Shown here piece by piece: positions 1-64,000 of a stretch of 64,000 bases of DNA. The translations under genes were made by a program, and so were the position numbers. The DNA is from Planctomycetota bacterium. Its GTDB lineage: Bacteria; Planctomycetota; SZUA-567; H5-PLA8. The stretch covers positions 14,226 through 78,225 of the forward strand of contig JAHCJK010000003.1 in NCBI GenBank assembly GCA_026184295.1, written 5' to 3'. The notes beneath the pieces are model-generated. The model made no database searches. It saw only the letters and a list, made by a program, of their open reading frames with translations, and had not been told where the DNA came from. How positions within the stretch are numbered: position 1 is the first letter of the stretch; each line of letters starts with the position of its first letter.

Positions 1-1
1 G

Positions 2-361
2 GCGCAGGACCCCGCGGAGGAACTGACCCGCATGGGCGGCGCGAAGGCGGTCGTCGCGACCGTGACGGCGGGCGACGCGATGAAGGCGGCGCTGGGCGGC
101 CTGGGGGTGAACGGCAACTTCATGCTGATCGGCGCGACGACGAGCCTGGAGGTGAACCCGATCTTCCTGCTCAGCGGGCGGCGCGCGGTGACGGGCTGGT
201 ACTCCGGCACGGCCATCGACAGCGAGGACACCCTGGTCTTCAGCGCGCGCACGGGCGTGCGTTCGATGAACGAGGTCTATCCGCTGGAGCGCGCGGCCGA
301 GGCGTACGAGCGCATGATGAGCGGCAAGGCGCGCTTCCGCGTCGTGCTGACGATGGAGTAA
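2..361 (+). CDS. Zn-dependent alcohol dehydrogenase (MDR family), C-terminal part; 5' end lies outside the window
   Basis: The translation matches the C-terminal Rossmann/dimerisation region of MDR alcohol dehydrogenases. The frame stays open to the window edge and the codon usage is typical. Confidence 0.7.
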   Translation, partial: AQDPAEELTRMGGAKAVVATVTAGDAMKAALGGLGVNGNFMLIGATTSLEVNPIFLLSGRRAVTGWYSGTAIDSEDTLVFSARTGVRSMNEVYPLERAAEAYERMMSGKARFRVVLTME

Positions 362-365
362 GCGG

Positions 366-1511
366 CTACTTCTTGGCTTCCTTGCGGGCCTTGGCGACCA
401 GGTCTTCGATCTGCGCCGAGGTCGTGAATTCCTTGAAGCGCCCCGTCTTCGGGTCCACCTGCTGAACCTGGTAGACGGGCGCGGCCGGGTTGGCGCGGTT
501 CTCGCTGACCGTCCAGAGGGCCGAGCCGTCGGACGAAGCCGAGACCTGGTTCCCGTCGGCCGTGTTGAGCGCGAACGGCGCGCCCAGCGGCCGCGCCGGA
601 GCGGGCCCGGGCGTCCAGACCAGGAGCTGGCAGACGCCCTGCGGCGAGCGCGAAAGCAGGATCAGATCCTTGCCGCCGGGCGCGGGGGCCATGCCCGCCA
701 GCCGATCGTCCCCGACCGGCTTGTACTTCTCCACCGAGCCCGCGCCCTTCGTATAGGCGTACACTTCATGCATGACGCAGGTGAACATCCGCGCGCCCAG
801 CGCCACGGGGTTGGACTCCATGCAGCCGCCGTGGGGAATCTTCTGGCCTTTCAGGGTGAACTCGCCGGTGGGCTCGTTGCGCCGGAAACCCACGAGTTCC
901 TCGCGGACGCCGTCGGGCTTCAGCACCACCAGGCCCATCTGGCCGTTCTCGCAGGCCACCGCGATCACCCGGCCGGCCGCGGCGTCGTAGCGCCACTCGT
1001 TGAAATCCCCGTTGCGGGCGATGGCCTTGGCCTGGCCGCCTTCGGCCGGCAGGGCGTAGATCGAACGCCGCATGGCCACGATCGCCTTCTGGCCCGTGCC
1101 CGCGTTGCTGGAGATGCAGGTGCGGCCGTCCGGCAGGCACGCCGGGTCTTCGCGGGTCTCCTTGTCGAACAGGATCGTCTTGCCGTCGGCGGTCAGCGCG
1201 GCGTAGCGAGGCGCCGCGTCGTAATTGGGAAAGCGAACGACGGCATCGGCGGGCAGATCGCAGAGTTTGACGGCCTTGCGTTCGGCCAGATCGACCTTGT
1301 AGACGGAATCGATCTTCATTTTCTCGCCGTAGAAGAGCAGCGCGACCTGGTGCTCCGGATCGACGTGGATCGTGCGCGAGAGCTTCAGCCAGCCGCCGCC
1401 GGAGGCTGGTTCGGACGCCGGCGCGTTCGCGGGCGTGGAAGGCTCCTCGGCCCGCAGGCCCGCCGTCAGGGCGAGCACCGCGAGCATTGCACCATACGCA
1501 CGGATCTTCAT
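366..1511 (-). CDS. secreted hypothetical protein (beta-propeller-like)
   Basis: An internal ATG gives an N-terminus MKIRAYGAMLAVLALTAGLRA, which is a signal peptide. The 381-aa product has coding-like composition and no recognisable catalytic motif. Confidence 0.6.
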   Translation of the reverse strand: MKIRAYGAMLAVLALTAGLRAEEPSTPANAPASEPASGGGWLKLSRTIHVDPEHQVALLFYGEKMKIDSVYKVDLAERKAVKLCDLPADAVVRFPNYDAAPRYAALTADGKTILFDKETREDPACLPDGRTCISSNAGTGQKAIVAMRRSIYALPAEGGQAKAIARNGDFNEWRYDAAAGRVIAVACENGQMGLVVLKPDGVREELVGFRRNEPTGEFTLKGQKIPHGGCMESNPVALGARMFTCVMHEVYAYTKGAGSVEKYKPVGDDRLAGMAPAPGGKDLILLSRSPQGVCQLLVWTPGPAPARPLGAPFALNTADGNQVSASSDGSALWTVSENRANPAAPVYQVQQVDPKTGRFKEFTTSAQIEDLVAKARKEAKK

Positions 1512-1650
1512 CGGATCGGGTCCTCCAGGTTGCTTGTAGGACGTGCCCGGCGGCGCGTCCGGGACAGCCTTTCCGAGGCCAATAACCCGATGGCGGCGCA
1601 CGGCTTTTCGCTATAATCGAAGGCCAGTTCAGGCGGAGGGAGCCCGCACG

Positions 1651-2460
1651 ATGGCCGCGCTGAAGATCGACGCCGACGCGCTCTTTCGAGCCGTCGTATC
1701 GCACGATTACAAGCTGATGGGCTATTACCTGGACCTGCGCACCGGCGAGGTGCGCTCGCAGACGCTCTCGCCCGACCAGGTCAAGGACGTCCCGCGCGGG
1801 CCCTCGGTCAAACCGCTCCCGGCCTTCGGCCACGACATCAACGAACGCAAAGGCGACGCGCCGTTCGGACCGCCGCCGGTGGCCGCCGGGAAAAAACCGG
1901 ACCTCTTCAAGGACGACGGCCCCAAGAAGAACGACTTCGAAGGCGGCTTCTGGAAGCGCGACGGCGGAAAGAAGCTCGATCCGTTCGGCGACGGCGGCTA
2001 CCGCAAGGAGAGCGCCACGAAGAAACTCGCGGAACTTTTCGGCGAGAAAAAGGACGGCGCACCGCTGAAGGCCGATCCCTTTGCGCCCAAGGGCGGAAGC
2101 CCCGCGCCCAAGGCGTCCACGCCCGCCCCCGCCCCGTTCGAACCGGCCCCGGCGCCGATCAACGAGGCCGAACCGCTGCAGCGGATTCCGCCCGCGAGCG
2201 AAGAGCAGATGACGGAGTGGATGCGTTACTTCGCGAAGGACTGCGGCGACCCCGAGATTCGCGAGAAGCTGCTGGCCGCGCTCGGCGGCGCCAAGCCGCT
2301 CGCGGGCTACGAACGCGTGCTGCGCAACTACCAGCGCATGAACCAGCAGTGGGACCGCTACCTGTACAAGCAGGCGCTGCATTATGCCGCGGCCTGGCTG
2401 AAGGACCTGCCGATCCAGTGGGAGATCGTCGAACCGAACGAGCCCGCCCGCCCCGTCTGA
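1651..2460 (+). CDS. hypothetical protein with Lys-rich, DPF/DLF-repeat central region
   Basis: The ORF is trimmed to the ATG at MAALKIDAD. It is divergent from the neighbouring minus-strand gene. The centre is low-complexity (KKxDxF repeats) and the C-terminal domain looks globular. Confidence 0.55.
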
Positions 2461-2581
2461 CGCCGCATTTCCTGCGGCATGCCGAGAGCCAAGTGCTTTG
2501 CATCTGGCCGGAAATTTGCGACAACTCTATCTGGGCGCGCCAACTCGTTCGGGCTTCAACGGCACGTATCGCGAGGTGTTC

Positions 2582-4354
2582 ATGGTTCAGCACGCTGCAC
2601 TAAATTCGTGGGTCAAAGAATGCGAGCGCCTGCTCAAACCCGAGCGCGTCGTCTGGTGCGACGGATCGGAGGCCGAACACGAGCGCATGGTCCGCGAGAT
2701 GCTCGATTCGAAGACCCTGCTGCCGCTCAACCCGAAATCGTATCCCCATTGTTACCTCCACCGATCCGTTCCGAACGACGTTGCGCGCGTCGAGGGTTGC
2801 ACCTTCATTTGTTCGTCCAAAAAGGAAGACGCCGGCCCCACCAACAACTGGATGGCGCCCGCGGAAGCGAAAGACAAGGTCCGGCCGATCTTTGAAGGCA
2901 GCATGCGCGGCCGAACGATGTACGTCGTGCCTTACCTGATGGGCCCGGCCGCCTCGCCCTTCGCGAAGGTCGGCGTCGAGATCACCGATTCGCCGTACGT
3001 CGTCGCCAACATGCGCATCATGACGCGCATGGGCGCCGTCGCGCTGGAACACCTCGGCTCCGGCGGCGACTTCGTCCCGGGGATGCATTCGACCGCGGAT
3101 TTGAACCCCGACCGCCGCTTCATCCTGCACTTCCCCGACGAGAACCTGATTTGGAGCGTGGGCTCGGGCTACGGCGGCAACGCGCTGCTGGGCAAGAAGT
3201 GCTTCGCGCTGCGCCTGGCGAGCGTGCTCGCGCGCCGCGAAGGCTGGATGGCCGAGCACATGCTCATCATGGGCGTCGAAGACCCCCAGGGCGAGGTGAC
3301 GTACGTCGCGGCGGCCTTTCCCAGCGCGTGCGGCAAGACCAACCTGGCGATGCTCGTCCCGCCGGCCTCGCTGCCGGGCTACAAGATCTGGACCGTCGGC
3401 GACGACATCGCGTGGCTGCGCGTGGGCGAAGACGGCCGCCTTTGGGCGATCAACCCCGAGGCCGGGTTCTTCGGCGTCGCGCCGGGCACGAACACGCATT
3501 CGAACCCCAACGCGATGCGCTCGCTCGAGCGCAACACGATCTTCACCAACGTGGCGCTGACGCCCTCGAACGAGCCGTGGTGGGAAGGCATGGATGGCCC
3601 CGCGCCCCCGGGCACCCTCGACTGGCAGGGGCGCCCGTACGATCCGGCCTCGGGACAGAAGGCCGCGCATCCCAACGCGCGCTTTACCGCGCCCGCGCGG
3701 CAGTGCCCGATCGTCAGCAAACACTGGGAAGACCCGAAAGGCGTGCCGATCTCGGCCATCATCTTCGGCGGCCGGCGCAGCCGCGTCGGGCCGCTGGTCT
3801 ACGAAGGGTTCAACTGGCAGCACGGGACCTTCATGGGCGCCTCGATGACCAGCGAGACCACGGCGGCCGCCGCCGGCGCGGTGGGCGTGGTGCGCCGCGA
3901 CCCCATGGCCATGCTGCCGTTCTGCGGCTACAACATGGGCGACTATTTCCAGCATTGGCTCGACATGGGCAAGGCGATCCCCAGGCCGCCGCGCATCTTC
4001 CACGTCAACTGGTTCCGCAAGAGCGCCGGGGGCAACTTCCTCTGGCCGGGCTTCGGCGAAAACCTGCGCGTGCTCAAGTGGATCATCGGGCGGGTCAAGG
4101 GCGAGGCGCTGGCCGTGGAGACCGCGCTCGGCTTCATGCCCACCGTCGAGGACCTGGACCTGGAAGGCCTGGACATCGGCTTCGCCAAGGGCCGCGCGCT
4201 GCTGAGCGTCGATTACGACGCGTGGCGCGAGGAGATTCCGGGGCTGAACGAGTTCCTCAACAAGTTCGGTTCGAAACTGCCGGCGGGCATCCACGACGAA
4301 GGCAAGGCGCTGGCCAAGCGCCTGGGGCCGGAAGTGGCGAACTGGGTGATCTAA
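2582..4354 (+). CDS. pckG: phosphoenolpyruvate carboxykinase (GTP)
   Basis: The 590-aa product has a strong signature of GTP-dependent PEPCK, including the kinase-1a motif [14 protein letters not shown] and the region '[13 protein letters not shown]'. Confidence 0.92.
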
Positions 4355-4399
4355 CGCACTTAGGCTAAAGATCGCAGCCCGGACCCGTAAGTACGTAGC

Positions 4400-4681
4400 A
4401 TGGGACCCGTGTGGAGCTATCTGATTAGCTGGGCGATTCTAGGCGTCCCGTTCATCTTCTGTCTCTTGAAATCACACAAGAATGAGGCGCAGATTCTTCC
4501 CGACTGCGTGGCCATCGTCCTCGGCGTCATGCTCCTTCTTTATGCGGGCATTGCGATACCCTCCTACGGACCTCCACACCGAGCCGTGATCTTCGTACTT
4601 TTCCTACTTCTACCTGCACCGATGATTTTCCTGTGCCTCCGCAAGATACTGCGGAAGGGCCTCACCTTTCTTCGAAGATAG
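4400..4681 (+). CDS. small hydrophobic membrane protein (hypothetical) in a low-GC islet
   Basis: The 93-aa ORF has two predicted TM helices. The local GC is clearly lower than the flanks. Confidence 0.35.
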   Translation: MGPVWSYLISWAILGVPFIFCLLKSHKNEAQILPDCVAIVLGVMLLLYAGIAIPSYGPPHRAVIFVLFLLLPAPMIFLCLRKILRKGLTFLRR

Positions 4682-4972
4682 GGTGTGAAACCCATTGCCA
4701 TTGCTGCCGTTGTATGAAAATTGATCGCGTGAAAATTCTCTTTAGCAAGATTCCTGTTCCAATCTATAGAGCCTGCGATACGGTTGTGCGTTCGCCGTCC
4801 CCAGGAAAGGAGGTGCGCCGTGGAAGACTACCTCATGCAACACCCTGTTGCGCCGCGCACGCTTCCTTTCGCGATCCGGAACTAACCGAGTTCTTCTCCC
4901 GGTTTCCGATGCGTTGAAGGACCGCCGCGCGCGGCGCGTGGACCTTCGTCACGCACTCGGAGAACGGACCTC

Positions 4973-5512
4973 ATGTCCTTTGCCACTCTCGAAGCGCCCG
5001 GGCGCGTTCCGTGCCCGGAGACCGCCGTGGACCGGCTGCACGCGCGCGTCGAACGCATGGCGCGCCATTACGCCGGACGCAGCGGCGAAGACGCCGACGA
5101 TCTGATCCAGGAGGCCTGGCTGGGCCTGCTGGAAGGCCTGCGCGCCACCGATCCGCGCATCGGCGATCCGTACCAGTACCTGCTCCGCCGCGCCAAGTGG
5201 CGCGTGCTCGACGCCCTGAAACGCGCGCGCGTGCGGCGAGCCACCGCGCTCGGCGAAGACCTGGAGCCGGTCTTGGACGATTGCGGCCGGGCGCGGACGC
5301 CCACCGACGACCCGGCCGACGGCGTCTCCTCGCAGGAGTTCTCGCGCGAACTCAGCGGCACGCAGCGCGCGATCCTGGGCTGCCTGATGGACGGGCTTAC
5401 CTGGCGCGAAGCCGGCGCGCGGCTGGGCTGTTCGTCGGCGAACGTCTGCTACCACGTGCGCGAAATCCGCCGGCGCTACGAACGCTGGAGCAATTCCGCG
5501 GCCGCCGTTTAG
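4973..5512 (+). CDS. RNA polymerase sigma factor, sigma-70/ECF-like
   Basis: A region-2-like motif 'DLIQEAWLGLLEGL' and a region-4 HTH 'LTWREAGARLGCSSANVCYHV' are both present. Confidence 0.75.
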   Translation: MSFATLEAPGRVPCPETAVDRLHARVERMARHYAGRSGEDADDLIQEAWLGLLEGLRATDPRIGDPYQYLLRRAKWRVLDALKRARVRRATALGEDLEPVLDDCGRARTPTDDPADGVSSQEFSRELSGTQRAILGCLMDGLTWREAGARLGCSSANVCYHVREIRRRYERWSNSAAAV

Positions 5513-5641
5513 CACCGCGCCCGCGGCGTTCTACATAGAGACCGTGGCGCAATGGTGCGCCGACGAAAGGAGGTGACCGGTGTTTAAGGTTTACTTCACC
5601 CTCGGAGCAGGGTGCCGGTAGCAAGCTGCCGGAAAAGCTCC

Positions 5642-5689
5642 GCGGGCCGCCGGGATGGCGTCGAAGGAGCCGGCGGCCCGCGTCTTTTT
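5642..5689. terminator. putative bidirectional rho-independent terminator
   Basis: A 12-bp GC stem (gcgggccgccgg ... ccggcggcccgc) is followed by TCTTTTT. It lies between convergent genes. Confidence 0.5.
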
Positions 5690-5700
5690 CAGGTTAGGAA

Positions 5701-6039
5701 TTATTTCGCGAGTTTCTCGAGCGCCTTCTGGTTCAGCACGTCCATCCCGCCGAGCGGAATCGTGAGCGGGAAGCTGGGCACGGCCTTGTCGAGCTCGGCC
5801 AGGTCGATGCGGCGGGTATCGACGAAGAGATCGGGAAAGGACTCGAGGCCGTTCTTCTTCAGGTAGGCGATGGCCAGGTCCGGCAGCGGGACCTTCTGCG
5901 CCAGCACGTCTTTGCTCACCATCATCGGCAGGTCGAGCACGAACGCCTTGCCGCCGGCCTCGCAGTTCAGCTTCAGGCGAAAGCCGGTGGTCAGGCCCTT
6001 GGGCGTCTCGTCCACGATGCTGACGATGGTAAGTTCCAT
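5701..6039 (-). CDS. hypothetical protein (112 aa)
   Basis: A clean ORF with balanced composition, lying downstream of the transporter gene on the same strand. Confidence 0.5.
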   Translation of the reverse strand: MELTIVSIVDETPKGLTTGFRLKLNCEAGGKAFVLDLPMMVSKDVLAQKVPLPDLAIAYLKKNGLESFPDLFVDTRRIDLAELDKAVPSFPLTIPLGGMDVLNQKALEKLAK

Positions 6040-6129
6040 GCCGCGCCCCTTCCCGCCTGCCGGAGGACGCCCGCCGTTATAGCCGTCCTCGCCTCCGGAG
6101 CAATGGGGCGCCTTGCGTTTCCGTTTCGG

Positions 6130-7401
6130 CTACGGGAGCAGCCACAGGCAGGCCATCGCCACCAGCGTGGGCAGGAGGGCGGTGAGGGCCAAGCGCAGCG
6201 GGCTGATGCCGTCGGGCTGGAAGCGTTCCTGCAGGATCGAGAAGCCCGCGGGGTTCGGGGCGTTGGCGATCACGGTCAGGCCGCCGCCGGCCACCGCGCC
6301 GGCCACCAGCGCGTACTTGAAGGCGTCGGTGACGTTGTCCACCTGCGAGCCGAGAAATGTCAGGGCCGCGTTGTCGGTGAAGGCCGTGAGCGCCGTCGCG
6401 CCCAGGAAGAGCGCCGTGGGTTCGAGGGAGCGGATGACCGAGTCGAGCCACCACTTCTGGAAGCCGCCCAGCACGACCAGGCCGGCGAGGAAGAAGCCGA
6501 CGAGCAGGCTCTCGCGCAGCTTGAGCGGTTCCTGCCAGCGCTTGGTGATCGCCGTCAGGCCCAGGAAGTAGAGGAAGAAGCCCAGGAAGATCTTGGGGTG
6601 GTGCGAGGTCAGCACGACCAAGGCGAGGAAGACCAGGTGGGCCGCGATCACCCAGATGGGGATGGGCTGGTCCTTGGGCGCGTTCTCGGGCTCGGACAGG
6701 TACTTCAATTCCTTGCGCAGGATCATCGTGGCCGCGAAGGCGTTGATCACGACCGCCAGCGCCGACTTCCAGCCGAAGTGCACGAGCATGAAGCCGATGT
6801 CCCACTTCCAGGTCCCCGCGACCATCAGCACCGGCGGCGCGGCGAAGGGCGTCATGGTTCCGCCGATGGAGACGTTCACGAACAGCACCGCGAGCGTGAT
6901 GTACATGAAGCGCCCGCTCATCTGGCGGTCGTAGTAGCGGCGCTTCAGGATCATCGCGGTCACCGTCATCGCGGCGGGTTCGGTGATGAAGCTGCCCAGC
7001 AGCGGCCCGACCACGAGGCAGGTCAGGTAGATCGCGATCTCGCGGTGGAACGGGATCAGCTTCGCCAGGCCGAAGATCGAGCCGCGCGCGAAGCGGATCA
7101 CCGGGGCCGTCGCGGCCACGGTCATGATCGCGAAGACGAAGGCGGGCTCGGTGAAGTTCTGGTGGTCCAGGTGCTCGATCGCCTCGTGCCAGCCGTTCAA
7201 AAAAGCGAAGACGATGACCAGGACGCCGGCCCAGAAGCCGAAGACCGCCTCGACTTCGCCCAGCAGGTGGAAGACGCTCGCCCCGACCGAGTCCTCCGGG
7301 AACTTGTGGGAGATGTGCAGGAAGCGGCTGCAAAGGAAGGTGTGGACGATCGCGATGGCAAACAACGACGTCGCGACGATCTCGATGGTCGTGGGTTGCA
7401 T
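6130..7401 (-). CDS. polytopic membrane transporter (ArsB/NhaD-like permease superfamily, family uncertain)
   Basis: The 423-aa product has 10-12 hydrophobic helices. The start is taken at the ATG of MQPTTIEI. No soluble domains are present. Confidence 0.7.
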   Translation of the reverse strand: MQPTTIEIVATSLFAIAIVHTFLCSRFLHISHKFPEDSVGASVFHLLGEVEAVFGFWAGVLVIVFAFLNGWHEAIEHLDHQNFTEPAFVFAIMTVAATAPVIRFARGSIFGLAKLIPFHREIAIYLTCLVVGPLLGSFITEPAAMTVTAMILKRRYYDRQMSGRFMYITLAVLFVNVSIGGTMTPFAAPPVLMVAGTWKWDIGFMLVHFGWKSALAVVINAFAATMILRKELKYLSEPENAPKDQPIPIWVIAAHLVFLALVVLTSHHPKIFLGFFLYFLGLTAITKRWQEPLKLRESLLVGFFLAGLVVLGGFQKWWLDSVIRSLEPTALFLGATALTAFTDNAALTFLGSQVDNVTDAFKYALVAGAVAGGGLTVIANAPNPAGFSILQERFQPDGISPLRLALTALLPTLVAMACLWLLP

Positions 7402-7638
7402 GAGCCTCCGGGTGAGCGCATGACGCTGCCAGATGGCGGCCCGACCATCCACGTGCCTGCATCGCCTTGCGCGACGCACCCTTCAGAGCCCGTCCCTTGC
7501 ATGACCGGCCCGGCCCCCGTGGGGCGGAACCCTGATACCTGAGGCACGCCCGGGCTGCAAGTCGGGTTTGGCCGGAATCCACGGAAACTCGTGCCAGCGC
7601 TTTACTTCGAGTGCCCATGCCCTTACAAAACAACGCCC

Positions 7639-9390
7639 ATGGAGATCCTCAAGGGCATCCCCGTCTCCCCCGGCGTGTACATCGGCGAGGCCTTTCTGCT
7701 CGTCGGGGAGGAAGTCCGTATCCCCGAACGATTTGTGCCCGCGGAGAAGATGGACAGCGAGGCCAAGCGCTTCGACGATGCCTGCGCCAAGGTCGGCACC
7801 CAGCTCGACGCGATCCGCGGCGATACCGAGTCGCAACTCGGGCCGAATTTCGCCGCGATCCTTTCGGTCCAGACGCAGCTTTTGCGCGATCCCTCGCTGC
7901 GCCAGCGCATCCTCGACAAGATTCGCAAGGACCATTACTCGGCCGAATACGCCGTCGCCAAGACCCTGCGCGACCTGGCCAAAGTGATCGCGGCCAGCGA
8001 CAGCCCGGTGATCGCCCAGCGCGCCTCCGACATCTTCGACCTCGAAAAACGCCTGCTCAACGACCTGCTGGGCGAACAGCGCGAGGACCTGGGGCACTTG
8101 CAACGCCCCGTGGCCCTGATCGCCCACGACCTCGGCCCGTCCCAGACCGCGGCGCTCGACCGCACCAAGGTCCGCGCGTTCGCGACGGACGTCGGCGGGC
8201 GCACCAGCCATACGGCGATCCTGGCGCGCGCGCACGAAATCCCCGCCGTCGTCGGCCTGGAGACGATCACCACCGACGTCGCGGGCGGCGAGACCGTGAT
8301 CATCGACGGCAACCGCGGGATCGTGATCCTGCGCCCCGACGAGCGCACGCTCGCGCGCTACCGCAAGATTCAGCAGGAGTTCGAGGCCTTCGAGGCCACG
8401 CTGATCAAGGACAAGGACCTGCCCTCCGTCACGCAGGACGGGCGCGAGATCCACGTCCTCGGCAACATCGAATTCCCCGAAGAAGTCCGCGGCGTGCTCC
8501 AGCACGGCGCGCAGGGCGTCGGCCTTTTCCGCACGGAGTTCCTGTACCTGAAGAGCGGCGTGATGCCGGACGAGAACGACCATTTCGAGGCGTACCGCAA
8601 GAGCGTATCGAAGCTGAACGGCCGGCCGCTGACCGTCCGCACGCTGGACCTCGGCGCCGACAAGATCGACCGCAACCAGGCCTACAGCGAGCCGAACCCG
8701 TTCCTGGGCCTGCGCTCGATCCGCCTCTCGATGAAGCGCCCGGAGAATTTCCGCACGCAGGTGCGCGCGATCCTGCGCTCGAGCACCCTGGGCAAAGTGC
8801 GCCTGCTGCTGCCGATGATCACCGCCATCGACGAACTGCGCTGGGCCAAGGGCGTCGTCGAGGAAGTGAAGGCCGAACTGGCGGGCAAGAAAGTCCCCTT
8901 CGACGAGAAGATCCCCGTCGGCATCATGGTCGAAGTGCCCTCGGCCGCGCTCCAGGCGCAGGCCATGGCGCGCGAATGCGACTTCCTCTCCATCGGCACC
9001 AACGACCTGGTCCAGTACACGCTGGCCGTGGACCGCGGCAACGAACACGTCGCGCACCTGTATACGCCCGCGCACCCGGCCGTGATCCAGTTGATCAAGC
9101 GCGTCGTGGACGCGGGCCTGGAATTCGACAAGCCCGTCGGCATGTGCGGCGAAATGGCCGGCGAACCGGTCTACACCATCCTGCTCCTGGGCCTGGGCCT
9201 CAGCGAACTCTCCGTCGCGCCGCCTTCGATCCCCAGCATCAAGCGCATCATCCGCACGCTGAAGTACTCCGACTGCCAGTCCGGCGCGCAGGAAGTCCTG
9301 AAGATGGACGACGCCAACCAGGTTCTCGATTACCTGAAGGAACTCGCGCGCAAACTGCTCCCCTCCGACATCCGCTTCGGCGGCATTTAA
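7639..9390 (+). CDS. ptsI: phosphoenolpyruvate-protein phosphotransferase (PTS enzyme I)
   Basis: The N-terminal HPr-binding domain, the PEP-utilising His domain (GGRTSHTAILAR) and the C-terminal PEP-binding TIM domain are all recognisable. Confidence 0.9.
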   Translation: MEILKGIPVSPGVYIGEAFLLVGEEVRIPERFVPAEKMDSEAKRFDDACAKVGTQLDAIRGDTESQLGPNFAAILSVQTQLLRDPSLRQRILDKIRKDHYSAEYAVAKTLRDLAKVIAASDSPVIAQRASDIFDLEKRLLNDLLGEQREDLGHLQRPVALIAHDLGPSQTAALDRTKVRAFATDVGGRTSHTAILARAHEIPAVVGLETITTDVAGGETVIIDGNRGIVILRPDERTLARYRKIQQEFEAFEATLIKDKDLPSVTQDGREIHVLGNIEFPEEVRGVLQHGAQGVGLFRTEFLYLKSGVMPDENDHFEAYRKSVSKLNGRPLTVRTLDLGADKIDRNQAYSEPNPFLGLRSIRLSMKRPENFRTQVRAILRSSTLGKVRLLLPMITAIDELRWAKGVVEEVKAELAGKKVPFDEKIPVGIMVEVPSAALQAQAMARECDFLSIGTNDLVQYTLAVDRGNEHVAHLYTPAHPAVIQLIKRVVDAGLEFDKPVGMCGEMAGEPVYTILLLGLGLSELSVAPPSIPSIKRIIRTLKYSDCQSGAQEVLKMDDANQVLDYLKELARKLLPSDIRFGGI

Positions 9391-9636
9391 CGCCTCTATT
9401 CACCGCGGAGACGCGGAGCACGCAGAGAACAGCTCAAGCCAGACGAATGAAATGCTGCACGGCGAAGCCGATCCAGCCCTGCCCCCTGTGCCCTGATCCC
9501 TATCCCCTGCCGTTCCGTTGCACCCGTGCTCGAATTCCGCGCTAACGCCCTCTTGACCAAAATCGAACTTTTCGCGAAAGTGGACGCTTCGTGGCCGCGC
9601 TGGGAGCGCGCGAGGCCGCGCACGCGAGGAACCTCC

Positions 9637-10449
9637 ATGATCGAGAAGTGCCTGATCGGCATCCGGGACGACACGCTGGGCGCTTCGTGGCAGGAAGCTT
9701 TCGCCGATGCCAAATCCGTCGGCGCCGAATGCCTGGAACTCGACGTGCCCGCGACGTGGCGCGACTACCCCATCTACAGCACCAGCGGACGCAAGAAGCT
9801 CAAGGAGCTTGAGGCCGCCAGCGGCGTGAAGCTGGTCTCCATCTGCCTCGGCGCGTTCTGGAAGCTCTCGCCGTCCTGCCCCGACGCGAACGTGCGCGGC
9901 CAGGCCGAAGCGCTGCTCGCCGAGACGATGCTGGCCTGCGACGCCTACGGCGTCCCGCACATCCTCGTGCCCTTTACCGACTGGAAGGGCGAGCCGCCGC
10001 TGCACTACAACGACCAGAAGCAGGGCTGGGTGAAGGTGCTGACCTCGCTGAAGGACCGCATCGGCAAGGCCAAGACGAAAGTCGGCTTCGAACTCTGCGC
10101 GCGCGACTTCGCGCATTCCGTCCAGCACGGCCTGGAAATCCTCGCCGCTTCGAACACGCCGGCCGGCGCGGGCATCTACTACGACACCGCCAACGGTTCC
10201 GGGCGCGGGCACCTGGCCGAACAGGACATCCCCAAGCTCGCCGGCACCAAGCGCCTCGCCGCCGTGCACATCAAGGACACGGGCGGAAGCCACCTGGGCG
10301 AAGGCAAGGTCAACTGGCCGGAAGTGAAGAAGGCGCTCGAGGCCGCGCAGTATGCGGGCCCCTTCGTGCTCGAAACGCCCGGCGGCGACGACATGATGGC
10401 ATCGGCAAAGAAGAACCTGGATTTCGCGAAGAAGCTCTTCCGGGGCTGA
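9637..10449 (+). CDS. sugar phosphate isomerase/epimerase (xylose-isomerase-like TIM barrel)
   Basis: The 270-aa product matches the AP-endonuclease-2/xylose-isomerase-like TIM-barrel fold. Confidence 0.75.
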   Translation: MIEKCLIGIRDDTLGASWQEAFADAKSVGAECLELDVPATWRDYPIYSTSGRKKLKELEAASGVKLVSICLGAFWKLSPSCPDANVRGQAEALLAETMLACDAYGVPHILVPFTDWKGEPPLHYNDQKQGWVKVLTSLKDRIGKAKTKVGFELCARDFAHSVQHGLEILAASNTPAGAGIYYDTANGSGRGHLAEQDIPKLAGTKRLAAVHIKDTGGSHLGEGKVNWPEVKKALEAAQYAGPFVLETPGGDDMMASAKKNLDFAKKLFRG

Positions 10450-10578
10450 CGGATCAGCGAAGAAACTCTTCCGCTGCTGACGAACCAGGCAGGAACCGCT
10501 CTTATCCTTCCAGATTGCGACCTACAGACGGTCAGTAAGCTCGGTCTCATCGTCCCAGCATAGCTCGTCTGGCTGTTA

Positions 10579-10966
10579 GCCCCGCAAAGCGGGGCTTTGT
10601 TCGAGCGAAGCGAGCATAACCCCCGGCTTCAGCCGGGGGCGTGAGCGCGCGTATGCGGGCGCTACCCCCGTTCACGGGGGTTCCCAATTTGGCAGGAGGC
10701 TTCAGCCATGGCACGGAATTATTACGCAGAACTTTTCTACCATATTGTATGGCGCACAAAACGCAGCGAGGCGCGCATAGTCCCGGAAATAGAAGCGCGC
10801 GTGCACGCGGCCATTGATGGAGCGCATCGAACCGTCGGCCTGAAGGCCCGGCGGGATTGTGGCAACCCCCGTAAACGGGGGTATTCCATTTGAAGTGCCG
10901 CTCACTCCCCCGGCTAAAGCCGGGGGCTATACTCGCTTCGCTCGAAAAAAGCCCCGCTTCGCGGGG
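10579..10966. mobile_element. REP/RAYT remnant: a truncated IS200-like tyrosine transposase ORF flanked by three nested REP-like hairpins in mirror symmetry
   Basis: Upstream hairpins are gccccgcaaagcggggc (10579-10595), cccccggcttcagccggggg (10620-10639) and cccccgttcacggggg (10665-10680). They are mirrored downstream by cccccgtaaacggggg (10865-10880), cccccggctaaagccggggg (10906-10925) and gccccgcttcgcggggc (10950-10966). The flanking sequences ttcgagcgaagcgag and ctcgcttcgctcgaa are also reverse complements. Confidence 0.7.
10708..10893 (+). pseudogene. truncated REP-associated tyrosine transposase (IS200/IS605 TnpA-like, Y1 HUH family) fragment
   Basis: The N-terminus MARNYYAELFYHIVWRTKRSEARI matches the conserved start of IS200-like transposases (YHxVWxTK). 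The ORF ends after 61 aa, well short of the HUH motif and catalytic Tyr, and runs into a REP hairpin. Confidence 0.6.
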
Positions 10967-11053
10967 CTCAACCATTCGACCGATGACAATGTCCGAGGAG
11001 TTCCTACCTGTGGCGTGAACGCTTACCGTTCCGACATCTGCGGGCTCGGATTA

Positions 11054-13198
11054 TCAGTTGTACTCCATCGTATAACCTTCCGGCGAGTTCATGTACCACT
11101 TCACCCCGGTCCAGAGGATCACGGCAAGGGCCTCGCCCACGATCAGCCCGACGAAGTAGCGTTTCCACGAGAGGTACGTGCGCTGGCCGCCGTACTTCAG
11201 GATCAGGAACTTGAAGAGCCAGCCGAGGAAATACGAGAACCACATGCGGTGGAGCGGCCAGGTGCCCATCCACATCACGTAGCCGATCGGGTGCGGCCAC
11301 CAGAAAAGGCGCGTGCGCAGGAACAGGAAGACGCCCATCGCCAGCGCGCCCACGATCAGCCAGCCGAGGCGAATGCCGTCGGTGCGCGCGACGGTGGGGA
11401 TTTCCGGCTCGGGAATCTCCTTGCCTTCCAGGGCGAACTTCTTCTGCTTCTCCTCCCACGCGTTGATCTGCGCCATCTTGTTCGCGAGGTTCTTGAATTC
11501 GCCCTGCGCGTGCGCGTCGTACGCCCAGCCGAAGGGCTTCGCGCCGCCCGGCGCGTTGTAGCAGGTCGAGTAGTACGACCAGAACGAGATGCCGAAGGTC
11601 AGCACCAGCGCGGCGGCCAGTCCTAAAAAAAGCGGGCGCTGGCGCATGCGCGTCAGCGATCCGAGATGCAGCGCGCCGACGACGTTGATCATGGGATTGC
11701 TGCGGTACCAGTCGAACGCGAAGACGCGGCTCCACATGCTCAGCAGCAGGAAGTTCTGCGCGCCCATGCCCACGGGCGTAAAGACCGAGGCGAGCTGTTC
11801 CGCGGGGTTCCCGTACATCTGCAGCCAGAAGACGCCGCCTTCGCAGACCAGCCGGGTCACGCCCGTCACCGAGCAGAGCAGGATGCAGACGGCGATCACC
11901 GACCACCCGAGGCTCACGCCCGCCCACATCAGCCAGGCCACCGACCCGATCATGCAGGAGACGAGCATCAGCCAGATCACGCGCGGCGAGACGTGCGCTT
12001 CGTCGTCGAAGGGTTCCAGGCCCAGCGCCTGGCGGAGGGACTGCAGCATCCCCGCGCGCGCCATGAAAAAGCCCACGAACACCATCATGAAGCACGCGCC
12101 GACGCCCTGCGCCGTAAAGATGCTGGCCGCGCCCTCCGTCCCGCCGAAATACCAGGCGCTGGTCCCCAGCCCGAACCACGCGACCGCGATAATGACGCCG
12201 AGCTTGAAGACGACTTCGTAGAAGAACCAGAGGCTGAACGAGACCTCCAGCGAGACCAGGTACATGATCCCGATCACGCTGGGATAGATGATGAAATAAT
12301 TCGGATGCGTGTAGCGGAAGGGCGTCTCGGTCAGGTAGGTGCCGTCGATGTGGGTGATGCGCAGCGGTATCTGCGCGATGATGCCGGGGAAGAAATCCCC
12401 CATGCCGTTGTACAGATGCAGCAGCAGCGTGGTCATGATGCCCAGCCAGGCCACCGTATCGGCAAGAAACGGCTCCTGCCCGTCGGCTTCCGCGTGCGGC
12501 AGGCCGCTCATCATGATCTCGGGCACCTGCGCGAGCGGGAACGGAATCCGTTCGCGGCGGCTCCAGTGCTGCTGCAGGAGCGCGCCGAGCGCCAGGAACA
12601 TCCCCAGGACGAGCACCAGCGCCAGGCACCAGCGCAGGTAGGGCATCGCGAGCAGGCTCCACGGGGTATCCTGCCCCGGCGGCACGCCCGTAAAGAACCA
12701 CTGCACCGGCCGCGGGTCCAGGGAGTTCGGGTCGATGGGGTCGCGCGGGGCCAGGCCTTCGGGGATCAGCGGGTGGAGCAGCGTGGCCCAGTTGTTCTCC
12801 GGCGTGGCGTAAAAGAACCCGCCCATCTGCTCGACGCTCATGTAGACCATGAAGCCGTACGTCGGGAGCGGGTTGATGAGCATGGTCATGGCGAAGATCA
12901 GCGCCAGGTCCTGCCGCGAAAGCGCCAGCCTTTTCCGGAACTGCGCCAGGCCCATGTTGAAGAGAAGAATGAAGCCGAAGAGGAAGAAAATGGAGGTCGG
13001 CGGCAGCAGGTTCATCGAATACTTCGTGCTGCGGATCACGAGATCGATGTAGGGGAGCAGCCAGGCGATCAGCGCCACGCAGACGAGGCCCATCACCCAG
13101 CCGCGCGCCGAAGGCGTGGAATCGTCCTGGCCCAGCACCGGACCCGAGACGGCACCGCTTTCCAGGCGCGGGCCGAGTCGGTATTCACGCTTGCTCAA
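11054..13198 (-). CDS. large polytopic membrane protein of uncharacterised family, paralog A (714 aa)
   Basis: It has about 14 or more TM helices. It shares the motifs PFPLAQ, IYPSVIG, LSLE(V/I)SFSLWF, WFPHPIGYVMWMG and LKYGG with the 43210-45330 protein. Confidence 0.8.
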   Translation of the reverse strand: MSKREYRLGPRLESGAVSGPVLGQDDSTPSARGWVMGLVCVALIAWLLPYIDLVIRSTKYSMNLLPPTSIFFLFGFILLFNMGLAQFRKRLALSRQDLALIFAMTMLINPLPTYGFMVYMSVEQMGGFFYATPENNWATLLHPLIPEGLAPRDPIDPNSLDPRPVQWFFTGVPPGQDTPWSLLAMPYLRWCLALVLVLGMFLALGALLQQHWSRRERIPFPLAQVPEIMMSGLPHAEADGQEPFLADTVAWLGIMTTLLLHLYNGMGDFFPGIIAQIPLRITHIDGTYLTETPFRYTHPNYFIIYPSVIGIMYLVSLEVSFSLWFFYEVVFKLGVIIAVAWFGLGTSAWYFGGTEGAASIFTAQGVGACFMMVFVGFFMARAGMLQSLRQALGLEPFDDEAHVSPRVIWLMLVSCMIGSVAWLMWAGVSLGWSVIAVCILLCSVTGVTRLVCEGGVFWLQMYGNPAEQLASVFTPVGMGAQNFLLLSMWSRVFAFDWYRSNPMINVVGALHLGSLTRMRQRPLFLGLAAALVLTFGISFWSYYSTCYNAPGGAKPFGWAYDAHAQGEFKNLANKMAQINAWEEKQKKFALEGKEIPEPEIPTVARTDGIRLGWLIVGALAMGVFLFLRTRLFWWPHPIGYVMWMGTWPLHRMWFSYFLGWLFKFLILKYGGQRTYLSWKRYFVGLIVGEALAVILWTGVKWYMNSPEGYTMEYN

Positions 13199-13413
13199 AT
13201 ACTTCCCTCGCGAACGCCGCGCCTGCGAAACACGCAGGGTACCGACCGGATTGAGGTTAAGGCTGCAATGTAGTATTCGTACACCGCTCGCGTCAAACTA
13301 CATTGCAAAATAGCAAGAAGCCCGGGCCTCTGAATATTTTCCGAAGAAAAAATGGAAATACCGCCCAGCCCCTTCTACCTTCACCTAGGTTGAACGTCGC
13401 CACGGAGACCGAC

Positions 13414-15027
13414 ATGCGAAAGGCCCTTTTCGCCGCCCTGCTGTGCCTCGCCGCGGCGCGCGCGCACGCGGATACGATCACGCTCAAGGACGGGACGGTG
13501 GTGGAAGGCGCCATCGTGGAGGAGAACGACGTCTCGATCGTGGTAAAGCTGAAGTTCGGGAAGGTCACTTACAAGCGCGACGAGATCAAGGAAATCGTCC
13601 GGGCGGCGGCGGTCTCCAACCCCGGCGACCTGCGCGACGTGATCAAACTGAGGAACGGCGAGACCCAGCATGGCCTGATCGTCAGCGAGAACGAAAAGGA
13701 AGTGACCGTGGACCTGGTGATGAGCGGCAAGACGGTCACCAAGACGATGTTCGCGCGCATGACGTACCGGCGCGGCGAGATCGACGAGATCAAGGCCATC
13801 ACGCCCGAGCAGCGCGCGGCGGTGCGCGCGTATTTCGAACGCACCGAATCCCAGGCCAAGGAAGACACGCTCAACGAGCAGATGATCCAGATTCAGCCGC
13901 ACCAATGGCCCAGCAAGGACCCGGAAAAGAAGATTCCCTGCAAGAAGGTCGAACTCGAAAACTTCACCATCGAGTCCAACACGAGCGATGAATTCCTGCG
14001 CAAGGTCGCCTTCCGCCTCGGCAAGGTCTTCGGGGCGTACCGGCAGCACTTCGGCATCGAGCGCAACCAGGACGTGAAGGTGCGCGTGGTCATCTTCAAT
14101 TCGATGGCCGAATACCAGGCGGCGATCGGCGGGCAGATCATGAATCCCGCCTTCTACGCGCCGGATTTGAAGCTGATCTCCGCCGGCTGCGACGTGGCGC
14201 AGTACGAGGACATGATCAAGGAAATCCGCGCCCACTACGCGCGCCTCGACCGGGAACTGGAGGAGTGGAAGAAAAAGATCGACGCCGCCCGCGCGGACAT
14301 CCAGGGCCAGGTGAGCCGCTACTACGAGGCCGCCAACCGCGGCGGCAAGGGCATCACGCCGCAGGACAAGGCGCTGCTCGACGCCATCCAGGGCGAAAAG
14401 ACGCGCCTGCAGCTCTACCTCGGGCAGCTCGAAAAGCACGCCAACGAAGTCCAGGACCAGATTTTCGCTTTGAACCGGCGCAACGACATCGTCTTCCAGC
14501 AGGCCACCGGGGCCATGTTCGCCACGCTGTACCACGAAGGCTTTCACGCCTTCCTCGACAACTACCTCTTCCCCGACGATCTGCGCAAGAGCGTCCCGCT
14601 GTGGCTGAACGAGGGCCTCGCCCAGTACTTCGAGGCCGCGCGCATCGAGAACAACCGCTTCATCCTCGGCCAGGAAGACCGCGCCAAGATGGCGATGCTC
14701 CGCACCTGGAACAAGGCCAACGAACTGGTGCCGCTGGCCAGCCTGGCCGTGGCGGAATCGAAGGAGTTCCTCGTCAAGGACCTCTCGAACGTCGAGAATT
14801 CCACCAAGCATTACCTGCAGGCCTGGGCGCTGACGCACTTGCTCGGCGAGGCCGGCCGGCTGAACATGCCCACGCTGCGCGGCTACGTGCAGGCGCTGAA
14901 GGACGGCAAGCCGCCGCTGCATGCCCTGCCGCTGCTGACCGGCATGAGCAACGAACAGTTGCAGACCAAGTGGGAAGAGAAACTGAAGTACGCCCACGAG
15001 CGGAACGCCCCGCCCGCCGCGCCTTGA
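13414..15027 (+). CDS. secreted DUF1570-like putative zinc metallopeptidase (HExxH)
   Basis: The start is taken at the ATG of the signal peptide MRKALFAALLCLAAARAHA. The product has repeated beta-strand-like N-terminal modules, the motif YHEGFHAF (HExxH) and a downstream WLNEGLAQYFE, which together resemble the DUF1570 / MA-clan-like family. Confidence 0.7.
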   Translation: MRKALFAALLCLAAARAHADTITLKDGTVVEGAIVEENDVSIVVKLKFGKVTYKRDEIKEIVRAAAVSNPGDLRDVIKLRNGETQHGLIVSENEKEVTVDLVMSGKTVTKTMFARMTYRRGEIDEIKAITPEQRAAVRAYFERTESQAKEDTLNEQMIQIQPHQWPSKDPEKKIPCKKVELENFTIESNTSDEFLRKVAFRLGKVFGAYRQHFGIERNQDVKVRVVIFNSMAEYQAAIGGQIMNPAFYAPDLKLISAGCDVAQYEDMIKEIRAHYARLDRELEEWKKKIDAARADIQGQVSRYYEAANRGGKGITPQDKALLDAIQGEKTRLQLYLGQLEKHANEVQDQIFALNRRNDIVFQQATGAMFATLYHEGFHAFLDNYLFPDDLRKSVPLWLNEGLAQYFEAARIENNRFILGQEDRAKMAMLRTWNKANELVPLASLAVAESKEFLVKDLSNVENSTKHYLQAWALTHLLGEAGRLNMPTLRGYVQALKDGKPPLHALPLLTGMSNEQLQTKWEEKLKYAHERNAPPAAP

Positions 15028-15034
15028 CCGGCCT

Positions 15035-15601
15035 CTATTTCTCGCCGTCCTTGGCCGGACCTTTTTCGCTCTTTTCGGCAGACTTGGCTTCCGCGGCGGC
15101 TTTACGCCACGGCTTCGCGCGGACGTACGCGCCGGCGGCTTCCCAGGTGAAGGCCTGGAAGAGGTGCTGCAGCGAAGCGTGGTGGTCGCGCACGAAATCG
15201 GTCACCACCGCGGGGAGGGGTTGCTTGAACTCGTGATAGAAGGAGAGAAAGACCGCACCCTCTTTCAGGCGGTCCGGCTTGCCGGAAGCCGCCGCGAGCG
15301 CCACGCCGACGAGCCGGTCGTTCAGGTAGCGCGCCATGTCGTCGTGGCTCTCTTCGCGCCAGGCCTCGAACTTTTCCTTCAGCTTCTTCGCGCGCGCCTG
15401 GTAGTCGGCTTCGGAAAGGAAGGTGCGCACCGCCTCGCGGGCGACGCGCGCGGCATCGTTGGGATCGTTCTGGACGGTCTTGAGTTCGAAGGCGGCGGGC
15501 TTCTCGGTTTCGGCGGGCGCCTCGGCGCACGCGGCCGACGTGGCGGCCAGCAGGCAGGCGGCCGGCCACGCGAGCACGCGGGTGCGGATCGGGCGTCGCA
15601 T
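15035..15601 (-). CDS. secreted hypothetical protein (188 aa)
   Basis: The start is taken at ATG MRRPIRTRVLAWPAACLLAATSAACA, which is a signal peptide. The rest is mostly helical with charged residues. Confidence 0.55.
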   Translation of the reverse strand: MRRPIRTRVLAWPAACLLAATSAACAEAPAETEKPAAFELKTVQNDPNDAARVAREAVRTFLSEADYQARAKKLKEKFEAWREESHDDMARYLNDRLVGVALAAASGKPDRLKEGAVFLSFYHEFKQPLPAVVTDFVRDHHASLQHLFQAFTWEAAGAYVRAKPWRKAAAEAKSAEKSEKGPAKDGEK

Positions 15602-15716
15602 GCCTTCACTATCCCCCATTTCGCGCCGGTTCGCAACGGGTCAGACTTCCTGGACGCCGCGCGCGCCCGAAGGTACACCTGCTTACGCATGAATCATCGG
15701 GAGCGCGCGAACCGGC

Positions 15717-17255
15717 ATGGCTGAAGCAGGAAAGGGCGTGGTGTACCTGGCGGGCGCGGGCCCGGGCGATCCCGGCCTGCTGACCGTCCGCTGCCGCGAC
15801 CTGCTCGCTTCGTGCGAGGTGCTCGTCTACGACGCGCTGGTCTCGCCCGAGATCATGGCGCTGGCCAACCCCGCGGCCGAGAAAATCTACGTCGGCAAGC
15901 GCGGCAACCGCCACGAAGTCGAACAACCCGACATCAACGCAATTCTGGAAACCCACGCGCGCGCCGGCCGCAAGGTCCTGCGCCTGAAGGGCGGCGACCC
16001 GTACCTTTTTGGGCGCGGCGCGGAGGAGGCTCAGCATCTGCTCGCGCGCGGCGTGAAGGTGGACGTGATCCCCGGCGTGACCGCGGGCATCGCCGCGCCG
16101 GCCTACGCCGGGATTCCCGTGACGCACCGCGAATTTTCGAGCGCCGTCGCGTTCGTGACCGGGCACGAGGACCCGACCAAGCCCGAGAGCGCGCTCGACT
16201 GGGCCGCGCTGGCGAAGGTCGGGACGCTCTGCTTTTACATGGGCGTGAAGAACCTCGGGCGCATCGCCTCCGAGCTTTCCAAATACATGCCCGCGACGAC
16301 GCCCGCGGCGGTGATCCAGTGGGGCACCACGCCGCGCCAGCGCACCGTCGGCGGCACGCTGGCCGACATCGAAGCCAAAGTCCGCGCCGCCGGCCTGGAA
16401 GCCCCCGCGCTGACCGTGGTGGGCAAGGTCTGCGCGCTGCGCGAGGAACTCGCCTTCTTCGAACAGCGCCCGCTCTTCGGCCGGCGCATCGTCGTCACGC
16501 GCGCGCGCGAACAGGCCAGCGACCTGGCGCAGACCCTGGCGGACCTCGGCGCGGAAGTGCTCACGCTGCCGGTGATCAAGATCGCGCCGCCCGACGATCC
16601 CCGAGCGCTCGCCGCGGCCGCGAAGCAGCTCGACAAGTTCGACTGGGTGGTGCTGACGAGCGTCAACGGCGTGGACGCGCTCTTCGACGAACTGGCCCGC
16701 CAGGGCCGCGACGCGCGCGCCTTCGGCCCGTGCAAGGCGGCCAGCGTCGGACCCGCGACGACCGCGCGCCTGGCCGAGAAGGGCATCCGCGCCGACCTGC
16801 AGCCGCCGAAGTACGTCGCCGAAGAGATCGTCGCGAGCCTGGATGCGCGGGGCGCGCTGGCCCCCGGCGCCAAGGCCCCGCGGATGCTGCTCCCGCGCGC
16901 GGACATCGCCCGCAGCACGCTGCCCGAACAGTTGCGCGAGCGCGGCTGCGACGTGACGGAAGTGATCGCGTACCGGACCGTCCTCGAGACCGCGGGCAAG
17001 GAATACGTGCTGGATGAACTCGCCGCCGGGCGCGTGGATGCCGTGACCTTTACCAGCGCCTCGACGGTGCGGAACTTCGCGCAGGTGCTCGGCCCCGAGC
17101 GCCTGAAGGCCGCGTTGGCCTCCGCGCGCCTGAAGTGCCTCTCCATCGGGCCCGTCACCAGCGCGGCGATGAACGAAGCCGGCATACCGCTGGGCGGGGA
17201 AGCTGCCGAGCACGACATTCCGGGCTTGGTGCGGCTGATCCAGTCGCTCGTGTAG
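15717..17255 (+). CDS. cobA: bifunctional uroporphyrinogen-III C-methyltransferase / uroporphyrinogen-III synthase (CobA/HemD fusion)
   Basis: The N-terminal SUMT domain carries VYLAGAGPGDPGLLT and GKRG motifs. The C-terminal HemD-like domain contains 'VVTRAREQASDLA'. Confidence 0.9.
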   Translation: MAEAGKGVVYLAGAGPGDPGLLTVRCRDLLASCEVLVYDALVSPEIMALANPAAEKIYVGKRGNRHEVEQPDINAILETHARAGRKVLRLKGGDPYLFGRGAEEAQHLLARGVKVDVIPGVTAGIAAPAYAGIPVTHREFSSAVAFVTGHEDPTKPESALDWAALAKVGTLCFYMGVKNLGRIASELSKYMPATTPAAVIQWGTTPRQRTVGGTLADIEAKVRAAGLEAPALTVVGKVCALREELAFFEQRPLFGRRIVVTRAREQASDLAQTLADLGAEVLTLPVIKIAPPDDPRALAAAAKQLDKFDWVVLTSVNGVDALFDELARQGRDARAFGPCKAASVGPATTARLAEKGIRADLQPPKYVAEEIVASLDARGALAPGAKAPRMLLPRADIARSTLPEQLRERGCDVTEVIAYRTVLETAGKEYVLDELAAGRVDAVTFTSASTVRNFAQVLGPERLKAALASARLKCLSIGPVTSAAMNEAGIPLGGEAAEHDIPGLVRLIQSLV

Positions 17256-17327
17256 GGTCATTCACCGAAACTTGCAGGAAGCAGCCTCGCTGGGGTGGCC
17301 AAGGTCGCCTGGACGGGCACAGGTGGC

Positions 17328-17488
17328 CGGGTGGCCCGGACGTCACACGTCCGGGGCGCGAAGCGCATGGAAGCACCCCACTGCGCGTACGAAGTGTCCG
17401 ATGAGGATTGCTTGATTCGGGAAGCAGTCTGCGAAGTGGGAAGCTTCTGCCCGCTGCGCGGCCCGGACGTGTGACGTCCGGGCCACCC
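17328..17488. mobile_element. MITE-like element with 26-bp perfect terminal inverted repeats
   Basis: gggtggcccggacgtcacacgtccgg (17328-17353) and its exact reverse complement ccggacgtgtgacgtccgggccaccc (17463-17488) bracket the element. Each arm is itself an 8-bp-stem hairpin (ccggacgt-cac-acgtccgg). It lies in a convergent intergenic region. Confidence 0.55.
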
Positions 17489-17519
17489 TTTCGACGCCAC
17501 CATTCAGGCTCGCCTCGCG

Positions 17520-20500
17520 CTATTTCCTGTAGTGCTCCACCACGCGCTTGACGGTTCCTTCCACGTCGTTCGCGTCGAAGGCGACGCCGGCCTTCTGGCA
17601 GAGCGTGCTCAGCACGTCGCCGCCCTGCATGCCGTAGAGCAGTTCGCGGGGTTCGACGCCGAGGTCGCGAATCTTGACCATCCATTCGCGGCCCTTGACC
17701 TTGTGGGTGTCGCTGAGCGTGAAGCGCAGCGCGTTCAGTCCGTAGGACTCGCCGATGTTCGCGTCGTCGATGAAGCGGTCGTACTGCGCCTGCGTCAGTT
17801 CGGGCTTGGATAGCGGCGGACGCCAGCCGTCGTGGAAGATGAGATCGCACGCGCCCGAAAGCCCCGCGGCGCCGGCGGCCTCGCTCTGCGGCTCGGCGGC
17901 CTCGTCGTGGAACTGGACGAGCAGCACACCGGTCTCCATGTTCGCGCGCACGGCCAGGCGCGAAAGGTCGGCCGCCGTGGCTTCGGCGCGGAGCACGCGC
18001 GCGGTGACGCCCCAGCGCTGCGCGCCGCCGCGGTCGGTCAGGTCGAACCAGGCGCAGGGGCCTTCGCCCTGATCGACGTACACCGGCGAGGTGTCCGCGC
18101 GGTTCGCGTGCCAGATGCGGTAGTGCAGCCCCGGCCCGGCCTGGATGCCGGCCTCGCGCCAGAGCGGCCAGTGCGGCAGCTTCTCGCGCCCTTCCATGGC
18201 CGAGAGCCAGCTCGGGATCTTCTCGTCGTTCTGGTCCAGGCGGCAGCGTTCGAGGCGGAAGCGCCCCGGCGCGGTGCTCATGACCGCCGTCCCCTTCCCG
18301 CTCAGCTTGCACGGAATCTTCAGGCCCCAGCTCGCCACCCGGCCCGAACCCTGCGGCACCTGGCAGGCGGCTTCGACGCGCACGGAGGCGACGCCGTCGG
18401 CCTGCGCGGGCGCGAGCTTGAAGACGAGCGTCGCGGGTCCGGCCTTGGCCGTCGCGATCACGCCGCCGTGGGCCCCGGCGCCGATGCCGGTGACTTCGGC
18501 GCGCAGTGTCTCGAGCTTGCCGTTGTCCAGCATCACGTAGCCTTCGATGGGCGCGGCGAGCGGGTGCGCGCCGCCGACCTCCATGTCGTCGGCGAGCGCC
18601 TTCTGCGCCGGCCACGTCACGCCGCCGCCCGAAAGGTCGCCGGGTTTCTCGCCGGGCTTCAGCGCCAGGAGTTCCTTCGCGGCGGGCACGCGTTCGCCGG
18701 CCGCCTGCGCGCCGCCGGGCTTGTACCAGTCGGCGGGCGGCAGCGCGGGCGCCGGAGGCGAGCCCGCGGCGGCTTTGGGCCATTCCAGGTTGCCGGGGCC
18801 GACGAGGACGCCGAGGCCCGTGGGCACATCGCGGTACAGGTTGGCGGGGAATTCGGGCGTGCGGAAGCCCCCGTGCCCGGGCCAGTCCTTCGCGGGAAGT
18901 TCGGCCAGACCGCGGCCTTCGGAGGCGGCTTCCTTCTTGAGCATCTCCTCGAGCTTGGCCTTCAGCGCCTCGTCTTTCGAGAAACGCGCGCCCATCGCGA
19001 TCGCATAGGCAAAGGTCGTGGCGTTCTTGTCCTTCGCGCCCTGGCGGGCAAGTTCCACGACGCGGTCCTGGAAGGCCTTGTCGCCGGAGAGATCGGCGTA
19101 TTCGCCCGCGGCGTTGAAGAGCCCGAAGCTGGGGCCGTAGCCGAGGCCCTTGCCTTCCTTGGGCGGCACGAGGCCGCTCAGGTCGAGAATCTTGCGGCAG
19201 GCGTCGAGGTATTTCTTGTCGCCGGTGGTCTCGTACTTCCACAGGAGCGCGTTGGAGGCCGAGCCCTGGCCGTCGGAGCCGCCGCTGTTGCAGAGCCGCG
19301 AGCCTTCACCCGAGGCGTAGCGGAACGAGGCATCGGCGACGAGGTCCAGGCCGTCGGCCATCACGCCGTCGCCGGTAAGCAGGTGCTGGATGCGCTGGCC
19401 GACCGGATACGATCCGCGCATGCCGACGTACGGGCAGCCGAAGGGCTGGACGTTGTGGCGGTGCGAGGCGCCCGTGGCCGTCCACCAGCCCTTGCAGTTT
19501 TCGAGATGCTGGACGGTGTGGACCATGTTCGTGTCGTAGTTGATGCGCCCAAAGGCCTCGCCCGCGTCGAAGTAGCGGCGGTCGAGCGTGCGCAGGAACT
19601 GGAGCATCAGCACGTGGCCGAAGCGCCCCGCGCCGTCGTTGAGCGCCCAGCCCCAGCGGCCGTAATCGTTGTCCCAGCGGTCGTGGCGGTGCACTTCGCC
19701 GAAGCGCGACTGGAAGAACCCGTAGACCAGCTTGCCGTGCCAGCGGTACAGGTCCTGGCAATAAAGATAGTAGTCGGCGCGGCGGGTGATCTCGGCATCC
19801 AGCGCGGCGTAGGCGCCCGTCTCCTGCTTCGGCGCGATGGGACCCAGGGCCTCGGTCTTCGCGTACCAACCCGGCGGAGCGACCAGCAGCGCGCGCTCGG
19901 AAAGTTCCTTCACCGCCGCGGGGGCCGGGCCCGGCTGCGCGGCCGAACCGAAATGCATCGCGAAGTCGTGGCTCTTGGCCATGCCGCGCGCGGCGTACTT
20001 GGCGAAGCGCAGCAGGTCGTCCGGGTTGCGCAGGTCGCCGCTTTCGCCCACGGCCCATTCGCGCGCGTAGCGGCGCAGGTCCCACGCGCCCGCGGCCCGC
20101 GGCCAGAAATCGATCCAGGCCGAGCCGTTCTCCTGCGTGATCGCGCAGGGGCGGTGCTGCCAGCCCTGCCGAATCAGCGCGAAGCCCCCCTGCACGGGCG
20201 CCCAGCAGAGGCGCGACGGCTCGGGCGCGACCTTCATCGCGCCGGGCACGCCGCGCAGTTCCACGCCGGGCTCCAGCACCAGCGTGCCGCTCGTGCCGGC
20301 GCAGCCGGGCCATTCGATGCCCCAGCGCTGGATGAAATCGCAGTCGGGTTCGCCCGAAAAGATGATCTGGTGCTGCCCCGTCACGATCGCGGAACCGCGG
20401 TAAAAACTCAGGCGCATCGAGAACGGCATCCGCCCGGCGGGCTCGCGGTCCTTCACTTCCTTGGGCAGCGTCGCGCCGAAACTCGGCAGCAGGAGGAACC

Positions 20501-21146
20501 CGCGCACGAGCACCGTCGCGCGCACCGGTCCGGGAGCCTCGACCGAAATCGATTCGATCTGCACGGCGCCGGTCTCGCGCTTGGCCTCCGGATCGGCGCA
20601 GAGGAAGCGGTTGAAGGGAAAGGCCCGGCCGCTGGTCCCGTCGTCGATGCGCGACGTCTCCACCACCAGGCGCGCGGGCTTGCCCGCCGCGACGACGGTC
20701 TTGCCGCCGATCGCCAGTTCGTCCACGACGCCCTGGCCGTTCTTGTTGATGGAGGCCGTCACGCCGCCGCCGGTGACGCGCGCGTCCGCGCCGTTCAGCG
20801 CCACGGCCATCGGGTCGTTGACCGCCGCGCGCGCGACGCCCGCGCCGTATTCCAGCATCAGGTTCTGCCCTTCTTTGGGCGTCAGCACCGCGTCGATGAG
20901 CGCCCACTTCACGCTCCCGTCGGGCCAGACCGCGTGCTTCGCGACCTGGCAGGGAATCTCCTTCTTGTCCGCGCCGAGCAGCCGCACGTGTTCGACCGAA
21001 TCGAGCGCGCCCTTGGGGAACGGGATGCCGCCCGTCACCGGCACGGCTTCGCCGCCGTCGGTCACTTCGACGCGCAGCGGCACCTGTTCGGCCGCCCACG
21101 CATGGGTGAGGACTAGGGCCAGGAGGACGGCGGCGGCGGTTCGCAT
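17520..21146 (-). CDS. large secreted protein (1208 aa), possibly polysaccharide-active, family unrecognised
   Basis: The signal peptide is MRTAAAVLLALVLTHAWA. The ORF is long and clean. It sits beside other carbohydrate-utilisation genes. Confidence 0.75.
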   Translation of the reverse strand: MRTAAAVLLALVLTHAWAAEQVPLRVEVTDGGEAVPVTGGIPFPKGALDSVEHVRLLGADKKEIPCQVAKHAVWPDGSVKWALIDAVLTPKEGQNLMLEYGAGVARAAVNDPMAVALNGADARVTGGGVTASINKNGQGVVDELAIGGKTVVAAGKPARLVVETSRIDDGTSGRAFPFNRFLCADPEAKRETGAVQIESISVEAPGPVRATVLVRGFLLLPSFGATLPKEVKDREPAGRMPFSMRLSFYRGSAIVTGQHQIIFSGEPDCDFIQRWGIEWPGCAGTSGTLVLEPGVELRGVPGAMKVAPEPSRLCWAPVQGGFALIRQGWQHRPCAITQENGSAWIDFWPRAAGAWDLRRYAREWAVGESGDLRNPDDLLRFAKYAARGMAKSHDFAMHFGSAAQPGPAPAAVKELSERALLVAPPGWYAKTEALGPIAPKQETGAYAALDAEITRRADYYLYCQDLYRWHGKLVYGFFQSRFGEVHRHDRWDNDYGRWGWALNDGAGRFGHVLMLQFLRTLDRRYFDAGEAFGRINYDTNMVHTVQHLENCKGWWTATGASHRHNVQPFGCPYVGMRGSYPVGQRIQHLLTGDGVMADGLDLVADASFRYASGEGSRLCNSGGSDGQGSASNALLWKYETTGDKKYLDACRKILDLSGLVPPKEGKGLGYGPSFGLFNAAGEYADLSGDKAFQDRVVELARQGAKDKNATTFAYAIAMGARFSKDEALKAKLEEMLKKEAASEGRGLAELPAKDWPGHGGFRTPEFPANLYRDVPTGLGVLVGPGNLEWPKAAAGSPPAPALPPADWYKPGGAQAAGERVPAAKELLALKPGEKPGDLSGGGVTWPAQKALADDMEVGGAHPLAAPIEGYVMLDNGKLETLRAEVTGIGAGAHGGVIATAKAGPATLVFKLAPAQADGVASVRVEAACQVPQGSGRVASWGLKIPCKLSGKGTAVMSTAPGRFRLERCRLDQNDEKIPSWLSAMEGREKLPHWPLWREAGIQAGPGLHYRIWHANRADTSPVYVDQGEGPCAWFDLTDRGGAQRWGVTARVLRAEATAADLSRLAVRANMETGVLLVQFHDEAAEPQSEAAGAAGLSGACDLIFHDGWRPPLSKPELTQAQYDRFIDDANIGESYGLNALRFTLSDTHKVKGREWMVKIRDLGVEPRELLYGMQGGDVLSTLCQKAGVAFDANDVEGTVKRVVEHYRK

Positions 21147-21305
21147 GGGGAATCCCCGGATCGCATGAGAGGTCGGCGGCCGGTGGCCGCCCGTACCTGT
21201 TTACCCCCGCGCCGCCCCGCGCGCGACGGCATTGCTTTGCATTACGCGAGATTCGTGCGCGCGAGGCGGGATCGGGGTCCCGAACCGGCGCGCGTGCGCT
21301 ATGTC

Positions 21306-23162
21306 ATGGAGCAGGATCGCCCCGGCGCGCGGGCCGTCAAGAGCGACGCGCGGGGCACGACGCCATTCATCCCGGAGGCACGCATGCCGACGCTTTCGCT
21401 GGAACCCGCCGGACTGGCCCGCCTGGACAAGGAATGGGCTGCGCACGTGCGCGCGCACGCGGCCGAGCAGCACCCGATCCACACCGCCACGCTGCTCCCG
21501 CTCGAACGTCTGGCGGTTGCGCCCAGAATCCCGGCCGCGCCGCTGGGTCTCGACGATCCCGCGTGGGAGCAGGCCGCCGACGCCGGACCTTTCTTCCACG
21601 AACGCGAGGAGGAAGGTTTCGCGCCCGGCACCGAGGCGCGGCTGGCGTTCGACGAGACGCACCTTTATGTACGCTTCGAATGCGCGGGCGCGCCCGGACG
21701 GACGGCGTTCGAGACCCACTGGTACAACGCCGACACCGTGGAACTCTTCCTCGATCCCGCGCACGACCACCGCGGGTACTTCCAGTTCGCGATCACCGCG
21801 GGCGGGCACCGCGCCGCCGGGCGCGCCACGCGCCCGCTGGACAGCATGCGCTGGGAAAACAAGCGCAAGGCCGAAGCGGTTCCCGACGAAGCCTGGCGCG
21901 GCGAAGTTCAGATCACGCGCGAGGGCTGGCGCGCGCAGTTCGCGATCCCGCTGGAACTGCTGGGACGCGCGCCCGGCGACCGCCGGCCGCTGGGCCTGAA
22001 CCTCGGGCGCGGCATCCGCAAGGACGGCTGGTCGTACCTGCTCTGGAATGCCACCGGCGCCGGCCCGCACGCGCCCTGGGGCTTCGGGCAGTTGGTCCTG
22101 GGCGAATGCCCCGCCGTCCACGCCGAACAGATCGACCTGGGCGAACTGCGGCTCTGGCAGAACCGCGGGACGCTGTGGCTGCGCAACCTCTCCGGTCAAA
22201 CGCTGGGCGCGAACCTGACCGTGCGCGTGGCCAACGGCGAACACGAAGAGGAAGCGTTCTTCACCGGGTTCTCGAAAGTGCCTCTGGAGGCCGCGTCCGA
22301 GCGCCAGCGGTTGGACTTCGCCTTCCCGTTCAACCCGGAGGACTACCGCTGGCAGCACCTGCATCTGGACCTGCGCGACGAGGCCGGCGCGTCCCTGTGG
22401 AGCGCGGCGTACCGCTTCGGGCGCGGGCAGGGCTGGCTCCTGCAACTCGACGACCGCCGCGACGGTCCTCCCTGCCCTTCCCCGGCGCCGGGCGAGATCG
22501 ACTTCATGCGCAAGAAGCGGGCGTTTATCATGCGCCGGCTGCCGCGCTTCGTCCGCCTGTCCACCGCGCAGGGCGCGCCGAGCGATTTCACGCTTCAGGC
22601 CGAGGACGGCTCGGTCGCGTTCAACCTCATGCGCCCGGGCGAACTGCGGCGCATCGCGGAGTTCGTCTACGCGCGCTTCGAGAACGACGTGGACCGGCTG
22701 CTCGGGGCGCTGTTCTTCGTCCATCAGCCGGCGGTGATGACCTACGCGAACAGGCCGAGCGAACTCGCGGGCTCGCTCGGGGCGCTATCGGTGCTGCGCA
22801 TGGGCTGCGGGCAGTGCTGCTGCTTCGCCGCGGCGCTGTGCGGCGTGGTCGAAAGGATGCCGTGCGAGGAGACCGGGCGGACGTACCGGGCGACGCGCGT
22901 CTGCGTGCCGGGGCACGTCACCACCGTGGTCGAATACCGCGGCAAGCGCGTGCACCTGGACCCCTCGCTGGGGCGCTTCTACTACCTGCGCGACGACCGG
23001 ACGCTGGCCTCGATGGAGGATTTGCTCGCCGATCCCTCGCTGGCCGCGCGCGCGGGCCGGCATCTCGATGCTTTCCACCGCAAGGCGGCGCTGAACCCCG
23101 AGGCGCCGACGTACTACCCGCCCGAGCGCGGCGTCTGGCCGCACGGCGCGCCCGCCGAGTAG
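21306..23162 (+). CDS. CBM9-like (family 9 carbohydrate-binding-like) domain plus transglutaminase-like cysteine protease domain protein
   Basis: The N-terminal region (DDPAWEQA...THWYNADTVELFLDP...YFQFAIT) resembles the CBM9-like/DOMON-like fold. The C-terminal region contains GCGQCCCFAAALCG and a downstream His, which is transglutaminase-like. The start codon is uncertain; the first ATG at MEQDRPG was used. Confidence 0.6.
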   Translation: MEQDRPGARAVKSDARGTTPFIPEARMPTLSLEPAGLARLDKEWAAHVRAHAAEQHPIHTATLLPLERLAVAPRIPAAPLGLDDPAWEQAADAGPFFHEREEEGFAPGTEARLAFDETHLYVRFECAGAPGRTAFETHWYNADTVELFLDPAHDHRGYFQFAITAGGHRAAGRATRPLDSMRWENKRKAEAVPDEAWRGEVQITREGWRAQFAIPLELLGRAPGDRRPLGLNLGRGIRKDGWSYLLWNATGAGPHAPWGFGQLVLGECPAVHAEQIDLGELRLWQNRGTLWLRNLSGQTLGANLTVRVANGEHEEEAFFTGFSKVPLEAASERQRLDFAFPFNPEDYRWQHLHLDLRDEAGASLWSAAYRFGRGQGWLLQLDDRRDGPPCPSPAPGEIDFMRKKRAFIMRRLPRFVRLSTAQGAPSDFTLQAEDGSVAFNLMRPGELRRIAEFVYARFENDVDRLLGALFFVHQPAVMTYANRPSELAGSLGALSVLRMGCGQCCCFAAALCGVVERMPCEETGRTYRATRVCVPGHVTTVVEYRGKRVHLDPSLGRFYYLRDDRTLASMEDLLADPSLAARAGRHLDAFHRKAALNPEAPTYYPPERGVWPHGAPAE

Positions 23163-23255
23163 GCGCGCGCCGCAATGGTCTGGACAGGCGCGGCGAAAAA
23201 GAGCAAACTCGCGTGGGACGCGGGTGAGCGGCGCCGGGCAAGGGAGCGTACGACC

Positions 23256-24347
23256 ATGCAAAAGGTGTTGCTGCTGGGCGCCGGCAAGATCGGCGGGGCC
23301 ATCGCGAAATTTCTTTCGCACAGCGGCGGCTACGACGTGGCCGTCGGCGACGTGGACCAGGGCGCGCTCGACCGCATCTCCGCGAGCGCCAAGGTCAAGA
23401 CCGTCAAGCTGAACGTCTCCGACTCCGCGGCGCTCAAGGCCGCGATGAAGGACCGCCAGGCGGTGGTCTCGGCCTGTTCCTACGACGCCAACAAGGCCAT
23501 CGCCGAAGCCGCGCTCGCCAGCGGCGTGAGCTACTTCGACCTGACCGAGGACGTCGCGACGACGAAGGCGATCAAGGACTTCGCCGCGCGCGCCAAAGAC
23601 GGCCAGATCTTCATGCCCCAGTGCGGGCTCGCGCCGGGCTTCATCTGCATCGTCGCGCACGAACTCTCGCTCGGCTTCGAACGCCTGGACGAAGTGCGCA
23701 TGCGCGTCGGCGCGCTGCCCAAGTTCCCGTCCAACGCGATGAAGTACAACCTCACCTGGTCCACCGACGGGCTGATCAACGAATACTGCAACCTGTGCGA
23801 AGCGATCCACGAGGGCCGCCAGATCGACATCCTGCCGCTCGAAGGCCTCGAACACTTCTCGCTCGACGGGATCGACTACGAAGCCTTCAACACCTCCGGC
23901 GGCCTGGGCACGCTCTGCGAATCGCTCAGCGGCAAGGTGCGCATGCTCAATTACAAGACCGTGCGCTACACCGGGCACCGCGACCTGATGACCTTTCTCG
24001 TCAACGGCCTGCGCCTGTCCGAACGCCGCCCGATCCTGAAGGACATCCTCGAAAAGTCCGTCCCGATCACGCTGCAGGACGTGGTGCTGATCTTCTGCAC
24101 CGTCACCGGCTGGCGCGGCGGATACCTCGAACAGGTGACGGACGCGCGCAAGATATACCACGGCGAGATGTTCGGCGAACACTGGAGCGCGATCCAACTC
24201 ACCACGTCCGCGGCGCTGTGCGCCGTGCTGGACCTGCACGCCGAAGGCAAGCTGCCGACGAAGGGCTTCGTGAAGCAGGAGCAGGTCCGCATGGCCGACT
24301 TTCTGGCCAACCGCTTCGGGAAACATTACAGCGCCCCGGCCTCGTGA
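23256..24347 (+). CDS. saccharopine dehydrogenase family NAD(P)-binding protein
   Basis: A Rossmann motif LLLGAGKIGG at the N-terminus and overall similarity to LYS9/saccharopine dehydrogenase-like proteins. Confidence 0.8.
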   Translation: MQKVLLLGAGKIGGAIAKFLSHSGGYDVAVGDVDQGALDRISASAKVKTVKLNVSDSAALKAAMKDRQAVVSACSYDANKAIAEAALASGVSYFDLTEDVATTKAIKDFAARAKDGQIFMPQCGLAPGFICIVAHELSLGFERLDEVRMRVGALPKFPSNAMKYNLTWSTDGLINEYCNLCEAIHEGRQIDILPLEGLEHFSLDGIDYEAFNTSGGLGTLCESLSGKVRMLNYKTVRYTGHRDLMTFLVNGLRLSERRPILKDILEKSVPITLQDVVLIFCTVTGWRGGYLEQVTDARKIYHGEMFGEHWSAIQLTTSAALCAVLDLHAEGKLPTKGFVKQEQVRMADFLANRFGKHYSAPAS

Positions 24348-24492
24348 CGTTCCGGGCTTGCAATCCCAGCGCAACCAACGATCAATTAAGGCATTACAGG
24401 AACCCGGACGGACTCCGCGGCGGGCGCATTTTTCCCCCCGTCCAGGACGTAACGGCGGCGGCATTCCGGCCATAGGTTGACGGAAGGAACGC

Positions 24493-25020
24493 ATGAGCGC
24501 GCAGCGGGACGAGCGGTTCGCCGAGATGCTGGAGACGACGCAGGCGCACGTCCGCGCGTACATCGCGGGCCTGGGCGTGCCGCCGGTGGACGTGGACGAC
24601 CTTGCGCAGGAGGTGTACCTGGAAGTCTACCGCAACATGGAGGCCATCCCCGCGGACCTGGAACCGATCCGCTGGCTGAAGGGCATCGCGCGCAACCTCT
24701 GCATGAACCACTTCCGGCGCGAGACGCGCCGCAAGCTGAAGACCCAGTTGGAGTCGTTGATCGAACACCTGGACCGCACGCCCGCGACCTTCGACGACGT
24801 GGAAGCGATGCAGGAAGCGCTGCGCGCGCTGGACGGCTGCATGGAACAGCTTTCGGAGAAGAACCGCGAGATGATCCGGATGCGCTACCGCGACGGCAGG
24901 ACGTCCGAATCGATCGCCGAAGCCTTTGCCACCACCGCGGAGGCCGTGCGCATCACGCTCTTCCGGCTGCGCGGCAAACTGAAGGAATGCGTCACGCGGC
25001 GCCTGGAGCCCCACGGATGA
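24493..25020 (+). CDS. ECF RNA polymerase sigma factor (sigma-70 family)
   Basis: Region 2 'DLAQEVYLEVYRN' and region 4 'MIRMRYRDGRTSESIAEAFATTAEAVRITLFRLR' are present. The stop overlaps the next gene's start (ATGA). Confidence 0.85.
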   Translation: MSAQRDERFAEMLETTQAHVRAYIAGLGVPPVDVDDLAQEVYLEVYRNMEAIPADLEPIRWLKGIARNLCMNHFRRETRRKLKTQLESLIEHLDRTPATFDDVEAMQEALRALDGCMEQLSEKNREMIRMRYRDGRTSESIAEAFATTAEAVRITLFRLRGKLKECVTRRLEPHG

Positions 25021-25433
25021 GCGTGAGCGACGGCCTGCTCGCGCGGTTTCTGGAAGACCGCGAGAGCCTGAGCGAGACGGAATTCGACGCGCTGCTGGCG
25101 GCGCTGAAGGCCGACGCGGCGCTCTCGAAGGCCCTCAAGGACCTGCTCGTCATTGACGGGCTCTGCGCGCAGACGCTGGCGCCCGACCGCCGCGGCTTCA
25201 AGGCGCAGGTGGCCCAGCGCCTGCGCGACCTGGAACGCGGCCGCGCGCTCGAAGCCGGCGACGTGGTCAAACGCTTTCACGCCCGCCCCGCGCCGCGCCG
25301 GCTGGCCCGCTGGGGCGCGCTGGCCGCCGCGGCCTGCGCGGTGTCGCCACGCTCTGGCTGGTCAGTGCAGCCTTCGTCGCCGCTCGACGAACGCGCCGCG
25401 CGCCCGATCGTCCGGCAACAACGCCGGGCGTGA
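25017..25433 (+). CDS. anti-sigma factor N-terminal segment (sigma-binding plus TM)
   Basis: It is translationally coupled to the sigma factor and contains a hydrophobic segment WGALAAAACAV. It may be one gene with the following FecR ORF through a frameshift or an overlapping GTG start. Confidence 0.5.
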   Translation: MSVSDGLLARFLEDRESLSETEFDALLAALKADAALSKALKDLLVIDGLCAQTLAPDRRGFKAQVAQRLRDLERGRALEAGDVVKRFHARPAPRRLARWGALAAAACAVSPRSGWSVQPSSPLDERAARPIVRQQRRA

Positions 25434-26404
25434 CGCTCCGGCGCGCGGGCTCCGAACTGCCCGCGGGTTCCGCCGCGCCCGTGCTGAGCGGCGACACGAT
25501 CGTGAATCCCACCGAATCCCCCGCGGAGCTTGCGCTGCACGGGGAGGACTCGCGCATCGCGCTCAAGCCCGACTCGAGCCTGACGCTGACCCGCGCCGAG
25601 GACGGCGCGCGCGTGGAACTGCTGCGCGGCGCGCTGCACGCCCGCCTGGCTCCGCAGGACCCGCGCCGCCCGGTGCGCTTCGTCACGCCCTACGGCGAAG
25701 CGCAGGTGATCGGCACCGAACTGAACCTGGAACTTCGCGCCGGCGACGCGCGCCTGGAAGTGCGGCACGGCCTCGTGCGCGTGACCCGCAAGGAGGACGG
25801 CGAGACCATCGTCGTCGCGGCCGGCCAGGCGGCGAACGTCGGGCCCGGGCGCGAACTCGTCGCGCTGGCCATCGCCGGGCCCGCGCCGGGCGAGGCGGAG
25901 CCTTCCACGGAAGGCGTCCCGCCGGGCTACACGGCTTCGCCCTGGCGTTCGATCTTCGACGGCCGGACGCTGAACGGCTGGCAGCAGGACAAAGGCCGCT
26001 GGATCGTCGAGGACGGCGCGCTGGTCGCGACGACCGAGCAGAGCCTCGAACAGGCCGCGCTGATGCATGCGGAGGACTTCGCCGACTTCGAGCTGCGCTT
26101 CTCGTATTTCGTGGAAGGCAATGCCTATCTGGAATTCCGCGACCGCGTCTCGGAGCTGGGCAGTTTCCAGTATTCGGCGCGGGAGAAGAATCACACGAAG
26201 TGGCGCGCCTGCCGCATCCGCATCGCGGGCCGCGCCGGCGCCGCGGAGATCGACGGGAAAACCGTGCCGTACGAAGCCGCCGGCGACATCTCGCAGCCCG
26301 GGAAGATCCGCTTTTACGTCCAGAACCGGGGGACCGGCATCGTGACGCGCCTGCGGGTGAAGGACGTGGAGGTGCGCACGCTCAGCCGCAGGGCGGAAGA
26401 GTAG
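25430..26404 (+). CDS. FecR-domain protein with C-terminal LamG-like DUF1080 (3-keto-disaccharide hydrolase-like) domain
   Basis: A FecR-like beta-region (VRFVTPYGEAQVIGTELNLEL) is followed by the DUF1080-like IFDGRTLNGWQQ...GRWIVEDGAL. The GTG start overlaps the upstream stop. Confidence 0.7.
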   Translation: MTLRRAGSELPAGSAAPVLSGDTIVNPTESPAELALHGEDSRIALKPDSSLTLTRAEDGARVELLRGALHARLAPQDPRRPVRFVTPYGEAQVIGTELNLELRAGDARLEVRHGLVRVTRKEDGETIVVAAGQAANVGPGRELVALAIAGPAPGEAEPSTEGVPPGYTASPWRSIFDGRTLNGWQQDKGRWIVEDGALVATTEQSLEQAALMHAEDFADFELRFSYFVEGNAYLEFRDRVSELGSFQYSAREKNHTKWRACRIRIAGRAGAAEIDGKTVPYEAAGDISQPGKIRFYVQNRGTGIVTRLRVKDVEVRTLSRRAEE

Positions 26405-26406
26405 CG

Positions 26407-26856
26407 CTATGCGCCCGGCGGCGTCCGCGGCGGCGGTTCGTTCAGCACCATCCAGTAGACCTGCAAATGCCCCACCGCCTGGACGAACTCGCTGAAGTTC
26501 ACCGGCTTCTGAATGTAACTGTTCGCGCCCTGGTCGTACCCCAACTGCAAGTCTTCCTGCTCCTTGCTGGACGTCAGGATCACGACGGAGACCAGGCGCG
26601 TGCGCGGGTCGGCCCGGATGCGCCGCAGCACCTCATGCCCGTCGATCCGGGGGAGGTGCAGGTCGAGCAGGATCAGGGTCGGCAGCGCATGCTCCGACTG
26701 CGCGTACTCGCCCTGGTGGAAAAGGTAGTCCAGCGCCTCCTGGCCGTCGCGGACGACCACCACTTTGTTGGTGACCTTGCTTTTCGAGAGCGCGCGCAGG
26801 GTCAGCAGCTCGTCGTCGGGGTTGTCCTCCACCAGGAGGATGGTTTTGTCCGTCAT
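26407..26856 (-). CDS. response regulator receiver protein (CheY-like, single domain)
   Basis: LLVEDNPDD, the phospho-acceptor Asp in LILLDLHLP and a conserved Lys region (IQKP) are present. The start overlaps the kinase stop. Confidence 0.85.
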   Translation of the reverse strand: MTDKTILLVEDNPDDELLTLRALSKSKVTNKVVVVRDGQEALDYLFHQGEYAQSEHALPTLILLDLHLPRIDGHEVLRRIRADPRTRLVSVVILTSSKEQEDLQLGYDQGANSYIQKPVNFSEFVQAVGHLQVYWMVLNEPPPRTPPGA

Positions 26857-27992
26857 GACGGGTTCTCCTGCCGAGCGAAGGTGAAATAGAACGTCGCGCC
26901 CTGGCCGACGGCGGATTCGGCCCAGATTTTTCCGCCGTGCCGCAGCACGATCCGCTGCACGGTGGCCAGGCCCACGCCGGTGCCGGGAAACTCGCTCTCG
27001 CGGTGGAGCCGGTGGAAGACCGAGAAGAGTTTCGTCGCGTGGGCCATGTCGAAGCCCGCGCCGTTGTCGCGCACGAAAAAGGCGTGGTCGCCGTCGATCT
27101 GCGCCTGGCCGAACTCGATGCGCGCGTCCCCGCGCTTGCCCGTGAACTTCCACGCGTTGCCCAGCAGATTGTCGAGCACGATGCGGATCAGCCCCGGATC
27201 CCCGAACGCGGGCAGCGGCGCGGCCATGACGAGTTCCACCTTCCGGCCGGGCTGCTGCTGCTGCAGGTCGCCGAAAATCTCCGCCGCCACCGGGCGCATG
27301 TCCACCTGCGTGGGCCGCAGGGCGCTGCGGGTGACGCGCGAGAGGTTCAGCATGTCGTCCAGGAGGTGCCCCATGCGCCGGGTCGCGCCGCATACGCGGT
27401 CCAGGTAGCCCTTCCCGGTATCGTCGAGGCTGCCGGAATAGTCTTCGAGCAGCACCTGGCTGAAACCGTGAATGCTGCGGAGCGGCGCGCGCAGGTCGTG
27501 CGCCACCGAATAGGAGAACGACTCGAGTTCCTTGTTGGCCTCTTCCAGGTCGCGGGTGCGCTCCTTCACGCGCTGTTCCAACTGGTTGCGCGCCTCTTCC
27601 AGGGCCTCGTCGCGCGCCTGAATCTGCGCGAGCATCTCGTTGAATTTTTCCACCAGCAGCCCGGTCTCGTCGCCGCCGTGCTTGCGCGCGCGCAGCGAGT
27701 AATCCTTCTTTTCCGAGACCTGCCGCGCGATCTCGGCGAGTTCCACCAGCGGCGCCGAAAACGGCTTTTGCAGGAGCGACGAGAGCACCAGCGCCAGCAG
27801 CGCCATCAGCGCCACCACGCCCGCGAAGGTCCACGCGTACGCGGCGGTCCAGTCGCGCAACTGGGAATAGTCGGAGCGCACGTAAATCGTCCCGATGCGT
27901 TCGCCTTTCAAAAGCACGGGGCCGTAGTACTCCAGGTGCCCGCCCTTCGCGATGCCGTCCTCGCGCGGCTTCCCGGGCGCGCCCTCGGCCAC
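26853..27992 (-). CDS. sensor histidine kinase (TM2-HAMP-DHp-CA core)
   Basis: The H-box is SYSVAHDLRAPL. N, G1 and G2 boxes are present (LGNAWKF, DNGAGF, GTGVGL). HAMP and a TM helix lie upstream. Confidence 0.85.
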   Translation of the reverse strand: MAEGAPGKPREDGIAKGGHLEYYGPVLLKGERIGTIYVRSDYSQLRDWTAAYAWTFAGVVALMALLALVLSSLLQKPFSAPLVELAEIARQVSEKKDYSLRARKHGGDETGLLVEKFNEMLAQIQARDEALEEARNQLEQRVKERTRDLEEANKELESFSYSVAHDLRAPLRSIHGFSQVLLEDYSGSLDDTGKGYLDRVCGATRRMGHLLDDMLNLSRVTRSALRPTQVDMRPVAAEIFGDLQQQQPGRKVELVMAAPLPAFGDPGLIRIVLDNLLGNAWKFTGKRGDARIEFGQAQIDGDHAFFVRDNGAGFDMAHATKLFSVFHRLHRESEFPGTGVGLATVQRIVLRHGGKIWAESAVGQGATFYFTFARQENPS

Positions 27993-28044
27993 CCCCGGCG
28001 CACGTGTAGGACGCGACAGAGCTTTCCGTCCGGCTGTAAAGGGG

Positions 28045-28305
28045 TCAGGCGGCTTCCACCGAGGGCTTTTCGGAAAAGGAGGAGAGCGTGTCCTCGGCCG
28101 CCCGCGCGTCGTCGAAGGTGAGCGCCGCGGTGGTGTTCATCGCGGCCGCGCGCGCCAGCGAGCCCAGGTCGCGTTCCATCAGCTCTTCCATCGCGTCGTG
28201 TTCATAGCCGAACAGGATCAACCCGGAGACCAGGATGGCCGTGACGCTGACCGCCATGATCGTCGTGACCAGTTTCCATTTGATGGAGAGGTCGCGCAGG
28301 CGCAT
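28045..28305 (-). CDS. N-terminal fragment of the same histidine kinase (TM1 plus start of the sensor domain), in a different frame
   Basis: It begins MRLRDLSIKWKLVTTIMAVSVTAILVSGLILF (TM1). The frame ends 50 bp before the kinase-core ORF, and a +1 shift joins the two. Confidence 0.4.
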   Translation of the reverse strand: MRLRDLSIKWKLVTTIMAVSVTAILVSGLILFGYEHDAMEELMERDLGSLARAAAMNTTAALTFDDARAAEDTLSSFSEKPSVEAA

Positions 28306-28307
28306 CG

Positions 28308-28844
28308 TCACTCGCCTTTCGCATTCACGATCTTCGCAAGGCGCAGCAGTTGCGCGGCGATCTTCAGGCCCGACTTCTTCGCCGCGTCCGGGTTGATGTC
28401 GAAGGCGACCTTCTGATCGCGCAGCACGAACCGCACCATGCCGCCGGCCTCGATGAAGGCGTCCTGTTCGCCCACGGTCAGCGTCGGCGTGCCCGCCAGC
28501 GCCTTCATGGCCTTCTCGAGCGACTCGCCTTTCAAGCCGACGAAAAGCACGTGCGCCTCGCGCGCTTCCGAAGCGTCCTTGTATTTCCGGACGATGACCC
28601 GGTGCCCGTCCACCTCGCGGTCCGCGGCGGTGTTTTCCAGCGCCGGCCCGAACGGATTGTCGCCCAGCGTGCCGAGCACCAGGGGCGTCTTCTTGTCCGG
28701 AAACGCGGCCTTGGGCCATTCGACGAATTTGGCGAAATTGAGCATGCAGCCGGCCTTGACCCGGTACTCGAGCGAGTCTTCGGCGCGGGCGAACGGGCTG
28801 GCGCTCAGCGCGAACAGCAGAAGGATGCTCGTGACGGCCCGCAT
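28308..28844 (-). CDS. DUF4154 / YfiR-like periplasmic protein
   Basis: Signal peptide MRAVTSILLLFALSASPFARA. The 178-aa product is YfiR-like (EYRVKAGCMLNFAKFVEWP). It sits between the TonB-dependent receptor and the kinase. Confidence 0.8.
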   Translation of the reverse strand: MRAVTSILLLFALSASPFARAEDSLEYRVKAGCMLNFAKFVEWPKAAFPDKKTPLVLGTLGDNPFGPALENTAADREVDGHRVIVRKYKDASEAREAHVLFVGLKGESLEKAMKALAGTPTLTVGEQDAFIEAGGMVRFVLRDQKVAFDINPDAAKKSGLKIAAQLLRLAKIVNAKGE

Positions 28845-28862
28845 GATTTGTTCGGCACGCTC

Positions 28863-30887
28863 CTAAAACTTCATCGTGAACTTTACATACAAGTTGCGCT
28901 CGATCCTCGATCCGCCCGGCCCGTATTGTTCCCGGTCCGGCTGAAGAAAATTCTGGGCGCCGATGCTCAGGTCCAGGTTCTTCGTCGGAGCCCACCCCAG
29001 GCGCGCGTCCAGCCGCGTATAGCTCGGAACCTCCGACGCCTTAAGTTTATCATAAAAATAGACCGCCGCGTCGAATTGCAGATTGTGCGGCAAGTCGATG
29101 AAGGACCGGACGAAGAACTGGTGCTGGGGCGTCAGCCCTTCGGGAAATTCGGCGTCCTTGGCGAAGGCATTGCTGTCCTTGTGCATCAGAATCTTGACGA
29201 ACGAGTACCCCGCCCCGAAGCGGATCGCGTCCGTCGGGTTCCAGTTGGCCGCGAACTCCCCGCCGTAGGTCTCGCCGCGCATGTCCGCCTGCTGGATCAC
29301 CGGCACGGTGATGTGCAGCGGCGCGGGCCGCGGTTCGGGAAAGAACGCGCCCGGCTCGTTCGAACGCAGGTGGTGATACTGGTTGAAGAACCCCGCCGCG
29401 TCGATCGAGAAGCGCTTGTGGAGCTGCGCGCGGTACCCCAGCTCGTACGAGAACTCCGTCTCGGACGGGATGTCCTTGTTCGGGAAGAGCGCCGCGACGA
29501 TCGGCGGCAGGAAGAAGAAAGGCCGCGAGGCCTGCAGGTTCGCGCGCAGGTCGGTCTCCGTCGGCGCGGAGGTGCGCACCGAACGCGAGGCCGACGACCA
29601 CACGGTGTGGCCTTGAGCGGCATGCCAGACCGCCTTCACGCTCGGCTGGAATTCCCAGCCCGTGTAATCGTTGTGCTCCACCTTGGTCCCAACCGTCAGG
29701 TAGAACTTGTCCTTCAGCACCGTCATCTCGTCCTGCACGAACCCGCTCAGCAGGTCCGTGTGGCGGTTCTTGGGCCGGAAGACGACCGAAAAGGTGTCGT
29801 TGAGGTCCTGCTTCACGAAGCGGTAGCCCGCGCCGTAGACGATCTCGTGCCCCTTCAGCTTCAGATGGTGGTTGAAATCCAGGTCGAAGGTGTGCATCCG
29901 CTGGTCCAGCTTCAGTTCTTCGCGGTCGGTCAGGTCGTAATAAAGCTGCAGGGAGGTCTGCGAGGTCTCCGAGAACGTATGCCCCCAGCGGACGAGCAGG
30001 TCGCCGCCGGCCATGCTGGCGTCCTTGGTGTGCGCGACCATGTACGGCGGCGCCAACTGCGCGAGCACCTGCTTTTCCTCGTGCATGCCCTTGTAGTAGT
30101 CGCCTGAGACGATTACCGCGTCCTTGCTCGACGCCTTGATGTCGAAGCGCACGCCGCCGCGCGCGACGTCCCAGCCGTCGTGCGCGGCCAGCCGGTCGCC
30201 CGCGCGGGTCAGTTCGTCGCGCTTCGAATACTTCACGAAAAAGCGGTACGTGGCCGCCTCGCCGATCTTGCCCCCGTAACGTACCGAATCGATGGTCGTC
30301 TCCTGCGTGCCGGCCGAGACCGCCGCCAGGACGCCCTGCGTGTCCTTCGAGTGCTTGGTGATGATGTTGATCACGCCGTTCACCGCGTTCGCGCCCCAGA
30401 CGGTCGCCCCGGGCCCGCGGATCACTTCGATGCGCTCGATGTCCTCGAGCATCGTGTCCTGCACGTCCCAGTAGACGCCGGCGTAAAGCGGCGAATAAAC
30501 GCTGCGCCCGTCGATCAGCACCAGCAGCTTGTTCGCCAGCCCGCTCTGAAAACCCCGGATGCTGATCGCATACGTGTGCGCGTCGATCTGCGCGACGTTC
30601 ACGCCCGGAGCCAGCCGCAGCGCGTCCGCGATGCTGGTAACGCCCGCGCGGCGGATGTCTTCGCCCGTGATCACGGTCACGGCGGACGCCGTGTCCGAGA
30701 TGCGTTCTTCCTTTTTCGAGACGGAGGTGACCTTGATGTTCAGGAGTTCCTCGATGGAGAGGTCCCCGAGGTCGCGCGAATCCGCGCGCGGTTTCTCCTC
30801 GACCAGCCTTGCTTCTTCGGCCTGCAGCGCGGCCGAGATCGAGCAGAGTCCAAGCAGAACCGTCCACCACCGAGCCGGCAATCCCAT
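28863..30887 (-). CDS. TonB-dependent outer-membrane receptor
   Basis: It has a signal peptide, a TonB box/plug (ASAVTVITGEDIRRAG), a beta-barrel and a C-terminal aromatic residue (…VKFTMKF). No N-terminal signalling extension is present. Confidence 0.9.
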   Translation of the reverse strand: MGLPARWWTVLLGLCSISAALQAEEARLVEEKPRADSRDLGDLSIEELLNIKVTSVSKKEERISDTASAVTVITGEDIRRAGVTSIADALRLAPGVNVAQIDAHTYAISIRGFQSGLANKLLVLIDGRSVYSPLYAGVYWDVQDTMLEDIERIEVIRGPGATVWGANAVNGVINIITKHSKDTQGVLAAVSAGTQETTIDSVRYGGKIGEAATYRFFVKYSKRDELTRAGDRLAAHDGWDVARGGVRFDIKASSKDAVIVSGDYYKGMHEEKQVLAQLAPPYMVAHTKDASMAGGDLLVRWGHTFSETSQTSLQLYYDLTDREELKLDQRMHTFDLDFNHHLKLKGHEIVYGAGYRFVKQDLNDTFSVVFRPKNRHTDLLSGFVQDEMTVLKDKFYLTVGTKVEHNDYTGWEFQPSVKAVWHAAQGHTVWSSASRSVRTSAPTETDLRANLQASRPFFFLPPIVAALFPNKDIPSETEFSYELGYRAQLHKRFSIDAAGFFNQYHHLRSNEPGAFFPEPRPAPLHITVPVIQQADMRGETYGGEFAANWNPTDAIRFGAGYSFVKILMHKDSNAFAKDAEFPEGLTPQHQFFVRSFIDLPHNLQFDAAVYFYDKLKASEVPSYTRLDARLGWAPTKNLDLSIGAQNFLQPDREQYGPGGSRIERNLYVKFTMKF

Positions 30888-31132
30888 ACCGCGGCCTCCG
30901 TCACAAGGAACAGTACGTATTGGAGTTAAATATCCAAAGGAATCTTACTTTACGGGTTGGAAGGCGACAATTCAAATTCGGCTCGCCTTTTCGGCCCGTA
31001 ACTGTTTCAAAAATTTCAACTTAGGTGTCCGAGGTCAAAGGTGCACCTTGTACAACTTCCGGGTGTTTGCTATCCTTCTATTGTCTACTTATGCCCCTTT
31101 GCACCCACGCTGTCTGCGATACAGGAGCACGC

Positions 31133-31645
31133 ATGTCCAAGCCCGGACCGATCGGCGCCCAAGAAGATCCGCTGAACTACCAGATCTCGCCGGAGTTCGC
31201 GCAGATCATCGATCGCAGCAAGGCCTACCTCCAGAACTGGGCCAAGCTCAACCATGCCAACTGGAACATGGGCCAGGAAAAGACGTACGCGATGGACCAG
31301 GACTCGGGCATCCTGAGCTTTCTCTTTGAGAATGGAACCGAGGCGCGGTGCCCGTTTCAGGCGATCGGATCCTTCGACGAGGAGAGCAGGACCTGGGCGT
31401 GGGCCTGGGCCAACCCATCGATCGGCCCGCATCTGTTGATCGACGCGAAGAAGACCTGCGGCTTCGGCAAGAAGCACAACTTCGAGATGCTTACCGAACC
31501 TTACTGGCTTTCCGATCTACGCTGGGCCTGGCGCATGACCGCGGTGGCCGCGAGCGGCTGCCGTGCCGAAGGCGCCTTCTGCGCCCAAATGGGCCCGCTG
31601 AATATGTTCCTGACCTTCCGCAACGTGGAGATTCTTAACCCGTAG
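31133..31645 (+). CDS. hypothetical protein (170 aa), lower-GC gene
   Basis: An ORF of coding-like composition preceded by an AT-rich stretch. It is Trp-rich with no recognised motifs. Confidence 0.45.
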   Translation: MSKPGPIGAQEDPLNYQISPEFAQIIDRSKAYLQNWAKLNHANWNMGQEKTYAMDQDSGILSFLFENGTEARCPFQAIGSFDEESRTWAWAWANPSIGPHLLIDAKKTCGFGKKHNFEMLTEPYWLSDLRWAWRMTAVAASGCRAEGAFCAQMGPLNMFLTFRNVEILNP

Positions 31646-31683
31646 GTTCGGACTTCTCCAAGCATCCCGCGCGCCGTGGCCGC

Positions 31684-32757
31684 TCAGGACAGCAGCGGCG
31701 TCAGCACCTTGATCAGCGTGTCGGCCATCTTCCGGAAGCCCAGGTCGTTGGGATGCGTCCCGTCCACGGTCGCCTCGTCCTCGTCGGTGAAGAGTTCCCG
31801 CGCGTACACGTAATGCAGCCCCGGCACGCCCGACGCCTGCAGCCGCGCGAAGCCTTCCTGCTGCGCCGCGTTCGAGAGGGTGCAGCGATCCCGGCGGTGC
31901 GTGACCAGGAAGCCGTCCTGATAGGTGATGCTATCCACGATCACGATGGGCACGTCCGGATGCGACGCGCGGAGCTTGCGCACGGCGGGCTCGAAGCGTT
32001 CGCGCACCTGCGCCGCGACCATGTTGGGCAGACAGTCGAGCACGAAGATGCGGGCGTCGAGTTCGTTCACCAAGTCCACCACTTCGGGTTCCATCGCCGC
32101 GCTGCCCGAGAGACCCAGATTGACGACCGGGTAGTCGAAGTGCCGTTCCACCAGCGCCACGTGGTTCGTGCCCGGGCGGCAGGCCGCGCTGCCGTGGTTG
32201 ATGGAAGTCCCGTAAAAGACGACGGGCTTTTCGGTGCGCGGCGCGGAAGGCCGCAGCACGGCGTCCCGGGGGATGCCCAGTTCCAACTTGGTCATGCCCC
32301 GCCCCAGCGGCAGATACATCAGGTACGAACGCAGGTCGCGCGGGATGCGCCCGTTCATGATCTTGTGCGCGCCGCTCTCGCCGGCCTGTTTGGCGATGCC
32401 CAGCCACCGCCAGCGCCCACCGTGATTCACGTACAGACTCGGCGAATTGAACGTGGACTGGTTAAGGTTCATCTTGCCGTCGTAATCGACGCTGCGCACG
32501 AACATGAATTCCGCGTCGGTCTCGAAGCGCAACGAAAGCCCCGCACAGGCCAGCGACTGCCGCCAAGGCTTCTCCGGAATCCGGCCCTCCGCGCGCCGCG
32601 GGAAGCGCTCGTAGCGTTTGGACTCCTCCACCCAACCCTTCCCCGCCAGCGTAAGCCGCTCCGCGTCGTACCACAGGAATTCGTTCGGGCCGTCCCACTC
32701 CACGTCCTTCATGTCCATCGGCACCGCGCAAGACGGATCGATCGCCGGTAACGGCAT
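31684..32757 (-). CDS. SGNH/GDSL-family hydrolase (carbohydrate esterase-like)
   Basis: Block I is VVFYGTSINHG and block V is DGTHPND. The start is taken at an internal ATG; a GTG 21 nt upstream is also possible. Confidence 0.75.
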   Translation of the reverse strand: MPLPAIDPSCAVPMDMKDVEWDGPNEFLWYDAERLTLAGKGWVEESKRYERFPRRAEGRIPEKPWRQSLACAGLSLRFETDAEFMFVRSVDYDGKMNLNQSTFNSPSLYVNHGGRWRWLGIAKQAGESGAHKIMNGRIPRDLRSYLMYLPLGRGMTKLELGIPRDAVLRPSAPRTEKPVVFYGTSINHGSAACRPGTNHVALVERHFDYPVVNLGLSGSAAMEPEVVDLVNELDARIFVLDCLPNMVAAQVRERFEPAVRKLRASHPDVPIVIVDSITYQDGFLVTHRRDRCTLSNAAQQEGFARLQASGVPGLHYVYARELFTDEDEATVDGTHPNDLGFRKMADTLIKVLTPLLS

Positions 32758-32931
32758 GGCAGGTCCTTTCCGTACCACTGGTTTGAGAGCAGACAGGTTC
32801 CGCGAAATTCGGCGAAGGAAGCATAGCCCGCGGATGACCGAACGCCTAGGGACGAAGGCGCGCGACCACCGGGTTCTGCCTTGGGACTCGAATCATACGC
32901 AGGACGCAACGCGTGCGAGAAAAATCATAAA

Positions 32932-33004
32932 AGCCACCTCCCGGGATCGAACCGGGGACCTACGGTTTACAAAACCGTTGCTCTACCGGCTGAGCTAAGG
33001 TGGC
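32932..33004 (-). tRNA. tRNA-Thr (anticodon TGT)
   Basis: The reverse complement folds as a cloverleaf: acceptor GCCACCT/AGGTGGC, D-arm GCTCAGCCGGTAGAGC, anticodon stem ACGGT/ACCGT with loop TTTGTAA (U33, A37, anticodon UGU), and T-arm GGTTCGATCC. CCA is not encoded. Confidence 0.8.
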
Positions 33005-33171
33005 GCGCGGCGCTTCCTACGAAGATTAATGGAAAAAGGTAGCGCAGGCAATAGCGCCGTTCGCCGCGGTATAAAGCCCCCGTGCGTGGGCCTCGCGGGC
33101 GTAGCGCGGGAGGTTCGGTCGCGGACATGGGCCGTGCGACGCGGGCCGCGGGCCGTGGACGGCCTCCGGCG

Positions 33172-36100
33172 TTACGGCGCTTTGGCGGTGGTGATCGCCA
33201 GGACCACGGGGACGCCGCGGCGCTGTTCGCCGTACACGACATCGATGCTCTTGATCTCGACATCGGGGCGCGGGTTGTTCCACTGCATCGAGTACGCCAC
33301 GGCGTGCTGGTCGGTGCCCTCGTACGGCGCGGTCCAGCCCAGTTGCGCGCCGGGCAGCGCGGCGGGCGTCTTCTGCCGGTAGTCGTGAATATCGATCTCG
33401 GCGTAGACGGGCACGCCGGCGGTCTGGCCGTCGGCATAGGTAACGACGTAGCGCAGCATCTCGTACTTCTTGTCTTCCTTCAGGTCCTTGGGATTGCGGC
33501 GCTGGTCCAGCCGCGCGGTGTGCAGGAAGAAGACCGCGTCGGCCTTGCGGCCCACGGGAATGTCCTTCACTTCTTCCGGCGGCTTGTTGGGGATGTTCTT
33601 GCCGCCGAGCATGATCACCGTCGGCACCTGCGACGTGGCGAAGTCGTAGACCTGGTAGGTCACGCCCGCGAACTTCTGCCGGCCGGTGGGCAGATCCTTG
33701 AACGTGAAGCGCTTGTCGCCGAACCAGCCGCGGTCGTCGCGGTACTGCGTGCCGAACTTCGAGATGTCCACGGGCTGGCAGTCCAGGTTCGAACCGGCGA
33801 CGACGGTCTTCGCGCCGCCGAAGGGCGCCTGCAGGTTGCGCAGGAGCGCCGCGAGGATGTTGCGCTTCTTGGCCGCGTTTTCCGGGACGGCCTCGCGTTC
33901 GAGGAAGGCGACGTTGCAGAGCAGGATGCCGCCGCTGCCCTTCGCGTAGGAAAGCATCCCGCCGATGTTCAGCAGCGGCTTCACGCGCGCGTAGAAATCG
34001 TCCGAACGCTTCGCCTTGATGCGCAGGTTGTCCACGCCGAGCACTTCGGCGCGGCCGACCTTGGCCCATTCGGCCAGGTTCAGCGTCAGCGCCTTGCCTT
34101 TGCGCGCGGGTTCTACCGCGAAGGTCTGCGGTTCGTTGTTGGGCTCGGTCTTGAAGGACACGGCGTGTTCGCGGTCGCCGTCGAAGATCAGGTCCAGCTT
34201 CGTGACGATGTGGTACATCGCGTTGCCGGTCCATTCGATCTCGACGATCTCTTCTTCCACGGGCCACGTGAGCGTGAATTCGTGCGGCGAGCCCTTGCCG
34301 AGGGGGATGGAGAAGATGTACTTCCAACTGTCGGCCGAGACGAACCCGTTGACCATGTTCAGCGGGTTGTGGTCGTTCTCCGGGTTTTCCTCGTCGTACT
34401 TGAAATACTTCGGATCGGGAAAGGCCGCGAAGGGCGCGATGTCGTCGTAGTCGAGGACGTAGGAAAACTCGTCGGAGGCCAGGTAGACGTCGCGCGTCCA
34501 TGTATTGATGCGCTTGCCGGACTGCATCACGATGTCGGCGGTCGTCAGGCCCGCGGTGAGCGGGTGCTTGGAGGCCGGGAAGGTGACGCGTTCCATCCGG
34601 AACGGACGGATCAGGTGGTTGACGCCGACGACCTTGTTGTAGTCCGCCAGGCTTTCGGGCGTGAGGCCGTTCAGGACGATCCAGCCGCCGCCGGCACAGT
34701 AGGCATCCACCTTGGCCTGGTTTTCGGCGAGCGTCTTAAGATTCGCGGGCGAGGCGTTCAGCACCGCGATCTTGTTTTCGCCGAGGACGTCCAGCGGCCC
34801 GGGCGCTTCGGTGAACTTCATGCCGATGCCCTTGAGCGCCGCCGCGAAATCGGGCGCGTTCTGCACGCAGGCCGCGACGGAACGCACCTGCAGCTTGTAA
34901 CCGGCCGCGTATTCGAGCAGGTTCAGGAAAAGTTTGCGCGGGACGGCGCCGCCTGGGAGTTTTTCGCCCACCGTCAGTTGCGTGACGCAGAGCAGCCCCT
35001 CGCCCACGGGCATTTCCAGCAACGCGGTGTTCTGGAGCTTCTGGTGGCACTGCACGAGCGACTTGCCGCCGTGCGAGGGTTTGCCGTACGCATTGCGGTA
35101 GACGATGTGCTCCGGGCCCCAGGTGTAAAAGTCCTTCTGATCAAGCCCGCGCGCGACCGGATGGTTGAGGTCTTCGAGGAAGGCGGTGCGGCCTTCGTTC
35201 TGTTCCACGTCCACGTCGGCGGGCAGCGCCAGGTAGCGCAGCGGATGCTGTTGTTCGAGCACCACGACGCGCCGGCCGGCTACGGCCCAGCCCTGCAGCG
35301 CGCTGGATGCGCAATCGATCGGCGTCAGCGCGTCCTTGCCGACGACCAGTACCTGCCCGGCATCGGGAAGGGACTTCAGATCCGTGAGCGCCGTAAAGGG
35401 CTGCTTGAGGTCCTTGAGGAAGGCCGCGGCGTTGCCCTGCGGGTCGTAGACGAGCAGGTCCTTTTCGCCCAGCTTGGCGAGCGCAGGGTAATCCGCGAGC
35501 TTGGCCTCGGGCAGCACCGAGACCGCCTTCACGTCGCGGAAGACTTCCTGGCCCTTCACCTTCAGCGTCAGGGTCCAGGTGCCTTCGGTGCGCTTCGCGA
35601 CCTCGGGCATCGCCAGTTCCACCGCGAACGCTTCGCTGCCGCCCGGCGCGATCTTGAAGGTCTTCGCTTCGCCTTCGGTCTTCGTGCCGCCGGCGTCCAG
35701 GGTCCAACGGAACTCGATGGGTTCGTCGAAGCGCGTGTCGTTGAAGACCTTCATCGAGCGCGCAATCTTCTTGCCCGACGTGAACGTCCAGTCCCACTGC
35801 CGGCAGAAGACCGCGACGGGCGCGTTGGAATTGTACTGGTCGAGCGCCTCGTGCTGGCCCATCCAGAAGTGCCACGCGCCGTAGCCCGCCCAGCGGTAGC
35901 CCTCCGTCAGATTTCGGTAGATGATGCCGGCTGCTCGGCGCGACTGCGCCTTGCCCTGGAAGGTTTCTTCGCCGCCGAAATAGGAGTATTCGAACGGGTT
36001 GATGCCGTTCGCGAAGTAGTCTTCGCCGATAAAGCGCGGGCGCTTGAGGTCCCAGTGCCAGCGGCCGCGGCCGCCGCCGTCTTCGTGGTCTTCGTACGCG

Positions 36101-38247
36101 AGATCGGGGTAGTTCCCGAAGCCCGAGCGCCCGCCGAAGACGTAGTGGTCGCCGTGCACCGGCAGGGTGTTGGCCTTCGTCGCGCCGCCGCCGTCCACCA
36201 TGGTAAAGCGCGTGGGATCGGCCTTCAGGACCGCCTCGCTGGTCTTCGTGATCTCGGCTTCGAAGTGGTCCATCAGGCCGCCGTACAGGTTGATGCAGTT
36301 GATGTAGAGGTACTCGTTCTCGATCGACCAGACCATCACCGAGGGATGGTTGCGTTCGCCCAGCACGCGCGCGACCTGCTGGTCGCGCCAGTTGCGCATC
36401 AGGTCCATCTTGATCGGCGATTCTTTCGCCAGGTCGGGATCTTTCTCGATGGCCATGTAGCCGATGGCCTCGCCGTCCAGCGTGCCGCTGCGCCGCACCA
36501 CGACGCCTTCGCGGTCGAAGAAGTCCAGCGCGGCTTCGGGCGCGAGCCCCTGCCAGCGCGTGCCCCAGAAGCGCATCACCCGCTGGTTGGATTTGCGGTA
36601 GAACGCGATCCAGTCCTCGGGGCTCTTGGCGGTAAAGCAATCGGCCCAGCCGTGCCAGACGAGGCCGTTGAGCTTGAAGTCCTTCCCTTCGCTCGTCCAT
36701 TCGCGGAAGCCGAACGTGGTCTCCGAAATGTCCGCGACCTTGCCGCCGACCTTGACCGTCGCGCGCAGCTTGTACAGGTTCGGTTCGTCGGGCCACCAGA
36801 GCTTCGGGTTCTCCCAGGGCTCGGTAAGCGTAAGGGTCTGACTTGCTTCGGCGGTCTCAAACGCTTTCGCCGCGAAGGTCTTCTCGACCGCGCCGGTCTT
36901 TGCATTCACGGCCTCGCAGACGATCTCGCCCGCGGCCTTGGCGCCCTCCGATCCTTTTAAGGTGATTTCGAGCGCGATCTGCTTTTTCGCCACGGAGGTA
37001 TTGGGGAAAACATCGTCGGCGTAGACCGGGCCGGCGGCGGTGAAGACCGGAGCGAGCAGCATGCCGGACTGGAAGTGGTGCCAGATGGGATAGGCGAGTT
37101 CCTGGAATCCGCCTTCGGTCCGGTCGAGCGGGATGTTGAACTTCTTGCGCAGCTTCATCGGATCGTTCGGGTTCGTGGAATACCCGTACCACGCGTCGCG
37201 CATGCCGACCCAGACCTCGTTCGCTTGCCCGGCCTTGACGCCTTTGGTCACGTCGATGCGGAAGCGCGCGAACGGATTCTTGTTGAAGCCGCAGTAGACG
37301 CCGTTCACGTAGACCGTGGTGTTGAGGTTGTTCTCGGGGAATTCGAGATAAAAGGAGCGCCCCGCGGCTTCGGCGGGCACGTTTACCTTCGTGCGGTACC
37401 AGAAGCGGTGGCAGAAGACGAGATCGGGGCGGAGCTTGTTCTTGTCGCCGGGGACCTGGATGGCCGACCAGAACGGATGCTTGGGGAACTCCTGGATCGG
37501 CTGCGCGACGTCCGGACCCGGCAGGTCCTCGTCGAAACGGCAGATTTCCCACGCACCGCTCAGTTCCACCGACGAACGCAGGCCTTCGCCTTTGGGCGCG
37601 GGCAGCGCGAAGACGTTCGCGGCGGCCTTGCGGTCGGCTTCGGTCGCGGCGTCTTCGCCGGGCTTACGCAGACCGTTCGGATAAAACGGACCGTCGGAAA
37701 TGCACACGGCGTCGAGCGCGAAGAGGATACGCGCGGTCTTCTTCTTGTCGTCCTGCGTCTTGAGCAGCCGGAACTCGAGCTTGTGGTCGCCCGCGGCGAG
37801 CTTTTCCATTCCCAGTTTCAGCCAGGCGACCTCGCACCAGACGTCCACTTCGTACAGGTCGGTGGTCAGGACATCGGGGTCCACGCGCTTCCAGGGCTGC
37901 GCGTCGATGCGCCATTCGAACGGCGAACGGACGAACTCGAAGCCGATGCGCGCCCAGATTTCCTTCTCGCCGTCCTTAGCGGCCTTGAACGCGTAGGCCA
38001 GCAGCGCGCCGTCGTCCGGCAGCTTCTCCACTTCCTCGGGCGGCAGGCTGACGTGCGCCCAGGATTCGCCCGAGAGAAACTCCTTCTTGCCCCAGCCGCC
38101 CAGCTTGGGCGACACCGTGGACGACGCGGGCTGTTCGCCTTCGATCCACACAAAGCCCGGCGCGTCTTCCGCGCTCAGGATGGAATGCGTCAGAACCGCC
38201 GTGGCGGCAACTACAGCCAGCCATGCCTTTGCATGTAGTAGGCGCAT
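33172..38247 (-). CDS. giant secreted glycoside hydrolase, GH2-like catalytic module with N-terminal CBM-like domain and a ~900-aa C-terminal extension (1691 aa)
   Basis: Signal peptide MRLLHAKAWLAVVAATAVLTHS. The GH2 acid/base region is NHPSVMVWSIENE. The ORF is uninterrupted. The N-terminal ~130 aa are shared with the 57136-59790 protein. Confidence 0.85.
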   Translation of the reverse strand: MRLLHAKAWLAVVAATAVLTHSILSAEDAPGFVWIEGEQPASSTVSPKLGGWGKKEFLSGESWAHVSLPPEEVEKLPDDGALLAYAFKAAKDGEKEIWARIGFEFVRSPFEWRIDAQPWKRVDPDVLTTDLYEVDVWCEVAWLKLGMEKLAAGDHKLEFRLLKTQDDKKKTARILFALDAVCISDGPFYPNGLRKPGEDAATEADRKAAANVFALPAPKGEGLRSSVELSGAWEICRFDEDLPGPDVAQPIQEFPKHPFWSAIQVPGDKNKLRPDLVFCHRFWYRTKVNVPAEAAGRSFYLEFPENNLNTTVYVNGVYCGFNKNPFARFRIDVTKGVKAGQANEVWVGMRDAWYGYSTNPNDPMKLRKKFNIPLDRTEGGFQELAYPIWHHFQSGMLLAPVFTAAGPVYADDVFPNTSVAKKQIALEITLKGSEGAKAAGEIVCEAVNAKTGAVEKTFAAKAFETAEASQTLTLTEPWENPKLWWPDEPNLYKLRATVKVGGKVADISETTFGFREWTSEGKDFKLNGLVWHGWADCFTAKSPEDWIAFYRKSNQRVMRFWGTRWQGLAPEAALDFFDREGVVVRRSGTLDGEAIGYMAIEKDPDLAKESPIKMDLMRNWRDQQVARVLGERNHPSVMVWSIENEYLYINCINLYGGLMDHFEAEITKTSEAVLKADPTRFTMVDGGGATKANTLPVHGDHYVFGGRSGFGNYPDLAYEDHEDGGGRGRWHWDLKRPRFIGEDYFANGINPFEYSYFGGEETFQGKAQSRRAAGIIYRNLTEGYRWAGYGAWHFWMGQHEALDQYNSNAPVAVFCRQWDWTFTSGKKIARSMKVFNDTRFDEPIEFRWTLDAGGTKTEGEAKTFKIAPGGSEAFAVELAMPEVAKRTEGTWTLTLKVKGQEVFRDVKAVSVLPEAKLADYPALAKLGEKDLLVYDPQGNAAAFLKDLKQPFTALTDLKSLPDAGQVLVVGKDALTPIDCASSALQGWAVAGRRVVVLEQQHPLRYLALPADVDVEQNEGRTAFLEDLNHPVARGLDQKDFYTWGPEHIVYRNAYGKPSHGGKSLVQCHQKLQNTALLEMPVGEGLLCVTQLTVGEKLPGGAVPRKLFLNLLEYAAGYKLQVRSVAACVQNAPDFAAALKGIGMKFTEAPGPLDVLGENKIAVLNASPANLKTLAENQAKVDAYCAGGGWIVLNGLTPESLADYNKVVGVNHLIRPFRMERVTFPASKHPLTAGLTTADIVMQSGKRINTWTRDVYLASDEFSYVLDYDDIAPFAAFPDPKYFKYDEENPENDHNPLNMVNGFVSADSWKYIFSIPLGKGSPHEFTLTWPVEEEIVEIEWTGNAMYHIVTKLDLIFDGDREHAVSFKTEPNNEPQTFAVEPARKGKALTLNLAEWAKVGRAEVLGVDNLRIKAKRSDDFYARVKPLLNIGGMLSYAKGSGGILLCNVAFLEREAVPENAAKKRNILAALLRNLQAPFGGAKTVVAGSNLDCQPVDISKFGTQYRDDRGWFGDKRFTFKDLPTGRQKFAGVTYQVYDFATSQVPTVIMLGGKNIPNKPPEEVKDIPVGRKADAVFFLHTARLDQRRNPKDLKEDKKYEMLRYVVTYADGQTAGVPVYAEIDIHDYRQKTPAALPGAQLGWTAPYEGTDQHAVAYSMQWNNPRPDVEIKSIDVVYGEQRRGVPVVLAITTAKAP

Positions 38248-38305
38248 GTAAACAGTCTCCCCGTCACCCGTTCGTTACTCCTTAAGATACACTTGGTTCG
38301 GCGAT

Positions 38306-38390
38306 CTGTCACAAAATGTAATTTACTTGGCCATAGGTGTTTCGAATTATGTGTGACACGGGGATTGACAATGTGTGACAGTATGTTACA
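38306..38390. promoter_or_regulatory. candidate DeoR operator array: direct repeats ATGTGTGACA (38349-38358, 38371-38380) plus related TGTCACA / TGTTACA copies
   Basis: The motif family is repeated in the divergent intergenic region between the GH2 gene and the DeoR regulator gene. Confidence 0.5.
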
Positions 38391-38420
38391 GTTCGAACGA
38401 TCACGAATCCGAGGTCCGGC

Positions 38421-39218
38421 ATGCTCCTTCAAGAACGTCACCGCTGGCTGATCGAGACCGTGCGCAAGCAGGGTTCGCTCTCCGTTTCGGAAGCGGCCCG
38501 GGCGCTGAAAGTCACGCGCATGACGGTCTACCGCGACCTGAGCGACCTCGACGCGCAGGGCGCGCTGCGCAAGGTCTACGGCGGTGCCGTGGCGCTGCAC
38601 CGCCCGACCGACGGCAACGGTTTCTGGGCGCAGTCCTTCGAGGAACGCCGGCCGAAGGAGCCGGACCGCAAGACGGCGATCTCGCGGCATCTGGCGCGGC
38701 TGCTGGAAGGTTCGCACACGCTGGCGATGGACGCGAGTTCCACGGTCTTCGCGCTCGCGCACGAACTCCCCGGATTCAACGACTCGCGCAGCCTTTTCGT
38801 GGTCACCGGCGGCGTGCCGCTCTTTCACGAACTGATGAACCGCGGCGGGCGCGTGCGCATCGCGCTGCACGGCGGCGAACCTCATCCGCGCACGGGCTCG
38901 CTGGTCGGCCCGCTGGCGCTGGCGTCTTTAAAGGTGATGCGCTTCGACTGGGCGGTCGTCTCGGCCGTGGGCATGATGGAAGACGAAGGCGTCGTGTACG
39001 ACTCCACGCCCGAGGAAGCCGAGATCAAGCGGGCCTACATGGCGCAGGCGCGCCGCAAGGTTCTCGCCATCGACACCACCAAGCTCAACCGGTCCGCGCC
39101 GTACCGGCTCGCGGATCTTTCCGAATTCGATGCATGGGTGAACGAAGAGGGAATCCACTGGACCAGCCGGAAAGCCACGCGCGCGCGCAGCGCCCGCGGC
39201 GCCGCCCGGACGGCCTAA
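38421..39218 (+). CDS. DeoR-family transcriptional regulator (rhamnose operon regulator-like)
   Basis: An N-terminal HTH (LSVSEAARALKVTRMTVYRDL) is followed by a DeoR-C sugar-phosphate-binding domain. It is the first gene of the rhaI/rhaD operon. Confidence 0.9.
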   Translation: MLLQERHRWLIETVRKQGSLSVSEAARALKVTRMTVYRDLSDLDAQGALRKVYGGAVALHRPTDGNGFWAQSFEERRPKEPDRKTAISRHLARLLEGSHTLAMDASSTVFALAHELPGFNDSRSLFVVTGGVPLFHELMNRGGRVRIALHGGEPHPRTGSLVGPLALASLKVMRFDWAVVSAVGMMEDEGVVYDSTPEEAEIKRAYMAQARRKVLAIDTTKLNRSAPYRLADLSEFDAWVNEEGIHWTSRKATRARSARGAARTA

Positions 39219-39239
39219 CGCGACGAGGGGAGCGAGCAC

Positions 39240-40472
39240 ATGGATACGTGGCGAGAAGAATGGAAGCTGCTTGAACGCAAACTGCAGAACCGCGGGCTCG
39301 ACGTGGGCGCGATCCGCAAGCGCATCGCGGGGTTCCGCTGCGAGACGCCGTCGTGGGGCTACGGCCCGAGCGGGACGCGCTTCGGCGTCTTCCCGCAGTC
39401 CGGCGAGGCCCGCACGATCTGGGAAAAGCTCGAGGACGCCGCCGAGTGCCACCGCCTGACCAAGATCTGCCCGACGGTCGCCGTGCACATCCCGTGGGAC
39501 AAGGCGAGCGACTGGGGCAAGGTGCAGGCCTTCGCCGAGGAACGCGGCGTGAAGATCGGCGCCGTGAACCCGAACGTCTTCCAGGACCATGAATACAAGT
39601 ACGGTTCCTTCGGCCACTGCGACCCGAACGTGCGGGCCAAGGCGCGCGCGCACATGCAGGAATGCTGCGAGATTATGAAGGTGACCGGCAGCGACCTTCT
39701 TTCGCTCTGGTTCGCCGACGGCACCGATTACCCGGGCCAGGCCGACTTCCGGCAGCGCAAGCACTGGTTCGAAGAGGAACTGAAGGCCACCTACGCGATG
39801 CTGCCCAAGAACGGGCGCATGCTCGTCGAATACAAGTTCTTCGAGCCCGCCTTCTACCACACCGACATCGCCGACTGGGGCATGGCGCTCAGCTTCGCGC
39901 AGAAGTGCGGCGAGCGCGCGCAGGTGCTGGTGGACCTGGGCCACCACGCGCACGGCGTGAACATCGAACACATCGTTTCCTTCCTGATCGACGAAGGGCG
40001 CCTGGGCGGCTTCCACTTCAACAACCGCAAGTACGCCGACGACGACTTGACCTGCGGCTCGACGAACCCGCTGGAACTCTTCCTCATCTTCACCGAACTC
40101 GTCGCGGCCGAGGGCGAAGCGGCGACGCTGAAGCACCCGATCGCGTACATGATCGACCAGAGCCACAACACCAAGCCGAAGCTCGAAGCGATGATCCAGA
40201 CGGTCGAGTTCATCCAGACGGCGCAGGCCAAGGCGCTGCTGGTCAACCGCAAGAAGCTGAAGGAATGCCAGGCCAACAACGACGTGGTCGGCGCCGAACG
40301 CTGCCTGACCGAAGCGTACAACACCGATGTCGAGCCGCTGCTGATGAGCGTGCGCGAGGAACTGGGCGCGGCGCTGCAGCCGCTCGAGATTTACCGCCTG
40401 AGCGGCTACGCGAAGAAGACCGCCGAACAGCGCAAAGGCAAAGTCGCCGGCGCGGGCCTGGGCGTGAACTGA
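39240..40472 (+). CDS. rhaI: L-rhamnose isomerase (Pseudomonas stutzeri / Rhizobium type, xylose-isomerase-like TIM barrel)
   Basis: The 410-aa product carries the motifs WGYGPSGTRF, HIPWDKA, LVDLGHHA, GGFHFNNRKYADDDL and MIDQSHN, which are characteristic of this L-RhI family. Confidence 0.88.
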   Translation: MDTWREEWKLLERKLQNRGLDVGAIRKRIAGFRCETPSWGYGPSGTRFGVFPQSGEARTIWEKLEDAAECHRLTKICPTVAVHIPWDKASDWGKVQAFAEERGVKIGAVNPNVFQDHEYKYGSFGHCDPNVRAKARAHMQECCEIMKVTGSDLLSLWFADGTDYPGQADFRQRKHWFEEELKATYAMLPKNGRMLVEYKFFEPAFYHTDIADWGMALSFAQKCGERAQVLVDLGHHAHGVNIEHIVSFLIDEGRLGGFHFNNRKYADDDLTCGSTNPLELFLIFTELVAAEGEAATLKHPIAYMIDQSHNTKPKLEAMIQTVEFIQTAQAKALLVNRKKLKECQANNDVVGAERCLTEAYNTDVEPLLMSVREELGAALQPLEIYRLSGYAKKTAEQRKGKVAGAGLGVN

Positions 40473-40499
40473 GTCATCGGTCAGTGGAGGTCTGCCTAA

Positions 40500-40937
40500 A
40501 TGGGCGTGCTAACCGACCTCATCGTCGCAGATCCAGCCCAAGCGAAGGAGATTTGCCAGACGCATGGCAAGAAACCCTTTCCTTCGGTGGACATTAAGGG
40601 GTTCGACCAGATCAAAGGCGCGACTCTCTGGAGCATCCTGGAAGGCTCTGACGTTTCGGATGTCGATTACGTGGTCGGGCTATCCGAGAAGTTCACGTTG
40701 TTGTGCGAGGAAAGCGATGACGGGCCTTGGGTGTACCAGGTGCCGGACGAGTTCCTGAAACTGATTGCATCCACCGAAGATGAGGCTGTTGGAGAAATGG
40801 TAGAGGCGTGGTCGCAAACCGAGGAGTTCGACGGCTACAGCCTGGAGGATGTGCAGTTCTACTTCGACACATTGTTCGAAGCTGCTACACGCTCGGACCT
40901 GGGGAGCAAGAAGCTCCTGATGTGGATTTGTCTGTAA
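40500..40937 (+). CDS. acidic hypothetical protein (145 aa), compositionally atypical gene inside the rha operon
   Basis: An ATG-initiated clean ORF. Its GC and codon usage (cta, att, aca, ttg) are visibly lower and different from the flanking rhaI and rhaD. No similarity to rhamnose mutarotase. Confidence 0.5.
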   Translation: MGVLTDLIVADPAQAKEICQTHGKKPFPSVDIKGFDQIKGATLWSILEGSDVSDVDYVVGLSEKFTLLCEESDDGPWVYQVPDEFLKLIASTEDEAVGEMVEAWSQTEEFDGYSLEDVQFYFDTLFEAATRSDLGSKKLLMWICL

Positions 40938-40959
40938 CCCTACAACGAGGAACGCAACG

Positions 40960-43083
40960 ATGAGCACAGCAGAAAAGACCTTCAAGCACGTGAGCTACCT
41001 GTGGGAGGACGCCAAGGTTCCCGCCGATCCGGTCGGCCAGCTGCTGATCCGGTCGAACTGGCTGGGCGCGGACCTGCGCATCACCAACTTCGCGGGCGGC
41101 AACACGAGCGTGAAGTGCATGGAAAAGGACCCGCTGACCGGCGAACAGACCGAGGTCATGTGGATCAAAGGCTCCGGCGGCGACCTGGGCACGATGAAGA
41201 AGTCGGGCCTAGCCTGCATCGAGATGAAGAAGTTCTTCGCGCTAAAGAAGATTTACCGCGGGCTGAAGCACGAAGACGAGATGGTCGGCTACCTGCCGCA
41301 CTGCACGTTCAACCTGGTGAGCACCGCGGCCTCGATCGACACGCCACTGCACGCCTTCATCCCGCGCCCGCACGTCGACCACCTGCACCCCGACAGCATC
41401 ATCGCCATCGCGGCCAGCAAGGACGGCGAGAAGCTGACCAAGGAAATCTTCGGCGGCAGCGTCGCCTGGATTCCGTGGCAGCGCCCCGGCTTCGACCTGG
41501 GCCTTAAGATTGGCGAATGCTACGCCAAGCACCCCGGCATCAAGGGCATCATCCTCGGCGGGCACGGGCTCTTTTCGTGGGGCGACACCGCGCGCGCCTG
41601 CTACGAGAGCACGCTGGAACTGATCGAAGCGGCCGCGGAATTCCTCGCCGCGAAGGAGAAGGCCAAGCCGGCCTTCGGCGGCAAGGTGCGCGAATCGCTG
41701 AGCCCCGAAGAACGCCGCGCGCAGGCCGCCAAGGCCATGCCGGTGCTGCGCGGGCTGACGTCCTCGGTCAAGCGGACCATCGGGCACTTCCGCGACGACG
41801 CGGCGGTCCTGCAGTTCCTCGAATCGAAGGATCTGCAACGCCTGGCGGCGACGGGCACGAGCTGCCCCGACCACTTCCTGCGGACCAAGCGCACGCCGCT
41901 GGTGATGGACCTGGACCCCAAGGCCGACCCGCTGGCCGAACGCGCCCGGCTGGCCGCGCAGTTCGACCAGTACCGCGCCGACTACGCCGGCTACTACGAA
42001 CGCTGCAAGCACCCCGACTCCCCCGCCCTGCGCCCGCCCGATCCCGCGATCGTGCTCTGGCCGGGCGTCGGGATGTTCTCGTTCGCGAAGGACAAGCCCA
42101 CCGCGCGCGTGGCGGCGGAATTCTACGTCAACGCGATCAACGTGATGCGCGGGGCCGAGACGGTCTCGTCGTACGTCGCGATCAGTGAGCAGGAAGCCTT
42201 CGACATCGAATACTGGGCGCTCGAGGAAGCCAAGCTCAAGCGCATGCCGCCCGAAGCGCCGCTCTCGCGGCGCGTCGCGCTGGTCACCGGCGCGGGCAGC
42301 GGCATCGGCAAGGCCATCGCCGAACGGCTGGCGAAGGAAGGCGCGTGCGTCGTCGTCGCGGACATGAACGAGGAAGCCGCGAAGTCTTCGGCGCAGAGCA
42401 TCATGCAAACCTGCCCCGAACGCGCCGCGGCGGTGCGTTCGAACGTCACCGACCCGAAGGACGTGGCCGCGGCCTTCGATGCGGCTTGCCTGGCCTTCGG
42501 CGGCGTGGACCTGCTCGTCAACAACGCAGGCCTTTCGATCTCGAAGTCGCTCGTCGAGACCACCGAGAAGGACTGGGACCTGCAGTTCGACGTGATGCCG
42601 AAGGGCAGCTTCCTGCTCAGCCAGGCCGCGGCGCGCTGCTTCGATGCCCAGGGCATCTCGCAGGAAGGCAGCCTGAAGAACCTCGGCGGCGACGTGGTGT
42701 ACATCGTGAGCAAGAACGCGCTGGTCGCGCAGCCGAACAACATCGCGTACGGTTCGGCCAAGGCGGCGCAGTTGCACCAGATGCGGCTGCTCGCGGCGGA
42801 ACTGGGCCCCAAGGGCGTGCGCGTCAACGCCGTGAACCCCGACGCGGTCGTGCGCGGCTCGGGCATCTTCGCCAGCGGCTGGGGCGCCGACCGGGCCAAG
42901 ACCTACGGGATCAGCGAGGACAAGCTGCCGGCCTTCTACGCCAGCCGCACGCTGCTGAACCAGGAGATCCTGCCCGACGACATCGCGCTGGCCGTCTTCG
43001 CGCTCGTCGGCGGGCAGCTTTCCAAGAGCACCGGCATGACGATTCCGGTGGACGGGGGCCTGGCGCCCGCGTTCCAGCGTTAA
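40960..43083 (+). CDS. rhaD: bifunctional rhamnulose-1-phosphate aldolase / short-chain dehydrogenase
   Basis: A class-II aldolase/adducin N-terminal domain is fused to a C-terminal SDR (TGAGSGIGKA Rossmann motif, YGSAK catalytic motif). The ~707-aa architecture matches Rhizobium-type RhaD. Confidence 0.9.
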   Translation: MSTAEKTFKHVSYLWEDAKVPADPVGQLLIRSNWLGADLRITNFAGGNTSVKCMEKDPLTGEQTEVMWIKGSGGDLGTMKKSGLACIEMKKFFALKKIYRGLKHEDEMVGYLPHCTFNLVSTAASIDTPLHAFIPRPHVDHLHPDSIIAIAASKDGEKLTKEIFGGSVAWIPWQRPGFDLGLKIGECYAKHPGIKGIILGGHGLFSWGDTARACYESTLELIEAAAEFLAAKEKAKPAFGGKVRESLSPEERRAQAAKAMPVLRGLTSSVKRTIGHFRDDAAVLQFLESKDLQRLAATGTSCPDHFLRTKRTPLVMDLDPKADPLAERARLAAQFDQYRADYAGYYERCKHPDSPALRPPDPAIVLWPGVGMFSFAKDKPTARVAAEFYVNAINVMRGAETVSSYVAISEQEAFDIEYWALEEAKLKRMPPEAPLSRRVALVTGAGSGIGKAIAERLAKEGACVVVADMNEEAAKSSAQSIMQTCPERAAAVRSNVTDPKDVAAAFDAACLAFGGVDLLVNNAGLSISKSLVETTEKDWDLQFDVMPKGSFLLSQAAARCFDAQGISQEGSLKNLGGDVVYIVSKNALVAQPNNIAYGSAKAAQLHQMRLLAAELGPKGVRVNAVNPDAVVRGSGIFASGWGADRAKTYGISEDKLPAFYASRTLLNQEILPDDIALAVFALVGGQLSKSTGMTIPVDGGLAPAFQR

Positions 43084-43209
43084 TCCTGAAAAGCGCTGGG
43101 TAACGCCCCGCGCCGGGCTATCATAGGTTCGATTCCACATCGGATGCGCGCGCCCGCGCCGGTTCCGTCCGCAACCGGCCGGGGCGCATCCCGGAATTGA
43201 GAACCGCTC

Positions 43210-45330
43210 ATGTCCGAACCGGCGCCTCCGCACGCGCAATCTCCCGAACTTCACGGCCACCGCCGCATGCTCTCGGACCTCCCGGTGCAGACCATCGGGA
43301 TGACGACGCTGCCGTCGGAAAACCCGACCTGGCGCGGCTGGGTCCTGGGATTCTTCTGCGTCGCGGCCATCTGCCTGGTGATCCCGTATTTCGATTTCGT
43401 CCTGCGCGGCACGATGTTCTCGAACAGCATGTTTCCCGCCAGTTCGGTCTTCATCCTCTTCGCGCTTTGCGTGGGCGTGACGGCGCTCCTTTCGGCCTAC
43501 CGGACCGCCCTGGGGCTGACCAGCCAGGACCTGGTGCTGGTCTTCGGCATGACGATGGTGGTGAACGCGATTCCAGGCTGCGGCTTCTGGGTCTTCTGGG
43601 TCACGCAGACGACGGGCGGGTACTTTTTCAAGTCGCCTGAAAACAACTACGACAAGCTGGTGCTCCCGCACATCCCCGAATCCTGGGCCCCGCACGACAA
43701 CGAGACCATCCGGCCCATCGAATGGTTCTACACCGGGCTGCCGCCGGGCAAGGAGATTCCCTGGGGCGCGTGGGTCGGCCCGTACATCATCTGGTGCCTG
43801 GCCCTGCTGATGATTTTCGGAATGATCTTCGCGCTCTGCGGCCTGTTGCGCCGGCAATGGTCCGATCACGAGCAGCTCACCTTTCCGCTCGCGCAGCTTC
43901 CCCAGGATATGGTCTCCGGCCTGTACGGCGGGCCCACGGCGCCGTTTCTCAAGGACCGCCTGGCCCTGTGGGGCATCGGGCTCACCTTTCTCTTCCATTC
44001 GTGGAACAACTTCGGCGACTACTTTTCGCAGGTGCCGCGGATTCCGCAGGGCGCGGACCTGCATCAGTACCTGCTGGAACCGCCCTTAAACGCGCTGCTG
44101 CCGGTCTGGGCGAAGATTTATCCGTCGGTCATCGGCCTGACCTACCTGCTCTCGCTCGAGATCTCCTTCAGCCTCTGGTTCTATTTTCTGGCGCTGAAGG
44201 CGATCGCGTTCAGTTCGACGCAATCCGGCCTGCTGCCGATGGGCAAGTACTGGAGCGGCCCGTTCGTCGATCAGGGCACGGGCGCGCTGATCGGCATGGC
44301 GGTCGGCGCGCTGTACATGGCGCGCTACGAACTCGGGGGCTCCTTTCTGGAAGCGATCGGCAAGCGCGCGCAGCGTCAGGAAACCTCGGACCCGAGCCCG
44401 CGCCTGCTCTGGACGATGCTGGTGGCCTGCTTCGCCGGCTCGGTCGCCTGGATGATGTGGATGGGCGTCGAACCGGTGTACGCGCTGAGCATGCTTCTGT
44501 TCCTGCTGCTGGTGATGGTGGGGATGACGCGACTTTCGTGCGAAGGCGGGCTCTTTTTCATGCAGATGACGGTCTTCCCGCTGAACTTCGTCAACCTGTT
44601 CGGCACGCCGGTTAACATGGGCGCGACGCAGTACGTGCGCCTGGCCATCTGGGACCGCGTGATGGTCGCGGACTGGTACCGCGTGCTCTTCATGCCCAAC
44701 GTCATGAACGGCCTGCACCTGGCCAGCCGCACCAGCCTGCGCCGCCGGCCGCTCATGGCCGCGATGGCCTGTGCGGTGGTCGTGGCGCTCGTGGTCAGCT
44801 TCTTTTCCATGCTCACCACCGCGTACAAGGCCCCGGGCGGCGCGACGCAGATGGCCTGGTATTTCAAGGATCATCCGATCAGCGAATACAAGAGCATGGC
44901 CGCGACGACCTCGCAGATCGCCAGCTACGAAACGAAGCTCGCGAAGGCCGAAGCCGAGCAGCGCGAGGTGCCCTATTCCGACCTGCCCGATGCCGCCCGG
45001 CGCGACTGGTGGCGCGTCTTCTGGATCGGCCTGGGCATGGGGTTCATGTTCCTGAGCCTGATGCTGCGCCGGTTTTTCTTCTGGTTCCCGCATCCGATCG
45101 GCTACGTGATGTGGATGGGTCCCTACCCCGACCTGTGCCTGTGGTTCTCGTTCTTCATCGGCTGGGCGATCAAGCTTACGCTGCTGAAATTCGGCGGGAG
45201 CCGCATGTACATGCGGACGAAACGCTTCTTCATCGGAATCGTGATCGGGGAGGCCTGCGCGATCGTGGTCTGGAAGCTGGTGGCGCTCTTCGCCAACAAC
45301 ATCAACGGCATCAACATCCTGCCGGGCTGA
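43210..45330 (+). CDS. large polytopic membrane protein of uncharacterised family, paralog B (706 aa); candidate rhamnose transporter
   Basis: It is the last gene of the rha operon and has about 14 or more TM helices. It shares the motifs PFPLAQ, IYPSVIG, LSLEISFSLWF, WFPHPIGYVMWMG and LKFGG with paralog A at 11054-13198. Confidence 0.8.
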   Translation: MSEPAPPHAQSPELHGHRRMLSDLPVQTIGMTTLPSENPTWRGWVLGFFCVAAICLVIPYFDFVLRGTMFSNSMFPASSVFILFALCVGVTALLSAYRTALGLTSQDLVLVFGMTMVVNAIPGCGFWVFWVTQTTGGYFFKSPENNYDKLVLPHIPESWAPHDNETIRPIEWFYTGLPPGKEIPWGAWVGPYIIWCLALLMIFGMIFALCGLLRRQWSDHEQLTFPLAQLPQDMVSGLYGGPTAPFLKDRLALWGIGLTFLFHSWNNFGDYFSQVPRIPQGADLHQYLLEPPLNALLPVWAKIYPSVIGLTYLLSLEISFSLWFYFLALKAIAFSSTQSGLLPMGKYWSGPFVDQGTGALIGMAVGALYMARYELGGSFLEAIGKRAQRQETSDPSPRLLWTMLVACFAGSVAWMMWMGVEPVYALSMLLFLLLVMVGMTRLSCEGGLFFMQMTVFPLNFVNLFGTPVNMGATQYVRLAIWDRVMVADWYRVLFMPNVMNGLHLASRTSLRRRPLMAAMACAVVVALVVSFFSMLTTAYKAPGGATQMAWYFKDHPISEYKSMAATTSQIASYETKLAKAEAEQREVPYSDLPDAARRDWWRVFWIGLGMGFMFLSLMLRRFFFWFPHPIGYVMWMGPYPDLCLWFSFFIGWAIKLTLLKFGGSRMYMRTKRFFIGIVIGEACAIVVWKLVALFANNINGINILPG

Positions 45331-45358
45331 CCGCCGGCGCTTCGGCGCTCCAACCGCG

Positions 45359-46696
45359 TTACTTGGATTCGAGCAGCAGCGGCGCGCCGGTGGCCTGGCG
45401 CTGGCGCTGCGATTCGGCCTGCGCGCGGTCCATCGCCACGGTGCCGACGGCGGAGAGTTCGCCCGCGCCGTACAGGAACTGAATCTCGACGCGGTTCAGG
45501 ACCGGGAAGAGATCGAAGACAGTGTACGGCAGGTCCTTCACGTCCTCGTTGATCTGGCGGTCCTTCGGTTCTTCCAGCAGGATCACGTTCAGCTTCACCG
45601 TGGCGCCCTGCACCTTCACCGCGTTGATGCGGCGCTGCGCGGCGCCGGGCTTGTCGGGGTAGAAGGTCATCAGGCGCGAGATCACGTCGCGCTCCTGCGG
45701 GCTCAGGTCGCCGTAGTTCGCCTTGAACCATTCGTCGATGAGCGCGCGGGCCTGGGTGACGGTCTGCTGCGCCTCGGGCGACTTGAACGCGCCGGAGCGT
45801 TCGCGCGCGCGGCTGTCGATGGCGGTCAGCCGGTTCTGCGCGTCGGCCAGGCGGTCCTTCTTGAGCAGTTCCTGGATCGCGGCGGCGTCCTCGCCCAGGC
45901 CGGCGTTCTCCTGCTTCGATTCCTGGTGGCTCTTCAGTTCGCGGATCGCGACCATGCTGCATACGGCCACGACGATGCCCGCGGCCGCCAGCACCAGGCG
46001 GTTGCGTCCCGAGAGCGTGAAACCCAGCGCGCCTACGAAGATCGCGGCCTGCGCGAAGAGAAAGAGAATGAAGAGGAACGAGGCGAGCGAGACGAGCGCG
46101 GCGATGCCCAGCACGGCCACGCTGCCGGCGAAGATCAGTTTCTTGTTGCGCCCGGCGGCCTTGTCCTGCTGTTCCCGCCGCAGGCAGTCGCCGCAGGTCA
46201 GGACGCTGTTGACGAGCGTCGCGGCGCCCTGCGCCACGCGGTCGGCACTGACCATCTTGCCGCAGCGGTGGCAGGTCCAGTGCTGCGAAGTGTGAAGGGA
46301 CGTCCGCTCCGGCATCACGTTCTTGCCGTCGGGCGTCAGCGCGGGCAGGCGGATGGACTTGGTGGTCTTGGCGCGGGCGCGCTGCGCGTGCGCGGCGGCC
46401 GATTCGGCCAGCACCGCGCCCGCGGCGGGCAGCGGGATGCGCCCGCTGATGGGGCGCTTGGGCGCGCCGGGCGCGGGCGCCTGCCCCGCCGGGTTCTGCA
46501 TCGGCAACCGGATGGAGGACGTGGTCTGCTTGCGGTGCGTGCCGGAACCTGTGGGCAGAATGCGTCCGCTGATCGGGCGCGGCGCGCCGGCGGGACGCGG
46601 ATCGCCCGGCTTCGAGACGCGGGGCGAGGACCCGGGTTCGGGACTCGAAGGCCCCGCGGGGGTATTCTGGGTGGGTTCCGTCATTGCTTTAAACAT
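45359..46696 (-). CDS. membrane-anchored hypothetical protein with N-terminal repeats and a zinc-ribbon-like motif
   Basis: It has RPISGRI / T(S/K)SIRLP repeats, CHRCGK…CGDC, one TM helix and a C-terminal coiled-coil-like domain. It lies immediately downstream of the pseudopilin genes on the same strand. Confidence 0.55.
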   Translation of the reverse strand: MFKAMTEPTQNTPAGPSSPEPGSSPRVSKPGDPRPAGAPRPISGRILPTGSGTHRKQTTSSIRLPMQNPAGQAPAPGAPKRPISGRIPLPAAGAVLAESAAAHAQRARAKTTKSIRLPALTPDGKNVMPERTSLHTSQHWTCHRCGKMVSADRVAQGAATLVNSVLTCGDCLRREQQDKAAGRNKKLIFAGSVAVLGIAALVSLASFLFILFLFAQAAIFVGALGFTLSGRNRLVLAAAGIVVAVCSMVAIRELKSHQESKQENAGLGEDAAAIQELLKKDRLADAQNRLTAIDSRARERSGAFKSPEAQQTVTQARALIDEWFKANYGDLSPQERDVISRLMTFYPDKPGAAQRRINAVKVQGATVKLNVILLEEPKDRQINEDVKDLPYTVFDLFPVLNRVEIQFLYGAGELSAVGTVAMDRAQAESQRQRQATGAPLLLESK

Positions 46697-46715
46697 ACTA
46701 CCCTTTCAGCGTGCG

Positions 46716-49466
46716 TCACATCCCCTGATTCAGGGTCGATACCCTCCTGATGACCACGCGCTTGCTCGTCTGCCTGCCCTTGTCGCTGGTGCTGCTTACG
46801 TTCACCCGTGCGCGGTAGAAGTCGCGGGTGTCGGCGTCGTACTGGGCCGAGTCGAGGTTTTCGGCCGAGACCCCGCGGTAATCGACCCAGCGCTGGGGAA
46901 TCACGAGGTTCAGGATGTGGTCGTTGAGCAGTTCCGAGGTGCCGACGGAACCGTTTTCGTTGACGGGGGGCAGCGGGTAGGTCATCGACGGGTTCATGGT
47001 CAGCAGCGTGGTTTCCGGCAGGCTGGGCAGTTGGCGATCCACGCCCACCTGGCTGGCCGTCTTCATCCCGTTGTCCTGGCAGTAGAAATCGGACCTGTTC
47101 ACGTTGGACTTGGTCCGGCGCGGCCACTGCCCGCGGTAGTACCCCAGCCCCGTCGCGGGCCAGTCGTTGCCGGTGGATCCCGTGTCGGTCTCGACGAGCT
47201 GGTCCGGGGCGATCTCGACGACCACCACGGCCTGATACCAGGTGCGCACGTCCGGATCGGTGGGGTTCAGCGCGGCCGAGGCGGCGTCCACGACTTCGGT
47301 GGTGACCACGAGCCAGTAGGTCGTGGAGGTCGTCGTCAGTTCGGTGGAAAAGCTGTCGGGGCCGAAGCAGAGCTGGCGCCAGGGAACCTGGTTGCGCGGC
47401 GCACAACTGGTCCGTTCGAAGGTGTTCGCCGGGGCGTTCTGGACGATGTCCAGGCCCTTCTCGTTGAAGGCCGCGTACGCGCCCGTGGCGACGAAGGTAT
47501 TCCGGCGGTTGTACTTCAGGTCCACGTACTCGTCGCGGCCGACGCGCATGTTGTACAGTTCGGTGATGGGGTCGCGGACGCCCGCGCGCGGATCGCTTTC
47601 GAACAGCAGGAAGTGCGTGGCGCCGCCGGCATCCCGCCAGTTCTTGCCCGGGATTATGTTGTCGAAGATTGCGTTGGCCGTGCGCTTGTCGAGCTTGCCG
47701 GGGATGATCTCGGGCGTATCTCGAACGTCAAAACTGACTGTCAATTCTCCATCCGGTACGATGGTCTCGCCATTGGGCCCGGTGTAGGCGGCCTGCCCCG
47801 CCACGTCGTACACCATTTCGTCGCCCGAAGTATAGATGTACCCGGGATTGACGACGGTGTTGTCGGTCCAAGCGTTGTTCCTTTCGGTCATGACCACCAG
47901 ATCTTCGGCAATCTTGCGGCGGAATTCTTCAAGCCCGTAAGGAAAGCGCGTGCGCCCGTAGTAGTCGGTCATCGCGTAATTGTTCGCGGTGTCCTGGGAA
48001 CTGTCCCCATAGGGGGCGGTTCCGGTGGGGCGGAATGCATACTTTACCCTTTGAGCTTCCGCAAGCTGCAGCGCACCCTTTCGATTCCCCGTCTGAGTGC
48101 TGGTGAACGCAAACTGTTGATAGTAGGAGCGCTCCGTCTGTTGGCCATTGCGCCGAAACAGTTCCCAATCACCCCATGACGATTTTTGCGTATTGTGATT
48201 GTAGCAATCCGGACGGTATCGAGCGCAGAAGTAGCGGACCATGGTTTCTTGATACCAATACGCGAGCTTGACTTGCAGTTCCTCGATATGGGTAATCGCA
48301 TTGTCGATCTGCGCGGCGGTGAGGGGGTTGTTGGAGGCGTCGCGCCACGTTGTCGTGTCGGCCTGTGCGTCCAGAACGATCTTTGGAGTCGTGCCGGAAC
48401 TGTCATGATCGATCCAAAACTTGCCGACCTTGATGATGCGGGCGAGCGATTCGACGTTAAAGACCCCTTCAAGCACGAACGACCAGCTATTTTCCGACCC
48501 GGCGACCACCATCGGCATCACGTTGCCTGACATCTCGCAGGTGTTGACGTTGACGGGGCAGCGCCCGGTGTCGGGATCCGCGCCCGCCTGAACGGTGTGC
48601 CCACCGAGGCCGACCTGATAGTACCAGTTGCCGCCCGTGTCGGGCGCTTCGTCCACGAAGATATTCTTCCAGCCGTTGAATTCGGGGCCCCACAGCCCTT
48701 CCCAGGAGGTGTTGGTGGTGATCCAGTTCGGCGAGACCATCTTATAGTCGCCGCCGAAGGACCAGTTGTACTTCAGGTAGCGGACCGTGCGCGTGGCCAT
48801 GCGCCAGCCTTCCGCGTAGCGATAGGGGCCGAAGTTGCCGTTGTAAGCCTGTCCCGCCCGCGAGGCGCGTTGGGGTTCAAAGTGGTTGATGCCGGTGCCG
48901 TCCATGAGCATGTGCGCCATCTGGCATTGCGTGGGGTTGCAGTCTTCGTTCCAATCGTTGATGGCCAGGGCGGAATTGGCGTCCACCACCTGCACGCAAA
49001 AGCGCCCGCGCGTGCTCCCGTCGGGAAAGAAGTCCGCGGGCATGTACTTCCATTTCGCATCCTTCATGCGCATGTACTTGTCGATGTACCGGTTGGGCGA
49101 CGTTCCGTCGGTGTAGCCGCTGGGCAGCGTCTTCACGAAGGGATCGTAGGGCGTGTACCACCACTGTCCGCCGCCGTTGGCGGAGTCGTCGTTGGCGTGG
49201 CTGACCCACTTGGTCGGATCGAACCGCTGCGTGGTCGGGTCGATCACGTGGTTGGCGATGTTGGCGATGGCCCAGTCCATCGAGGACTGCGCCAGGTCCA
49301 TGGCGTCGGTCTTGTCGCGCAGGTGGCTGACCGAAGCGACCTGCGTGCGCGTCAGGCTCATGAAGCCCACGACCACCGCGAGCAGCACGGCCAGCAGCCC
49401 GACCACGACGATGAGGATGAACCCCCGTCGCGTCAGCCGTTCCCTGTTCCAGAGCGATGCCGCCAT
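46716..49466 (-). CDS. giant GspK-like minor pseudopilin / pilus tip-associated protein (917 aa)
   Basis: The start is taken at ATG MAASLWNRERLTRRGFILIVVVGLLAVLLAVVVGF, a hydrophobic N-terminal segment of the GspK/PilX type. It is the last pseudopilin gene in the cluster. Confidence 0.6.
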   Translation of the reverse strand: MAASLWNRERLTRRGFILIVVVGLLAVLLAVVVGFMSLTRTQVASVSHLRDKTDAMDLAQSSMDWAIANIANHVIDPTTQRFDPTKWVSHANDDSANGGGQWWYTPYDPFVKTLPSGYTDGTSPNRYIDKYMRMKDAKWKYMPADFFPDGSTRGRFCVQVVDANSALAINDWNEDCNPTQCQMAHMLMDGTGINHFEPQRASRAGQAYNGNFGPYRYAEGWRMATRTVRYLKYNWSFGGDYKMVSPNWITTNTSWEGLWGPEFNGWKNIFVDEAPDTGGNWYYQVGLGGHTVQAGADPDTGRCPVNVNTCEMSGNVMPMVVAGSENSWSFVLEGVFNVESLARIIKVGKFWIDHDSSGTTPKIVLDAQADTTTWRDASNNPLTAAQIDNAITHIEELQVKLAYWYQETMVRYFCARYRPDCYNHNTQKSSWGDWELFRRNGQQTERSYYQQFAFTSTQTGNRKGALQLAEAQRVKYAFRPTGTAPYGDSSQDTANNYAMTDYYGRTRFPYGLEEFRRKIAEDLVVMTERNNAWTDNTVVNPGYIYTSGDEMVYDVAGQAAYTGPNGETIVPDGELTVSFDVRDTPEIIPGKLDKRTANAIFDNIIPGKNWRDAGGATHFLLFESDPRAGVRDPITELYNMRVGRDEYVDLKYNRRNTFVATGAYAAFNEKGLDIVQNAPANTFERTSCAPRNQVPWRQLCFGPDSFSTELTTTSTTYWLVVTTEVVDAASAALNPTDPDVRTWYQAVVVVEIAPDQLVETDTGSTGNDWPATGLGYYRGQWPRRTKSNVNRSDFYCQDNGMKTASQVGVDRQLPSLPETTLLTMNPSMTYPLPPVNENGSVGTSELLNDHILNLVIPQRWVDYRGVSAENLDSAQYDADTRDFYRARVNVSSTSDKGRQTSKRVVIRRVSTLNQGM

Positions 49467-49483
49467 GTCTGCTCCCTTGCCGG

Positions 49484-50545
49484 CTACAGGCCCGCTTCGA
49501 GCACGCCCAGGTTCTTGGCGCGGTTGAACGGATTCGGCTGGTTCACGTCCGTGTCCAGCGCCGCGCCCACGTTTTCCACGCTTCCCGCGCCCATGCCCGT
49601 CGGCACCTGCACCAGCCGGCAGAGCGTGATGCGCTTGCGCTTGCCGCGGTCGCAGACCGTGATGGTGATGCGCACGGTCTTGGGCGCGGGCGCGAAGTAC
49701 ACCACCGAATTGGCCGTGGTCCATTCCGACTCGAGTTCGCGGAACTTGCGCGTGGTCTGGTCCCACCAGGCCACGTCGAAGTCGATCAGGTTGATCCCGC
49801 TGACGTGCATGCGCGTGTAGTCGCTGATCCAGTTGTTCCAGATGACCTGGTTTTTGATCTCGTTGCCGGGCGTGAGCCGGTTGGCGTTCTCGTTCGGCCA
49901 GACGATCAGGCCGCCCGAGGGCGGCGACGGATAGTAGGGTTCGTTGGCGCGCGCGTAGTACTGCAGGGACGTCTCGATCAGGGAGACGTCGTTCAGCATC
50001 GTGGCGCGGTTGGGCGGCGCAACGCCATACTCGGTGTCGGGAAGCGGATAGAGGAGCGTCGAACGCATCGAGCCGAACCAGGCCTCGTGCGTGTTGGGCT
50101 TGTACAGGAACTGCGTCGGGTAGTTGAAGGGGTGCGTCATCGAGCCGTTCACCAGCGTGCCGCGGCTTCCCGCGCTGCCGATGGATCCCGCGAAGGAGCC
50201 CGGCTGCGGCTTGATGAGCTGCACGCCGTCGGCCTCGCGGCGCGAGAAATAATAGAGCTTGGTGTTCCCCGCCGGCGCCACGGGCGTGAACGGATCGGTG
50301 TCGTCCCACGAGCTGCTCTTGATGGAGAAGTGCTCGCCGCGTTCGTTGCCCAGCGACTGCCGGATCTCCTGCTCGAAGATATCCAGGATGTTGCGGGCGG
50401 CTTCGTAGGCGGCCAGTTTCTCCTCGACATTGCGGACCGTGCGCGTGGAGACCTGGAAGATGGGCACGACAAGCAGCATGATCGCCAGCGCGATGCTGAC
50501 CACCACCATCATCTCCAGGATCGTAAACCCGCGGCATCTCGCCAT
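49484..50545 (-). CDS. prepilin-type N-terminal cleavage/methylation domain pseudopilin (354 aa)
   Basis: The N-terminus MARCRGFTILEMMVVVSIALAIMLL carries the classic GFTxxE prepilin motif. Confidence 0.65.
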   Translation of the reverse strand: MARCRGFTILEMMVVVSIALAIMLLVVPIFQVSTRTVRNVEEKLAAYEAARNILDIFEQEIRQSLGNERGEHFSIKSSSWDDTDPFTPVAPAGNTKLYYFSRREADGVQLIKPQPGSFAGSIGSAGSRGTLVNGSMTHPFNYPTQFLYKPNTHEAWFGSMRSTLLYPLPDTEYGVAPPNRATMLNDVSLIETSLQYYARANEPYYPSPPSGGLIVWPNENANRLTPGNEIKNQVIWNNWISDYTRMHVSGINLIDFDVAWWDQTTRKFRELESEWTTANSVVYFAPAPKTVRITITVCDRGKRKRITLCRLVQVPTGMGAGSVENVGAALDTDVNQPNPFNRAKNLGVLEAGL

Positions 50546-50568
50546 CGTCCGGCTCCCGTCGCTTCGGA

Positions 50569-51138
50569 TCAGTTCCCGTACGAATACATGTACTGCGTGT
50601 AGCGCTGTTCCTTCTTCGTGCCCTTCAGGTTGATCACGATGGTCACGCGCGTCAGGCCCACGTCGGCGCCCGCGTTCACCACCGGCACGTACGGCGACGT
50701 GTTGGGCGCCGCGGGCGTCGCGTTGCTGTCCAGCCCGACGCTCCTGAGTTCGCCCTGGTCCACCAGCCACTGGTAGCGTTCGATGTCGTCGAAGTATTCG
50801 TAGGTTTCGCCCGCGCCGTGCGCGAAGTCGCGCCAGCCGCCGGCGTTCCCGTTCTTCTGTTCCTGCCCGCGCGGCGGCGCAAGGGCCGCGTCCATGTAAC
50901 CGGACCCGTCGAGCAGGTCCACGCGCGGGTCGATGCGGTCGCGGCGGAACTCCGCGAACTTGGAGCGCGACAGGTGCACGGAAGCGTCGAGGAAGACGAC
51001 CTTCTGCGCCGAATCGATGCCCGTCGGCATCGCCGCCAGGATGCCCATCACGCCGATCAGGAGCACGAACAGCGCGATCAGGATTTCGATCAGCGTCAGG
51101 CCGCGTCGGGCCGCGGGCGTATTTCGCAACAGGTTCAC
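50569..51138 (-). CDS. prepilin-type pseudopilin (about 190 aa, GTG start)
   Basis: The N-terminus …RRGLTLIEILIALFVLLIGVMGIL is prepilin-type. The start is inferred at the GTG (VNLLRNTPAA). Confidence 0.55.
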   Translation of the reverse strand: MNLLRNTPAARRGLTLIEILIALFVLLIGVMGILAAMPTGIDSAQKVVFLDASVHLSRSKFAEFRRDRIDPRVDLLDGSGYMDAALAPPRGQEQKNGNAGGWRDFAHGAGETYEYFDDIERYQWLVDQGELRSVGLDSNATPAAPNTSPYVPVVNAGADVGLTRVTIVINLKGTKKEQRYTQYMYSYGN

Positions 51139-51152
51139 GCGCGTCCCTTCGT

Positions 51153-51977
51153 TCAAAGATTGCCCGGGTACGAATCGATGCGATTGTTGATCTGCCGCCA
51201 GTCGCTCACCGAGTCGGCGGCCACCGGGCCGCTCGACGGGTTCGCCCGGATGTGCGTCAGCGTGTACGGCAGCACGCGCGGGCGCGTCGCCGAATGGCTG
51301 CGCCCCGCCTCCATGACCACGTGCTGCCCGGTCGCTTCCTCGTAAATAAGGAGAAAGTCGTACGCGTAGCAGCCGATGCCCGTGACCTGCTGCACCAGCC
51401 CGCCGCGCTGCGAAAAGACCGTGTGGTGGCGCTTGATCTCCCCGATCGGGTCCTTGCGGTACTTGGGGAAATCGAAGACGCAGCGGTACACGCCGCTCGC
51501 AAGCGAGCGCGAGAAGATGCCGGCCATGATGCGCACGCCGTCGGGATACGTGATCGCCTGCTTGGTGATCATCATCGTCGGGAAGCGGAACGGATACCAC
51601 TGGTCCGAGCCGCTGACCGCGGGCGAGATGACCGGCCGCACGTCGCCGTAGCCGCCGAACCCGAAGCCCGTCGTCGCCTGCACCGCCCAGACTTCGATCT
51701 CGCCCTTCTTCGGCACGGGGTTGGGCGAAGGCTCCAGCCCCATCGTCGCCAGGTCGTCGCCGTAATAGACCGCCACCACCGAGCGCAGGTTCTGCGCTTC
51801 GGAACGCGCATGGAAGAGCGCCGTCTCGACGGCCGAGACCGTCTGCTGAAGTTTGGACTGCTTGGCCAGTTGCGAGAACAGGGGGTACGCCATCCCCGTC
51901 AGGAGGGCGATGATGAAGATCACAAGGATCAGTTCGACGAGCGTGAACGCCCGCTTCTGCCTGCGCGGCATCTTCAT
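51153..51977 (-). CDS. prepilin-type pseudopilin (274 aa)
   Basis: The N-terminus MKMPRRQKRAFTLVELILVIFIIALL is prepilin-type. Confidence 0.65.
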   Translation of the reverse strand: MKMPRRQKRAFTLVELILVIFIIALLTGMAYPLFSQLAKQSKLQQTVSAVETALFHARSEAQNLRSVVAVYYGDDLATMGLEPSPNPVPKKGEIEVWAVQATTGFGFGGYGDVRPVISPAVSGSDQWYPFRFPTMMITKQAITYPDGVRIMAGIFSRSLASGVYRCVFDFPKYRKDPIGEIKRHHTVFSQRGGLVQQVTGIGCYAYDFLLIYEEATGQHVVMEAGRSHSATRPRVLPYTLTHIRANPSSGPVAADSVSDWRQINNRIDSYPGNL

Positions 51978-51992
51978 GGCTGCTCCCGTGCC

Positions 51993-52562
51993 CTACTTGC
52001 CCGAAACGACGTCGTCCCCGGTGCCGCCGTTATCGGTCTGATCGGGTCCAAACGAATAAATCTGAATGGTCTTTTTGGTGCGCGTCTTGGTGTTGTCCCA
52101 GACGTCGGTCTCGACCTGCGTCGTCACCTTGTACATCACCGGCTTGAACCACGGATCGACGATCACCGGACGCCCCGAGCCCAAGTCCCTCACTTCCTGC
52201 TCGCTGAACCTCCCGAAGGGCCCGCAGTTGAGCGTCGCCGCCACTTCGCCCGCGCCCGACGGCGTCTTGCGGTACGTGCGGGTCAGGAAATACGCGAGGG
52301 CTTCCGGACCGTTGTACGCCCCAAAGGCATCCGGCGGATATTCGCGGAAGTCCAGGTGGTAGCTCTCCAGGGCGTTCTGGCAGGTCTCGATCAGGGACTT
52401 GGCCGTGCTGGCCTTGGCGCGCGAACGCATGCGCGAAGTCATCCCGAAGATCGCAGCCATCAGCAAGGAAATGATGCCGATGACCACGAGCAGTTCGAGC
52501 ATGGTCATGCCACGCGCGCGCTTCGATCTCTGCGGTTGGCTGCAAGCGTCCCGTGCGAGCAC
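51993..52562 (-). CDS. GspG-like major pseudopilin (type II secretion / type IV pilin-like)
   Basis: A leader (…KRARG) is followed by MTMLELLVVIGIISLL. The downstream motif DPWFKPVMY resembles the GspG 'DPWGNPY' signature. Confidence 0.7.
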   Translation of the reverse strand: MLARDACSQPQRSKRARGMTMLELLVVIGIISLLMAAIFGMTSRMRSRAKASTAKSLIETCQNALESYHLDFREYPPDAFGAYNGPEALAYFLTRTYRKTPSGAGEVAATLNCGPFGRFSEQEVRDLGSGRPVIVDPWFKPVMYKVTTQVETDVWDNTKTRTKKTIQIYSFGPDQTDNGGTGDDVVSGK

Positions 52563-52970
52563 CCGATCCCCCTTCGTTCCAACATGAGCAACGGCGCGTG
52601 CATATCCGGAAGACGAAAATTACACTACCTTCACTTCATGTTTATGGTTGCAATTTGACAAAAAAGTCAGACATGGTGCACCTTGTTTTATAGTCAACTC
52701 AATGGTTTATACACTATGTGCATTTATCATATCAATGTATTTCCTCTTCTGAACAAGTGAGTTATAGATAAATGGGCGATTTATATTATAAACTTAATAA
52801 AGTCAATAAAATTACGTAAGTTACTACAATCGCCACTTGGTAAATATTATCTATTTTCAGTAAATACATAAGAATGACCGTAACACCAAGTCCATCTACG
52901 CGTTGAGGCTTCTCTGCAACCGCACAGCCACGGCCTAACCGCTCGAAAGTTAATACGGCGCTTCCAAGCA
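52563..52970. promoter_or_regulatory. AT-rich promoter/regulatory island upstream of the pseudopilin operon
   Basis: About 400 bp of strongly AT-rich sequence in a ~67% GC genome, immediately 5' of the GspG-like gene. Only one 72-aa ORF (52786..53004, minus strand) falls within it, and it is not convincing. Confidence 0.6.
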
Positions 52971-53061
52971 TGACCTTGGGATGGGAAGGCTTGCACGAGG
53001 GCAATCGCCCAAGGAGGCGCGGAGAAGAATCTCACGCCGTCCGACAAGATCACCCGTGCAA

Positions 53062-55881
53062 CTATTTCTTGCGCGTGGTCAGCTGGAGCGGCAGGCGCGC
53101 GAGGCCCCCGGCGGGCTTGACCTTCAGGCGCACGGCCTTCGGCGCGGCGACGTCCAGGATCAGCACGCCTCGTTCGATGCGCCAATCGACGTCGATCGTC
53201 CCGCGGCGATGCGGCACCGAACCTCGCGCCCAGGTCAGCGACGCGGAATCCGGCGCGACAAGCACTTCGTCGGGCTTGGCGCGCGTCTGCCGGACGCCCA
53301 GCGTCCGTTCGGCCATCGTGTGCATCGGCGCGCAGCTCCAGGCGTGGCAGCGGCTGCCGTTGTGCCCGATGCCTTCCCAGATCGTCCACGCGCCCTGCGA
53401 GCGCACGAACCCGTAGTTGCTGCGAATCGCCTGTTCGGCCAGGCCGGTGCGCCCGTGGTCGTAGAGCACGTTCAAGAGGAAGTAGAAGAAGTAGAGTTCC
53501 GCGTAGCCGCCCTGCCGCTTGAGGTTCTCGGGCAGGCGTTCTTCGATGTAGCGCAAGACCGCCGGCTTGCGCGCGTCGCTTACCAGGCCGAAGAAGAGCG
53601 CCAGGATGTTCGAATGCAGCGCGCCGTCGGTCACGCGTGCGCCGTTCATGCGGGTCGCCGCGTAGCGCTTCTGTCCGTCGTCCCACAGGCTCTGAAAGAT
53701 CTTGGCCGCGCGCGCGTGTTCCTTGCGGTATCGGGCGGCCTCGGCGGGCTTCTTCAAGGCTGCGGCCAGCTGCGCGGCGGCCTCGTACGCGCCGCAGCGG
53801 ATGGCGTTCAGCGGACCGCTCTCGCCCTTCTTCGTCTCCTTCGCCGCGCCCCAGTCGCAGAAGACGTGCAGATTGTCCGCGTTCCACAGGCCGCCCGGCG
53901 CTTCCACCCAATCGGGGCTCGCGAAGATCGCCGCGACGCTCGGCCAGACTTCCTTCGCGAGACTCAGGTCGCCGGTGGCGGCCCAGTAATCGCGCAGGAT
54001 GACGATCCAGAGGAGCGTGTAATCGTGCAGCGGGTTGTACTTCCACGCGGGCACGACGTCCTGCATCTGCCCGCCGTCCATCTGCGCCTTGGCCCACAGC
54101 CAGAGGCAGCGGCGCACCATCGCCGGATCGGCGCTGACGGCGCGGTTGGCCTGGTATTCGACCAACGAATCGCCCACGTAGGCGCCGCGTTCGCGCCAGG
54201 GGCAATCGAGGTACGCGTCTTCCATGCAGGCCTGGAGCGTCTCGGTGCCGGCCTCGAAGACCCAGTTGTAAAGCGGGTCGGAACATTCGAAGCGCCCTTC
54301 GCGCTGCAGCGGATACGTCGTCTGCCGAACGGTCAGGCGGTGCAGGATCACCGGCCCCTTTGCGTCGCGCACCGCAACGGAGAGATAACGCCCGCCGCGC
54401 GGGTGAAAGCCCTCGACGGTCTCGCGCCCGCCGCGCAGCACGAAGCGGTCGGCCGACCCGATCCACCAGTTGGTCTTGAAGACGTCGATCATCCCGTCGG
54501 CGCGCAGGCGTTCGTCGTTGCAGACATCCACCACCGTGCCGGCCGGCGCCTCGATGTCCAGCCGCGCATGCCCGAGAAACTCGCCGCCGAAATCGAAGAC
54601 CACCACGCCGCCGTTGGCCTCGGTGCCGGGGATCGCGATCTCCGTGACCTGGTACGGATCGGCGTCCACCTTCTGCCCCGGCGTGTCCCAGGCCATCTCG
54701 CGGCCGGGCGCGGGCACGCGCGCGCCGTGCGGCACGGGCGTCCAGCCGCCCACCTCGGGCAGGCCCTTCAGGTCGGCGGGAACGCGCGTGCGTTCGCGCT
54801 CGAGCACATCCACGTCCACGGGGCCGCTGTGGATCATGCACGCGGCCGCGCCTTCGCGCGGTTCGGCGGACGCCACGATCCCCTTCCCCGCCGGGATGCC
54901 GATGAGGATGCTCCAGCATTCGGCGAGCATCTCCGGTTCGCCGTAGAGGAAGTTCCAGCCTTTGCGCAGGCGCACGGGATAGTCTTCGCGGTTGCCCAGG
55001 CGCTCGGTCTTGACCCGCTGGATCGGCTCGCCGTTCAGGTAATTCGGGCCCCACCAGATGCCGATCGTCACGTCCTGTTCTTCGGGCGAATACAAATGCG
55101 TCGCGTAGCAGACGCGCGGACGCTTGCTCCCACGCGGGCCCACCGAGGCGTCGATGCGGCAGCCGATGCGGTACTCGGTGGCGTCCAGCGCCGCGACGGT
55201 CAGCGTCCGCTCCGGCAGGCGTTCGTGCATCGTCAGCATTGGAATCGAACGCGGCGTGAACGGGCCCCAGAAACCCTGGTTCGCCAGCGGCGTGGGAGCG
55301 GGCCACGCGCCGTCGTCGAAGGAGGCCTCGAACCACGCGGCGGGAATCCCGCGCAGATCGGCGATCTCGACCGGGCCCTGCGCGAAGCTGAACGGCGGCG
55401 CCCACGGATCGACTGCGGTCAGCGGCATGGCCTTCCACGCGCCGGGTGTGGAAAGGTCCACGGCGTCCTTGCCCTGCCCGGCCGCGCCCCAGGCCAGAAA
55501 ACCCGCGAGCCCCGGGAGCGACTCGAACGAACTCGCGCCCTTGTGGTTCACTTCCACCGTGACCACGTTGCGCCCCTTGACGAGGTACGGGGCCAGGTCC
55601 ACGGAGTCGTACTGCGGCGCCTTGGGCGTAAAGCGCGCCGGGCCGTACGCGGCGATGTGTCCGTTCACCCGCAGGCGGTAGCGTGTGTCGGCAAAGAGAT
55701 GCAGCAGCGCGCGTGCGGGGATCTTGGCGAGCTTGAAGGTTCTTCGAAAGAATGCGAAGAGATTGCGCCCTTCGCCTTGTGCATCAGTCCAGACCATCAG
55801 CGGTTTCGACGACGTTGTTTTCACTCCATTTTCTCCCGGCCGAACAGGCCACCCGAGCCTTTGCACGGCGTTACACAGCAT
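53062..55881 (-). CDS. alpha-L-rhamnosidase (GH78)
   Basis: The bacterial rhamnosidase N-terminal beta-sandwich (LRVNG) is present. The six-hairpin catalytic domain contains DCPWRERGAYVGD, the GH78 'DCPxRE(R)xGWxGD' signature. The ATG is at 55881; an internal ATG (MVWTD) is an alternative. Confidence 0.85.
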   Translation of the reverse strand: MLCNAVQRLGWPVRPGENGVKTTSSKPLMVWTDAQGEGRNLFAFFRRTFKLAKIPARALLHLFADTRYRLRVNGHIAAYGPARFTPKAPQYDSVDLAPYLVKGRNVVTVEVNHKGASSFESLPGLAGFLAWGAAGQGKDAVDLSTPGAWKAMPLTAVDPWAPPFSFAQGPVEIADLRGIPAAWFEASFDDGAWPAPTPLANQGFWGPFTPRSIPMLTMHERLPERTLTVAALDATEYRIGCRIDASVGPRGSKRPRVCYATHLYSPEEQDVTIGIWWGPNYLNGEPIQRVKTERLGNREDYPVRLRKGWNFLYGEPEMLAECWSILIGIPAGKGIVASAEPREGAAACMIHSGPVDVDVLERERTRVPADLKGLPEVGGWTPVPHGARVPAPGREMAWDTPGQKVDADPYQVTEIAIPGTEANGGVVVFDFGGEFLGHARLDIEAPAGTVVDVCNDERLRADGMIDVFKTNWWIGSADRFVLRGGRETVEGFHPRGGRYLSVAVRDAKGPVILHRLTVRQTTYPLQREGRFECSDPLYNWVFEAGTETLQACMEDAYLDCPWRERGAYVGDSLVEYQANRAVSADPAMVRRCLWLWAKAQMDGGQMQDVVPAWKYNPLHDYTLLWIVILRDYWAATGDLSLAKEVWPSVAAIFASPDWVEAPGGLWNADNLHVFCDWGAAKETKKGESGPLNAIRCGAYEAAAQLAAALKKPAEAARYRKEHARAAKIFQSLWDDGQKRYAATRMNGARVTDGALHSNILALFFGLVSDARKPAVLRYIEERLPENLKRQGGYAELYFFYFLLNVLYDHGRTGLAEQAIRSNYGFVRSQGAWTIWEGIGHNGSRCHAWSCAPMHTMAERTLGVRQTRAKPDEVLVAPDSASLTWARGSVPHRRGTIDVDWRIERGVLILDVAAPKAVRLKVKPAGGLARLPLQLTTRKK

Positions 55882-55913
55882 TTCTAAAGGTAAGGAAACG
55901 AGTTACCCTTTTG

Positions 55914-55970
55914 TTTACACCTTAAACTAGTTTCTGTAATTTCATTTTTATTTTTCATAAGCGGTGTAAA
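55914..55970. promoter_or_regulatory. inverted repeat TTTACACC … GGTGTAAA in the AT-rich divergent promoter region
   Basis: 8-bp inverted repeats spaced about 41 bp apart, between the GH78 and LacI-family genes. Confidence 0.35.
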
Positions 55971-56034
55971 TTATAGAGCCATGTAACTTGCACGGCGCTG
56001 TAAGTCATTTCATTTCAAAGGAGTAGATTCCGAT

Positions 56035-57132
56035 ATGGCCACCAAGAGCCCTCCCGCGGGTCCCGGTCTTTCGGATGTGGCGGCGGCCGCCAAGGTCAGC
56101 ATTGCGACGGTCTCGCGCGTGCTCACCGGCAAGGCGAACGTCGCCGAAGAAGCGCGCATGCGCGTGCTCGAAGCCGTGCGGCGCCTGAACTACAAGCCGC
56201 TCCGCCGGCCCAAGCAGAGCCTCCAGGCGCGGCAGACACCCGACGGCGTGAAGCCGACGATCGCGTACCTCTGCCACGACGAGTACCAGACCGGCCTGGT
56301 CAAGTGGGGCTCGGCCTTTGCCGCGGCCACGCGCCGTCTTCAGGAAGCGGGCTGCCGGCTGATCATGCACTTTCTGCCCGGGCGCAAGGGCGACGCGCCC
56401 ATCGACCCCAACGCCACGCGCCTGCCCGAACAGTTCAGCGCGCTGATCGCGGTGGACCGCGGCGACGCCAACTGGGTGCGCCTGGTCACCAGTTCCGGGC
56501 ATCCGGCCGTGCGCATCGGGTATTACCCGCTCAACCTGGCCATCCCGCAGCTTGTGGGCGACACCTTTAACGGCAGCCTGCGCCTGATGGAGCATCTGAT
56601 CAACAAGGGCCACCGCCGCATCGGTATCTGGCGCGTGCACGCCGAGAACGCCACCGGCGAAGGCAAGCGCGCGCAGAACGAACGCGACAAGTACGCCGCC
56701 TACCGCTACGCGCTCGATGAGGCCGGCATCGAATACAACAAGAGCTGGGAAGTGGACATGCCCTTCGAATGGCGCCAGGTCCCCGAGCGCGCCAAGCAAT
56801 TGCTCGCGGCCAAGCCCGCGCCGACGGCGCTCTTCATCGACAACGACTGGGTCACCGCGCGCATCCAGGCGATGAACGGGAACACCGACGGCCTCCCGCC
56901 GGACTGGTTCCGCCAGTTCGAGATCGCGCACTTTATCGACATGGGCAAGGACCCGGCGGAGTACGGCCTGGCCTGCGCCGCGCTGGCGATGGACCGCATG
57001 GGCGAACTCGGCGCCGGCCTGCTGCTCGAACAGCTCAGCGGCCATCGCTTCGGCCCCGACTACCTGCTCCGCGTCAACCCGTACTTCTTCACCGCCGAGC
57101 AGGTGATCGAGAGTTCCAAGCGGCTCGTCTAG
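56035..57132 (+). CDS. LacI-family transcriptional regulator
   Basis: An N-terminal HTH (LSDVAAAAKVSIATVSRVL) is followed by a periplasmic-binding-protein-like sugar-binding domain. Confidence 0.9.
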   Translation: MATKSPPAGPGLSDVAAAAKVSIATVSRVLTGKANVAEEARMRVLEAVRRLNYKPLRRPKQSLQARQTPDGVKPTIAYLCHDEYQTGLVKWGSAFAAATRRLQEAGCRLIMHFLPGRKGDAPIDPNATRLPEQFSALIAVDRGDANWVRLVTSSGHPAVRIGYYPLNLAIPQLVGDTFNGSLRLMEHLINKGHRRIGIWRVHAENATGEGKRAQNERDKYAAYRYALDEAGIEYNKSWEVDMPFEWRQVPERAKQLLAAKPAPTALFIDNDWVTARIQAMNGNTDGLPPDWFRQFEIAHFIDMGKDPAEYGLACAALAMDRMGELGAGLLLEQLSGHRFGPDYLLRVNPYFFTAEQVIESSKRLV

Positions 57133-57135
57133 CCG

Positions 57136-59790
57136 TCAGCGCTGCACGACGCTGTACAGCGCGTCGGCCGGCAGTGCGATGCGCAGCGCGGAGCCTTCCG
57201 ACTTCAGGTCCTCCTTGCGCAGCGCGTAGCCATTCGCGTCGAGCACCGTCAGCGTCGCCGCGCCGCCGAAGCCCTTCAGCGTCACCGCCGCGTCCACCTT
57301 GCGCAGATTGATCGGCGTCGTGCCGGGATTCGTGACCCTGCTGGGGCCCTTCTTTTCGCTGTACGCAAAGCCGTAGTTCTTTTCCTCGGTAAACGCCTGA
57401 ATCAGAATCTTCTTGGAGGCCGCCAGCGGCTCGCCGTCGAGACTGATCACCTGGATCGCCCCGTACTCGTTCTTCGCTTCGATGACGACGTCGCCGAGGT
57501 CGATCTTCCCGGCATCGCTTAGAAAGCCCGCCGCCGCCTGGCTGCGCTTGGTGTTGACGGTAAAGAACCCGCGGCCGTAATCGAGCATCGCTTCGCCCGT
57601 CGCGCTCTTCACGATCTTCTTCGCGTGGTCGATGTACTTCGACAGGTCCAGGCTGCTGGACGCGCCGGGGTCCTTGGCGGTCGTGCGGGTAACCCGTCCG
57701 ACGTAGCTGGCCAGCGGATCAAGGCTCGAGGGCGCTTCGGTTGCGTTGGCACGCGCAGCCTGGTCGTCGTTGTGCCCCAGGCTCGCGCAGCCCTTCAGCG
57801 CGAACTGGTCGGCGAGCGTCAGCGCCTGGTGCACGGCCACCGGGCCTTCGGCCACGTCCCCGCGGCGGTACTGCAGCGCGGCGGCGGGGAACTGCCCCAG
57901 CACGCCGGGCACGATGACCGGGATGTTCGAGGAGATGTTGTTCAGCCAGTACGAACTCCCGATGCAGAAGAAGTAGTAGGCGTCCATCCCCTGCAGCGAG
58001 CCATAGGTGCTGCAAAGCAGCGGCATCTCGGCGCAGTAGCGGTTCGGCTTCATCCAGTTGATCTCGGTGATCGTGTGCGGATAGCCCTCTTCCTGCACGA
58101 ACGGGATCGGCGTGGAAGCCGGGTCGCGCAGGGCGCTCTTGTTCTGGAAGGCCGCGTCGGCGCCGACATCGCCCGAGCCGAAGTAGCCGTGGCGGTCGAT
58201 CACGTCACAGGCGGTGTAGGTGTACCGCTCCAGCGCGTCGAGCAGGCGGTTGTCGGCCGTCGTCCAGCCGGTCGCGATGGTCAGGCCGCCGTAGCCGAGG
58301 TCTTTCTTGAAGTACGCGTGGGTGTCTTCGAAAAACTTCCGCTGCACCTCGACGAGAAATTCCACCTGCTCCTGCATGCGCTTCTTCTTGTCTTCGCCGT
58401 ACTTCAACGCGCCGTCGGAGGACATGTTCCACGCGTTCATCAGTTCCGCGCGCCCTTCGGCCGCGTTGTCGCGCTTGTTCTTCTGGCTCGGCCACTGGGC
58501 CAAGGCCTTTTCCAGCGAGCCGTATTTCGCGGCCAGCCACGCGCCGAAGCGCTTCTCGAACGGGCCGATCAGGCTCTCATGCATCTTGTCCGGCGCGAAG
58601 GTGTGGAAGAGCAGGTTGTCCTCGTTGTTCACCTCCACGATTGCGACGGCGGGTTCCTTCGCCAGCGGCACGCCGGTGTACGGATTCTTGGTCGTCAGCA
58701 GCGCCTTGGCCCAGCCGCGGTAGATCTCCTGCATGCGCGGCGACATGAAGAGCACGCCGTACGCCCCGCCCGCGCCGTCGCCGTTGTCGAGACCTTCGTA
58801 GCCTTCGATGCCGTGGCTCTTCTTGGGATTGAAGCCGCGCGAGTAATAAAAGGAGAGGTCCGTGTAGATGCCCTGCTTCTTCAGCGCCGCGATGAAGTAG
58901 AAGAGCCCGTCGAGGTACTTCTCGTCGATCTTGGCCGGATCGGGCTGGCGGTCGTCGAAGACGTTCTGATGGAAGCGCACGAGATTCACGCCCACCTTGG
59001 CCAGGCGCGCGCACAGGTAATCGACGGCCTCGCGGCTTTGCAGCACCGTCGTGCTGGTGCAGTTCACGGCCCAGAACTTGACCGGCTTGCCGCTGCCGAG
59101 CACAAAGTTGTTGCCCTGCGCCTTCACGAAGCCCGCTTCGCCGGCGGTCTTCTCGTTCAGGTGGCGCAGGTCCAGCAGCGCGCCGGGGGCAAGCGGGTCG
59201 ATCTCGGGCTCGAAGGCCCACCAGCCGGGCTCCGCGAGCCCGCTCTTCTCGCCCGGCTTCTGCTTGCCGGCCGGCGTGAACGGCTTCGACGTGAGCACGA
59301 AGCAATCGAAGCAGGCGACGACGCCTTCGCCCTCCTTCGCGAGGAGTTTCAGTTCGAAGCGGTGCTTGCCCTTGGCGAGTTTCACGCGCCCGAGTTCGAC
59401 CCAGTTGGCGCAGAGGAACTTCTGGAGTTCGTAGCTGTCGGCGAGCGCGCAGTCCTTCCCGCAGGTGGACCACGCTCCGTCGTCGAAGCGCCAGGTGACC
59501 GGCCCGTGCTTCCAGAACTTCCGCACCCAGAAACCGTATTCGCGGTCCTCGGGCACCTCGATCTCGTACTTCGCGAAGACGCCTTCGGCCGGGCACTTGC
59601 CGCCGGTGCTCAGCCAGTTCTCGCCGCTCAGCGCCGACTTCCGCTGAAGCGACGCGGCCGCGAAGTCCTTCATGTTGAAGTTGTGCTCGCGCGCGGACTC
59701 GCCTTCCCACCAGACGTAGTCCTGCGCGCACGCGGCCGCGCCCAGCACGGCCAGCAATCCGGTTATCAGCATCCTTCGCATGGCATTCAC
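57136..59790 (-). CDS. secreted glycoside hydrolase (TIM-barrel clan GH-A-like) with N-terminal CBM-like domain shared with the GH2 giant (884 aa)
   Basis: Signal peptide MNAMRRMLITGLLAVLGAAACA. The N-terminal domain (YVWWEGES…HRFELKL) is homologous to that of the 33172-38247 protein. A VEVNNE region suggests a retaining TIM-barrel hydrolase. Confidence 0.8.
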   Translation of the reverse strand: MNAMRRMLITGLLAVLGAAACAQDYVWWEGESAREHNFNMKDFAAASLQRKSALSGENWLSTGGKCPAEGVFAKYEIEVPEDREYGFWVRKFWKHGPVTWRFDDGAWSTCGKDCALADSYELQKFLCANWVELGRVKLAKGKHRFELKLLAKEGEGVVACFDCFVLTSKPFTPAGKQKPGEKSGLAEPGWWAFEPEIDPLAPGALLDLRHLNEKTAGEAGFVKAQGNNFVLGSGKPVKFWAVNCTSTTVLQSREAVDYLCARLAKVGVNLVRFHQNVFDDRQPDPAKIDEKYLDGLFYFIAALKKQGIYTDLSFYYSRGFNPKKSHGIEGYEGLDNGDGAGGAYGVLFMSPRMQEIYRGWAKALLTTKNPYTGVPLAKEPAVAIVEVNNEDNLLFHTFAPDKMHESLIGPFEKRFGAWLAAKYGSLEKALAQWPSQKNKRDNAAEGRAELMNAWNMSSDGALKYGEDKKKRMQEQVEFLVEVQRKFFEDTHAYFKKDLGYGGLTIATGWTTADNRLLDALERYTYTACDVIDRHGYFGSGDVGADAAFQNKSALRDPASTPIPFVQEEGYPHTITEINWMKPNRYCAEMPLLCSTYGSLQGMDAYYFFCIGSSYWLNNISSNIPVIVPGVLGQFPAAALQYRRGDVAEGPVAVHQALTLADQFALKGCASLGHNDDQAARANATEAPSSLDPLASYVGRVTRTTAKDPGASSSLDLSKYIDHAKKIVKSATGEAMLDYGRGFFTVNTKRSQAAAGFLSDAGKIDLGDVVIEAKNEYGAIQVISLDGEPLAASKKILIQAFTEEKNYGFAYSEKKGPSRVTNPGTTPINLRKVDAAVTLKGFGGAATLTVLDANGYALRKEDLKSEGSALRIALPADALYSVVQR

Positions 59791-59801
59791 CCCTCCCCTT
59801 G

Positions 59802-60875
59802 CTAAAGCGCGCGGCGCTCCCGAGGCGCGGCGGTGCTTTCCTTGACGATCAGTTGCGCGGCTACTTGCTCGCGATGGCGGCGCAGGTCCAGCGTCGTGCG
59901 GCGTCCGGCGGCCAGTTCGACGGCCAAGTCCGCGGCGCGCCGGCCGATCTGCCCCAGCATCAGGCTCACGGTCGTCATCGGCGGCACGGCCAGGTCCGCG
60001 TGGATGTCGTCGAAGCCGATCACCGAGAGGTCGCGCGGCACGCGCAGGCCGGCCTCGTGCAGCGCGGCGTAGATGCCCAAGCCCATCAGCTCGTTATAGG
60101 CGATCACCGCCGTCGCGTTCAGCCCCGCGCGTATCTTCTCCGCGAACATTTCCTTGCTGCGGCGGATGAACGCGGGCGTGGAGCCCGAGGATTCGGCGGA
60201 GGTCCAACGGAAGTGTTCCACCTTCCCGCGAATACCGGACGCTTGGGCGCAGCGTTCGAAGGCTTCGCGCCGCTCCGGCGCGACCTCCTGTCCGTTCTTC
60301 TCGACGAAGCCGAGCCAGAGGATTTCGCGGTGGCCCAGGTCCACCAGATGCTTCACGGCCTCCGCGATGCCGGGCGCAGGATCGAGTCCCACCACCGGCA
60401 GGTGCGTCGGCTTGTAGTATTCGGCGAGCACGATGGGCGCCTGGAGTTCGTGAAGCGCTTCCGACGCGCGCACCGAATAGATGAAGCCCGGCGCGACGAG
60501 CGCGTCGATGCGCCCTTCCTTCAAGTATTGCAGGCCGCGCTCGAGTTCGTTCATCTCGCCCGTGGGCCCGATGACGAGAAAGTCGTAGCCGTGCGCGCGC
60601 GCCTGGTCGGCCACGCCGCCGATCGTCCGCGCCCAGAAGCCGCCGATCACGTCGCTCTCGGAAGCGTGCAGCACAAAGCCAAGGGCCTGCGCCTTGCCGC
60701 GCAGCAGCGACCGCGCGTGGTAGTTAGGGCGGTACTTCAGGCGTTCGGCCGCGTGACGCACCAGGTCCGCGCGCTGCGGGCTGATGCGGTCGGCCTCCAC
60801 GCCCCCACCCAACACCTTGCTGGCGGTGGAGATGCTGACCCCGGCGAGCTTCGCGACTTCGGTAAGGGTGGCCAT
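59802..60875 (-). CDS. LacI-family transcriptional regulator
   Basis: HTH MATLTEVAKLAGVSISTASKVL plus a sugar-binding domain. Confidence 0.9.
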   Translation of the reverse strand: MATLTEVAKLAGVSISTASKVLGGGVEADRISPQRADLVRHAAERLKYRPNYHARSLLRGKAQALGFVLHASESDVIGGFWARTIGGVADQARAHGYDFLVIGPTGEMNELERGLQYLKEGRIDALVAPGFIYSVRASEALHELQAPIVLAEYYKPTHLPVVGLDPAPGIAEAVKHLVDLGHREILWLGFVEKNGQEVAPERREAFERCAQASGIRGKVEHFRWTSAESSGSTPAFIRRSKEMFAEKIRAGLNATAVIAYNELMGLGIYAALHEAGLRVPRDLSVIGFDDIHADLAVPPMTTVSLMLGQIGRRAADLAVELAAGRRTTLDLRRHREQVAAQLIVKESTAAPRERRAL

Positions 60876-60903
60876 GGTTACCTAATTTATATCTATTTTA
60901 ACC

Positions 60904-60925
60904 ATAGCGAAAACCTTTTCGCTAT
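60904..60925. promoter_or_regulatory. perfect palindrome ATAGCGAAAA-CC-TTTTCGCTAT: candidate LacI-family operator (autoregulatory)
   Basis: 10-bp arms with a 2-bp spacer, about 30 bp upstream of the LacI-family start codon at 60875. Confidence 0.55.
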
Positions 60926-60999
60926 CTGAACAAGATACACCACGCCGGCGGCCTAGGGATTCAAATTCTATAATTTTAGCGGAGCCCGCCCCGCGCTCC

Positions 61000-61917
61000 T
61001 TATAAGGAGGCTTCCGCGGCCAACCAGCGTTCGACCGTGGTGACGCGTTTGCGCCGGTGCAGTTCCACGTGCTCCCGGTACCGGCCGGCGTCGCGGTCCG
61101 TCCCGTTTTCGCGGTCGAGGTAAAGCGGGAAGTCTTCGAGCGGCGGCTTGGTGTTCGTGTACGGATGCCCGTAGCTGCGCATCAGGATGCGGCGCTCCCG
61201 CGTCAGCGTCTTCAACCACTCGGGGTTGGACGTGTAGCGGTCTTCGGCCACGACCCACGACGGCGCGTACGAATAGAAGACGTTCTTGCGCACGCGCTCG
61301 CTCTCGTTGGGTTCGACGCGGTGCCACGTGTTGCAGTGCATCAAGGTCATCGTGCCGCGCCTGACGCAGACGACCTGTTCGCCCGGCACCGAATCATGCG
61401 TGTCGTAGTGCTCGAAGTACTGCGTGCGATGGCTCCCCGGCATCACCACCAGGTTGCCCATGCGCGGCTCCGGCAGGTCCGTCAGCCAGTAGCTGACCTT
61501 GAGCTGCATCGGCAGGCGCGGCGAAAAGACGCCGAACGGCAGCGCCCGCGCGCCGTCGGGATGCCAGAGATTGTGCCAGCTCTTCGTCGGCCGGATCATG
61601 CACTGCGAAAGATGCAGCTTGGTAAGTTCGCCGTAGACGTCCCAGACGAAGCCGATGTGTTTGGGGTGGTCGATCAGTTCCGCGAAGGCCGGGTCGCGCT
61701 CGACCACGTTCTGCGGCGAATAGAACTTGGTGGCATCGTACTTGGGATCGTTCGCGGCCGTGCGATCGATGGCCTCGGCGTAGCGGCCGATCTCGTCCTG
61801 CGAAAGCGCGTCTTCGACGACCAGGAACCCGTCGCGTTCGAAACGGTCCCACTGTTCGCGCGTAAAGCCCGGCGGCGCCTTGCGCGCGCCGGTTGCAGCG
61901 CCTTCCGTCCGATCCAT
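61000..61917 (-). CDS. phytanoyl-CoA dioxygenase (PhyH) family Fe(II)/2OG oxygenase
   Basis: Length and fold motifs match PhyH-like proteins, with a His/Asp…His arrangement (WHPDGA … HRVEPN). The start is taken at the ATG of MDRTEG. Confidence 0.75.
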   Translation of the reverse strand: MDRTEGAATGARKAPPGFTREQWDRFERDGFLVVEDALSQDEIGRYAEAIDRTAANDPKYDATKFYSPQNVVERDPAFAELIDHPKHIGFVWDVYGELTKLHLSQCMIRPTKSWHNLWHPDGARALPFGVFSPRLPMQLKVSYWLTDLPEPRMGNLVVMPGSHRTQYFEHYDTHDSVPGEQVVCVRRGTMTLMHCNTWHRVEPNESERVRKNVFYSYAPSWVVAEDRYTSNPEWLKTLTRERRILMRSYGHPYTNTKPPLEDFPLYLDRENGTDRDAGRYREHVELHRRKRVTTVERWLAAEASL

Positions 61918-61976
61918 GGCCGTGCCCCCCGGACCCGGAGGCATCCTACCACACGGCCATGGAAGAAAAACCCGCG

Positions 61977-62933
61977 CTAGCCGATCTTCACGACCGCGTT
62001 CTTGGCGGAGCTTTCGAAGATCGCCTCCGCGACGGTCATCACTTCAAGGCCCCAGTTGACGTCGGCGGCGAGGGCCGCGCCCTTTTCGATGCCGTCGAGG
62101 AAGTTGCCGCGCAGGTCGAAGCCCGCGTCGAGCGTCACCTCCTCGCGGTTCTTGCCCAGTTCGGCGAAGTAGAGCTTGGAGCCCCATTCGTCGGTGGTCG
62201 CGCCGCCGCGCGTGCCGTGCATCCCGCGGTAGTACGCCGCCGCGGCCGAGAGCCAGCTTCCTTCGTGCTGGCCGACCGCGCCTTCCTTGAAGTTGAGCGT
62301 GAACCAGACGTGGTCGTTCGAACGCGGGCCGGGCTTGTCGCTGACGAGCCGCGCGAACACCGAGTCCACCTTGCCGCCCAGCGCCATCATCCACTCGAGT
62401 TCGTGGACGTTGATCTCCAGCAGCAGGCCGCCGGACTTCGTGTGGTCCTTGCGCCAGCCGGGCAGCTTGGAAGGATCGAGGTACGCGAGGCGCCGCGACC
62501 AGACCGAGAGCACCTGGCCGAAGCGGCCTTCGCGGCGGTAGCGGTCCATCGTCTGGATGGACGGCGAGGAGCGCACGGAAAAGCCGACGGCCGACTTCAC
62601 GCCCGCCGCGTTCACCGCCGCGGCGATCTCCTGCGCTTCGGTGGCCGAAAGCCCCATCGGCTTCTCGCAGTAGACGTGCTTGCCGGCCTTCGCGCAGGCG
62701 ATGGCGTGTTCCTTGTGCAGGAAGTTCGGCGAGGAGACGACCACGGCATCCACGTCGCCGAGGAACTCGCGGTAGTCCGGCACGGCCTTCGCGCCGCAAT
62801 CCTGCGCCAGCTTGCCGCCGGCTTCCTGGTTGGGATCCGCGACGGCGACGATCTTCACGCGCGGGTTTTCCTTGTAGTACTTGGCATGGCCGGTTGCGTT
62901 CGGCCCGGCGCCGATCAGTCCGATGCGAATCAT
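61977..62933 (-). CDS. Gfo/Idh/MocA-family NAD(P)-dependent oxidoreductase
   Basis: N-terminal Rossmann motif MIRIGLIGAGPNATGHA, consensus EKP in HVYCEKP, and a C-terminal alpha/beta domain. Confidence 0.85.
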   Translation of the reverse strand: MIRIGLIGAGPNATGHAKYYKENPRVKIVAVADPNQEAGGKLAQDCGAKAVPDYREFLGDVDAVVVSSPNFLHKEHAIACAKAGKHVYCEKPMGLSATEAQEIAAAVNAAGVKSAVGFSVRSSPSIQTMDRYRREGRFGQVLSVWSRRLAYLDPSKLPGWRKDHTKSGGLLLEINVHELEWMMALGGKVDSVFARLVSDKPGPRSNDHVWFTLNFKEGAVGQHEGSWLSAAAAYYRGMHGTRGGATTDEWGSKLYFAELGKNREEVTLDAGFDLRGNFLDGIEKGAALAADVNWGLEVMTVAEAIFESSAKNAVVKIG

Positions 62934-62976
62934 GGAAGTTCCTTTCGTCAGGTTTTTTCGAATGCGCCGCGGCGTC

Positions 62977-63765
62977 TTACGCCGTCTTCAGGATCGAATC
63001 GAGAAAGCGCTTGCTGATCTTCGCCGACTCGACGGGCGGCATCGGCGTGTTGTCGCGCTCCACCACGATCCAGCCGGGGAAGCCGATCTCTTCCATCGCC
63101 GCGAAGAACGCGGGGAAGTCGAGCCCTGCCTTGCCTTCGCCGAGTTCCGCGAAGGCGTTCTTCTCCGGATCCCAGTCCTTCAGGTGGACATGGATGATCT
63201 TTTTCGGATACTTGCGCGCGAGCGCGATGGGATCGCTGCGCACGGCGGCCAGGTGCCCGGTGTCGATGGTCAGCTTCAGGTTCGGGATGTACTTCAGCAG
63301 GCGGTCCACTTCCTCGTTGGTCTCGACGATGCAGCCGACGTGCGGATGGTAGGCGATCGTCTGCCCGTTCTTGTCCGCGTATTCCTGCGCGGCGGCGAGG
63401 TTGCTGGCGAAGAGTTCGTAGTCGGAGTCGAAGGTGTTGCGCCGCCCGCCCAGGAAGCCGCCGCAGACCATCAGCGTCTTCATGCCCATCTCGGCGGCGT
63501 AGTCCATCTCGATGCGGTAGCGCTCGGTGTTCGGCGGCCAGGGATTGGCGGTGACGCTGAGCGCCCAGGCGGCCAGTCCCACGCCTTCGTCGGCGAGCTT
63601 CTTCTTCAGCGCGGCCGCGGGACCGTGCGTGTCTTCGGCGCCTCCCAGTTCCGTGGCCGTGTAGCCCGCCGCCTTCAGGTCCGCCAGGAACGAGTCCATC
63701 TGGAACGTCTGGTTCTGCTTCTTGTACCAGCCGCCCCAGGTCATGGAGTGGTGCGCCAGTCGCAT
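62977..63765 (-). CDS. sugar phosphate isomerase/epimerase (xylose-isomerase-like TIM barrel)
   Basis: TIM-barrel AP-endo2 family features. The start is taken at the ATG of MRLAHHSMTWGG. Confidence 0.75.
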   Translation of the reverse strand: MRLAHHSMTWGGWYKKQNQTFQMDSFLADLKAAGYTATELGGAEDTHGPAAALKKKLADEGVGLAAWALSVTANPWPPNTERYRIEMDYAAEMGMKTLMVCGGFLGGRRNTFDSDYELFASNLAAAQEYADKNGQTIAYHPHVGCIVETNEEVDRLLKYIPNLKLTIDTGHLAAVRSDPIALARKYPKKIIHVHLKDWDPEKNAFAELGEGKAGLDFPAFFAAMEEIGFPGWIVVERDNTPMPPVESAKISKRFLDSILKTA

Positions 63766-63773
63766 AGAGCCTC

Positions 63774-64000
63774 CTAGGTTTTCTTCTTCTCCGGTTCGCG
63801 CCACGGGGCCTCGAAGCGGTAGGTGCCCGCTCCGACTTCGAACAGCGCGCAGCCGTTCCGCTGCCCCCTGGCTTTCACGCCCGCCGCGCGCGCGGCGGGA
63901 CTGCGGCCTTCCTTGACATCCTTGGCCGACGCGGCCGGCACGTGCACCGTCGCCGTCGCGTTCGGCGGCACGGTGACGCTCAGCGCCAGCCGGCCCTTCT
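63774..64000 (-). CDS. C-terminal end of a gene extending past the window edge (partial)
   Basis: The reading frame is open from the window end to the stop at 63774. The beta-sandwich-like tail (…GTYRFEAPW…) is consistent with a secreted/GH C-terminal domain. Confidence 0.4.
   Translation of the reverse strand, partial: KGRLALSVTVPPNATATVHVPAASAKDVKEGRSPAARAAGVKARGQRNGCALFEVGAGTYRFEAPWREPEKKKT

Follow-up and report, generated by a model that had tools for sequence, protein, structure and literature searches.

Among the closest described counterparts of the locus reported here are REPtrons, in which inverted REPs or REPINs stand on both sides of a RAYT (TnpA-REP) gene (Nunvar 2010; Bertels and Rainey 2011, PMC3116915; Ton-Hoang 2012; Quentin et al. 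2018, class 2, PMC6006769). IS200/IS605 elements lack terminal inverted repeats, and the hairpins at their two ends lie on one strand (PMC6006769). In the TnpA-Y1 scheme of Quentin et al. 2018, the proteins of subclass 1.2 have a median length of ~148 aa and the motifs DH[IV]H, WQ and Y---Q--HH (YIKNQKEHH); they come mostly from Cyanobacteria and Bacteroidetes, lack REPs and, as a rule, show no terminal secondary structures (PMC6006769). Class 3, found in Planctomycetes, Acidobacteria and Proteobacteria, consists of proteins of ~178 aa with the motifs NHVH, W[TA] and YV[VI]xEQ (Y----Q), accompanied by weak structures with a CnGA foot, such as CCGAGCCGCGACCGTAAGGGAGCGGA, and has been proposed as a possible intermediate between insertion sequences (IS) and REPtrons (Quentin et al. 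2018, PMC6006769). The way in which REPs, REPINs and their domesticated transposases originated from IS200-like IS is still argued.

The window, that is, the whole 64-kb stretch of planctomycetal DNA analyzed here, contains a 604-nt spacer (10450..11053) enclosed by two convergent genes, a sugar phosphate isomerase gene on the left (PF01261; 9637-10449, plus strand) and a gene for a DUF6785 membrane protein on the right (11054-13198, minus strand). The core of the spacer is a mirror structure of 391 bases at 10578-10968. The initial annotation had placed three hairpins on each side of a transposase remnant at 10579-10966; the hairpins are essentially there, and the limits have been refined to those given. 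The 70-nt arms of the structure (10578-10647 and 10899-10968) form an inverted repeat that is 91% complementary, with 64/70 positions identical once one arm is reverse-complemented, and each arm is made up of hairpin A, a 23-nt linker, hairpin B and 8 nt more. Hairpins C and C' belong to a second pair of arms, 24 nt long and 92% complementary. These two sets of inverted arms confirm that the three hairpins are mirrored in the exact order A-B-C and C'-B'-A' around a 61-codon ORF.

On the plus strand, on which all features of the structure are given, the outermost hairpin on the left is A (AGCCCCGC aaa GCGGGGCT; 10578..10596), followed by TTTGTT. The left linker (TTGTTCGAGCGAAGCGAGCATAA; 10597..10619), a part of the 70-nt inverted repeat, carries GCGAAGC at 10605-10611 and ends in ATAA, at the place taken in full-length relatives by the CTAA or CTAG foot of hairpin B. 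Hairpin B follows (CCCCCGGCT tc AGCCGGGGG; 10620..10639), and 24 nt past it lies hairpin C (ACCCCCGT tc ACGGGGGT, as a whole ACCCCCGTTCACGGGGGT; 10664..10681), with the tip GTTCAC that is seen family-wide. On the other side of the center, C' (ACCCCCGT aa ACGGGGGT; 10865..10882) mirrors C, with the tip GTAAAC, and B' (CCCCCGGCT aa AGCCGGGGG; 10907..10926), the mirror of B, begins 24 nt past C'. The right linker (10927..10949) is the reverse complement of the left one and leads to the outermost hairpin on the right, A' (AGCCCCGC ttc GCGGGGCT; 10950..10968), next to which a T run follows on the minus strand. The general forms of the hairpins are therefore AGCCCCGC-nnn-GCGGGGCT for A, CCCCCGGCT-nn-AGCCGGGGG for B and ACCCCCGT-nn-ACGGGGGT for C.

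Two smaller hairpins were picked out by eye. D (GGCTTCAGCC; 10698..10707) is located between the AGGAGG at 10694-10699 and the ATG of the ORF, and one full-length relative (L072) has the same small hairpin abutting its ATG (GAGGCTTTAGCCATG). The probable counterpart D' (GGCCTGAAGGCC; 10837..10848) is assigned by comparison with another relative (L002), in which GCCTGAAGGC spans the stop codon. D and D' are probably a fourth, weaker mirrored pair.

A chance origin of the hairpin array is excluded. For B and C, shuffling of the window gives an expectation of 0.01-0.02 occurrences per pattern, and each pattern was seen twice. Perfect hairpins with a stem of at least 8 bp number 15 in the 64 kb, and 6 of the 15 are inside the mirror structure. 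Folded as a single strand, the structure reaches a z-score of -12.4, and 0/100 shuffles folded equally well.

The ORF (10708..10893, plus strand) has AGGAGG (10694-10699) as its ribosome-binding site. The initial annotation had read all 61 residues as a remnant of an IS200-like Y1 transposase. This stands for residues 1 to ~44 only, whereas the last ~17 residues (45-61) are a read-through of hairpins D' and C' and not transposase. The retained 5' part of the gene, ~44 codons (10708..10839, plus strand), covers the first beta-strand and helix. Residues 8-47 match positions 4-43 of the Pfam profile PF01797 (Y1_Tnp) with E=0.0097 and 16.5 bits (cut-off 23), a match that is sub-threshold but specific, and the fragment matches the NCBIfam IS200 model NF033573 with E=0.026 and 14.7 bits (cut-off 55); it falls under both cut-offs because only ~44 residues are left. 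A word-indexed homology search with the 61-aa ORF gave no matches. An exhaustive phmmer search of 1.84 billion representative proteins gave 6, all starting from residue 1, with E values from 4e-5 to 7e-4; one of them (P0002) is a complete transposase of 148 aa. Aligned with the N-terminus of a 144-aa relative (P0011), the fragment shows 59% identity over 44 aa. Homology ends at about residue 44, where RTVG is aligned with REQG, and the DNA alignment to relatives likewise ends at about codon 45 and picks up again at C'. Comparison of the fragment with HMMs, which the initial annotation had proposed as a check, thus upholds the Y1 match. That annotation had made its case depend on an HMM match for the fragment or on further copies of the hairpins, and since the Y1 transposase match holds, it is not refuted on these terms. 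By its homology the ORF is recognizable as the N-terminal remnant of an IS200-like Y1 transposase and should be annotated (10708-10893) as a pseudogene fragment. No other Y1-like sequence was found in the 64-kb window.

A profile search identified 1,544 relatives of ~150 aa, all with PF01797 (for the full-length relatives as a precomputed assignment). The closest full-length relatives (L001, L071, L072 and L073) share one arrangement: B, 24-25 nt, C, gene, C', 24-25 nt, B'. Their consensus reads CTAR-CCCCCGGCTTYAGCCGGGGG, 24-25 nt, ACCCCCGTTYACGGGGGT, gene, ACCCCCGTRAACGGGGGT, 24-25 nt, CCCCCGGCTGAAGCCGGGGG-YTAG. Hairpin B of the window is identical to their outer hairpin, and also to that of gene-less units in other Planctomycetota; the foot beside it is CTAA or CTAG in the relatives and ATAA or ATAG in the window. 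Because these closest full-length relatives share the hairpin arrangement, the window copy is, judged from its sequence, a deletion derivative that lacks the region beginning near codon 45 and ending at the small hairpin beside the stop codon. The distance from B to B' is 581-643 nt in the relatives versus 307 nt in the window, and therefore ~275-335 nt have been lost. D' would mark the right edge of the internal deletion, since the homology to the gene stops there. The HUH motif and the catalytic Tyr are absent from the window ORF because the deletion took everything from about codon 45 up to the stop-side hairpin, and the loss of the intact transposase gene at this locus, as the initial annotation had suspected, is confirmed. 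Frameshifted or truncated copies of family members are also present in databases (P0003-P0006).

The arrangement in the window could be compared with that of the family at large. The flanks were analyzed in a sample of 80 metagenomic loci retrieved with a family alignment, together with L001-L003, of which 60 had enough flank on both sides. The score for an inverted repeat between upstream and downstream flank was at least 20 in 56/60 loci, with a median flank score of 35 for the inverted orientation, 13 for the direct orientation and 9 after shuffling. Perfect hairpins with a stem of at least 6 bp averaged 3.9 and 3.6 in the two flanks versus 0.34 per 350 nt within the gene. The upstream tips are GTTCAC, GTTTAC, CTTCAG and TTTCAA and the downstream tips are their complements, GTGAAC, GTAAAC, CTGAAG and TTGAAA, so that loop polarity is strictly mirrored between the two flanks. 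Hairpins B, C and D on one side and D', C' and B' on the other obey this rule in the window as well. A table of stem covariation drew on hairpins pre-selected for pairing and does not constitute independent evidence of structure. The mirrored hairpin arrays around the gene, which the initial annotation had recognized at a single locus, are accordingly conserved and non-random in the family, both in the 56/60 loci and in the mirrored loop polarity. A full-text search of the literature returned no description of the hairpin arrays of this family; at the family level, the architecture appears to be undescribed so far, a variant of the REPtron theme. The window locus itself is a case of ordinary decay.

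The initial annotation had regarded the locus as the hallmark of a REP-associated tyrosine transposase. The REPtron-like layout is upheld by the flanks, but the enzyme belongs to the IS200 class. Full-length relatives pass NF033573 (IS200/IS605; cut-off 55) with 66-74 bits and fail NF047646 (REP_Tyr_transpos; cut-off 80) with 16-18 bits (P0002, 17.7; P0011, 16.2); three others (P0022, P0049 and P0012) and the window fragment have no match to NF047646. The Y motif Y---Q--[RH]H is found in 119/120 family proteins (Y---Q--HH in 40, Y---Q--RH in 79), and the RAYT form Y---NP (Y[IVL]..NP) in 0/120. WQ is the W motif in 115/120, in the form WQ-GYG, and the HUH motif [TDN]HVH is mostly THVH (82/120), with DHVH in 16/120; the median length is 151 aa. 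Neither is there a GT[AG]G foot, B being preceded by the CTAA/CTAG or ATAA/ATAG noted above, and no conserved GTAG was found 5' of the stem of hairpin C. The initial annotation was right in layout and wrong in family. JGI labels some of the relatives "REP-associated tyrosine transposase" or RayT.

In the scheme of Quentin et al. 2018, the family comes closest to subclass 1.2, a placement suggested by motifs only. The two share a length of ~148-151 aa, WQ, Y---Q--HH (here Y---Q--[RH]H), a short conserved C-terminal tail and, as far as two protein clusters show, a low copy number. The family differs from subclass 1.2 in its largely planctomycetal distribution, in the mirrored hairpin arrays that nearly always flank the gene, and in a HUH motif that mostly reads THVH where the subclass has DH[IV]H. 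Class 3 was considered on account of its planctomycetal distribution, which the family shares; in both, the structures may be multi-copy in the host, and for both a position intermediate between IS and REPtron has been suggested. Identity with class 3 was ruled out by the motifs, WQ and Y---Q here, and by the published hairpin sequences, since the family has strong perfect stems with GTTYAC or CTTYAG tips.

The remaining 63.6 kb of the window contain no further copy of hairpin A, B or C. In the genome collection, hairpin C was found in 61 stretches, mostly from metagenome-assembled genomes (MAGs) of Planctomycetota, with a Y1 gene alongside in 2/61. One of these MAGs, LacPavin_0920_SED3_MAG_65_12, has 7 loci with unrelated flanks that each carry a gene-less unit of ~190 nt, built of B, 24 nt, C, GGGCTTAAGCCC, a reversed C-like hairpin and B'. 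The module of B, 24 nt and C in these units is identical to that of the window, and the unit as a whole is the mirror structure of the window minus the gene. A gene-less unit is also present at 5586-5751 of L071, ~2 kb from a full element. In Planctomycetota MAGs other than that of the window, the number of loci with hairpin C or the B-C module is 3-7 per fragmentary genome. With 130 nt of the gene kept, the window copy seems to represent a stage between the full element and the mirrored units that have no gene.

This graded series, from full element through window remnant to gene-less units, recalls miniature inverted elements of the MITE kind, in which both ends are retained and the interior is lost within a few hundred bp. 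MITEs usually derive from DDE elements and make target-site duplications. No target-site duplication is evident here, and the chemistry would be that of Y1 on single-stranded DNA.

In three distant relatives of the region (L066-L068; 58% protein identity), synteny with the window holds for PtsI, the isomerase and, in convergent orientation, the DUF6785 gene, and the spacer is 15 nt versus 604 nt. For this reason a gain is the simplest reading of the 604-nt spacer. The empty syntenic site argues for a gain while leaving its date and exact ends undefined, the relatives being distant. One database protein (P0126) is 100% identical to the window isomerase.

With a probability of about 80%, we consider 10578-10968 to be a copy of a small mobile element that has become non-autonomous through an internal deletion. 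The intact element, as seen in metagenomic relatives, measures ~580-640 nt and consists of a gene for an IS200-class Y1 (HUH) enzyme of ~150 aa between mirrored GC-rich hairpin arrays, in the order B, 24-25 nt, C, (D), gene, (D'), C', 24-25 nt, B'. An internal deletion would have removed the catalytic part while all the cis hairpins survived. Against this explanation stands the composition of the 64-kb window, in which neither a further copy of A, B or C nor a full-length Y1 gene is present. It is unlikely that the locus is instead a dead but ordinary IS of the IS200/IS605 type, whose hairpins are the usual subterminal ends and which never led a REP-like life. The family does pass the NCBIfam equivalog for IS200/IS605, its proteins are short, with Y---Q and no extra domain, and frameshifted or truncated copies exist. 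It also resembles IS200, IS608 and ISDra2 in its transposase class (NF033573/PF01797), in having subterminal hairpins as cis sites, in a hairpin that overlaps the ribosome-binding site, as in IS200, and in non-autonomous derivatives that arise through internal deletion. Unlike classical IS200/IS605 elements, however, whose ends lie on one strand with one hairpin each and no inverted repeats, the family has inverted flanks in 56/60 loci with several hairpins per side, and gene-less mirrored units are dispersed. Classical elements often have a tnpB partner and multiple identical copies, and neither was seen here: the annotated contexts (L003 and L151-L163) have no tnpB-type gene called next to the transposase gene, and identical proteins occur in one context only. 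In the two clusters of identical proteins that were checked (P0119 and P0089), found on 8-10 contigs each, the neighbors were always the same. Such constancy suggests the behavior of a stable single-copy gene, unlike that of an active multi-copy IS.

This same stability, a single locus in both clusters tested, would suit a REPtron, and so would a small Y1 HUH gene between several mirrored GC-rich hairpins, the dispersal of gene-less inverted hairpin units in genomes, the RayT names given by JGI and the TTCA or TTTA loops of the B hairpins, which are like those of class 2.7/2.8 REPs (PMC6006769, Table S1). We nevertheless regard it as distinctly improbable that the locus is what is left of a canonical proteobacterial REP-RAYT locus, with a class-2 TnpA-REP lost and REPs remaining in high copy number in the genome. 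The scores with the two NCBIfam models and the absence of Y---NP from all 120 proteins speak for the IS200 class; YTAR takes the place of the GT[AG]G foot beside B; and each arm is a fixed series of different hairpins (B, C, D) with fixed spacing. In REP-rich genomes, such as those of E. coli and Pseudomonas, there is one REP every few kb. Here the gene is gutted and no dispersed copies were seen in the 64 kb. Host regulatory hairpins, forming a bidirectional terminator or mRNA-stabilizing block in which the ORF is a chance frame, are a still more remote origin, which we give very little credence. The element sits exactly between convergent genes, with TTTGTT after A on the plus strand and the T run after A' on the minus strand, and REPs are known to act in such a manner (PMC3733652). 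Yet the N-terminus of the ORF matches Y1 transposases, B and C flank full-length transposase genes in unrelated contexts, and the syntenic relatives make do with a 15-nt spacer. A terminator scan listed C' only and neither A nor A'. A terminator role is compatible with a deleted mobile element as a secondary effect and is disfavored as its origin.

As a deleted mobile element, the window copy would have no mobility of its own. If it acts as IS608 TnpA and E. coli TnpA-REP do according to the literature cited by PMC6006769, the enzyme of an intact element would bind the hairpins as single-stranded DNA, might recognize the conserved tip GTTYAC/CTTYAG and perhaps the YTAR foot 5' of B, and would then cut and rejoin DNA beside the hairpins. 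At the two ends, the form to be recognized would lie on different strands, so that the unit would behave like a REPtron or REPIN and not like a classical IS200. At most, a full-length family member at another place in the genome could move the window copy in trans; failing that, the copy would persist as a structured spacer, whose outer hairpins could terminate or stabilize the convergent transcripts. It is a dead remnant, one that could possibly be mobilized in trans.

T-rich tracts that face inward adjoin the outer hairpins A and A'. Hairpin A looks like a terminator for transcripts coming from the left, and A' like one for the DUF6785 gene. This role is a reading of the sequence only, since the consensus scan did not include A and A' among its predictions.

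With rather less than even confidence, we suggest that the family represents an undescribed planctomycetal REPtron-type system, in which a subclass-1.2-like IS200-class enzyme owns a fixed, mirrored series of REP-like hairpins (B, C and D), gene-less units arise by internal deletion in the manner of MITEs, and the window remnant is an intermediate. In the data, an IS200-class enzyme is combined with a full REPtron layout, and one element is seen in three states: the full element, the gutted window copy and the gene-less mirrored units. If the suggestion holds, the family would provide a concrete route from an IS200-like IS to REPIN-like repeats accompanied by a stable single-copy transposase. 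Should the enzyme really act on the hairpins, the family would be a simple test system for the transition from IS to REPtron, and many structured intergenic repeats in Planctomycetota would be explained. The initial annotation had also suggested that dispersed REP copies might serve as strain markers; for this locus that would be possible only if insertion polymorphism were shown.

Several weaker similarities were set aside. An outer inverted repeat (10486-10501 and 10995-11010, 81%) was rejected as an extension of the element, many chance pairs being equally good. Matches of B' (20.3 bits) and B (17.8 bits) to the Acido-Lenti-1 RNA of Rfam (RF01687; gathering score 37) were rejected as generic hairpin matches, and no Rfam family reached threshold in 20 related loci. 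The outermost layer of the mirror structure, by comparison with the family, differs from the rest. Hairpin A and its linker had no match in 150 related loci, and in a scan of metagenome contigs nothing matched the A-B linker pattern. These 42 nt of each 70-nt arm were found nowhere else, and the family element therefore does not account for this portion of the mirror structure. In addition, the loop polarity of hairpin A is opposite to the family rule. A lineage-specific outer layer is one possible reading of hairpin A and the linker; another is an older palindrome, with the element from B to B' inserted at its center.

Some full-length relatives of the element are accompanied by further hairpin modules. 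In two of the carrier loci a full-length element has a gene-less or partial mirrored module at a distance of 0.3-2 kb, arranged as B-C-C'-B' in L071 (5586-5751) and as C-C'-B' in L073 (1147-1236). The closeness of these modules to full-length elements suggests that the elements are duplicating or decaying locally. In L071 (3001-3489) and a third carrier, L072 (1455-1952), translation of the transposase ORF meets no stop codon ahead of hairpin C' and runs on across C' and B', giving predicted proteins of 162-165 amino acids with a tail that includes ...VTPVNGG.... In such reading frames, hairpin sequence can be translated into a C-terminal tail of the transposase. The gene for another family member, the protein P0089, always has an AF2212-like/PIN (VapBC-type) toxin-antitoxin pair immediately upstream (loci L155-L160).

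The 3' end of the isomerase gene (its last 24 nt plus the stop codon) is tandemly duplicated about 90 nt to the left of the element, as a 31-nt repeat at 10426-10487 whose copies, GCGAAGAAGCTCTTCCGGGGCTGACGGATCA and GCGAAGAAACTCTTCCGCTGCTGACGAACCA, are 84% identical; this duplication may be the scar of an event that enlarged the spacer. Weak inverted similarity is seen outside hairpins A and A', both between 10559-10577 and 10969-10985 (about 12 of 17 positions matching) and between 10486-10501 and 10995-11010 (16 nt, 81%). It hints that the mirrored region was once larger and spanned nearly all of the 604-nt spacer, although this similarity is indistinguishable from chance.

The 18-nt hairpin C also occurs, as ACCCCCGTTCACGGGGGT, at the center of an AT-rich repeat of about 200 nt found at at least 10 loci of the Leptospiraceae MAG HK-STAS-SPIR-3 (L011-L013, L017, L019, L026, L027, L031, L036 and L042). 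This repeat is bracketed by TTCCCCC...GGGGGGAA, and its 8-kb loci contain no Y1 gene. It is a separate repeat family that has the hairpin in common with the element.

Hairpins B' (10907-10937, plus strand) and B (10609-10639, minus strand) gave sub-threshold matches to the Rfam family Acido-Lenti-1, of 20.3 and 17.8 bits respectively against a gathering score of 37. The Acido-Lenti-1 model, like B and B', consists of a GC hairpin followed by GGCUA, and this orphan motif might conceivably be a REP-like DNA repeat itself.

Another intergenic region of the window holds two hairpins in inverted orientation, CCCGGACGTcacACGTCCGGG at 17335-17355 and CCCGGACGTgtgACGTCCGGG at 17462-17482; the pair is separated by 106 nt and resembles a REPIN in appearance. 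Its sequence is unlike that of the element's hairpins, and no further copies were found in the window. Structured RNAs include an nhaA-I RNA (RF03057), a candidate Na+ riboswitch, at 7431-7481 on the minus strand (49 bits; gathering score 37), just upstream of the PtsI region and on the opposite strand to it. The sole tRNA of the window is a tRNA-Thr (TGT) at 32932-33004, minus strand.

Follow-up and report, generated by a model that had tools for sequence, protein, structure and literature searches.

The proteins A and B, both encoded in the window (the whole stretch of DNA analysed here, 64 kb long) and labelled by GenBank as hypothetical proteins of a Planctomycetota MAG (KIS92_01320 and KIS92_01435), are ancient paralogues of one family, as judged from their sequences. 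Their predicted structures suggest that the family belongs to the Yellow Stripe 1 (YS1)/OPT fold as a very divergent branch, which is detected by structure only, as a likeness of fold and not as an established homology. We regard both proteins as most likely proton-coupled importers, with B likely to take up a rhamnose-type substrate, and give this reading, the fold assignment included, a probability of roughly 0.6.

The homology of A and B was examined by a pairwise alignment, as proposed in the initial annotation, which had given the coordinates of both ORFs exactly (Table 1). A starts with TTG, with GAGGGAAG 5' of it, and B with ATG. In BLASTP with composition-adjusted statistics, the two proteins showed 41% identity and 59% positives over 685 aa (501 bits, E 3e-173). 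That two unrelated genes merely resemble each other in composition, as hydrophobic low complexity, is extremely improbable and was ruled out by several tests. The E value was obtained despite the composition-based statistics, 50 composition-preserving shuffles of B reached at most 30 bits against A, and both proteins match the same two Pfam models end to end. The motifs FPLAQ, IYPSVIG, SLExSFSLWF and PHPIGYVMWMG occupy the same alignment columns, which together with the low shuffle scores shows that the two proteins are homologous position by position rather than alike in hydrophobic composition. GC3 is 0.90-0.91 in both ORFs and agrees with that of the remaining genes in the window. The shared motifs described initially were thus found in register, but some strings had been quoted too long and are exact in one protein only: PFPLAQ and LKYGG in A (TFPLAQ and LKFGG in B), LSLE... 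and WFPHP... in B (VSLE... and WWPHP... in A).

Table 1. Positions in the window of the paralogues, their domains and neighbouring features
Feature	Position	Strand	Remarks
ptsI	7591-9390		adjoins A
Xylose-isomerase-like TIM-barrel gene	9526-10449		adjoins A, convergent
Paralogue A (ORF A)	11054..13198	minus	714 aa; GenBank MCW8129000.1, KIS92_01320; polytopic membrane protein, DUF6785 + DUF6784, predicted Yellow Stripe 1/OPT-like fold
DUF6784 domain of A	11072..11365	minus	aa 612-709; motifs PHPIGYVMWMG, LKYGG
Hydrophilic linker of A	11366..11554	minus	aa 549-611; long amphipathic helix 559-591 (secondary structure of the predicted model)
DUF6785 domain of A	11555..13105	minus	aa 32-548; motifs FPLAQ (220), IYPSVIG (304), SLEVSFSLWF (316)
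Promoter-like site 5' of A	13267..13296	minus	9/12 consensus matches, consensus match only; in the 104-bp divergent intergenic region common to A and the DUF1570 gene
Promoter-like site 5' of the DeoR gene	38365..38392	plus	10/12 matches, extended -10 TG; consensus match only; likely operon start
DeoR-family sugar-responsive regulator	38421..39218	plus	Pfam HTH_DeoR + DeoRC; first operon gene
L-rhamnose isomerase RhaI	39240..40472	plus	TIGR02635, 559.6 bits, cutoff 531
145-aa protein KIS92_01425	40500..40937	plus	YfbM-like fold; rare family, 5 homologues
RhaEW, bifunctional rhamnulose-1-phosphate aldolase / short-chain dehydrogenase	40960..43083	plus	TIGR02632, 982 bits, cutoff 568
GC-rich stem-loop, RhaEW-B spacer (126 nt)	43125..43205	plus	without T-tract
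Paralogue B (ORF B)	43210..45330	plus	706 aa; GenBank MCW8129022.1, KIS92_01435; DUF6785 + DUF6784

Both proteins are, by their sequences, members of the Pfam families DUF6785 and DUF6784, which bears out the earlier assignment to one uncharacterised membrane-protein family. The DUF6785 model (PF20581, gathering score 25 bits) matched A with 323.1 bits and B with 376.1 bits (aa 40-540), and the DUF6784 model (PF20580, gathering score 26.4 bits), C-terminal to it, matched with 77 bits in A and 74 bits in B (aa 604-696). No difference of A or B to the Pfam pair was seen, and the two-domain architecture was present in all homologues found. The hydrophilic insert noticed before the last helices is present in both proteins and lies between their two Pfam domains (aa 541-603 in B); its length differs across the family, and the long members have insertions there. 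The initial annotation had missed that the family is catalogued in Pfam, its fold link to the OPT superfamily and the L-rhamnose catabolic operon around B.

The family comprises 8,544 clusters at 50% identity. The proposed family expansion was confirmed, with 8 copies in the source MAG and about 5 to 7 in each of the related Planctomycetota MAGs, three of them in tandem in L009/L010. In a neighbour-joining tree A and B fell into separate clades, each holding orthologues from other MAGs, in line with the paralogy that had been suggested; on this sequence comparison the clades differ and are older. No homologues were found in the plasmid collection searched, and neither DUF6785 nor DUF6784 was mentioned by name in the papers searched. 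Substrate diversification among the paralogues presupposes a transporter; the YS1/OPT fold, together with the different genes around each paralogue, would make it a reasonable proposal.

The predicted fold of A and B matched that of Yellow Stripe 1, a plant iron-chelate transporter, with 532 residues aligned and the whole protein superposed. The predicted structure agrees with the YS1-type fold, which has core and scaffold domains built from inverted repeats. The OPT/YSL transporter was the sole structural relative found (TC 2.A.67, PF03169; structures 7wsr and 7wst), and the fold match is one at 9-12% identity only. In YS1, Asp446, Asp490 and Asp494 are the proton sites (numbering of HvYS1), and a Cys250-Cys671 pair pins the dimer. 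The OPT Pfam model PF03169 did not match A or B even at E <= 1, and a profile of 48 family sequences found no YS1 chain among the PDB sequences at E <= 10, nor any other PDB sequence. The family further differs from YS1/OPT by the variable hydrophilic insert between its two Pfam domains, and its gene context is carbohydrate catabolism rather than the use of peptides or metal chelates.

The operon of B has the order DeoR-RhaI-(YfbM-like)-RhaEW-B, where B is the last gene and the sole transporter. The genes are co-directional, with spacings of 21, 27, 22 and 126 nt, and RhaI and RhaEW both exceed the equivalog cutoffs. No terminator-like site was observed in the 126-nt gap between RhaEW and B. 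Only B lies in this way close to RhaI and RhaEW; A is in no such operon. The stem-loop in the gap is possibly a processing or regulatory element (the region 43084-43212 folds with -60.7 kcal/mol, z -2.6). A role of KIS92_01425 as a mutarotase was rejected; the protein showed just a weak YfbM-like fold match and is therefore uninformative on the substrate. A rhamnulokinase gene was not found in the operon, and the 64-kb window contained no homologues of RhaT, RhaB or RhaM and no other inner-membrane nutrient transporter. It does encode a GH78 rhamnosidase, a PcRGLX-like lyase, a CBM9-like protein, a GH2-like giant protein, an SGNH esterase and LacI regulators. Riboswitches were not detected near A or B with Rfam.

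The usual permease of RhaI/RhaEW operons is RhaT, an L-rhamnose:H+ symporter of the DMT/EamA type, which was found directly upstream of RhaEW in 10 of the 22 complete related RhaEW loci. B is the one transporter of the equivalent operon in the window. RhaT has about 345 aa and a fold unrelated to that of B. With E. coli RhaT, tblastn gave no match in the window at E <= 0.01; there is no sequence similarity to B, which would be at most a functional analogue. The rhamnose linkage is lineage-specific, since the 80 closest RhaEW loci from metagenomes all lacked a DUF6785 gene, and tblastn with the RhaI and RhaEW of the window found neither in the 83 DUF6785 loci fetched for this comparison, with matches at the SDR level only. 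The rhamnose claim is therefore confined to B. A conserved association of DUF6785 with RhaI/RhaEW was not seen in related genomes, and the relatives of B at 56-59% identity are in unrelated gene contexts.

Paralogue A is monocistronic and thus the stand-alone gene that had been described, and the reported ptsI and TIM-barrel sugar isomerase genes were found beside it. It is transcribed towards the TIM-barrel gene and away from a gene for a DUF1570 protein, a putative secreted protease of the HExxH type that carries a signal peptide and the zincin motif HEGFH. This DUF1570 adjacency was kept in none of the other family loci fetched, the A orthologues included.

The neighbourhoods of other family members are heterogeneous: 115 non-redundant neighbours covered 183 Pfam families without a dominant theme, and many family copies stand alone without a catabolic partner. 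In Poribacteria, a sulfatase gene was directly upstream in 13 loci, a GHL10 gene was nearby, and an enolase-superfamily gene was directly downstream in 7 loci and within the locus in 11. The best model for the latter was L-rhamnonate dehydratase with 243 bits, compared to at most 127 bits for others. Peptide recycling by the Poribacteria copies, with Amidase_3 and an MR_MLE 'epimerase', was considered and rejected, as NCBIfam puts the MR_MLE genes with the sugar-acid dehydratases. HY291_11920 of the A clade is part of an operon headed by a LacI gene, together with a Pect-lyase_RHGA_epim (rhamnogalacturonase-type) protein, and adjoins a Rha78A-type Ig-domain protein. M5U26_08195 and a sugar-acid dehydratase-like gene are divergent, and three tandem copies have an AraC/cupin regulator and a TIM barrel of the xylose-isomerase-like type as neighbours. 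Conserved neighbours in Latescibacterota were a spermidine-synthase-like membrane protein and FG-GAP/ASPIC proteins. In one sub-branch, permease-like FtsX/MacB_PCD domains are fused or directly adjacent (P0190, of 2,120 aa; L060, L069 and L078; L064, L080 and L082). These were the only fusion partners; other long members have internal insertions without a Pfam domain.

By analogy to YS1, A and B would most likely each be a proton-coupled secondary importer of the inner membrane, in which the transport ('core') domain most likely moves against the scaffold domain in an elevator-type mechanism. We infer the activity, the proton coupling, the direction and the substrates from fold and gene context. 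B would be co-transcribed with DeoR-RhaI-RhaEW and take the permease slot of the operon, and because of this it would import a rhamnose-type substrate, most likely L-rhamnose itself or a small molecule that contains rhamnose or derives from it. A would be expressed from its own promoter; the neighbourhoods of its clade-mates and the rhamnose-glycan genes present in the window suggest that its substrate is probably another small glycan-breakdown product. A wider proposal, which we hold only tentatively and consider rather doubtful, is that DUF6785/DUF6784 is an unrecognised carbohydrate-transporting OPT/Yellow-Stripe branch, expanded in Planctomycetota, Poribacteria, Latescibacterota, Armatimonadota and Gemmatimonadota. 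It would supply the 'missing' inner-membrane permeases of glycan-utilisation loci, with B as a rhamnose (6-deoxy-sugar) permease in place of RhaT.

Several observations count against the importer explanation: the lack of a sequence link to OPT, the rhamnose link that is not general, the heterogeneous contexts and the absent rhamnulokinase. Sugars are not among the known OPT substrates, which comprise peptides, glutathione, metal chelates, folate and peptidoglycan fragments, and A is divergent from the putative protease gene. Alternatively, the family might consist of OPT-type transporters whose substrate is one of the canonical OPT class (oligopeptides, glutathione, muropeptides or metal chelates), and the sugar genes nearby would be incidental. 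This is consistent with the sole structural relative and with the peptide-like or chelate nature of all characterised OPT substrates; the DUF1570 protein could supply peptides to A, and Amidase_3 occurs in the Poribacteria clusters. We judge it unlikely, since no peptidase, Opp/Dpp or siderophore-synthesis theme was seen among the 115 neighbours and the DUF1570 adjacency is absent from all other family loci fetched. The models matched by the enolase-superfamily neighbours were those of sugar-acid dehydratases (243 and 164 bits), with L-Ala-D/L-Glu epimerase reaching at most 32 bits, the neighbouring regulators are of DeoR, LacI and AraC types, and B itself lies within a rhamnose operon.

Still less probable is that the family does not import nutrients but acts in envelope or glycan biology, for example as an exporter or flippase, as a membrane-embedded enzyme or as a sensor ('transceptor'). 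The FtsX/MacB-like fusions of one sub-branch fit poorly to a simple importer, and the Latescibacterota neighbours and the many copies without a catabolic partner point in the same direction. On the other side, the operon of B is catabolic, not biosynthetic, and has no other permease; the whole protein superposes over the 532 aligned residues on a bona fide symporter; and a set of 5 to 8 divergent copies in each genome is a typical pattern for uptake systems with specific substrates.

Among the major degraders of complex glycans that are rich in methyl-pentoses and often sulfated are Planctomycetota and several candidate phyla. The route by which the glycan products pass the inner membrane in these phyla is poorly defined. 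In a recent study of fucoidan-degrading Planctomycetota the cellular uptake mechanisms "remain unexplored", and transporters are optional in the PUL definition (PMC11685898). DUF6785/DUF6784 is a candidate for this step: the family counts about 8,500 clusters, genomes carry 5 to 8 copies of it, and its transporter fold had until now been linked to peptides and chelates alone. Its repeated placement by rhamnose and sugar-acid genes makes it a concrete, testable uptake candidate. In conclusion, the predicted fold and the gene contexts suggest that glycan-degrading bacteria probably have in this family a new type of importer for nutrients, likely sugars. If true, it would contain the first OPT-type sugar or oligosaccharide importers, the Yellow Stripe/OPT fold would gain substrate range and phylogenetic depth, and two Pfam DUFs would become an annotatable transporter family.

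The relationship between A and B, the two large membrane proteins of the window, was first of all a question of homology. Both open reading frames lie exactly where the initial annotation had placed them, with a GC3 of about 0.90 that matches the other real genes of the window (66% GC), and a Shine-Dalgarno-like sequence, GAGGGAAG, is found upstream of the TTG start of A. BLASTP with composition-adjusted statistics aligned the two proteins nearly end to end (685 residues, 41% identity, 59% positives, 501 bits, E 3e-173). When B was shuffled with its composition preserved (n=50), the score against A was at most 30 bits, and FPLAQ, IYPSVIG, SLExSFSLWF and PHPIGYVMWMG occupy identical alignment columns in both proteins. 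Therefore, a merely compositional similarity, which the initial annotation had named as its possible refutation, is excluded and the homology is positional. The shared motifs proposed there are real and in register, but four of the quoted strings run 1-2 residues beyond the match in one of the two proteins. The hydrophilic segment ahead of the last helices was also found (residues 549-611 of A, 541-603 of B).

Coordinates of the genes discussed in the text
Feature	Position	Strand	Properties
A	11054-13198	minus	714 aa, TTG start
DUF1570 protein	13303-15027	plus	N-terminal signal peptide, HEGFH (HExxH zincin) motif
PcRGLX-like rhamnogalacturonan lyase	17520-21146		1,208 aa
DeoR regulator	38421-39218	co-directional with B	first gene of the run ending in B
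L-rhamnose isomerase RhaI	39240-40472	co-directional with B	TIGR02635 559.6 bits, cutoff 531
145-aa protein	40500-40937	co-directional with B	between RhaI and RhaEW
RhaEW, bifunctional rhamnulose-1-phosphate aldolase/dehydrogenase	40960-43083	co-directional with B	TIGR02632 982 bits, cutoff 568
B	43210-45330	plus	706 aa, ATG start
GH78 alpha-L-rhamnosidase	53062-55881

In the Pfam scan, A and B matched DUF6785 (PF20581; 323 and 376 bits, respectively) and, C-terminal to it, DUF6784 (PF20580; 77 and 74 bits), and no other family; NCBIfam holds no model for either. A, including its TTG start, is identical to GenBank MCW8129000.1 (KIS92_01320) and B to MCW8129022.1 (KIS92_01435), both recorded as 'hypothetical protein' and both located on a single contig (94,973 bp) of the Planctomycetota MAG KIS92. 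The exact match of A (P0295) was hidden in the homology search because a 43-aa fragment, named 'shikimate 5-dehydrogenase', serves as the representative of its 90%-identity cluster. As a gene pair, A and B are ordinary, two members of an already catalogued DUF family, and no mention of DUF6785 or DUF6784 was found in the searched literature.

With a 48-member profile searched against 1.84 billion representatives, 8,544 clusters (50% identity) passed a cutoff of E <= 1e-3, and 3,364 still did so when it was tightened to E <= 1e-30. Species-representative genomes gave more than 570 matches, nearly all in MAGs of Planctomycetota, Poribacteria, Latescibacterota, Armatimonadota and Gemmatimonadota. 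The suggested family expansion is correct, as the KIS92 MAG carries eight copies (KIS92_01320, 01435, 18375, 11185, 10470, 06365, 00565 and 09210) and related MAGs about 5 to 7 each, three in tandem among them. In a neighbour-joining tree without bootstrap, A grouped with P0001, M5U26_00650, M5U26_19990, AMX7_45750 and HY291_11920, and B with P0122, KIS92_10470, KIS92_06365, P0031 and M5U26_08195. These separate clades, each with members from several MAGs, place the duplication before the divergence of the MAGs in the tree. A split DUF6785 copy (L004, 7726-9981), in tandem with M5U26_09520, consists of a 594-aa protein with no recorded Pfam match and a 134-aa DUF6784 fragment and is likely a frameshifted or pseudogenised paralogue.

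The AlphaFold2 model of A, computed from the 48-sequence family alignment, was very confident (pLDDT 92.1, pTM 0.91), with disorder only at residues 1-23. Pfam OPT, the oligopeptide transporter family, did not match A or B at E <= 1, and the family profile matched no PDB sequence. With no match at the sequence level, both proteins were therefore assigned to DUF6785/DUF6784 and not to OPT. The predicted structure gives a solid assignment to the Yellow Stripe/OPT fold; A and B would work like an OPT/YS1-type transporter, and resemble OPT at the level of fold. The strongest conserved motifs, FPLAQ, IYPSVIG/SLEVSFSLWFF and CEGG of DUF6785 and PHPIGYVMW and KYGG of DUF6784, lie within or beside predicted helices of the model and are candidate substrate and gating sites.

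B ends the run DeoR-RhaI-145-aa protein-RhaEW-B, a context overlooked in the initial annotation, which has gaps of 21, 27, 22 and 126 nt and a good promoter-like site upstream of DeoR. No terminator-like site was found in the RhaEW-B spacer, which contains a stable stem-loop, rich in GC and lacking a T-tract (43125-43205, plus strand; -60.7 kcal/mol and z -2.6 for the folding of 43084-43212). Rhamnulokinase, mutarotase and RhaT are absent from the operon and were not detectable across the 64 kb, where E. coli RhaT, RhaB and RhaM had no homologue; apart from B, transport proteins are limited to a TonB-dependent receptor and a Na+/H+ antiporter. Among related RhaEW loci that were complete in metagenomes, RhaI was present in 22/22 cases, a rhamnulokinase encoded next to RhaI in 16/22 and a RhaT permease immediately upstream of RhaEW in 10/22. 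By analogy with these loci, and with no RhaT in the window, B fills the operon position usual for a permease.

Besides the rhamnosidase and the lyase, a CBM9-like protein, a 1,691-aa GH2-like protein, an SGNH/GxDLY esterase and two LacI regulators are encoded, so that the window, with these genes at 17520-23162, 31684-38247 and 53062-60875, is rich in rhamnose-glycan genes and resembles a rhamnose-glycan utilisation region. This set also includes an 884-aa protein without a Pfam match (57136-59790, minus). Along its entire length it shares 44% identity with an 895-aa gene of the M5U26 MAG (L004, 808-3495), which lies 6.5 kb from DUF6785 copies. Elsewhere in the window, the Na_H_antiport_3 gene (6130-7479) has at its 5' end an nhaA-I (Na+-sensing) riboswitch (7431-7481, minus; 49 bits to Rfam RF03057, gathering score 37). 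Because the start called for this gene falls within the RNA, translation probably begins at a codon further downstream. Three genes with type IV pilin/T2SS pseudopilin N-methylation motifs (N_methyl, T2SSG; 49484-52562, minus) adjoin a 1,273-aa ORF that matches no Pfam family and whose GC3, 0.73, is atypically low.

A is stand-alone, as initially described: it is monocistronic, converges with the TIM-barrel gene, from which 605 bp separate it, and diverges from the DUF1570 gene, with 104 bp and a promoter-like site between them. At 10578-10968, within the 605-bp gap, a 70-nt inverted repeat (91% complementary) and an inner 24-nt inverted repeat bracket an ORF of about 61 codons starting MARNYYAELFYHIVWRTKRS that resembles the N-terminal part of an IS200/RAYT-type transposase. 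The whole is a decayed element of the REP/RAYT or MITE kind (IS200/RAYT-like). At the locus of P0001, the closest orthologue of A (73% identity), ptsI is retained in convergent orientation (90% identity), and the M5U26_19990 locus keeps a nearby CobA/HemD gene, which is shared synteny of relatives and not operonic evidence.

From the modelled fold we infer, as a best estimate, transport activity, proton coupling and direction: A and B would be inner-membrane, proton-coupled, elevator-type secondary importers. B would bring in L-rhamnose, or a small product that contains rhamnose or derives from it, set free by the glycan-degrading enzymes encoded nearby, and would supply RhaI and RhaEW, with DeoR as the regulator. 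Other small products, which probably come from glycans, would be imported by A and the remaining six KIS92 paralogues.

The sugar link is only partly general across the family. RhaI or RhaEW occurred in 0/83 of the DUF6785 loci fetched by then and a DUF6785 gene in 0/80 of the closest RhaEW loci; relatives of B at 56-59% identity are located in other contexts. Pfam domains of 115 non-redundant neighbours formed a heterogeneous set of 183 families (PhyH 5, TPR 4, sulfatase 3, GH43 2, xylose-isomerase-like TIM barrel 2). In Poribacteria, a sulfatase lies immediately upstream of the DUF6785 gene in 13 loci, with GHL10 nearby, and an enolase-superfamily gene immediately downstream in 7 loci and inside the locus in 11; its best model is L-rhamnonate dehydratase (243 bits, below cutoff, versus at most 127 for others). 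HY291_11920, of the A clade, overlaps the preceding gene of a LacI-headed operon that includes a pectin-lyase-fold rhamnogalacturonase-type protein, and an adjoining protein has a Rha78A-type Ig domain. M5U26_08195 and a gene resembling sugar-acid dehydratases are divergently oriented, and the three tandem copies of L009/L010 have an AraC/cupin regulator and a xylose-isomerase-like TIM barrel beside them. Taken together, 5 or 6 of roughly 16 independent contexts were clearly carbohydrate-related and 0 clearly peptide-related, the others being uninformative; the substrate evidence is suggestive and lineage-specific.

OPT transporters are known to carry peptides, glutathione, chelates, folate and peptidoglycan fragments, whereas members of this family occur in carbohydrate-catabolic operons. 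That the family transports such a canonical substrate is unlikely: the single hint of a peptide substrate for A is the adjacent DUF1570 protein, which by its signal peptide and HEGFH motif may be a secreted metalloprotease, but this adjacency was not kept in any other fetched family locus, and no peptidase, Opp or siderophore theme appeared in any neighbourhood examined. A role other than import, to which the Latescibacterota contexts and the FtsX/MacB fusions point, is less probable still. The latter arrangement (P0190; L060, L069, L078; L064, L080, L082) was found in Latescibacterota, Gemmatimonadota and unclassified MAGs. There, DUF6785/6784 either forms one protein of about 2,100 aa with FtsX, MacB_PCD and M28 peptidase domains or directly precedes a separate protein of about 1,600 aa that has these domains.

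As far as the searched literature shows, neither the Yellow Stripe/OPT fold of this large DUF family nor the presence of its members in carbohydrate-catabolic operons has been reported. The uptake mechanisms of Planctomycetota and allied glycan degraders have been described as unexplored (PMC11685898), and the family offers a hypothesis, open to direct testing, on how sugars cross the inner membrane of these organisms.

Follow-up and report, generated by a model that had tools for sequence, protein, structure and literature searches.

A planctomycete copy of a widespread TonB-dependent receptor, YfiR-like protein and sensor kinase cassette with a broken kinase gene

The minus strand at positions 26407 to 30887 of the window, the 64,000-nucleotide stretch of planctomycete DNA analysed here, holds one copy of a widespread envelope-signalling cassette, the kinase gene of which is broken at this locus. 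The region consists of exactly four co-directional genes, encoding a TonB-dependent receptor (TBDR), a YfiR-like protein of the DUF4154 family, a CHASE8-HAMP histidine kinase and a receiver-only response regulator. Three consecutive models of NCBIfam release 20 match the first three proteins, namely NF053590 (TOL_0244 family TBDR), NF053591 (TOL_0243 family YfiR-like protein) and NF053592 (sensor histidine kinase, YfiR-like protein-associated), the model names being derived from Thalassolituus oleivorans MIL-1 loci. The cassette has thus already been catalogued by NCBI curators and its architecture is not new; the locus adds one more example of a real, conserved system. The proteins, their order and their domain make-up are the same here as in the curated set, whereas the kinase reading frame is broken at this locus, and the Rcp1-like receiver lies outside the curated set.

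The genes are tightly packed. The TBDR gene is located directly upstream of the YfiR-like gene with a gap of 18 nt, another 2 nt separate the latter from the kinase ATG at 28305, and the kinase stop and the regulator start share a 4-nt ATGA overlap; the Rcp1-type regulator is here translationally coupled to the kinase. These positions agree with the first-pass annotation, which had described four minus-strand genes with tiny gaps or overlaps and had placed DUF4154 between the TBDR and a two-component pair, an arrangement likewise upheld by the gene order and the Pfam domains. On the upstream side, an AT-richer intergenic region of 137 nt (30888 to 31024) lies between the TBDR gene and a divergent DUF6882 gene, and from its position it presumably contains the operon promoter; no match to the sigma-70 consensus was found within it.

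The TBDR (28863 to 30887, minus strand, 674 aa) matches only Plug (E 8e-25) and TonB_dep_Rec_b-barrel (E 1.7e-30) in Pfam, and no STN signalling domain is present. A predicted signal peptide at approximately residues 1-23 is followed after about 40 residues by the plug (63-172), and the barrel extends up to the C-terminal Phe. The alignment to NF053590 is a single end-to-end stretch (residues 39-674 to positions 1-604 of 604) that scores 634.4 bits (E 2.1e-190), 10.6 short of the equivalog cutoff of 645. In the Ton-box region, the N-terminal extension carries the motif DLGDLSIEELLNIKVTSVSKKEE, with IKVTSVS as the Ton-box-like stretch. The motif is kept in 45 relatives, but clade members that lack a neighbouring DUF4154 gene have it too, and it is therefore no marker of a docking site.

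The YfiR-like protein (28308 to 28844, minus strand, 178 aa; Pfam PF13689, E 7.5e-42) passes NF053591 with 147.8 bits against a cutoff of 125 (E 2.2e-43, residues 26-173 to positions 1-149 of 150). Its N-terminus, MRAVTSILLLFALSASPFARA|ED, is of the Sec type, with MR followed by a hydrophobic stretch (maximum KD10 2.7) and a predicted cleavage site at about ARA21|ED, and a hydrophobic N-terminus of similar kind is seen in 35 of 40 homologues; the initial proposal had been made to depend on such a signal peptide. In the AlphaFold2 (AF2) model (pLDDT 90, pTM 0.83, with a pLDDT of about 50 over residues 1-20), the fold is that of YfiR, which accounts for all top 15 PDB matches in Foldseek (TM 0.73-0.80, normalised to target). 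Family-conserved residues map to α1, the α1-β1 loop, β7, α3 and α4 of the model, the same elements that constitute the partner-binding surface of YfiR (PMC4655355). At the same time, the protein fails the YfiR equivalog NF053586 (36.6 bits, cutoff 85), and there is no Cys at the positions aligned to the Cys71-Cys110 and Cys145-Cys152 pairs of YfiR, the only Cys in the protein being C33. The family is large, with a profile search returning 11,560 DUF4154 clusters at 50% identity with E<=1e-30.

Conservation of the gene order in relatives, the other point on which the initial proposal had been made to hinge, is strong. Four planctomycete relatives (L001, L002, L165 and L166) keep the order intact, and the TBDR, the YfiR-like protein and a CHASE8 sensor are all present in about 75 of the 79 evaluable species-level GTDB loci, which represent at least eight phyla. 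Counted separately, the TBDR is adjacent to DUF4154 in 72 of 80 GTDB loci by rule and in 75-76 after inspection, and a CHASE8 sensor is found downstream in 78 of 80; CHASE8 was detected in all 63 scanned sensors, and GGDEF-EAL in only one of the 63. In the reciprocal view, DUF4154 lies just downstream in 60 of 69 evaluable TBDR-centred metagenome loci, leaving approximately 13% of the related TBDRs (9/69) without it. Adjacency holds in about 95% of DUF4154-centred and 87% of TBDR-centred loci, and the TBDRs that pair with DUF4154 belong to two different classes, of which one is transcribed divergently. While the YfiR-like protein and the CHASE8 kinase might be thought of as a self-contained periplasmic or envelope-stress sensor, with the TBDR as co-transcribed cargo that provides no signal input, such an arrangement is improbable, since adjacency at these frequencies across at least eight phyla, for two TBDR classes and in two orientations, would be difficult to account for if the genes were not functionally coupled. 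Its case is made by the nine related TBDRs without DUF4154 and by DUF4154-CHASE8 pairs without a TBDR, which include canonical YfiRN, three DUF4154-kinase pairs (L012, L018 and L041) and the planctomycete locus L163, where the kinase and regulator are accompanied by a truncated DUF4154.

The two fragments of the kinase together contain CHASE8, HAMP, HisKA (H-box SYSVAHDLRAPL) and HATPase_c domains, and no PHY, GAF or PAS_2 domains were found by Pfam. Judged by sequence, the TM-CHASE8-TM-HAMP sensor module and its counterpart in YfiN are homologous, as residues 15-246 of the L001 orthologue match the DgcN/YfiN model NF007423 with an E-value of 2.8e-30, and the N-terminus of the window kinase, once repaired in silico, scores 84-90 bits against the same model. 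The kinase is not the single intact gene for which it had been taken, an in-frame TGA and a frameshift having been missed in the first-pass annotation. The N-terminal fragment (28045 to 28305, minus strand, 86 aa) comprises TM1 at approximately residues 12-35 and the first half of CHASE8 (Pfam positions 4-48 of 102, E 4.6e-08), and the C-terminal fragment (26853 to 27992, minus strand, 379 aa), in another frame, comprises the second half of CHASE8, TM2, HAMP, HisKA and HATPase_c. The lesion zone between them (27992 to 28047, minus strand) was delineated by DNA alignment to L001 and L002, protein alignment and frame translations. A 3-nt insertion splits a conserved Cys/Gly codon and creates the extra in-frame TGA at 28047-28045, and a +1 frameshift follows near 27992-28010, its exact position uncertain, by a run of five G at 27996-27992; a compensated -1/+1 pair between the TGA and the frameshift is possible. 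Likewise, the tblastn match to P0122, the closest intact homologue (69% identity), is split into two HSPs in frames -1 and -2, of which the former spans 28305-27994 with the stop inside. The deposited 379-aa reading frame covers only positions 102-222 of the 223 in NF053592 and fails with 109.8 bits against a cutoff of 194, whereas the repaired kinase passes with 194.1-202.7 bits, as does the L001 orthologue with 209.2 bits. A single-indel repair reaches 177 bits, and in a local HMM the repaired readings score 271-282 against 259 for the single-indel repair. The GenBank annotation contains the 379-aa part only (P0121, identical, "HAMP domain-containing protein"), and users should be cautioned that this entry is a fragment.

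Because of the extra stop and the frameshift, the relay as deposited is non-functional, and the question arises whether the lesions are real, in which case the cassette would have turned into a pseudogene recently in this planctomycete. The two lesions within about 55 nt are present in the deposited sequence, and decay is seen elsewhere, as in the planctomycete L163 with its truncated DUF4154 and missing TBDR, and in L071, where an IS element is inserted after DUF4154. However, the remainder of the kinase gene is an intact reading frame approximately 70% identical to homologues, the lesions sit close together instead of being spread along the gene, and an anti-sigma/FecR gene 2.6 kb away is also frameshifted, within a TM helix, which fits local indel errors in a metagenome-assembled genome. 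An assembly error is somewhat favoured, and recent inactivation of the cassette appears the less probable of the two, if still a serious contender.

The last gene of the region encodes a regulator of 149 aa (26407 to 26856, minus strand) that resembles Rcp1/RcpA, matches Response_reg only in Pfam and is 61% identical to the regulator of L163. Residues E10, D11, D65, T95 and K117 are all present as read from the sequence, and the PDB matches are 5ic5 (E 2.4e-42), 5brj (E 3.9e-37), RcpA 1k68 (E 1e-29) and 1i3c (E 1.5e-24). Like these Rcp1/RcpA/RcpB and bacteriophytochrome regulators, the protein is a receiver of around 147 aa with no further domain and with the catalytic residues present, whereas their partner is a phytochrome kinase and here it is a periplasm-sensing CHASE8 kinase. 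Only about 10-15% of the sampled cassettes come with an Rcp1-like receiver; in related loci, REC-PAS kinases or REC-GGDEF enzymes come next, the downstream genes being REC in 45 of 61, REC-GGDEF in 12 and REC-PAS-GGDEF-EAL in 7, with no DNA-binding domain among the families listed. This accords with the earlier description of a stand-alone receiver that has no DNA-binding domain and would act through a downstream partner, and it is from these related loci that the output of the regulator may be inferred. The REC-GGDEF and REC-PAS-GGDEF-EAL genes parallel the c-di-GMP output of the Pseudomonas aeruginosa YfiBNR system, and c-di-GMP enzymes are often fed by related cassettes as they are in YfiBNR.

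By analogy, the first three genes might constitute an envelope-signalling cassette that works in a YfiBNR-like manner, with the TBDR in place of YfiB and a phosphorelay in place of GGDEF, a model that may be given somewhat less than an even chance. The exported YfiR-like protein would bind the periplasmic CHASE8 domain of the kinase and lock it in one signalling state, and the TBDR would stand in for the lipoprotein YfiB; when ligand-loaded or energised, it would capture the YfiR-like protein via a periplasm-exposed element and so release the kinase, which would then phosphorylate D65 of the receiver-only regulator, and this in turn would act through protein contact or further phosphotransfer. 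Within the model, a contact between the YfiR-like protein and the kinase CHASE8 is probable, the coupling being backed by the match of the sensor module to DgcN/YfiN and by the superposition of the DUF4154 model on YfiR. The route originally proposed, in which substrate arrival is signalled through DUF4154, is backed by homology for its inner-membrane half, and for the outer-membrane half the conserved adjacency points, more tentatively, to a possible contact of the TBDR with the YfiR-like protein. Both systems have a YfiR-fold periplasmic protein beside a TM-CHASE8-TM-HAMP inner-membrane protein and an outer-membrane partner. In YfiBNR, however, the sensor carries a GGDEF output instead of HisKA/HATPase_c, the outer-membrane partner is the OmpA-like lipoprotein YfiB instead of a 22-strand TBDR, the gene order is unlike that of the cassette, and the YfiR protein has the cysteine pairs that are missing here. 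No OmpA-like domain was found by Pfam in the ten cassette and nearby proteins scanned. AwsXRO of P. fluorescens and HmsCDE of Yersinia are systems of the same kind as YfiBNR. Counted against a YfiBNR-like reading were the lack of STN in the TBDR, the missing YfiR cysteines and the failed YfiR equivalog, as well as the TBDRs without DUF4154, the pairs without a TBDR, L163 and the interrupted kinase at the present locus.

The TBDR could alternatively be an ordinary transporter, the specific ligand of which, once imported into the periplasm, binds or displaces the YfiR-like protein, with its half periplasmic-binding-protein fold, and thereby modulates the CHASE8 kinase with no need for a contact between the TBDR and the YfiR-like protein, much as in the TorT-TorS and LuxP-LuxQ co-sensors or in PfeS sensing enterobactin imported by PfeA. 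The receptor indeed looks complete, from the Ton-box-like stretch and plug to the barrel and terminal Phe, and its conservation at near-equivalog level suggests a conserved ligand. After YfiR, the Foldseek matches of the DUF4154 model are small substrate-binding proteins and lobes of type I binding proteins, a resemblance also pointed out in the literature (PMC4655355), and the prototype TOL_0244 is 7-fold up on the alkane n-C28 in proteomics (PMC6304351). That induction is the sole experimental datum found, and no experimentally tested function was found for the cassette family. On the other hand, the cassette includes neither an inner-membrane transporter nor a DNA-binding regulator to induce the receptor, and YfiR is established as a protein that binds other proteins, which leaves sensing of an imported ligand somewhat unlikely.

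The cassette shares with the FecA-FecR-FecI transducers the idea that a ligand-occupied TBDR signals to a partner facing the periplasm, and from there across the inner membrane; the FecA type does so with an STN domain and an anti-sigma/ECF sigma pair, whereas here there is no STN and a soluble YfiR-like protein and a two-component kinase are found instead. An ECF sigma/FecR pair adjoins the cassette at 24493-26404, but its proximity looks coincidental, since it is convergent to the cassette and its sigma factor is only 29% identical to that near L163. In the PfeS/PfeR-PfeA and PirS/PirR-PirA systems of P. aeruginosa, as here, a TBDR gene adjoins a sensor kinase and a regulator, which respond to the transported ligand; those systems induce the receptor through an OmpR-type DNA-binding regulator and, unlike the cassette, have no YfiR-like protein or CHASE8 sensor. 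In a broader but doubtful generalisation, TOL_0244-type TBDRs would receive signals at the outer membrane and hand them on to a two-component kinase via a soluble YfiR-like protein, a second mode of TonB-dependent cell-surface signalling without STN or anti-sigma factor, in hundreds of species of Acidobacteriota, Verrucomicrobiota, Bacteroidota, Planctomycetota, Gemmatimonadota, Nitrospirota and Proteobacteria, with an output mainly through receiver-only and c-di-GMP proteins and not through transcription. If TBDRs do signal via the YfiR-like protein, they would gain a second signalling route beside the FecA-FecR-FecI type, and the YfiBNR principle, a periplasmic repressor shuttled between outer-membrane and inner-membrane partners, would reach far beyond proteobacterial c-di-GMP control. 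At least one carrier of the cassette, Oleiharenicola lentus (L008), is cultured, and Thalassolituus oleivorans MIL-1, the source of the NCBIfam model names, is a cultured strain as well.

The order of genes in the cassette, a TonB-dependent receptor (TBDR) followed by a DUF4154/YfiR-like periplasmic protein and a CHASE8 sensor kinase, is very strongly conserved. A DUF4154 profile scan of one genome per GTDB species gave matches of which 569 of the 600 listed were confirmed as relatives, and among the best 80 of these 569 loci phmmer places a TBDR directly beside DUF4154 in 72, upstream on the same strand in 63 and divergently in nine. Of the eight apparent exceptions, inspection showed three to have a fragmented or masked TBDR, one to be rearranged and one to lie at a contig edge, which leaves three loci without a TBDR. 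The sensor gene follows DUF4154 immediately in 78 of the 80, and the 63 sensors scanned with Pfam all carry CHASE8, most of them together with HAMP (62) and HATPase_c (57); the 63 include 27 hybrid kinases, a GGDEF-EAL protein and an MCP. The reciprocal test, starting from the 80 metagenome loci with the most similar TBDRs, found DUF4154 next in 60 of the 69 with sufficient downstream sequence, and the kinase is also present in 50 of those 60. The pairing of DUF4154 with TBDRs, from which the first-pass annotation had built a signalling route, is borne out by gene-order profiling in both directions. Judging by the record titles, the cassette spans Acidobacteriota, Verrucomicrobiota, Bacteroidota, Planctomycetota, Gemmatimonadota, Nitrospirota, Proteobacteria, Desulfobacteraceae and Polyangia, with a few MAG labels that look misplaced; a single locus, L008, comes from a cultured strain, Oleiharenicola lentus. 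DUF4154 is paired with TBDRs of two classes, the TOL_0244-like class A and the only distantly similar class B, which is often divergently transcribed.

NCBIfam already covers this architecture. Its release 20 (June 2026), used for family assignment, contains three consecutive models, NF053590 (TOL_0244 family TonB-dependent receptor), NF053591 (TOL_0243 family YfiR-like periplasmic protein) and NF053592 (sensor histidine kinase, YfiR-like protein-associated), with YfiR modelled separately as NF053586; the names and accession numbers suggest that the curators have recognised the neighbourhood, and the window locus therefore adds one member to a recognised kind. The window proteins score 634.4 bits on NF053590 (cutoff 645), 147.8 on NF053591 (cutoff 125) and, for the kinase on NF053592 (cutoff 194), 109.8 in the deposited form and 194-203 after repair. 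The function of the cassette is uncharacterised: a literature search found no study of it and no paper combining DUF4154 with TonB-dependent, and the two papers that mention both YfiR and a TonB-dependent receptor appear, by title and abstract, to have no bearing on it.

Several loci depart from the common layout. In L012 (4709-5854) a Phenol_MetA_deg-family, putatively outer-membrane protein is encoded upstream of DUF4154 in the TBDR's stead, in L071 (6431-7930) an IS element with an rve integrase lies directly after DUF4154 at the expected place of the kinase, and in L067 (5917-7208) the DUF4154 genes are duplicated in tandem. Proteins P0241-P0248 (340-546 aa) contain two or three DUF4154 stretches each, and the DUF4154 profile as a whole matches 29,399 clusters at 50% identity (E<=1e-3). 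The planctomycete locus L163 (5663-7898, GCA_027493525.1) encodes orthologues of the kinase (60% identity) and of the regulator (61%), with a truncated DUF4154 gene of 113 aa, no TBDR, and chemotaxis-like and hybrid kinase genes upstream; here the cassette has either decayed or been re-wired.

In the window (GC ~65%), four co-directional minus-strand reading units occupy 26407-30887, encoding a 674-aa TBDR with Plug and barrel (28863-30887), the 178-aa DUF4154 protein (28308-28844), a CHASE8-HAMP-HisKA-HATPase_c histidine kinase and a 149-aa receiver-only response regulator (26407-26856). The units are separated by 18 nt and 2 nt, and the last two overlap by 4 nt (ATGA), so that the extent and tight packing described in the first-pass annotation are right, as are its gene order, strand and domains; what it missed is an interruption of the kinase gene. 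The intact four-gene operon occurs in four planctomycete relatives (L001, L002, L165 and L166). The DUF4154 protein starts with MRAVTSILLLFALSASPFARA/ED, which has the positive residue, hydrophobic core and A-x-A site of a signal peptide, in line with the periplasmic location given in the first-pass annotation, and 35 of 40 family members have a comparably hydrophobic N-terminus; the TBDR likewise has a signal-peptide-like N-terminus, and ends in a C-terminal Phe. The H, N, G1 and G2 boxes of the kinase and residues E10, D11, D65, T95 and K117 of the regulator are all retained. No other two-component genes are present within the 64-kb window, and a sigma-70 scan was uninformative, with no promoter match and with the terminator-like matches falling within genes.

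The kinase frame opened by the ATG at 28305 runs for 86 codons, covering TM1 and positions 4-48 of the 102 in CHASE8, to a TGA at 28047-28045, and the other 379 codons (26853-27992) lie in a different frame; the GenBank annotation comprises this 379-aa C-terminal piece only (P0121). In tblastn the closest intact homologue (P0122, 482 aa, 69% identical) yields two HSPs, residues 1-103 in frame -1 with an internal stop and residues 102-479 in frame -2. Nucleotide alignment to two intact relatives shows a 3-nt insertion, which gives rise to the TGA by splitting a conserved Cys/Gly codon (consensus EAAC-LY), and one extra base further on, the position of which is uncertain and which MAFFT puts ~20 nt downstream of the G5 run (27996-27992). 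With the anchors (LY...ASY) restored, repaired versions reach 194-203 bits on NF053592 and 271-282 on a local HMM, versus 177 and 259 for a single-indel repair, which was rejected as 17-25 and 12-24 bits worse, respectively. A compensated -1/+1 pair between the lesions, which would restore "QPDGKL" against the consensus "DKxGRx", is possible and itself adds only ~6.5 bits.

A second gene is split 2.6 kb from the kinase. The FecR-type anti-sigma gene at 25017-26404 (+), which follows an ECF sigma gene (24493-25020), is broken across two frames within the transmembrane helix, near 25335-25345, and "RWGALAAAACAV" is continued by "ATLWLVSAAFVAA" in the same frame as the 25430 ORF; the C-terminal portion of the gene product contains FecR and 3-keto-disaccharide hydrolase (DUF1080-like) domains. 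The remaining long ORFs cover the window in a normal tiling. A search for a near-identical intact kinase elsewhere returned nothing closer than 69% identity, and the exact DUF4154 protein is absent from the indexed contigs. A local assembly error appears somewhat more likely than a true pseudogene, because the lesions lie close together in ORFs that are intact elsewhere and a second split gene is nearby. An ECF sigma/FecR pair also follows the regulator in L163, but a link between this pair and the cassette was rejected; the adjacency appears to be a coincidence, since the two sigmas share only 29% identity and the FecR parts show no relationship.

Both partners of the YfiR-YfiN pair are recognizable in the cassette. 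The DUF4154 protein matches the YfiR crystal-structure sequences (E ~3e-6), and the top 15 Foldseek matches of its AlphaFold model (pLDDT 90, pTM 0.83) are all YfiR (TM 0.73-0.80), followed by small substrate-binding proteins. The kinase N-terminal module consists of TM1 (~12-35), a periplasmic part (~36-150) and TM2 (~151-181) ahead of HAMP, and this sensor part is matched by the DgcN/YfiN model (E 2.8e-30 for the L001 orthologue, 84-90 bits for the repaired window sequence). The YfiR-YfiN pairing is thus preserved for both partners. The DUF4154 positions that are invariant or nearly so (K30, F37, W43, L122, T123, F130, G134, G135, I150, A155, L166, L167, L169 and A170), some of which may be core residues, map to α1, the α1-β1 loop, β7, α3 and α4 of the model. 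The same elements form the conserved surface that YfiR uses for both YfiB and YfiN (PMC4655355). The YfiR disulfide cysteines are not conserved in the window protein.

Compared with YfiBNR, the window cassette has a TBDR instead of YfiB at the outer membrane and a kinase instead of a GGDEF protein as output. By analogy, the exported YfiR-like protein would bind the CHASE8 domain and thereby set the state of the kinase, which is probable given the homology of both partners and their near-obligate adjacency, and the signalling route of the first-pass annotation is a reasonable interpretation, for which neither of the two refuting observations, a gene order lost in related genomes or a DUF4154 protein without a signal peptide, was made. 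The TBDR would serve as the input. It may simply import a ligand for sensing in the periplasm, a somewhat less likely alternative; in T. oleivorans proteomics TOL_0244 increased 7-fold with n-C28 alkane, the sole experimental datum found, and was read there as a receptor for uptake (PMC6304351). The explanation tentatively favoured over import, on indirect arguments, is that the ligand-loaded TBDR captures the YfiR-like protein, because the established activity of YfiR is partner switching via one surface, because the cassette lacks both the inner-membrane transporter and the transcriptional regulator expected of an uptake-induction loop, and because two different TBDR classes have been recruited. 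A motif ahead of the plug and of the Ton-box-like segment, DLxxLSLEELMNIEVTSVSK (residues 39-62 of the window TBDR, and 45 relatives), is better conserved in this TBDR clade than the barrel (mean column conservation 0.66 versus 0.50), and a related motif exists in the second class. As a DUF4154 docking mark it was rejected, being found also in clade members that have no DUF4154 beside them and in the upstream member of TBDR tandems, and since it is not specific to DUF4154-linked copies it does not help in choosing the TBDR step.

The regulator is, as previously described, a stand-alone receiver without a DNA-binding domain, and is closest to bacteriophytochrome/Rcp-type receivers (5ic5, E 2.4e-42, then 5brj, RcpA and Rcp1). 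An Rcp1-like receiver follows the kinase in only about a dozen sampled loci. Across cassettes, 45 of 61 have a REC protein encoded next, 12 have REC-GGDEF and 8-9 another kinase, the second gene on is REC-PAS-GGDEF-EAL in seven, and no DNA-binding output domain is among the families listed for the downstream genes. Judging from the related loci, the receiver may have second-tier kinases or c-di-GMP enzymes as its partners. One candidate second-tier partner is the REC-PAS-HisKA-HATPase protein encoded after an Rcp1-like single-domain receiver in L037 (8406-9851), L059 (8437-10371), L066 (8466-10526) and L165/L166 (8011-10326 in L165); no such kinase or further partner gene follows the receiver in cis in the window, L001 or L002.

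Elsewhere in the window, an Rfam match to the nhaA-I RNA of the Na+ riboswitch class (7431-7481, minus strand; 49 bits, gathering score 37) is located at the 5′ end of ORF 6130-7479 on the same strand. The only tRNA, tRNA-Thr (TGT) at 32932-33004 on the minus strand, is flanked by a GDSL-lipase-like gene and a 1691-aa ORF (33172-38247).

Follow-up and report, generated by a model that had tools for sequence, protein, structure and literature searches.

This operon of an uncultured Planctomycetota lineage is probably one of several copies of a self-contained pseudopilin cassette, composed of a GspG-like shaft subunit, an H-I-J-K-type tip complex and an additional membrane protein, F. Its six genes (A to F) constitute a real operon for the shaft and tip subunits of a fibre like that of a type II secretion system (T2SS) or type IV pilus (T4P). 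Minor pseudopilin tip complexes set the binding target and the start of assembly of a type IV filament or T2SS, and in the lineage represented here this tip module has been enlarged (the cap about threefold, with variable insertion sites), has gained a Zn-ribbon partner and occurs in at least 3-9 detached copies per genome. If these copies truly serve one machine, they would form a natural system of exchangeable fibre tips.

Gene content and layout of the operon

Genes A to E are five closely packed minus-strand genes encoding proteins of 189, 274, 189, 353 and 916 aa, every one with a prepilin-type N-terminus. Our gene calls bear out the positions (46716-52562) that a first-pass annotation of this DNA had given for five such genes; of its protein lengths, 189 and 274 were right, and 190, 354 and 917 were each one residue too long. 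The unit described there as having five genes really has six, with the gene for a Zn-ribbon membrane protein, F, starting 19 nt past the E stop codon. Of 22 related loci, 18 have a homologue of F immediately downstream of the E-like gene, and in L006 it lies upstream. The gaps between A to E measure 14-23 nt, and all six genes are spaced by at most 23 nt. The features are as follows; coordinates of A-F include the stop codon, lengths in aa exclude it, and the slash stands between prepilin positions -1 and +1.

Gene A: 51993-52562, (-), 189 aa, GTG start with GGGGGA upstream; GspG-like major-type pseudopilin, G/MTMLE
Gene B: 51153-51977, (-), 274 aa; minor pseudopilin in the GspH position, A/FTLVE
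Gene C: 50569-51138, (-), 189 aa, or 195 aa if translation began at the alternative TTG at 51156; minor pseudopilin in the GspI position, G/LTLIE
Gene D: 49484-50545, (-), 353 aa; GspJ-like minor pseudopilin, G/FTILE
Gene E: 46716-49466, (-), 916 aa; giant GspK-like cap pseudopilin, RRG/FILIV, without Glu+5
Gene F: 45359-46696, (-), 445 aa; sixth gene, Zn-ribbon protein with three transmembrane (TM) segments
AT-rich region upstream of the operon: 52576-52975, (-); likely promoter/regulatory region

Prepilin N-termini

The N-termini were compared with the type IV prepilin pattern, taken as a short basic leader, Gly-1, a hydrophobic residue at +1, Glu+5 and then about 20 hydrophobic residues. 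Proteins A (RARG/MTMLE), C (RRG/LTLIE) and D (CRG/FTILE) have Gly at -1 and B (KRA/FTLVE) has Ala, and all four score above the gathering cut-off of the Pfam class III signal peptide profile (N_methyl, PF07963). E (RRG/FILIV) keeps the leader and helix and misses Glu+5, like GspK and PilX. Across the A-D families (paralogues and homologues, n=33) 29 sequences have Gly and 4 have Ala at position -1, and all 33 have Glu at +5; the D family alone (n=46) has 38 Gly and 8 Ala at -1 with Glu+5 in 46 of 46. The E family (n=34) has Gly-1 in 32 members, Phe+1 in 34 and Glu+5 in none. Loss of the Gly-1/Glu+5 context on careful alignment had been named in advance as evidence against the prepilin finding; since A-D keep Gly or Ala at -1 and an invariant Glu+5 throughout their families, the finding withstands this test. 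A gene for the A24 peptidase (PilD/GspO) was found neither in the 64-kb window, by which we mean the whole stretch of DNA that was analysed, nor in the related loci that were fetched.

Kinship of the encoded proteins

The type of the operon, proposed earlier as a T2SS pseudopilin set, is upheld by the T2SSG match of A, the GspJ fold predicted for D and the profile match of E with GspK. Gene A, the first in the operon and previously read as GspG-like, passes the cut-offs of both the Pfam N_methyl (26.9 bits, cut-off 21.2) and T2SSG profiles (27.5 bits, cut-off 21; the latter match spans only profile positions 6-37 of 108), and carries the DPWxxPxxY motif as well as a C-terminal GxGDD motif. Its score against TIGR01710 (GspG) is 53.3 bits, under the cut-off of 88.85. 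With the N-terminal helix trimmed, E. coli GspG was the best hhalign match of A among five pseudopilins (P 0.0039). Only half of the related cassettes (8 of 16) contain an A-like gene.

For B and C, which match N_methyl with 29.5 and 24.9 bits, the labels GspH and GspI come from gene position and N-terminal similarity alone and are best taken as provisional. B has matches below cut-off to GspH (TIGR01708) and to Verru_Chthon D (TIGR02596), confined to the N-terminus, and sequence and profile comparisons detected no relatives of its globular part. C matches PilV and GspI weakly at its N-terminus, and at full length its best hhalign match is E. coli GspI (85%). Similarity of the two proteins to GspH and GspI is confined to the N-terminal helix (helix-trimmed hhalign, P at least 0.07). 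Homologues of B were found in 15 of 16 related loci, and C, found in 16 of 17, is the most conserved member of the cassette, with 45-58% identity between paralogues.

Protein D, whose homologues occur in 20 of 21 related loci and whose NCBI product name is 'type II secretion system protein', is predicted to have the GspJ/XcpW fold. Its AF2 model (353 aa; pLDDT 78.5, pTM 0.77) gave 9a1f_S as the best Foldseek match in the PDB (E 2.9e-3, probability 1.0, TMt 0.55), followed at ranks 2, 3, 4 and 6 by the XcpW entries 5bw0_G, 3nje, 5vtm_W and 6utu_H. Chain 9a1f_S is presumably XcpW as well, judging from its length and the neighbouring named XcpW entries, so that XcpW/GspJ-type chains make up five of the top six matches. 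The curated GspJ model (TIGR01711) is matched at the N-terminus only, with 14.1 bits against a cut-off of 64.85.

Protein E appears from its sequence to be a remote GspK homologue, enlarged about threefold (916 vs ~330 aa) and without Glu+5, in agreement with the earlier view of the last gene as GspK-like and far above canonical size. Its family profile matched a 52-sequence GspK profile in hhalign with a probability of 95.2% (E 2.6e-8), and the match after trimming of the helix had a probability of 25% (P 7.6e-4; reversed control, P 0.57). As a GspK signature we used two SAM-like motifs, D-x5-N-[LI]-N followed by [IV]-N-[LV]-N-T; E contains both in this order, combined with the missing Glu+5, and its VDANSALAINDW and PVNVNT align in hhalign with GspK DxQxCFNLNAL and INxNT. 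The alignment of the C-terminal half of E with GspK was not significant (P 0.1). Among 35 members of the E family GspK was the commonest weak match in an NCBIfam scan (8/35), and no member matched the T2SSK profiles (PF21687, PF03934) or any other Pfam domain; E itself scored 15.8 bits against NF037980 (GspK), with a cut-off of 130. The AF2 model of E (pLDDT 77, pTM 0.85) had as its best, non-significant Foldseek PDB match (E 1.7) a chain of an XcpGHIJK model, possibly XcpX/GspK since the length fits.

The size of E had been taken to suggest a large adhesin or enzyme-binding domain. Pfam, fold and sequence searches recognised no such domain, the extra mass matched no known fold, and neither Foldseek nor the Pfam scan of 35 family members detected a lectin or CBM domain. 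Nor is the additional sequence an appended module: family-wide, a conserved scaffold runs along the whole protein, with variable insertions at discrete hot spots. E matched only 64 representative clusters among 1.84 billion proteins.

Protein F belongs to the operon unit and is a three-TM Zn-ribbon protein outside known families, with no match in Pfam, no sequence match in the PDB and no similarity to GspC, L, M, F, O or E. It consists of a disordered Pro-rich N-terminus, a CxxC-x22-CxxC Zn ribbon with the four Cys at least 90% conserved, three TM segments that include a conserved GFTLSGRxRL loop among them, and a C-terminal domain of about 200 aa. The giant cap E and protein F define two protein families not covered by Pfam.

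Cassette copies and genomic neighbourhood

The unit belongs to a cassette family with several copies per genome, usually detached from core machine genes. The order of the cassette genes is kept in 30 related loci; the source metagenome-assembled genome (MAG) holds at least three copies (KIS92_01445, KIS92_01540, KIS92_16310), and a related MAG (GCA_038227875.1) holds at least nine distinct cassette loci, mostly with similar read coverage. The earlier statement that the window lacks GspD, E and F holds: Pfam scans of large ORFs and tblastn searches using Gsp proteins of E. coli K-12 as queries found no GspD, E, F or O within the 64 kb, and of the parts of a complete T2SS (GspD, GspE, GspF and GspC/L/M) none lies in the window. 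Among about 30 related loci, core machine genes occurred only in L008 (a protein combining HTH_17 and T2SSE) and L004 (two T2SSF genes), and a secretin in none. In L004, which belongs to GCA_038227875.1, the cassette follows directly after the two tandem T2SSF genes, and this adjacency ties the family to a T2SS/T4P-type platform.

The window also carries rhamnose/pectin-type genes, namely a GH78 rhamnosidase directly upstream, rhamnose catabolism genes and genes for a PcRGLX-like protein, an SGNH esterase and a GH2 enzyme. The rhamnosidase neighbour is kept only in the closest orthologous locus, L002, where GH78 lies beside the cassette; none of 18 metagenome loci has a rhamnosidase next to the cassette. 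Other paralogous cassettes are flanked by genes for GGDEF proteins, KdpD, a Ser/Thr kinase, a sigma-54 activator, a restriction-modification methylase and aminotransferases. L004 encodes, on the upstream side of its GspF genes, a PKD/Big_2 protein that weakly matches GH30.

Comparison with known systems

The cassette shares with the GspG-H-I-J-K set of the T2SS (E. coli Gsp, P. aeruginosa XcpT-X) the same five-gene order, class III signal peptides, a cap without Glu+5, the T2SSG domain of A, the predicted XcpW/GspJ fold of D and, in E, both N-L/I-N motifs of GspK at corresponding places. It differs in protein size (E 916 vs ~330 aa, D 353 vs ~200, B 274 vs ~170), in that A-E all miss the curated GspG, H, I, J and K models, in the absence of adjacent GspC/D/E/F/L/M/O, in its many copies per genome and in the extra Zn-ribbon membrane gene.

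Proteins B, C, D and E also have weak N-terminal matches to the Verru_Chthon D, B, C and A models (TIGR02596, TIGR02598, TIGR02599, TIGR02600), whose lengths of 196, 151, 361 and 1296 mirror the small, small, mid-sized and giant pattern of B-E. We take these models to represent four-gene cassettes that are multi-copy in Verrucomicrobium and Chthoniobacter. Membership was rejected, as the scores lie far below cut-off (28.4 vs 70, 11.5 vs 51.4, 23.6 vs 256.5 and 24.5 vs 332.3) and the matches cover the first ~60 residues only; moreover, the Verru_Chthon cassettes belong to another phylum and the planctomycete cassette adds a GspG-like gene and F.

In M. xanthus, what is taken to be a single machine is served by three minor-pilin/PilY1 clusters, and GspK and PilX lack Glu5 (PMC7541494). 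Clusters 1-3 resemble the present cassettes in forming several paralogous tip/priming sets with a cap without Glu5 and a very large tip protein (PMC7541494); however, the large protein there is PilY1, a non-pilin beta-propeller, whereas here it is the GspK-like pilin itself, and the affinities of the planctomycete cassette are to the T2SS and not to T4aP. Assignment to the T4aP minor-pilin/PilY1 clusters was likewise rejected, with no PilY1-type domain found and a PilX_N score of 14.7 bits against a cut-off of 25.5. Modular or oversized minor pilins, such as S. sanguinis PilB, ETEC CofB and Thermus ComZ, similarly join a pilin module to a large mass, presumably displayed at the tip, and GspK itself is a modular pilin (PMC8179133). 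Their grafted module is discrete and recognisable or separable, in contrast to the mass of E, which is distributed over conserved segments with variable insertions. The cassette is a minor-pseudopilin tip/initiation module, Verru_Chthon-like in architecture and Myxococcus-like in multiplicity, and a member of neither group.

Possible function

We propose that a prepilin peptidase encoded elsewhere would cut A-E after the Gly or Ala at -1, and that a complex of B-E would prime assembly on a T2SS/T4P-type platform and ATPase also encoded elsewhere. B-E would then end at the fibre tip, with E outermost, and A, or another major subunit, would polymerise below them; several cassettes per genome could thereby give one machine alternative tips, and hence alternative ligand or substrate specificities. 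F, with its cytoplasmic Zn ribbon and predicted periplasmic C-terminal domain, probably recruits or regulates the complex of its own cassette. For the source organism we infer the partner machine from what is seen in a relative, the window itself being without secretin, ATPase, platform and prepilin peptidase.

The nearest kin of A, D and E being GspG, XcpW and GspK and not T4P pilins, the operon could be a dedicated T2SS pseudopilus set, in which a short periplasmic piston with a cargo-specific tip pushes the neighbouring GH78 rhamnosidase and related CAZymes through a secretin. The rhamnose/pectin-type genes in the window, the GH78 rhamnosidase by the cassette in L002 and the protein with the weak GH30 match in L004 fit such a role, but the genes around the other paralogous cassettes have no relation to carbohydrate use, the rhamnosidase is absent beside all 18 metagenome loci, as is a secretin from all of the roughly 30 loci, and at least nine piston sets per genome would have to be assumed. 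We know of no T2SS with such an arrangement and regard this role as unlikely. The same T2SS affinities of sequence and fold speak against a long, retractile T4P-like surface fibre for adhesion or macromolecule capture, whose tip complex the cassette would encode and whose ligand specificity the cap insertions would set for each cassette; no PilY1, PilT, PilQ or T4P major-pilin signature was found near the cassettes among the related loci examined, and the lack of a detectable lectin or CBM domain in E points the same way. Such a fibre, which we hold to be quite improbable, would accord with the multiple interchangeable minor-pilin sets per genome of M. xanthus T4aP (PMC7541494), with large modular pilins being typically ligand binders exposed at the tip (PMC8179133), with the dextran bound by pili-like fibres of Planctopirus and Gemmata (PMC5394234) and with the clustering of E's variable regions at separate insertion hot spots of its conserved scaffold. 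The optional presence of A also agrees with it, as would be the case with a shared major pilin gene outside the cassettes. It overlaps largely with the explanation that we prefer, however, and differs from it in fibre length and retraction only.

It seems very improbable that the prepilin-like leaders are mere membrane anchors or export signals of ordinary periplasmic or surface proteins, as proposed for other expanded prepilin-leader families of Planctomycetota. In its favour, no known protein matches the globular parts of B and C or the greater part of E, and the cassettes are mostly distant from machine genes, but five or six families are co-inherited in a fixed gene order, D has a predicted GspJ fold, E has GspK motifs together with the missing Glu+5, A has a T2SSG domain, and one cassette lies directly beside GspF genes.

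A bolder version of the multi-copy cassette proposal, which we consider rather doubtful, is that the cassettes are swappable 'tip cartridges', each supplying a complete initiation complex with a differently decorated giant GspK-like cap and its own F, and together switching one T2SS/T4P-type machine between ligands. These would include, for example, the different polysaccharides captured by planctomycetal fibres; polysaccharide binding by planctomycete surface fibres has been seen by microscopy, and the fibres were molecularly undefined in that work (PMC5394234). F would in that case represent a new class of adaptor or signal transducer, specific to its cassette and linking the periplasmic tip complex with the cytoplasm, and its membrane-embedded GFTLSGRxRL loop might engage the prepilin peptidase or platform protein.

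Upstream region

The region at 52576-52975 is likely the promoter/regulatory region of the operon, judging from base composition and consensus matches. GC content upstream of the operon drops to 27.5% over 200 nt, the lowest value of the 64-kb window, the second-lowest spot having 40%. A sigma-70-like site at 52753-52726 and a sigma-54-like TGGCTGTGCGGTTGCA at 52930 are consensus matches only, and Rfam gave no match in the upstream region. Weaker AT-rich islands also immediately precede the cassette in L004, L005, L009, L021 and L029.

Operon structure and prepilin N-termini

Five ORFs, each with a plausible Shine-Dalgarno sequence, lie on the minus strand of the window between positions 46716 and 52562, separated by gaps of 14-23 nt, and a sixth gene starts 19 nt past the stop codon of the fifth:

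51993-52562, minus strand: gene A, GspG-like pseudopilin, 189 aa
51153-51977, minus strand: gene B, prepilin-type pseudopilin, 274 aa
50569-51138, minus strand: gene C, prepilin-type pseudopilin, 189 aa
49484-50545, minus strand: gene D, GspJ-like pseudopilin, 353 aa
46716-49466, minus strand: gene E, GspK-like giant cap protein, 916 aa
45359-46696, minus strand: gene F, zinc-ribbon membrane protein, 445 aa

The gene after F is convergent. Long ORFs on the plus strand over the operon lack the high third-position GC typical of real genes in this DNA (about 65% GC in the window), and were therefore treated as shadow ORFs. Protein E is identical to the NCBI entry 'hypothetical protein KIS92_01445', encoded on a 94,973-bp contig of a Planctomycetota MAG; exact-sequence look-ups of the window proteins and their in-genome paralogues found no record.

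The N-termini read RARG↓MTMLE (A), KRA↓FTLVE (B), RRG↓LTLIE (C), CRG↓FTILE (D) and RRG↓FILIV (E), with the arrow marking the prepilin cleavage site, and the Pfam N_methyl model scores above its gathering cut-off in A-D. The comparison drew on 30 related loci and on protein searches for paralogues and homologues. Across families A-D, 29 of 33 sequences have Gly at position -1 and the other four have Ala, while Glu occupies +5 in 33/33; in the alignment of D (49 sequences) the counts are 38 Gly and 8 Ala at -1, and 46/46 Glu at +5. The E family has Gly at -1 (32/34) and Phe at +1 (34/34), and at +5 it shows Val, Leu, Ile, Met, Ala or Thr, with no Glu in any of 34 sequences; GspK and PilX, both cap subunits, are known for lacking Glu5 (PMC7541494). 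Since Gly or Ala at -1 and Glu at +5 are conserved in A-D, and E departs from the pattern as GspK and PilX do, the prepilin context withstands careful alignment. Ala replaces the canonical Gly in gene B of the window and was also noted for loci L001, L004, L006 and L010; at about 6-17% by cassette family (8/46 in D, 2/34 in E, 4/33 across A-D), it suggests that the prepilin peptidase of this lineage accepts Ala at -1.

The operon is immediately preceded by an AT-rich island some 300-400 nt long (52576-52975), which over 200 nt has a GC content of only 27.5%, by far the lowest in the 64-kb window (genome 65% GC). Weaker islands also precede the cassettes in L004, L005, L009, L021 and L029. No 9-mer was common to more than three of these upstream regions, and the window region had no match in Rfam. 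A sigma-54-like -24/-12 element, TGGCTGTGCGGTTGCA, stands some 370 nt before gene A, at 52930; in L011 a sigma-54 enhancer-binding protein gene (5503-6849, minus strand) lies divergently upstream of one cassette.

Subunit identity of genes A-D

Gene A exceeds the cut-off of the Pfam T2SSG model (27.5 bits against 21), covering the first third of the model only, and misses TIGR01710 (53.3 bits against 88.85). It carries DPWxxPxxY and a C-terminal GxGDD, and after removal of the helix its best match among the five E. coli Gsp pseudopilins is GspG (hhalign, P 0.0039). For gene D, a structure model built with the 49-sequence alignment (pLDDT 78.5, pTM 0.77) was compared with the PDB using Foldseek. 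The first-ranked chain is 9a1f_S (best E 2.9e-3, probability 1.0), which is probably XcpW, to judge by the chain length and by the entries named XcpW at ranks 2, 3, 4 and 6 (5bw0_G, 3nje_B, 5vtm_W and 6utu_H, in that order). The likeness of B and C to GspH and GspI is limited to the N-terminal helix and gene position, and in hhalign the helix-trimmed single sequences of B, C and D gave no match to GspH, GspI and GspJ of E. coli.

The giant GspK-like cap protein

None of the 35 members of the E family has a Pfam domain, and a family HMM found no relative, GspK included, among PDB sequences. The family alignment contains two invariant motifs, DANxxxNINDWNEDCNPTQCQM and DPDTGRxPVNVNT. Against the single E. 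coli GspK sequence, hhalign matched the N-terminal helix only; a relationship became visible only with a profile of 52 sequences, homologues of E. coli K-12 GspK (probability 95.2%, E 2.6e-8, 305 columns), in which the two motifs line up with DxQxCFNLNAL and INxNT of GspK. Much of this score is supplied by the N-terminal helix: with the helix removed, P is 7.6e-4 and the probability 25%, as against P 0.57 in a reversed-profile control. The AF2 model of E (pLDDT 77, pTM 0.85) has as its top PDB fold match chain T of the XcpGHIJK model, not significantly (E 1.7); its length suggests that this chain is XcpX/GspK. Within residues 700-760, LTTTSTTYWLVV stands in the expected register against the S-x-Y-F-x-L strand among the C-terminal beta-strands of GspK, again not significantly (P 0.1). 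Operon position, the missing Glu+5, the two ordered motifs, the profile match and the top-ranked fold are concordant, if individually modest, and we conclude from them that E is a remote homologue of GspK.

Conservation does not divide E into an N-terminal GspK-like part and a separate domain. Its conserved blocks extend over the full length (26-75, 151-200, 301-350, 401-425, 501-525, 576-600, 626-650, 701-750 and 901-916), interspersed with variable or indel-rich sites (276-300, 351-375, 426-500, 526-575, 651-675 and 801-900), and neither the fold search of the model nor Pfam scans of the 35 members detected a lectin, CBM, vWA or enzyme fold. The large adhesin or enzyme-binding domain proposed in the first-pass annotation is therefore left as a proposal. 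The extra mass is seen instead as an enlarged, family-specific scaffold with hypervariable loops. The family is small: a search of 1.84 billion proteins matched only 64 representative clusters, and where a source was named it was always a member of the Planctomycetota.

The sixth gene

F begins with a Pro/Ser-rich, apparently disordered segment, followed by a zinc ribbon (CxxC-x21-24-CxxC) in which each of the four Cys is at least 90% conserved, by a hydrophobic region of three segments (a single one in L002 and L004) that includes the conserved loop GFTLSGRxRL, and by a C-terminal domain of about 200 aa, which would be periplasmic given the odd number of transmembrane segments after a cytoplasmic zinc ribbon. 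No relative was found in Pfam, among PDB sequences, or by hhalign against GspC, L, M, F, O and E. The membrane-embedded motif G-(A/V)-(L/I)-G-F-T-L-S-G-R-x-R-L between hydrophobic segments 2 and 3 (alignment A6) looks like a site of prepilin cleavage (G↓FTL), except that Glu+5 is missing, and the disordered N-terminus contains repeated SGR[IM]/SIRLP-like motifs.

A multi-copy cassette apart from the machine genes

The same MAG encodes at least three E paralogues: the window copy (KIS92_01445), KIS92_01540 on the same contig outside the window, and KIS92_16310. At least nine distinct cassette loci, on eight contigs and most at similar read coverage, occur in the related MAG GCA_038227875.1. Among those of the 30 related loci with enough flank, the D family is present in 20/21, C in 16/17, B in 15/16 and A in 8/16; F is found in 18/22, directly downstream of the E-like gene, and lies upstream in L006. 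The conserved core is thus H-I-J-K-F, the GspG-like gene being optional.

Only at two loci, L004 and L008, is a cassette within 10 kb of core machine genes, and neither Pfam scans of large ORFs nor tblastn with E. coli K-12 Gsp proteins found any in the 64-kb window. In L004, from a related MAG, the stretch just before the cassette, 3341-7324, contains a tandem pair of T2SSF (GspF/PilC-type) genes and two small ORFs resembling pseudopilin genes; in L008, a 378-aa protein with an HTH_17 DNA-binding domain fused to a T2SSE-type ATPase domain (3380-4516) is encoded about 2.3 kb upstream, with an aminotransferase gene and gatC between. The small L004 ORFs encode 195 aa (prepilin-like RG↓YALLNE) and 151 aa (GspK-like HRG↓VALTF, without Glu+5); the doubled platform protein and second mini cap are unusual.

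Parallels in known systems

The closest functional model of the cassette is the GspG plus GspH-I-J-K set of the T2SS, although the curated H, I, J and K models are all missed and G is borderline. The Verru_Chthon cassette of the NCBIfam models shows a similar size pattern along the operon and weak matches confined to the N-terminus, with all scores far below cut-off, which makes it a parallel and not a case of membership; a literature search for its name returned no papers. The multiplicity of cassettes resembles that in M. xanthus, where three minor-pilin/PilY1 clusters serve one T4aP machine (PMC7541494), and the oversized cap fits the modular-pilin idea (PMC8179133). As pili-like fibres of planctomycetes bind dextran (PMC5394234), a role in ligand capture is conceivable. 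Gene calls and prepilin motifs confirm the pseudopilin operon of the first-pass annotation, whose interpretation was largely right; its five genes stand, but the unit comprises six, with F conserved after E, the cassette is multi-copy, and no adhesin domain was identified.

Genomic neighbourhood

The window is rich in rhamnose/pectin-type genes. An apparent rhamnose-utilisation neighbourhood (38421-43083 and 53062-57132) encodes a GH78 alpha-L-rhamnosidase (939 aa), which is the immediate upstream neighbour of the operon, a fusion of a class II aldolase with a short-chain dehydrogenase (707 aa), a TIM-barrel protein of xylose-isomerase-like type, and two regulators, one DeoR and one LacI-type. 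Several large secreted proteins are candidates for carbohydrate-active functions:

17520-21146, minus strand: PcRGLX-like protein, 1208 aa
31684-32778, minus strand: SGNH/GxDLY esterase
33172-38247, minus strand: GH2-family protein, 1691 aa
57136-59790, minus strand: protein without a Pfam domain, 884 aa

The last two have a common N-terminal '(V/W)WxEGE' motif past the signal peptide. A GH78 gene also adjoins the cassette in L002, the closest orthologous locus. The other paralogous cassettes have unrelated neighbours (GGDEF proteins, KdpD, a Ser/Thr kinase, a sigma-54 activator, a restriction-modification methylase), and no rhamnosidase was found in the metagenome loci. A general link between cassette and polysaccharide utilisation was rejected: with the rhamnosidase neighbour confined to the window and L002, the CAZyme association is specific to this orthologue and not a family property.

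A pair of paralogous membrane proteins, each about 710 aa long and with DUF6785 and DUF6784, may be transporters; they are encoded at 43210-45330 (plus strand), convergent with F and adjoining the rhamnose-catabolism genes, and at 11054-13198 (minus strand), near other sugar-related genes. At 26853-30887 (minus strand), a TonB-dependent receptor, a YfiR/HmsC-like protein (DUF4154) and a HAMP histidine kinase form an arrangement resembling YfiBNR-type signalling modules.
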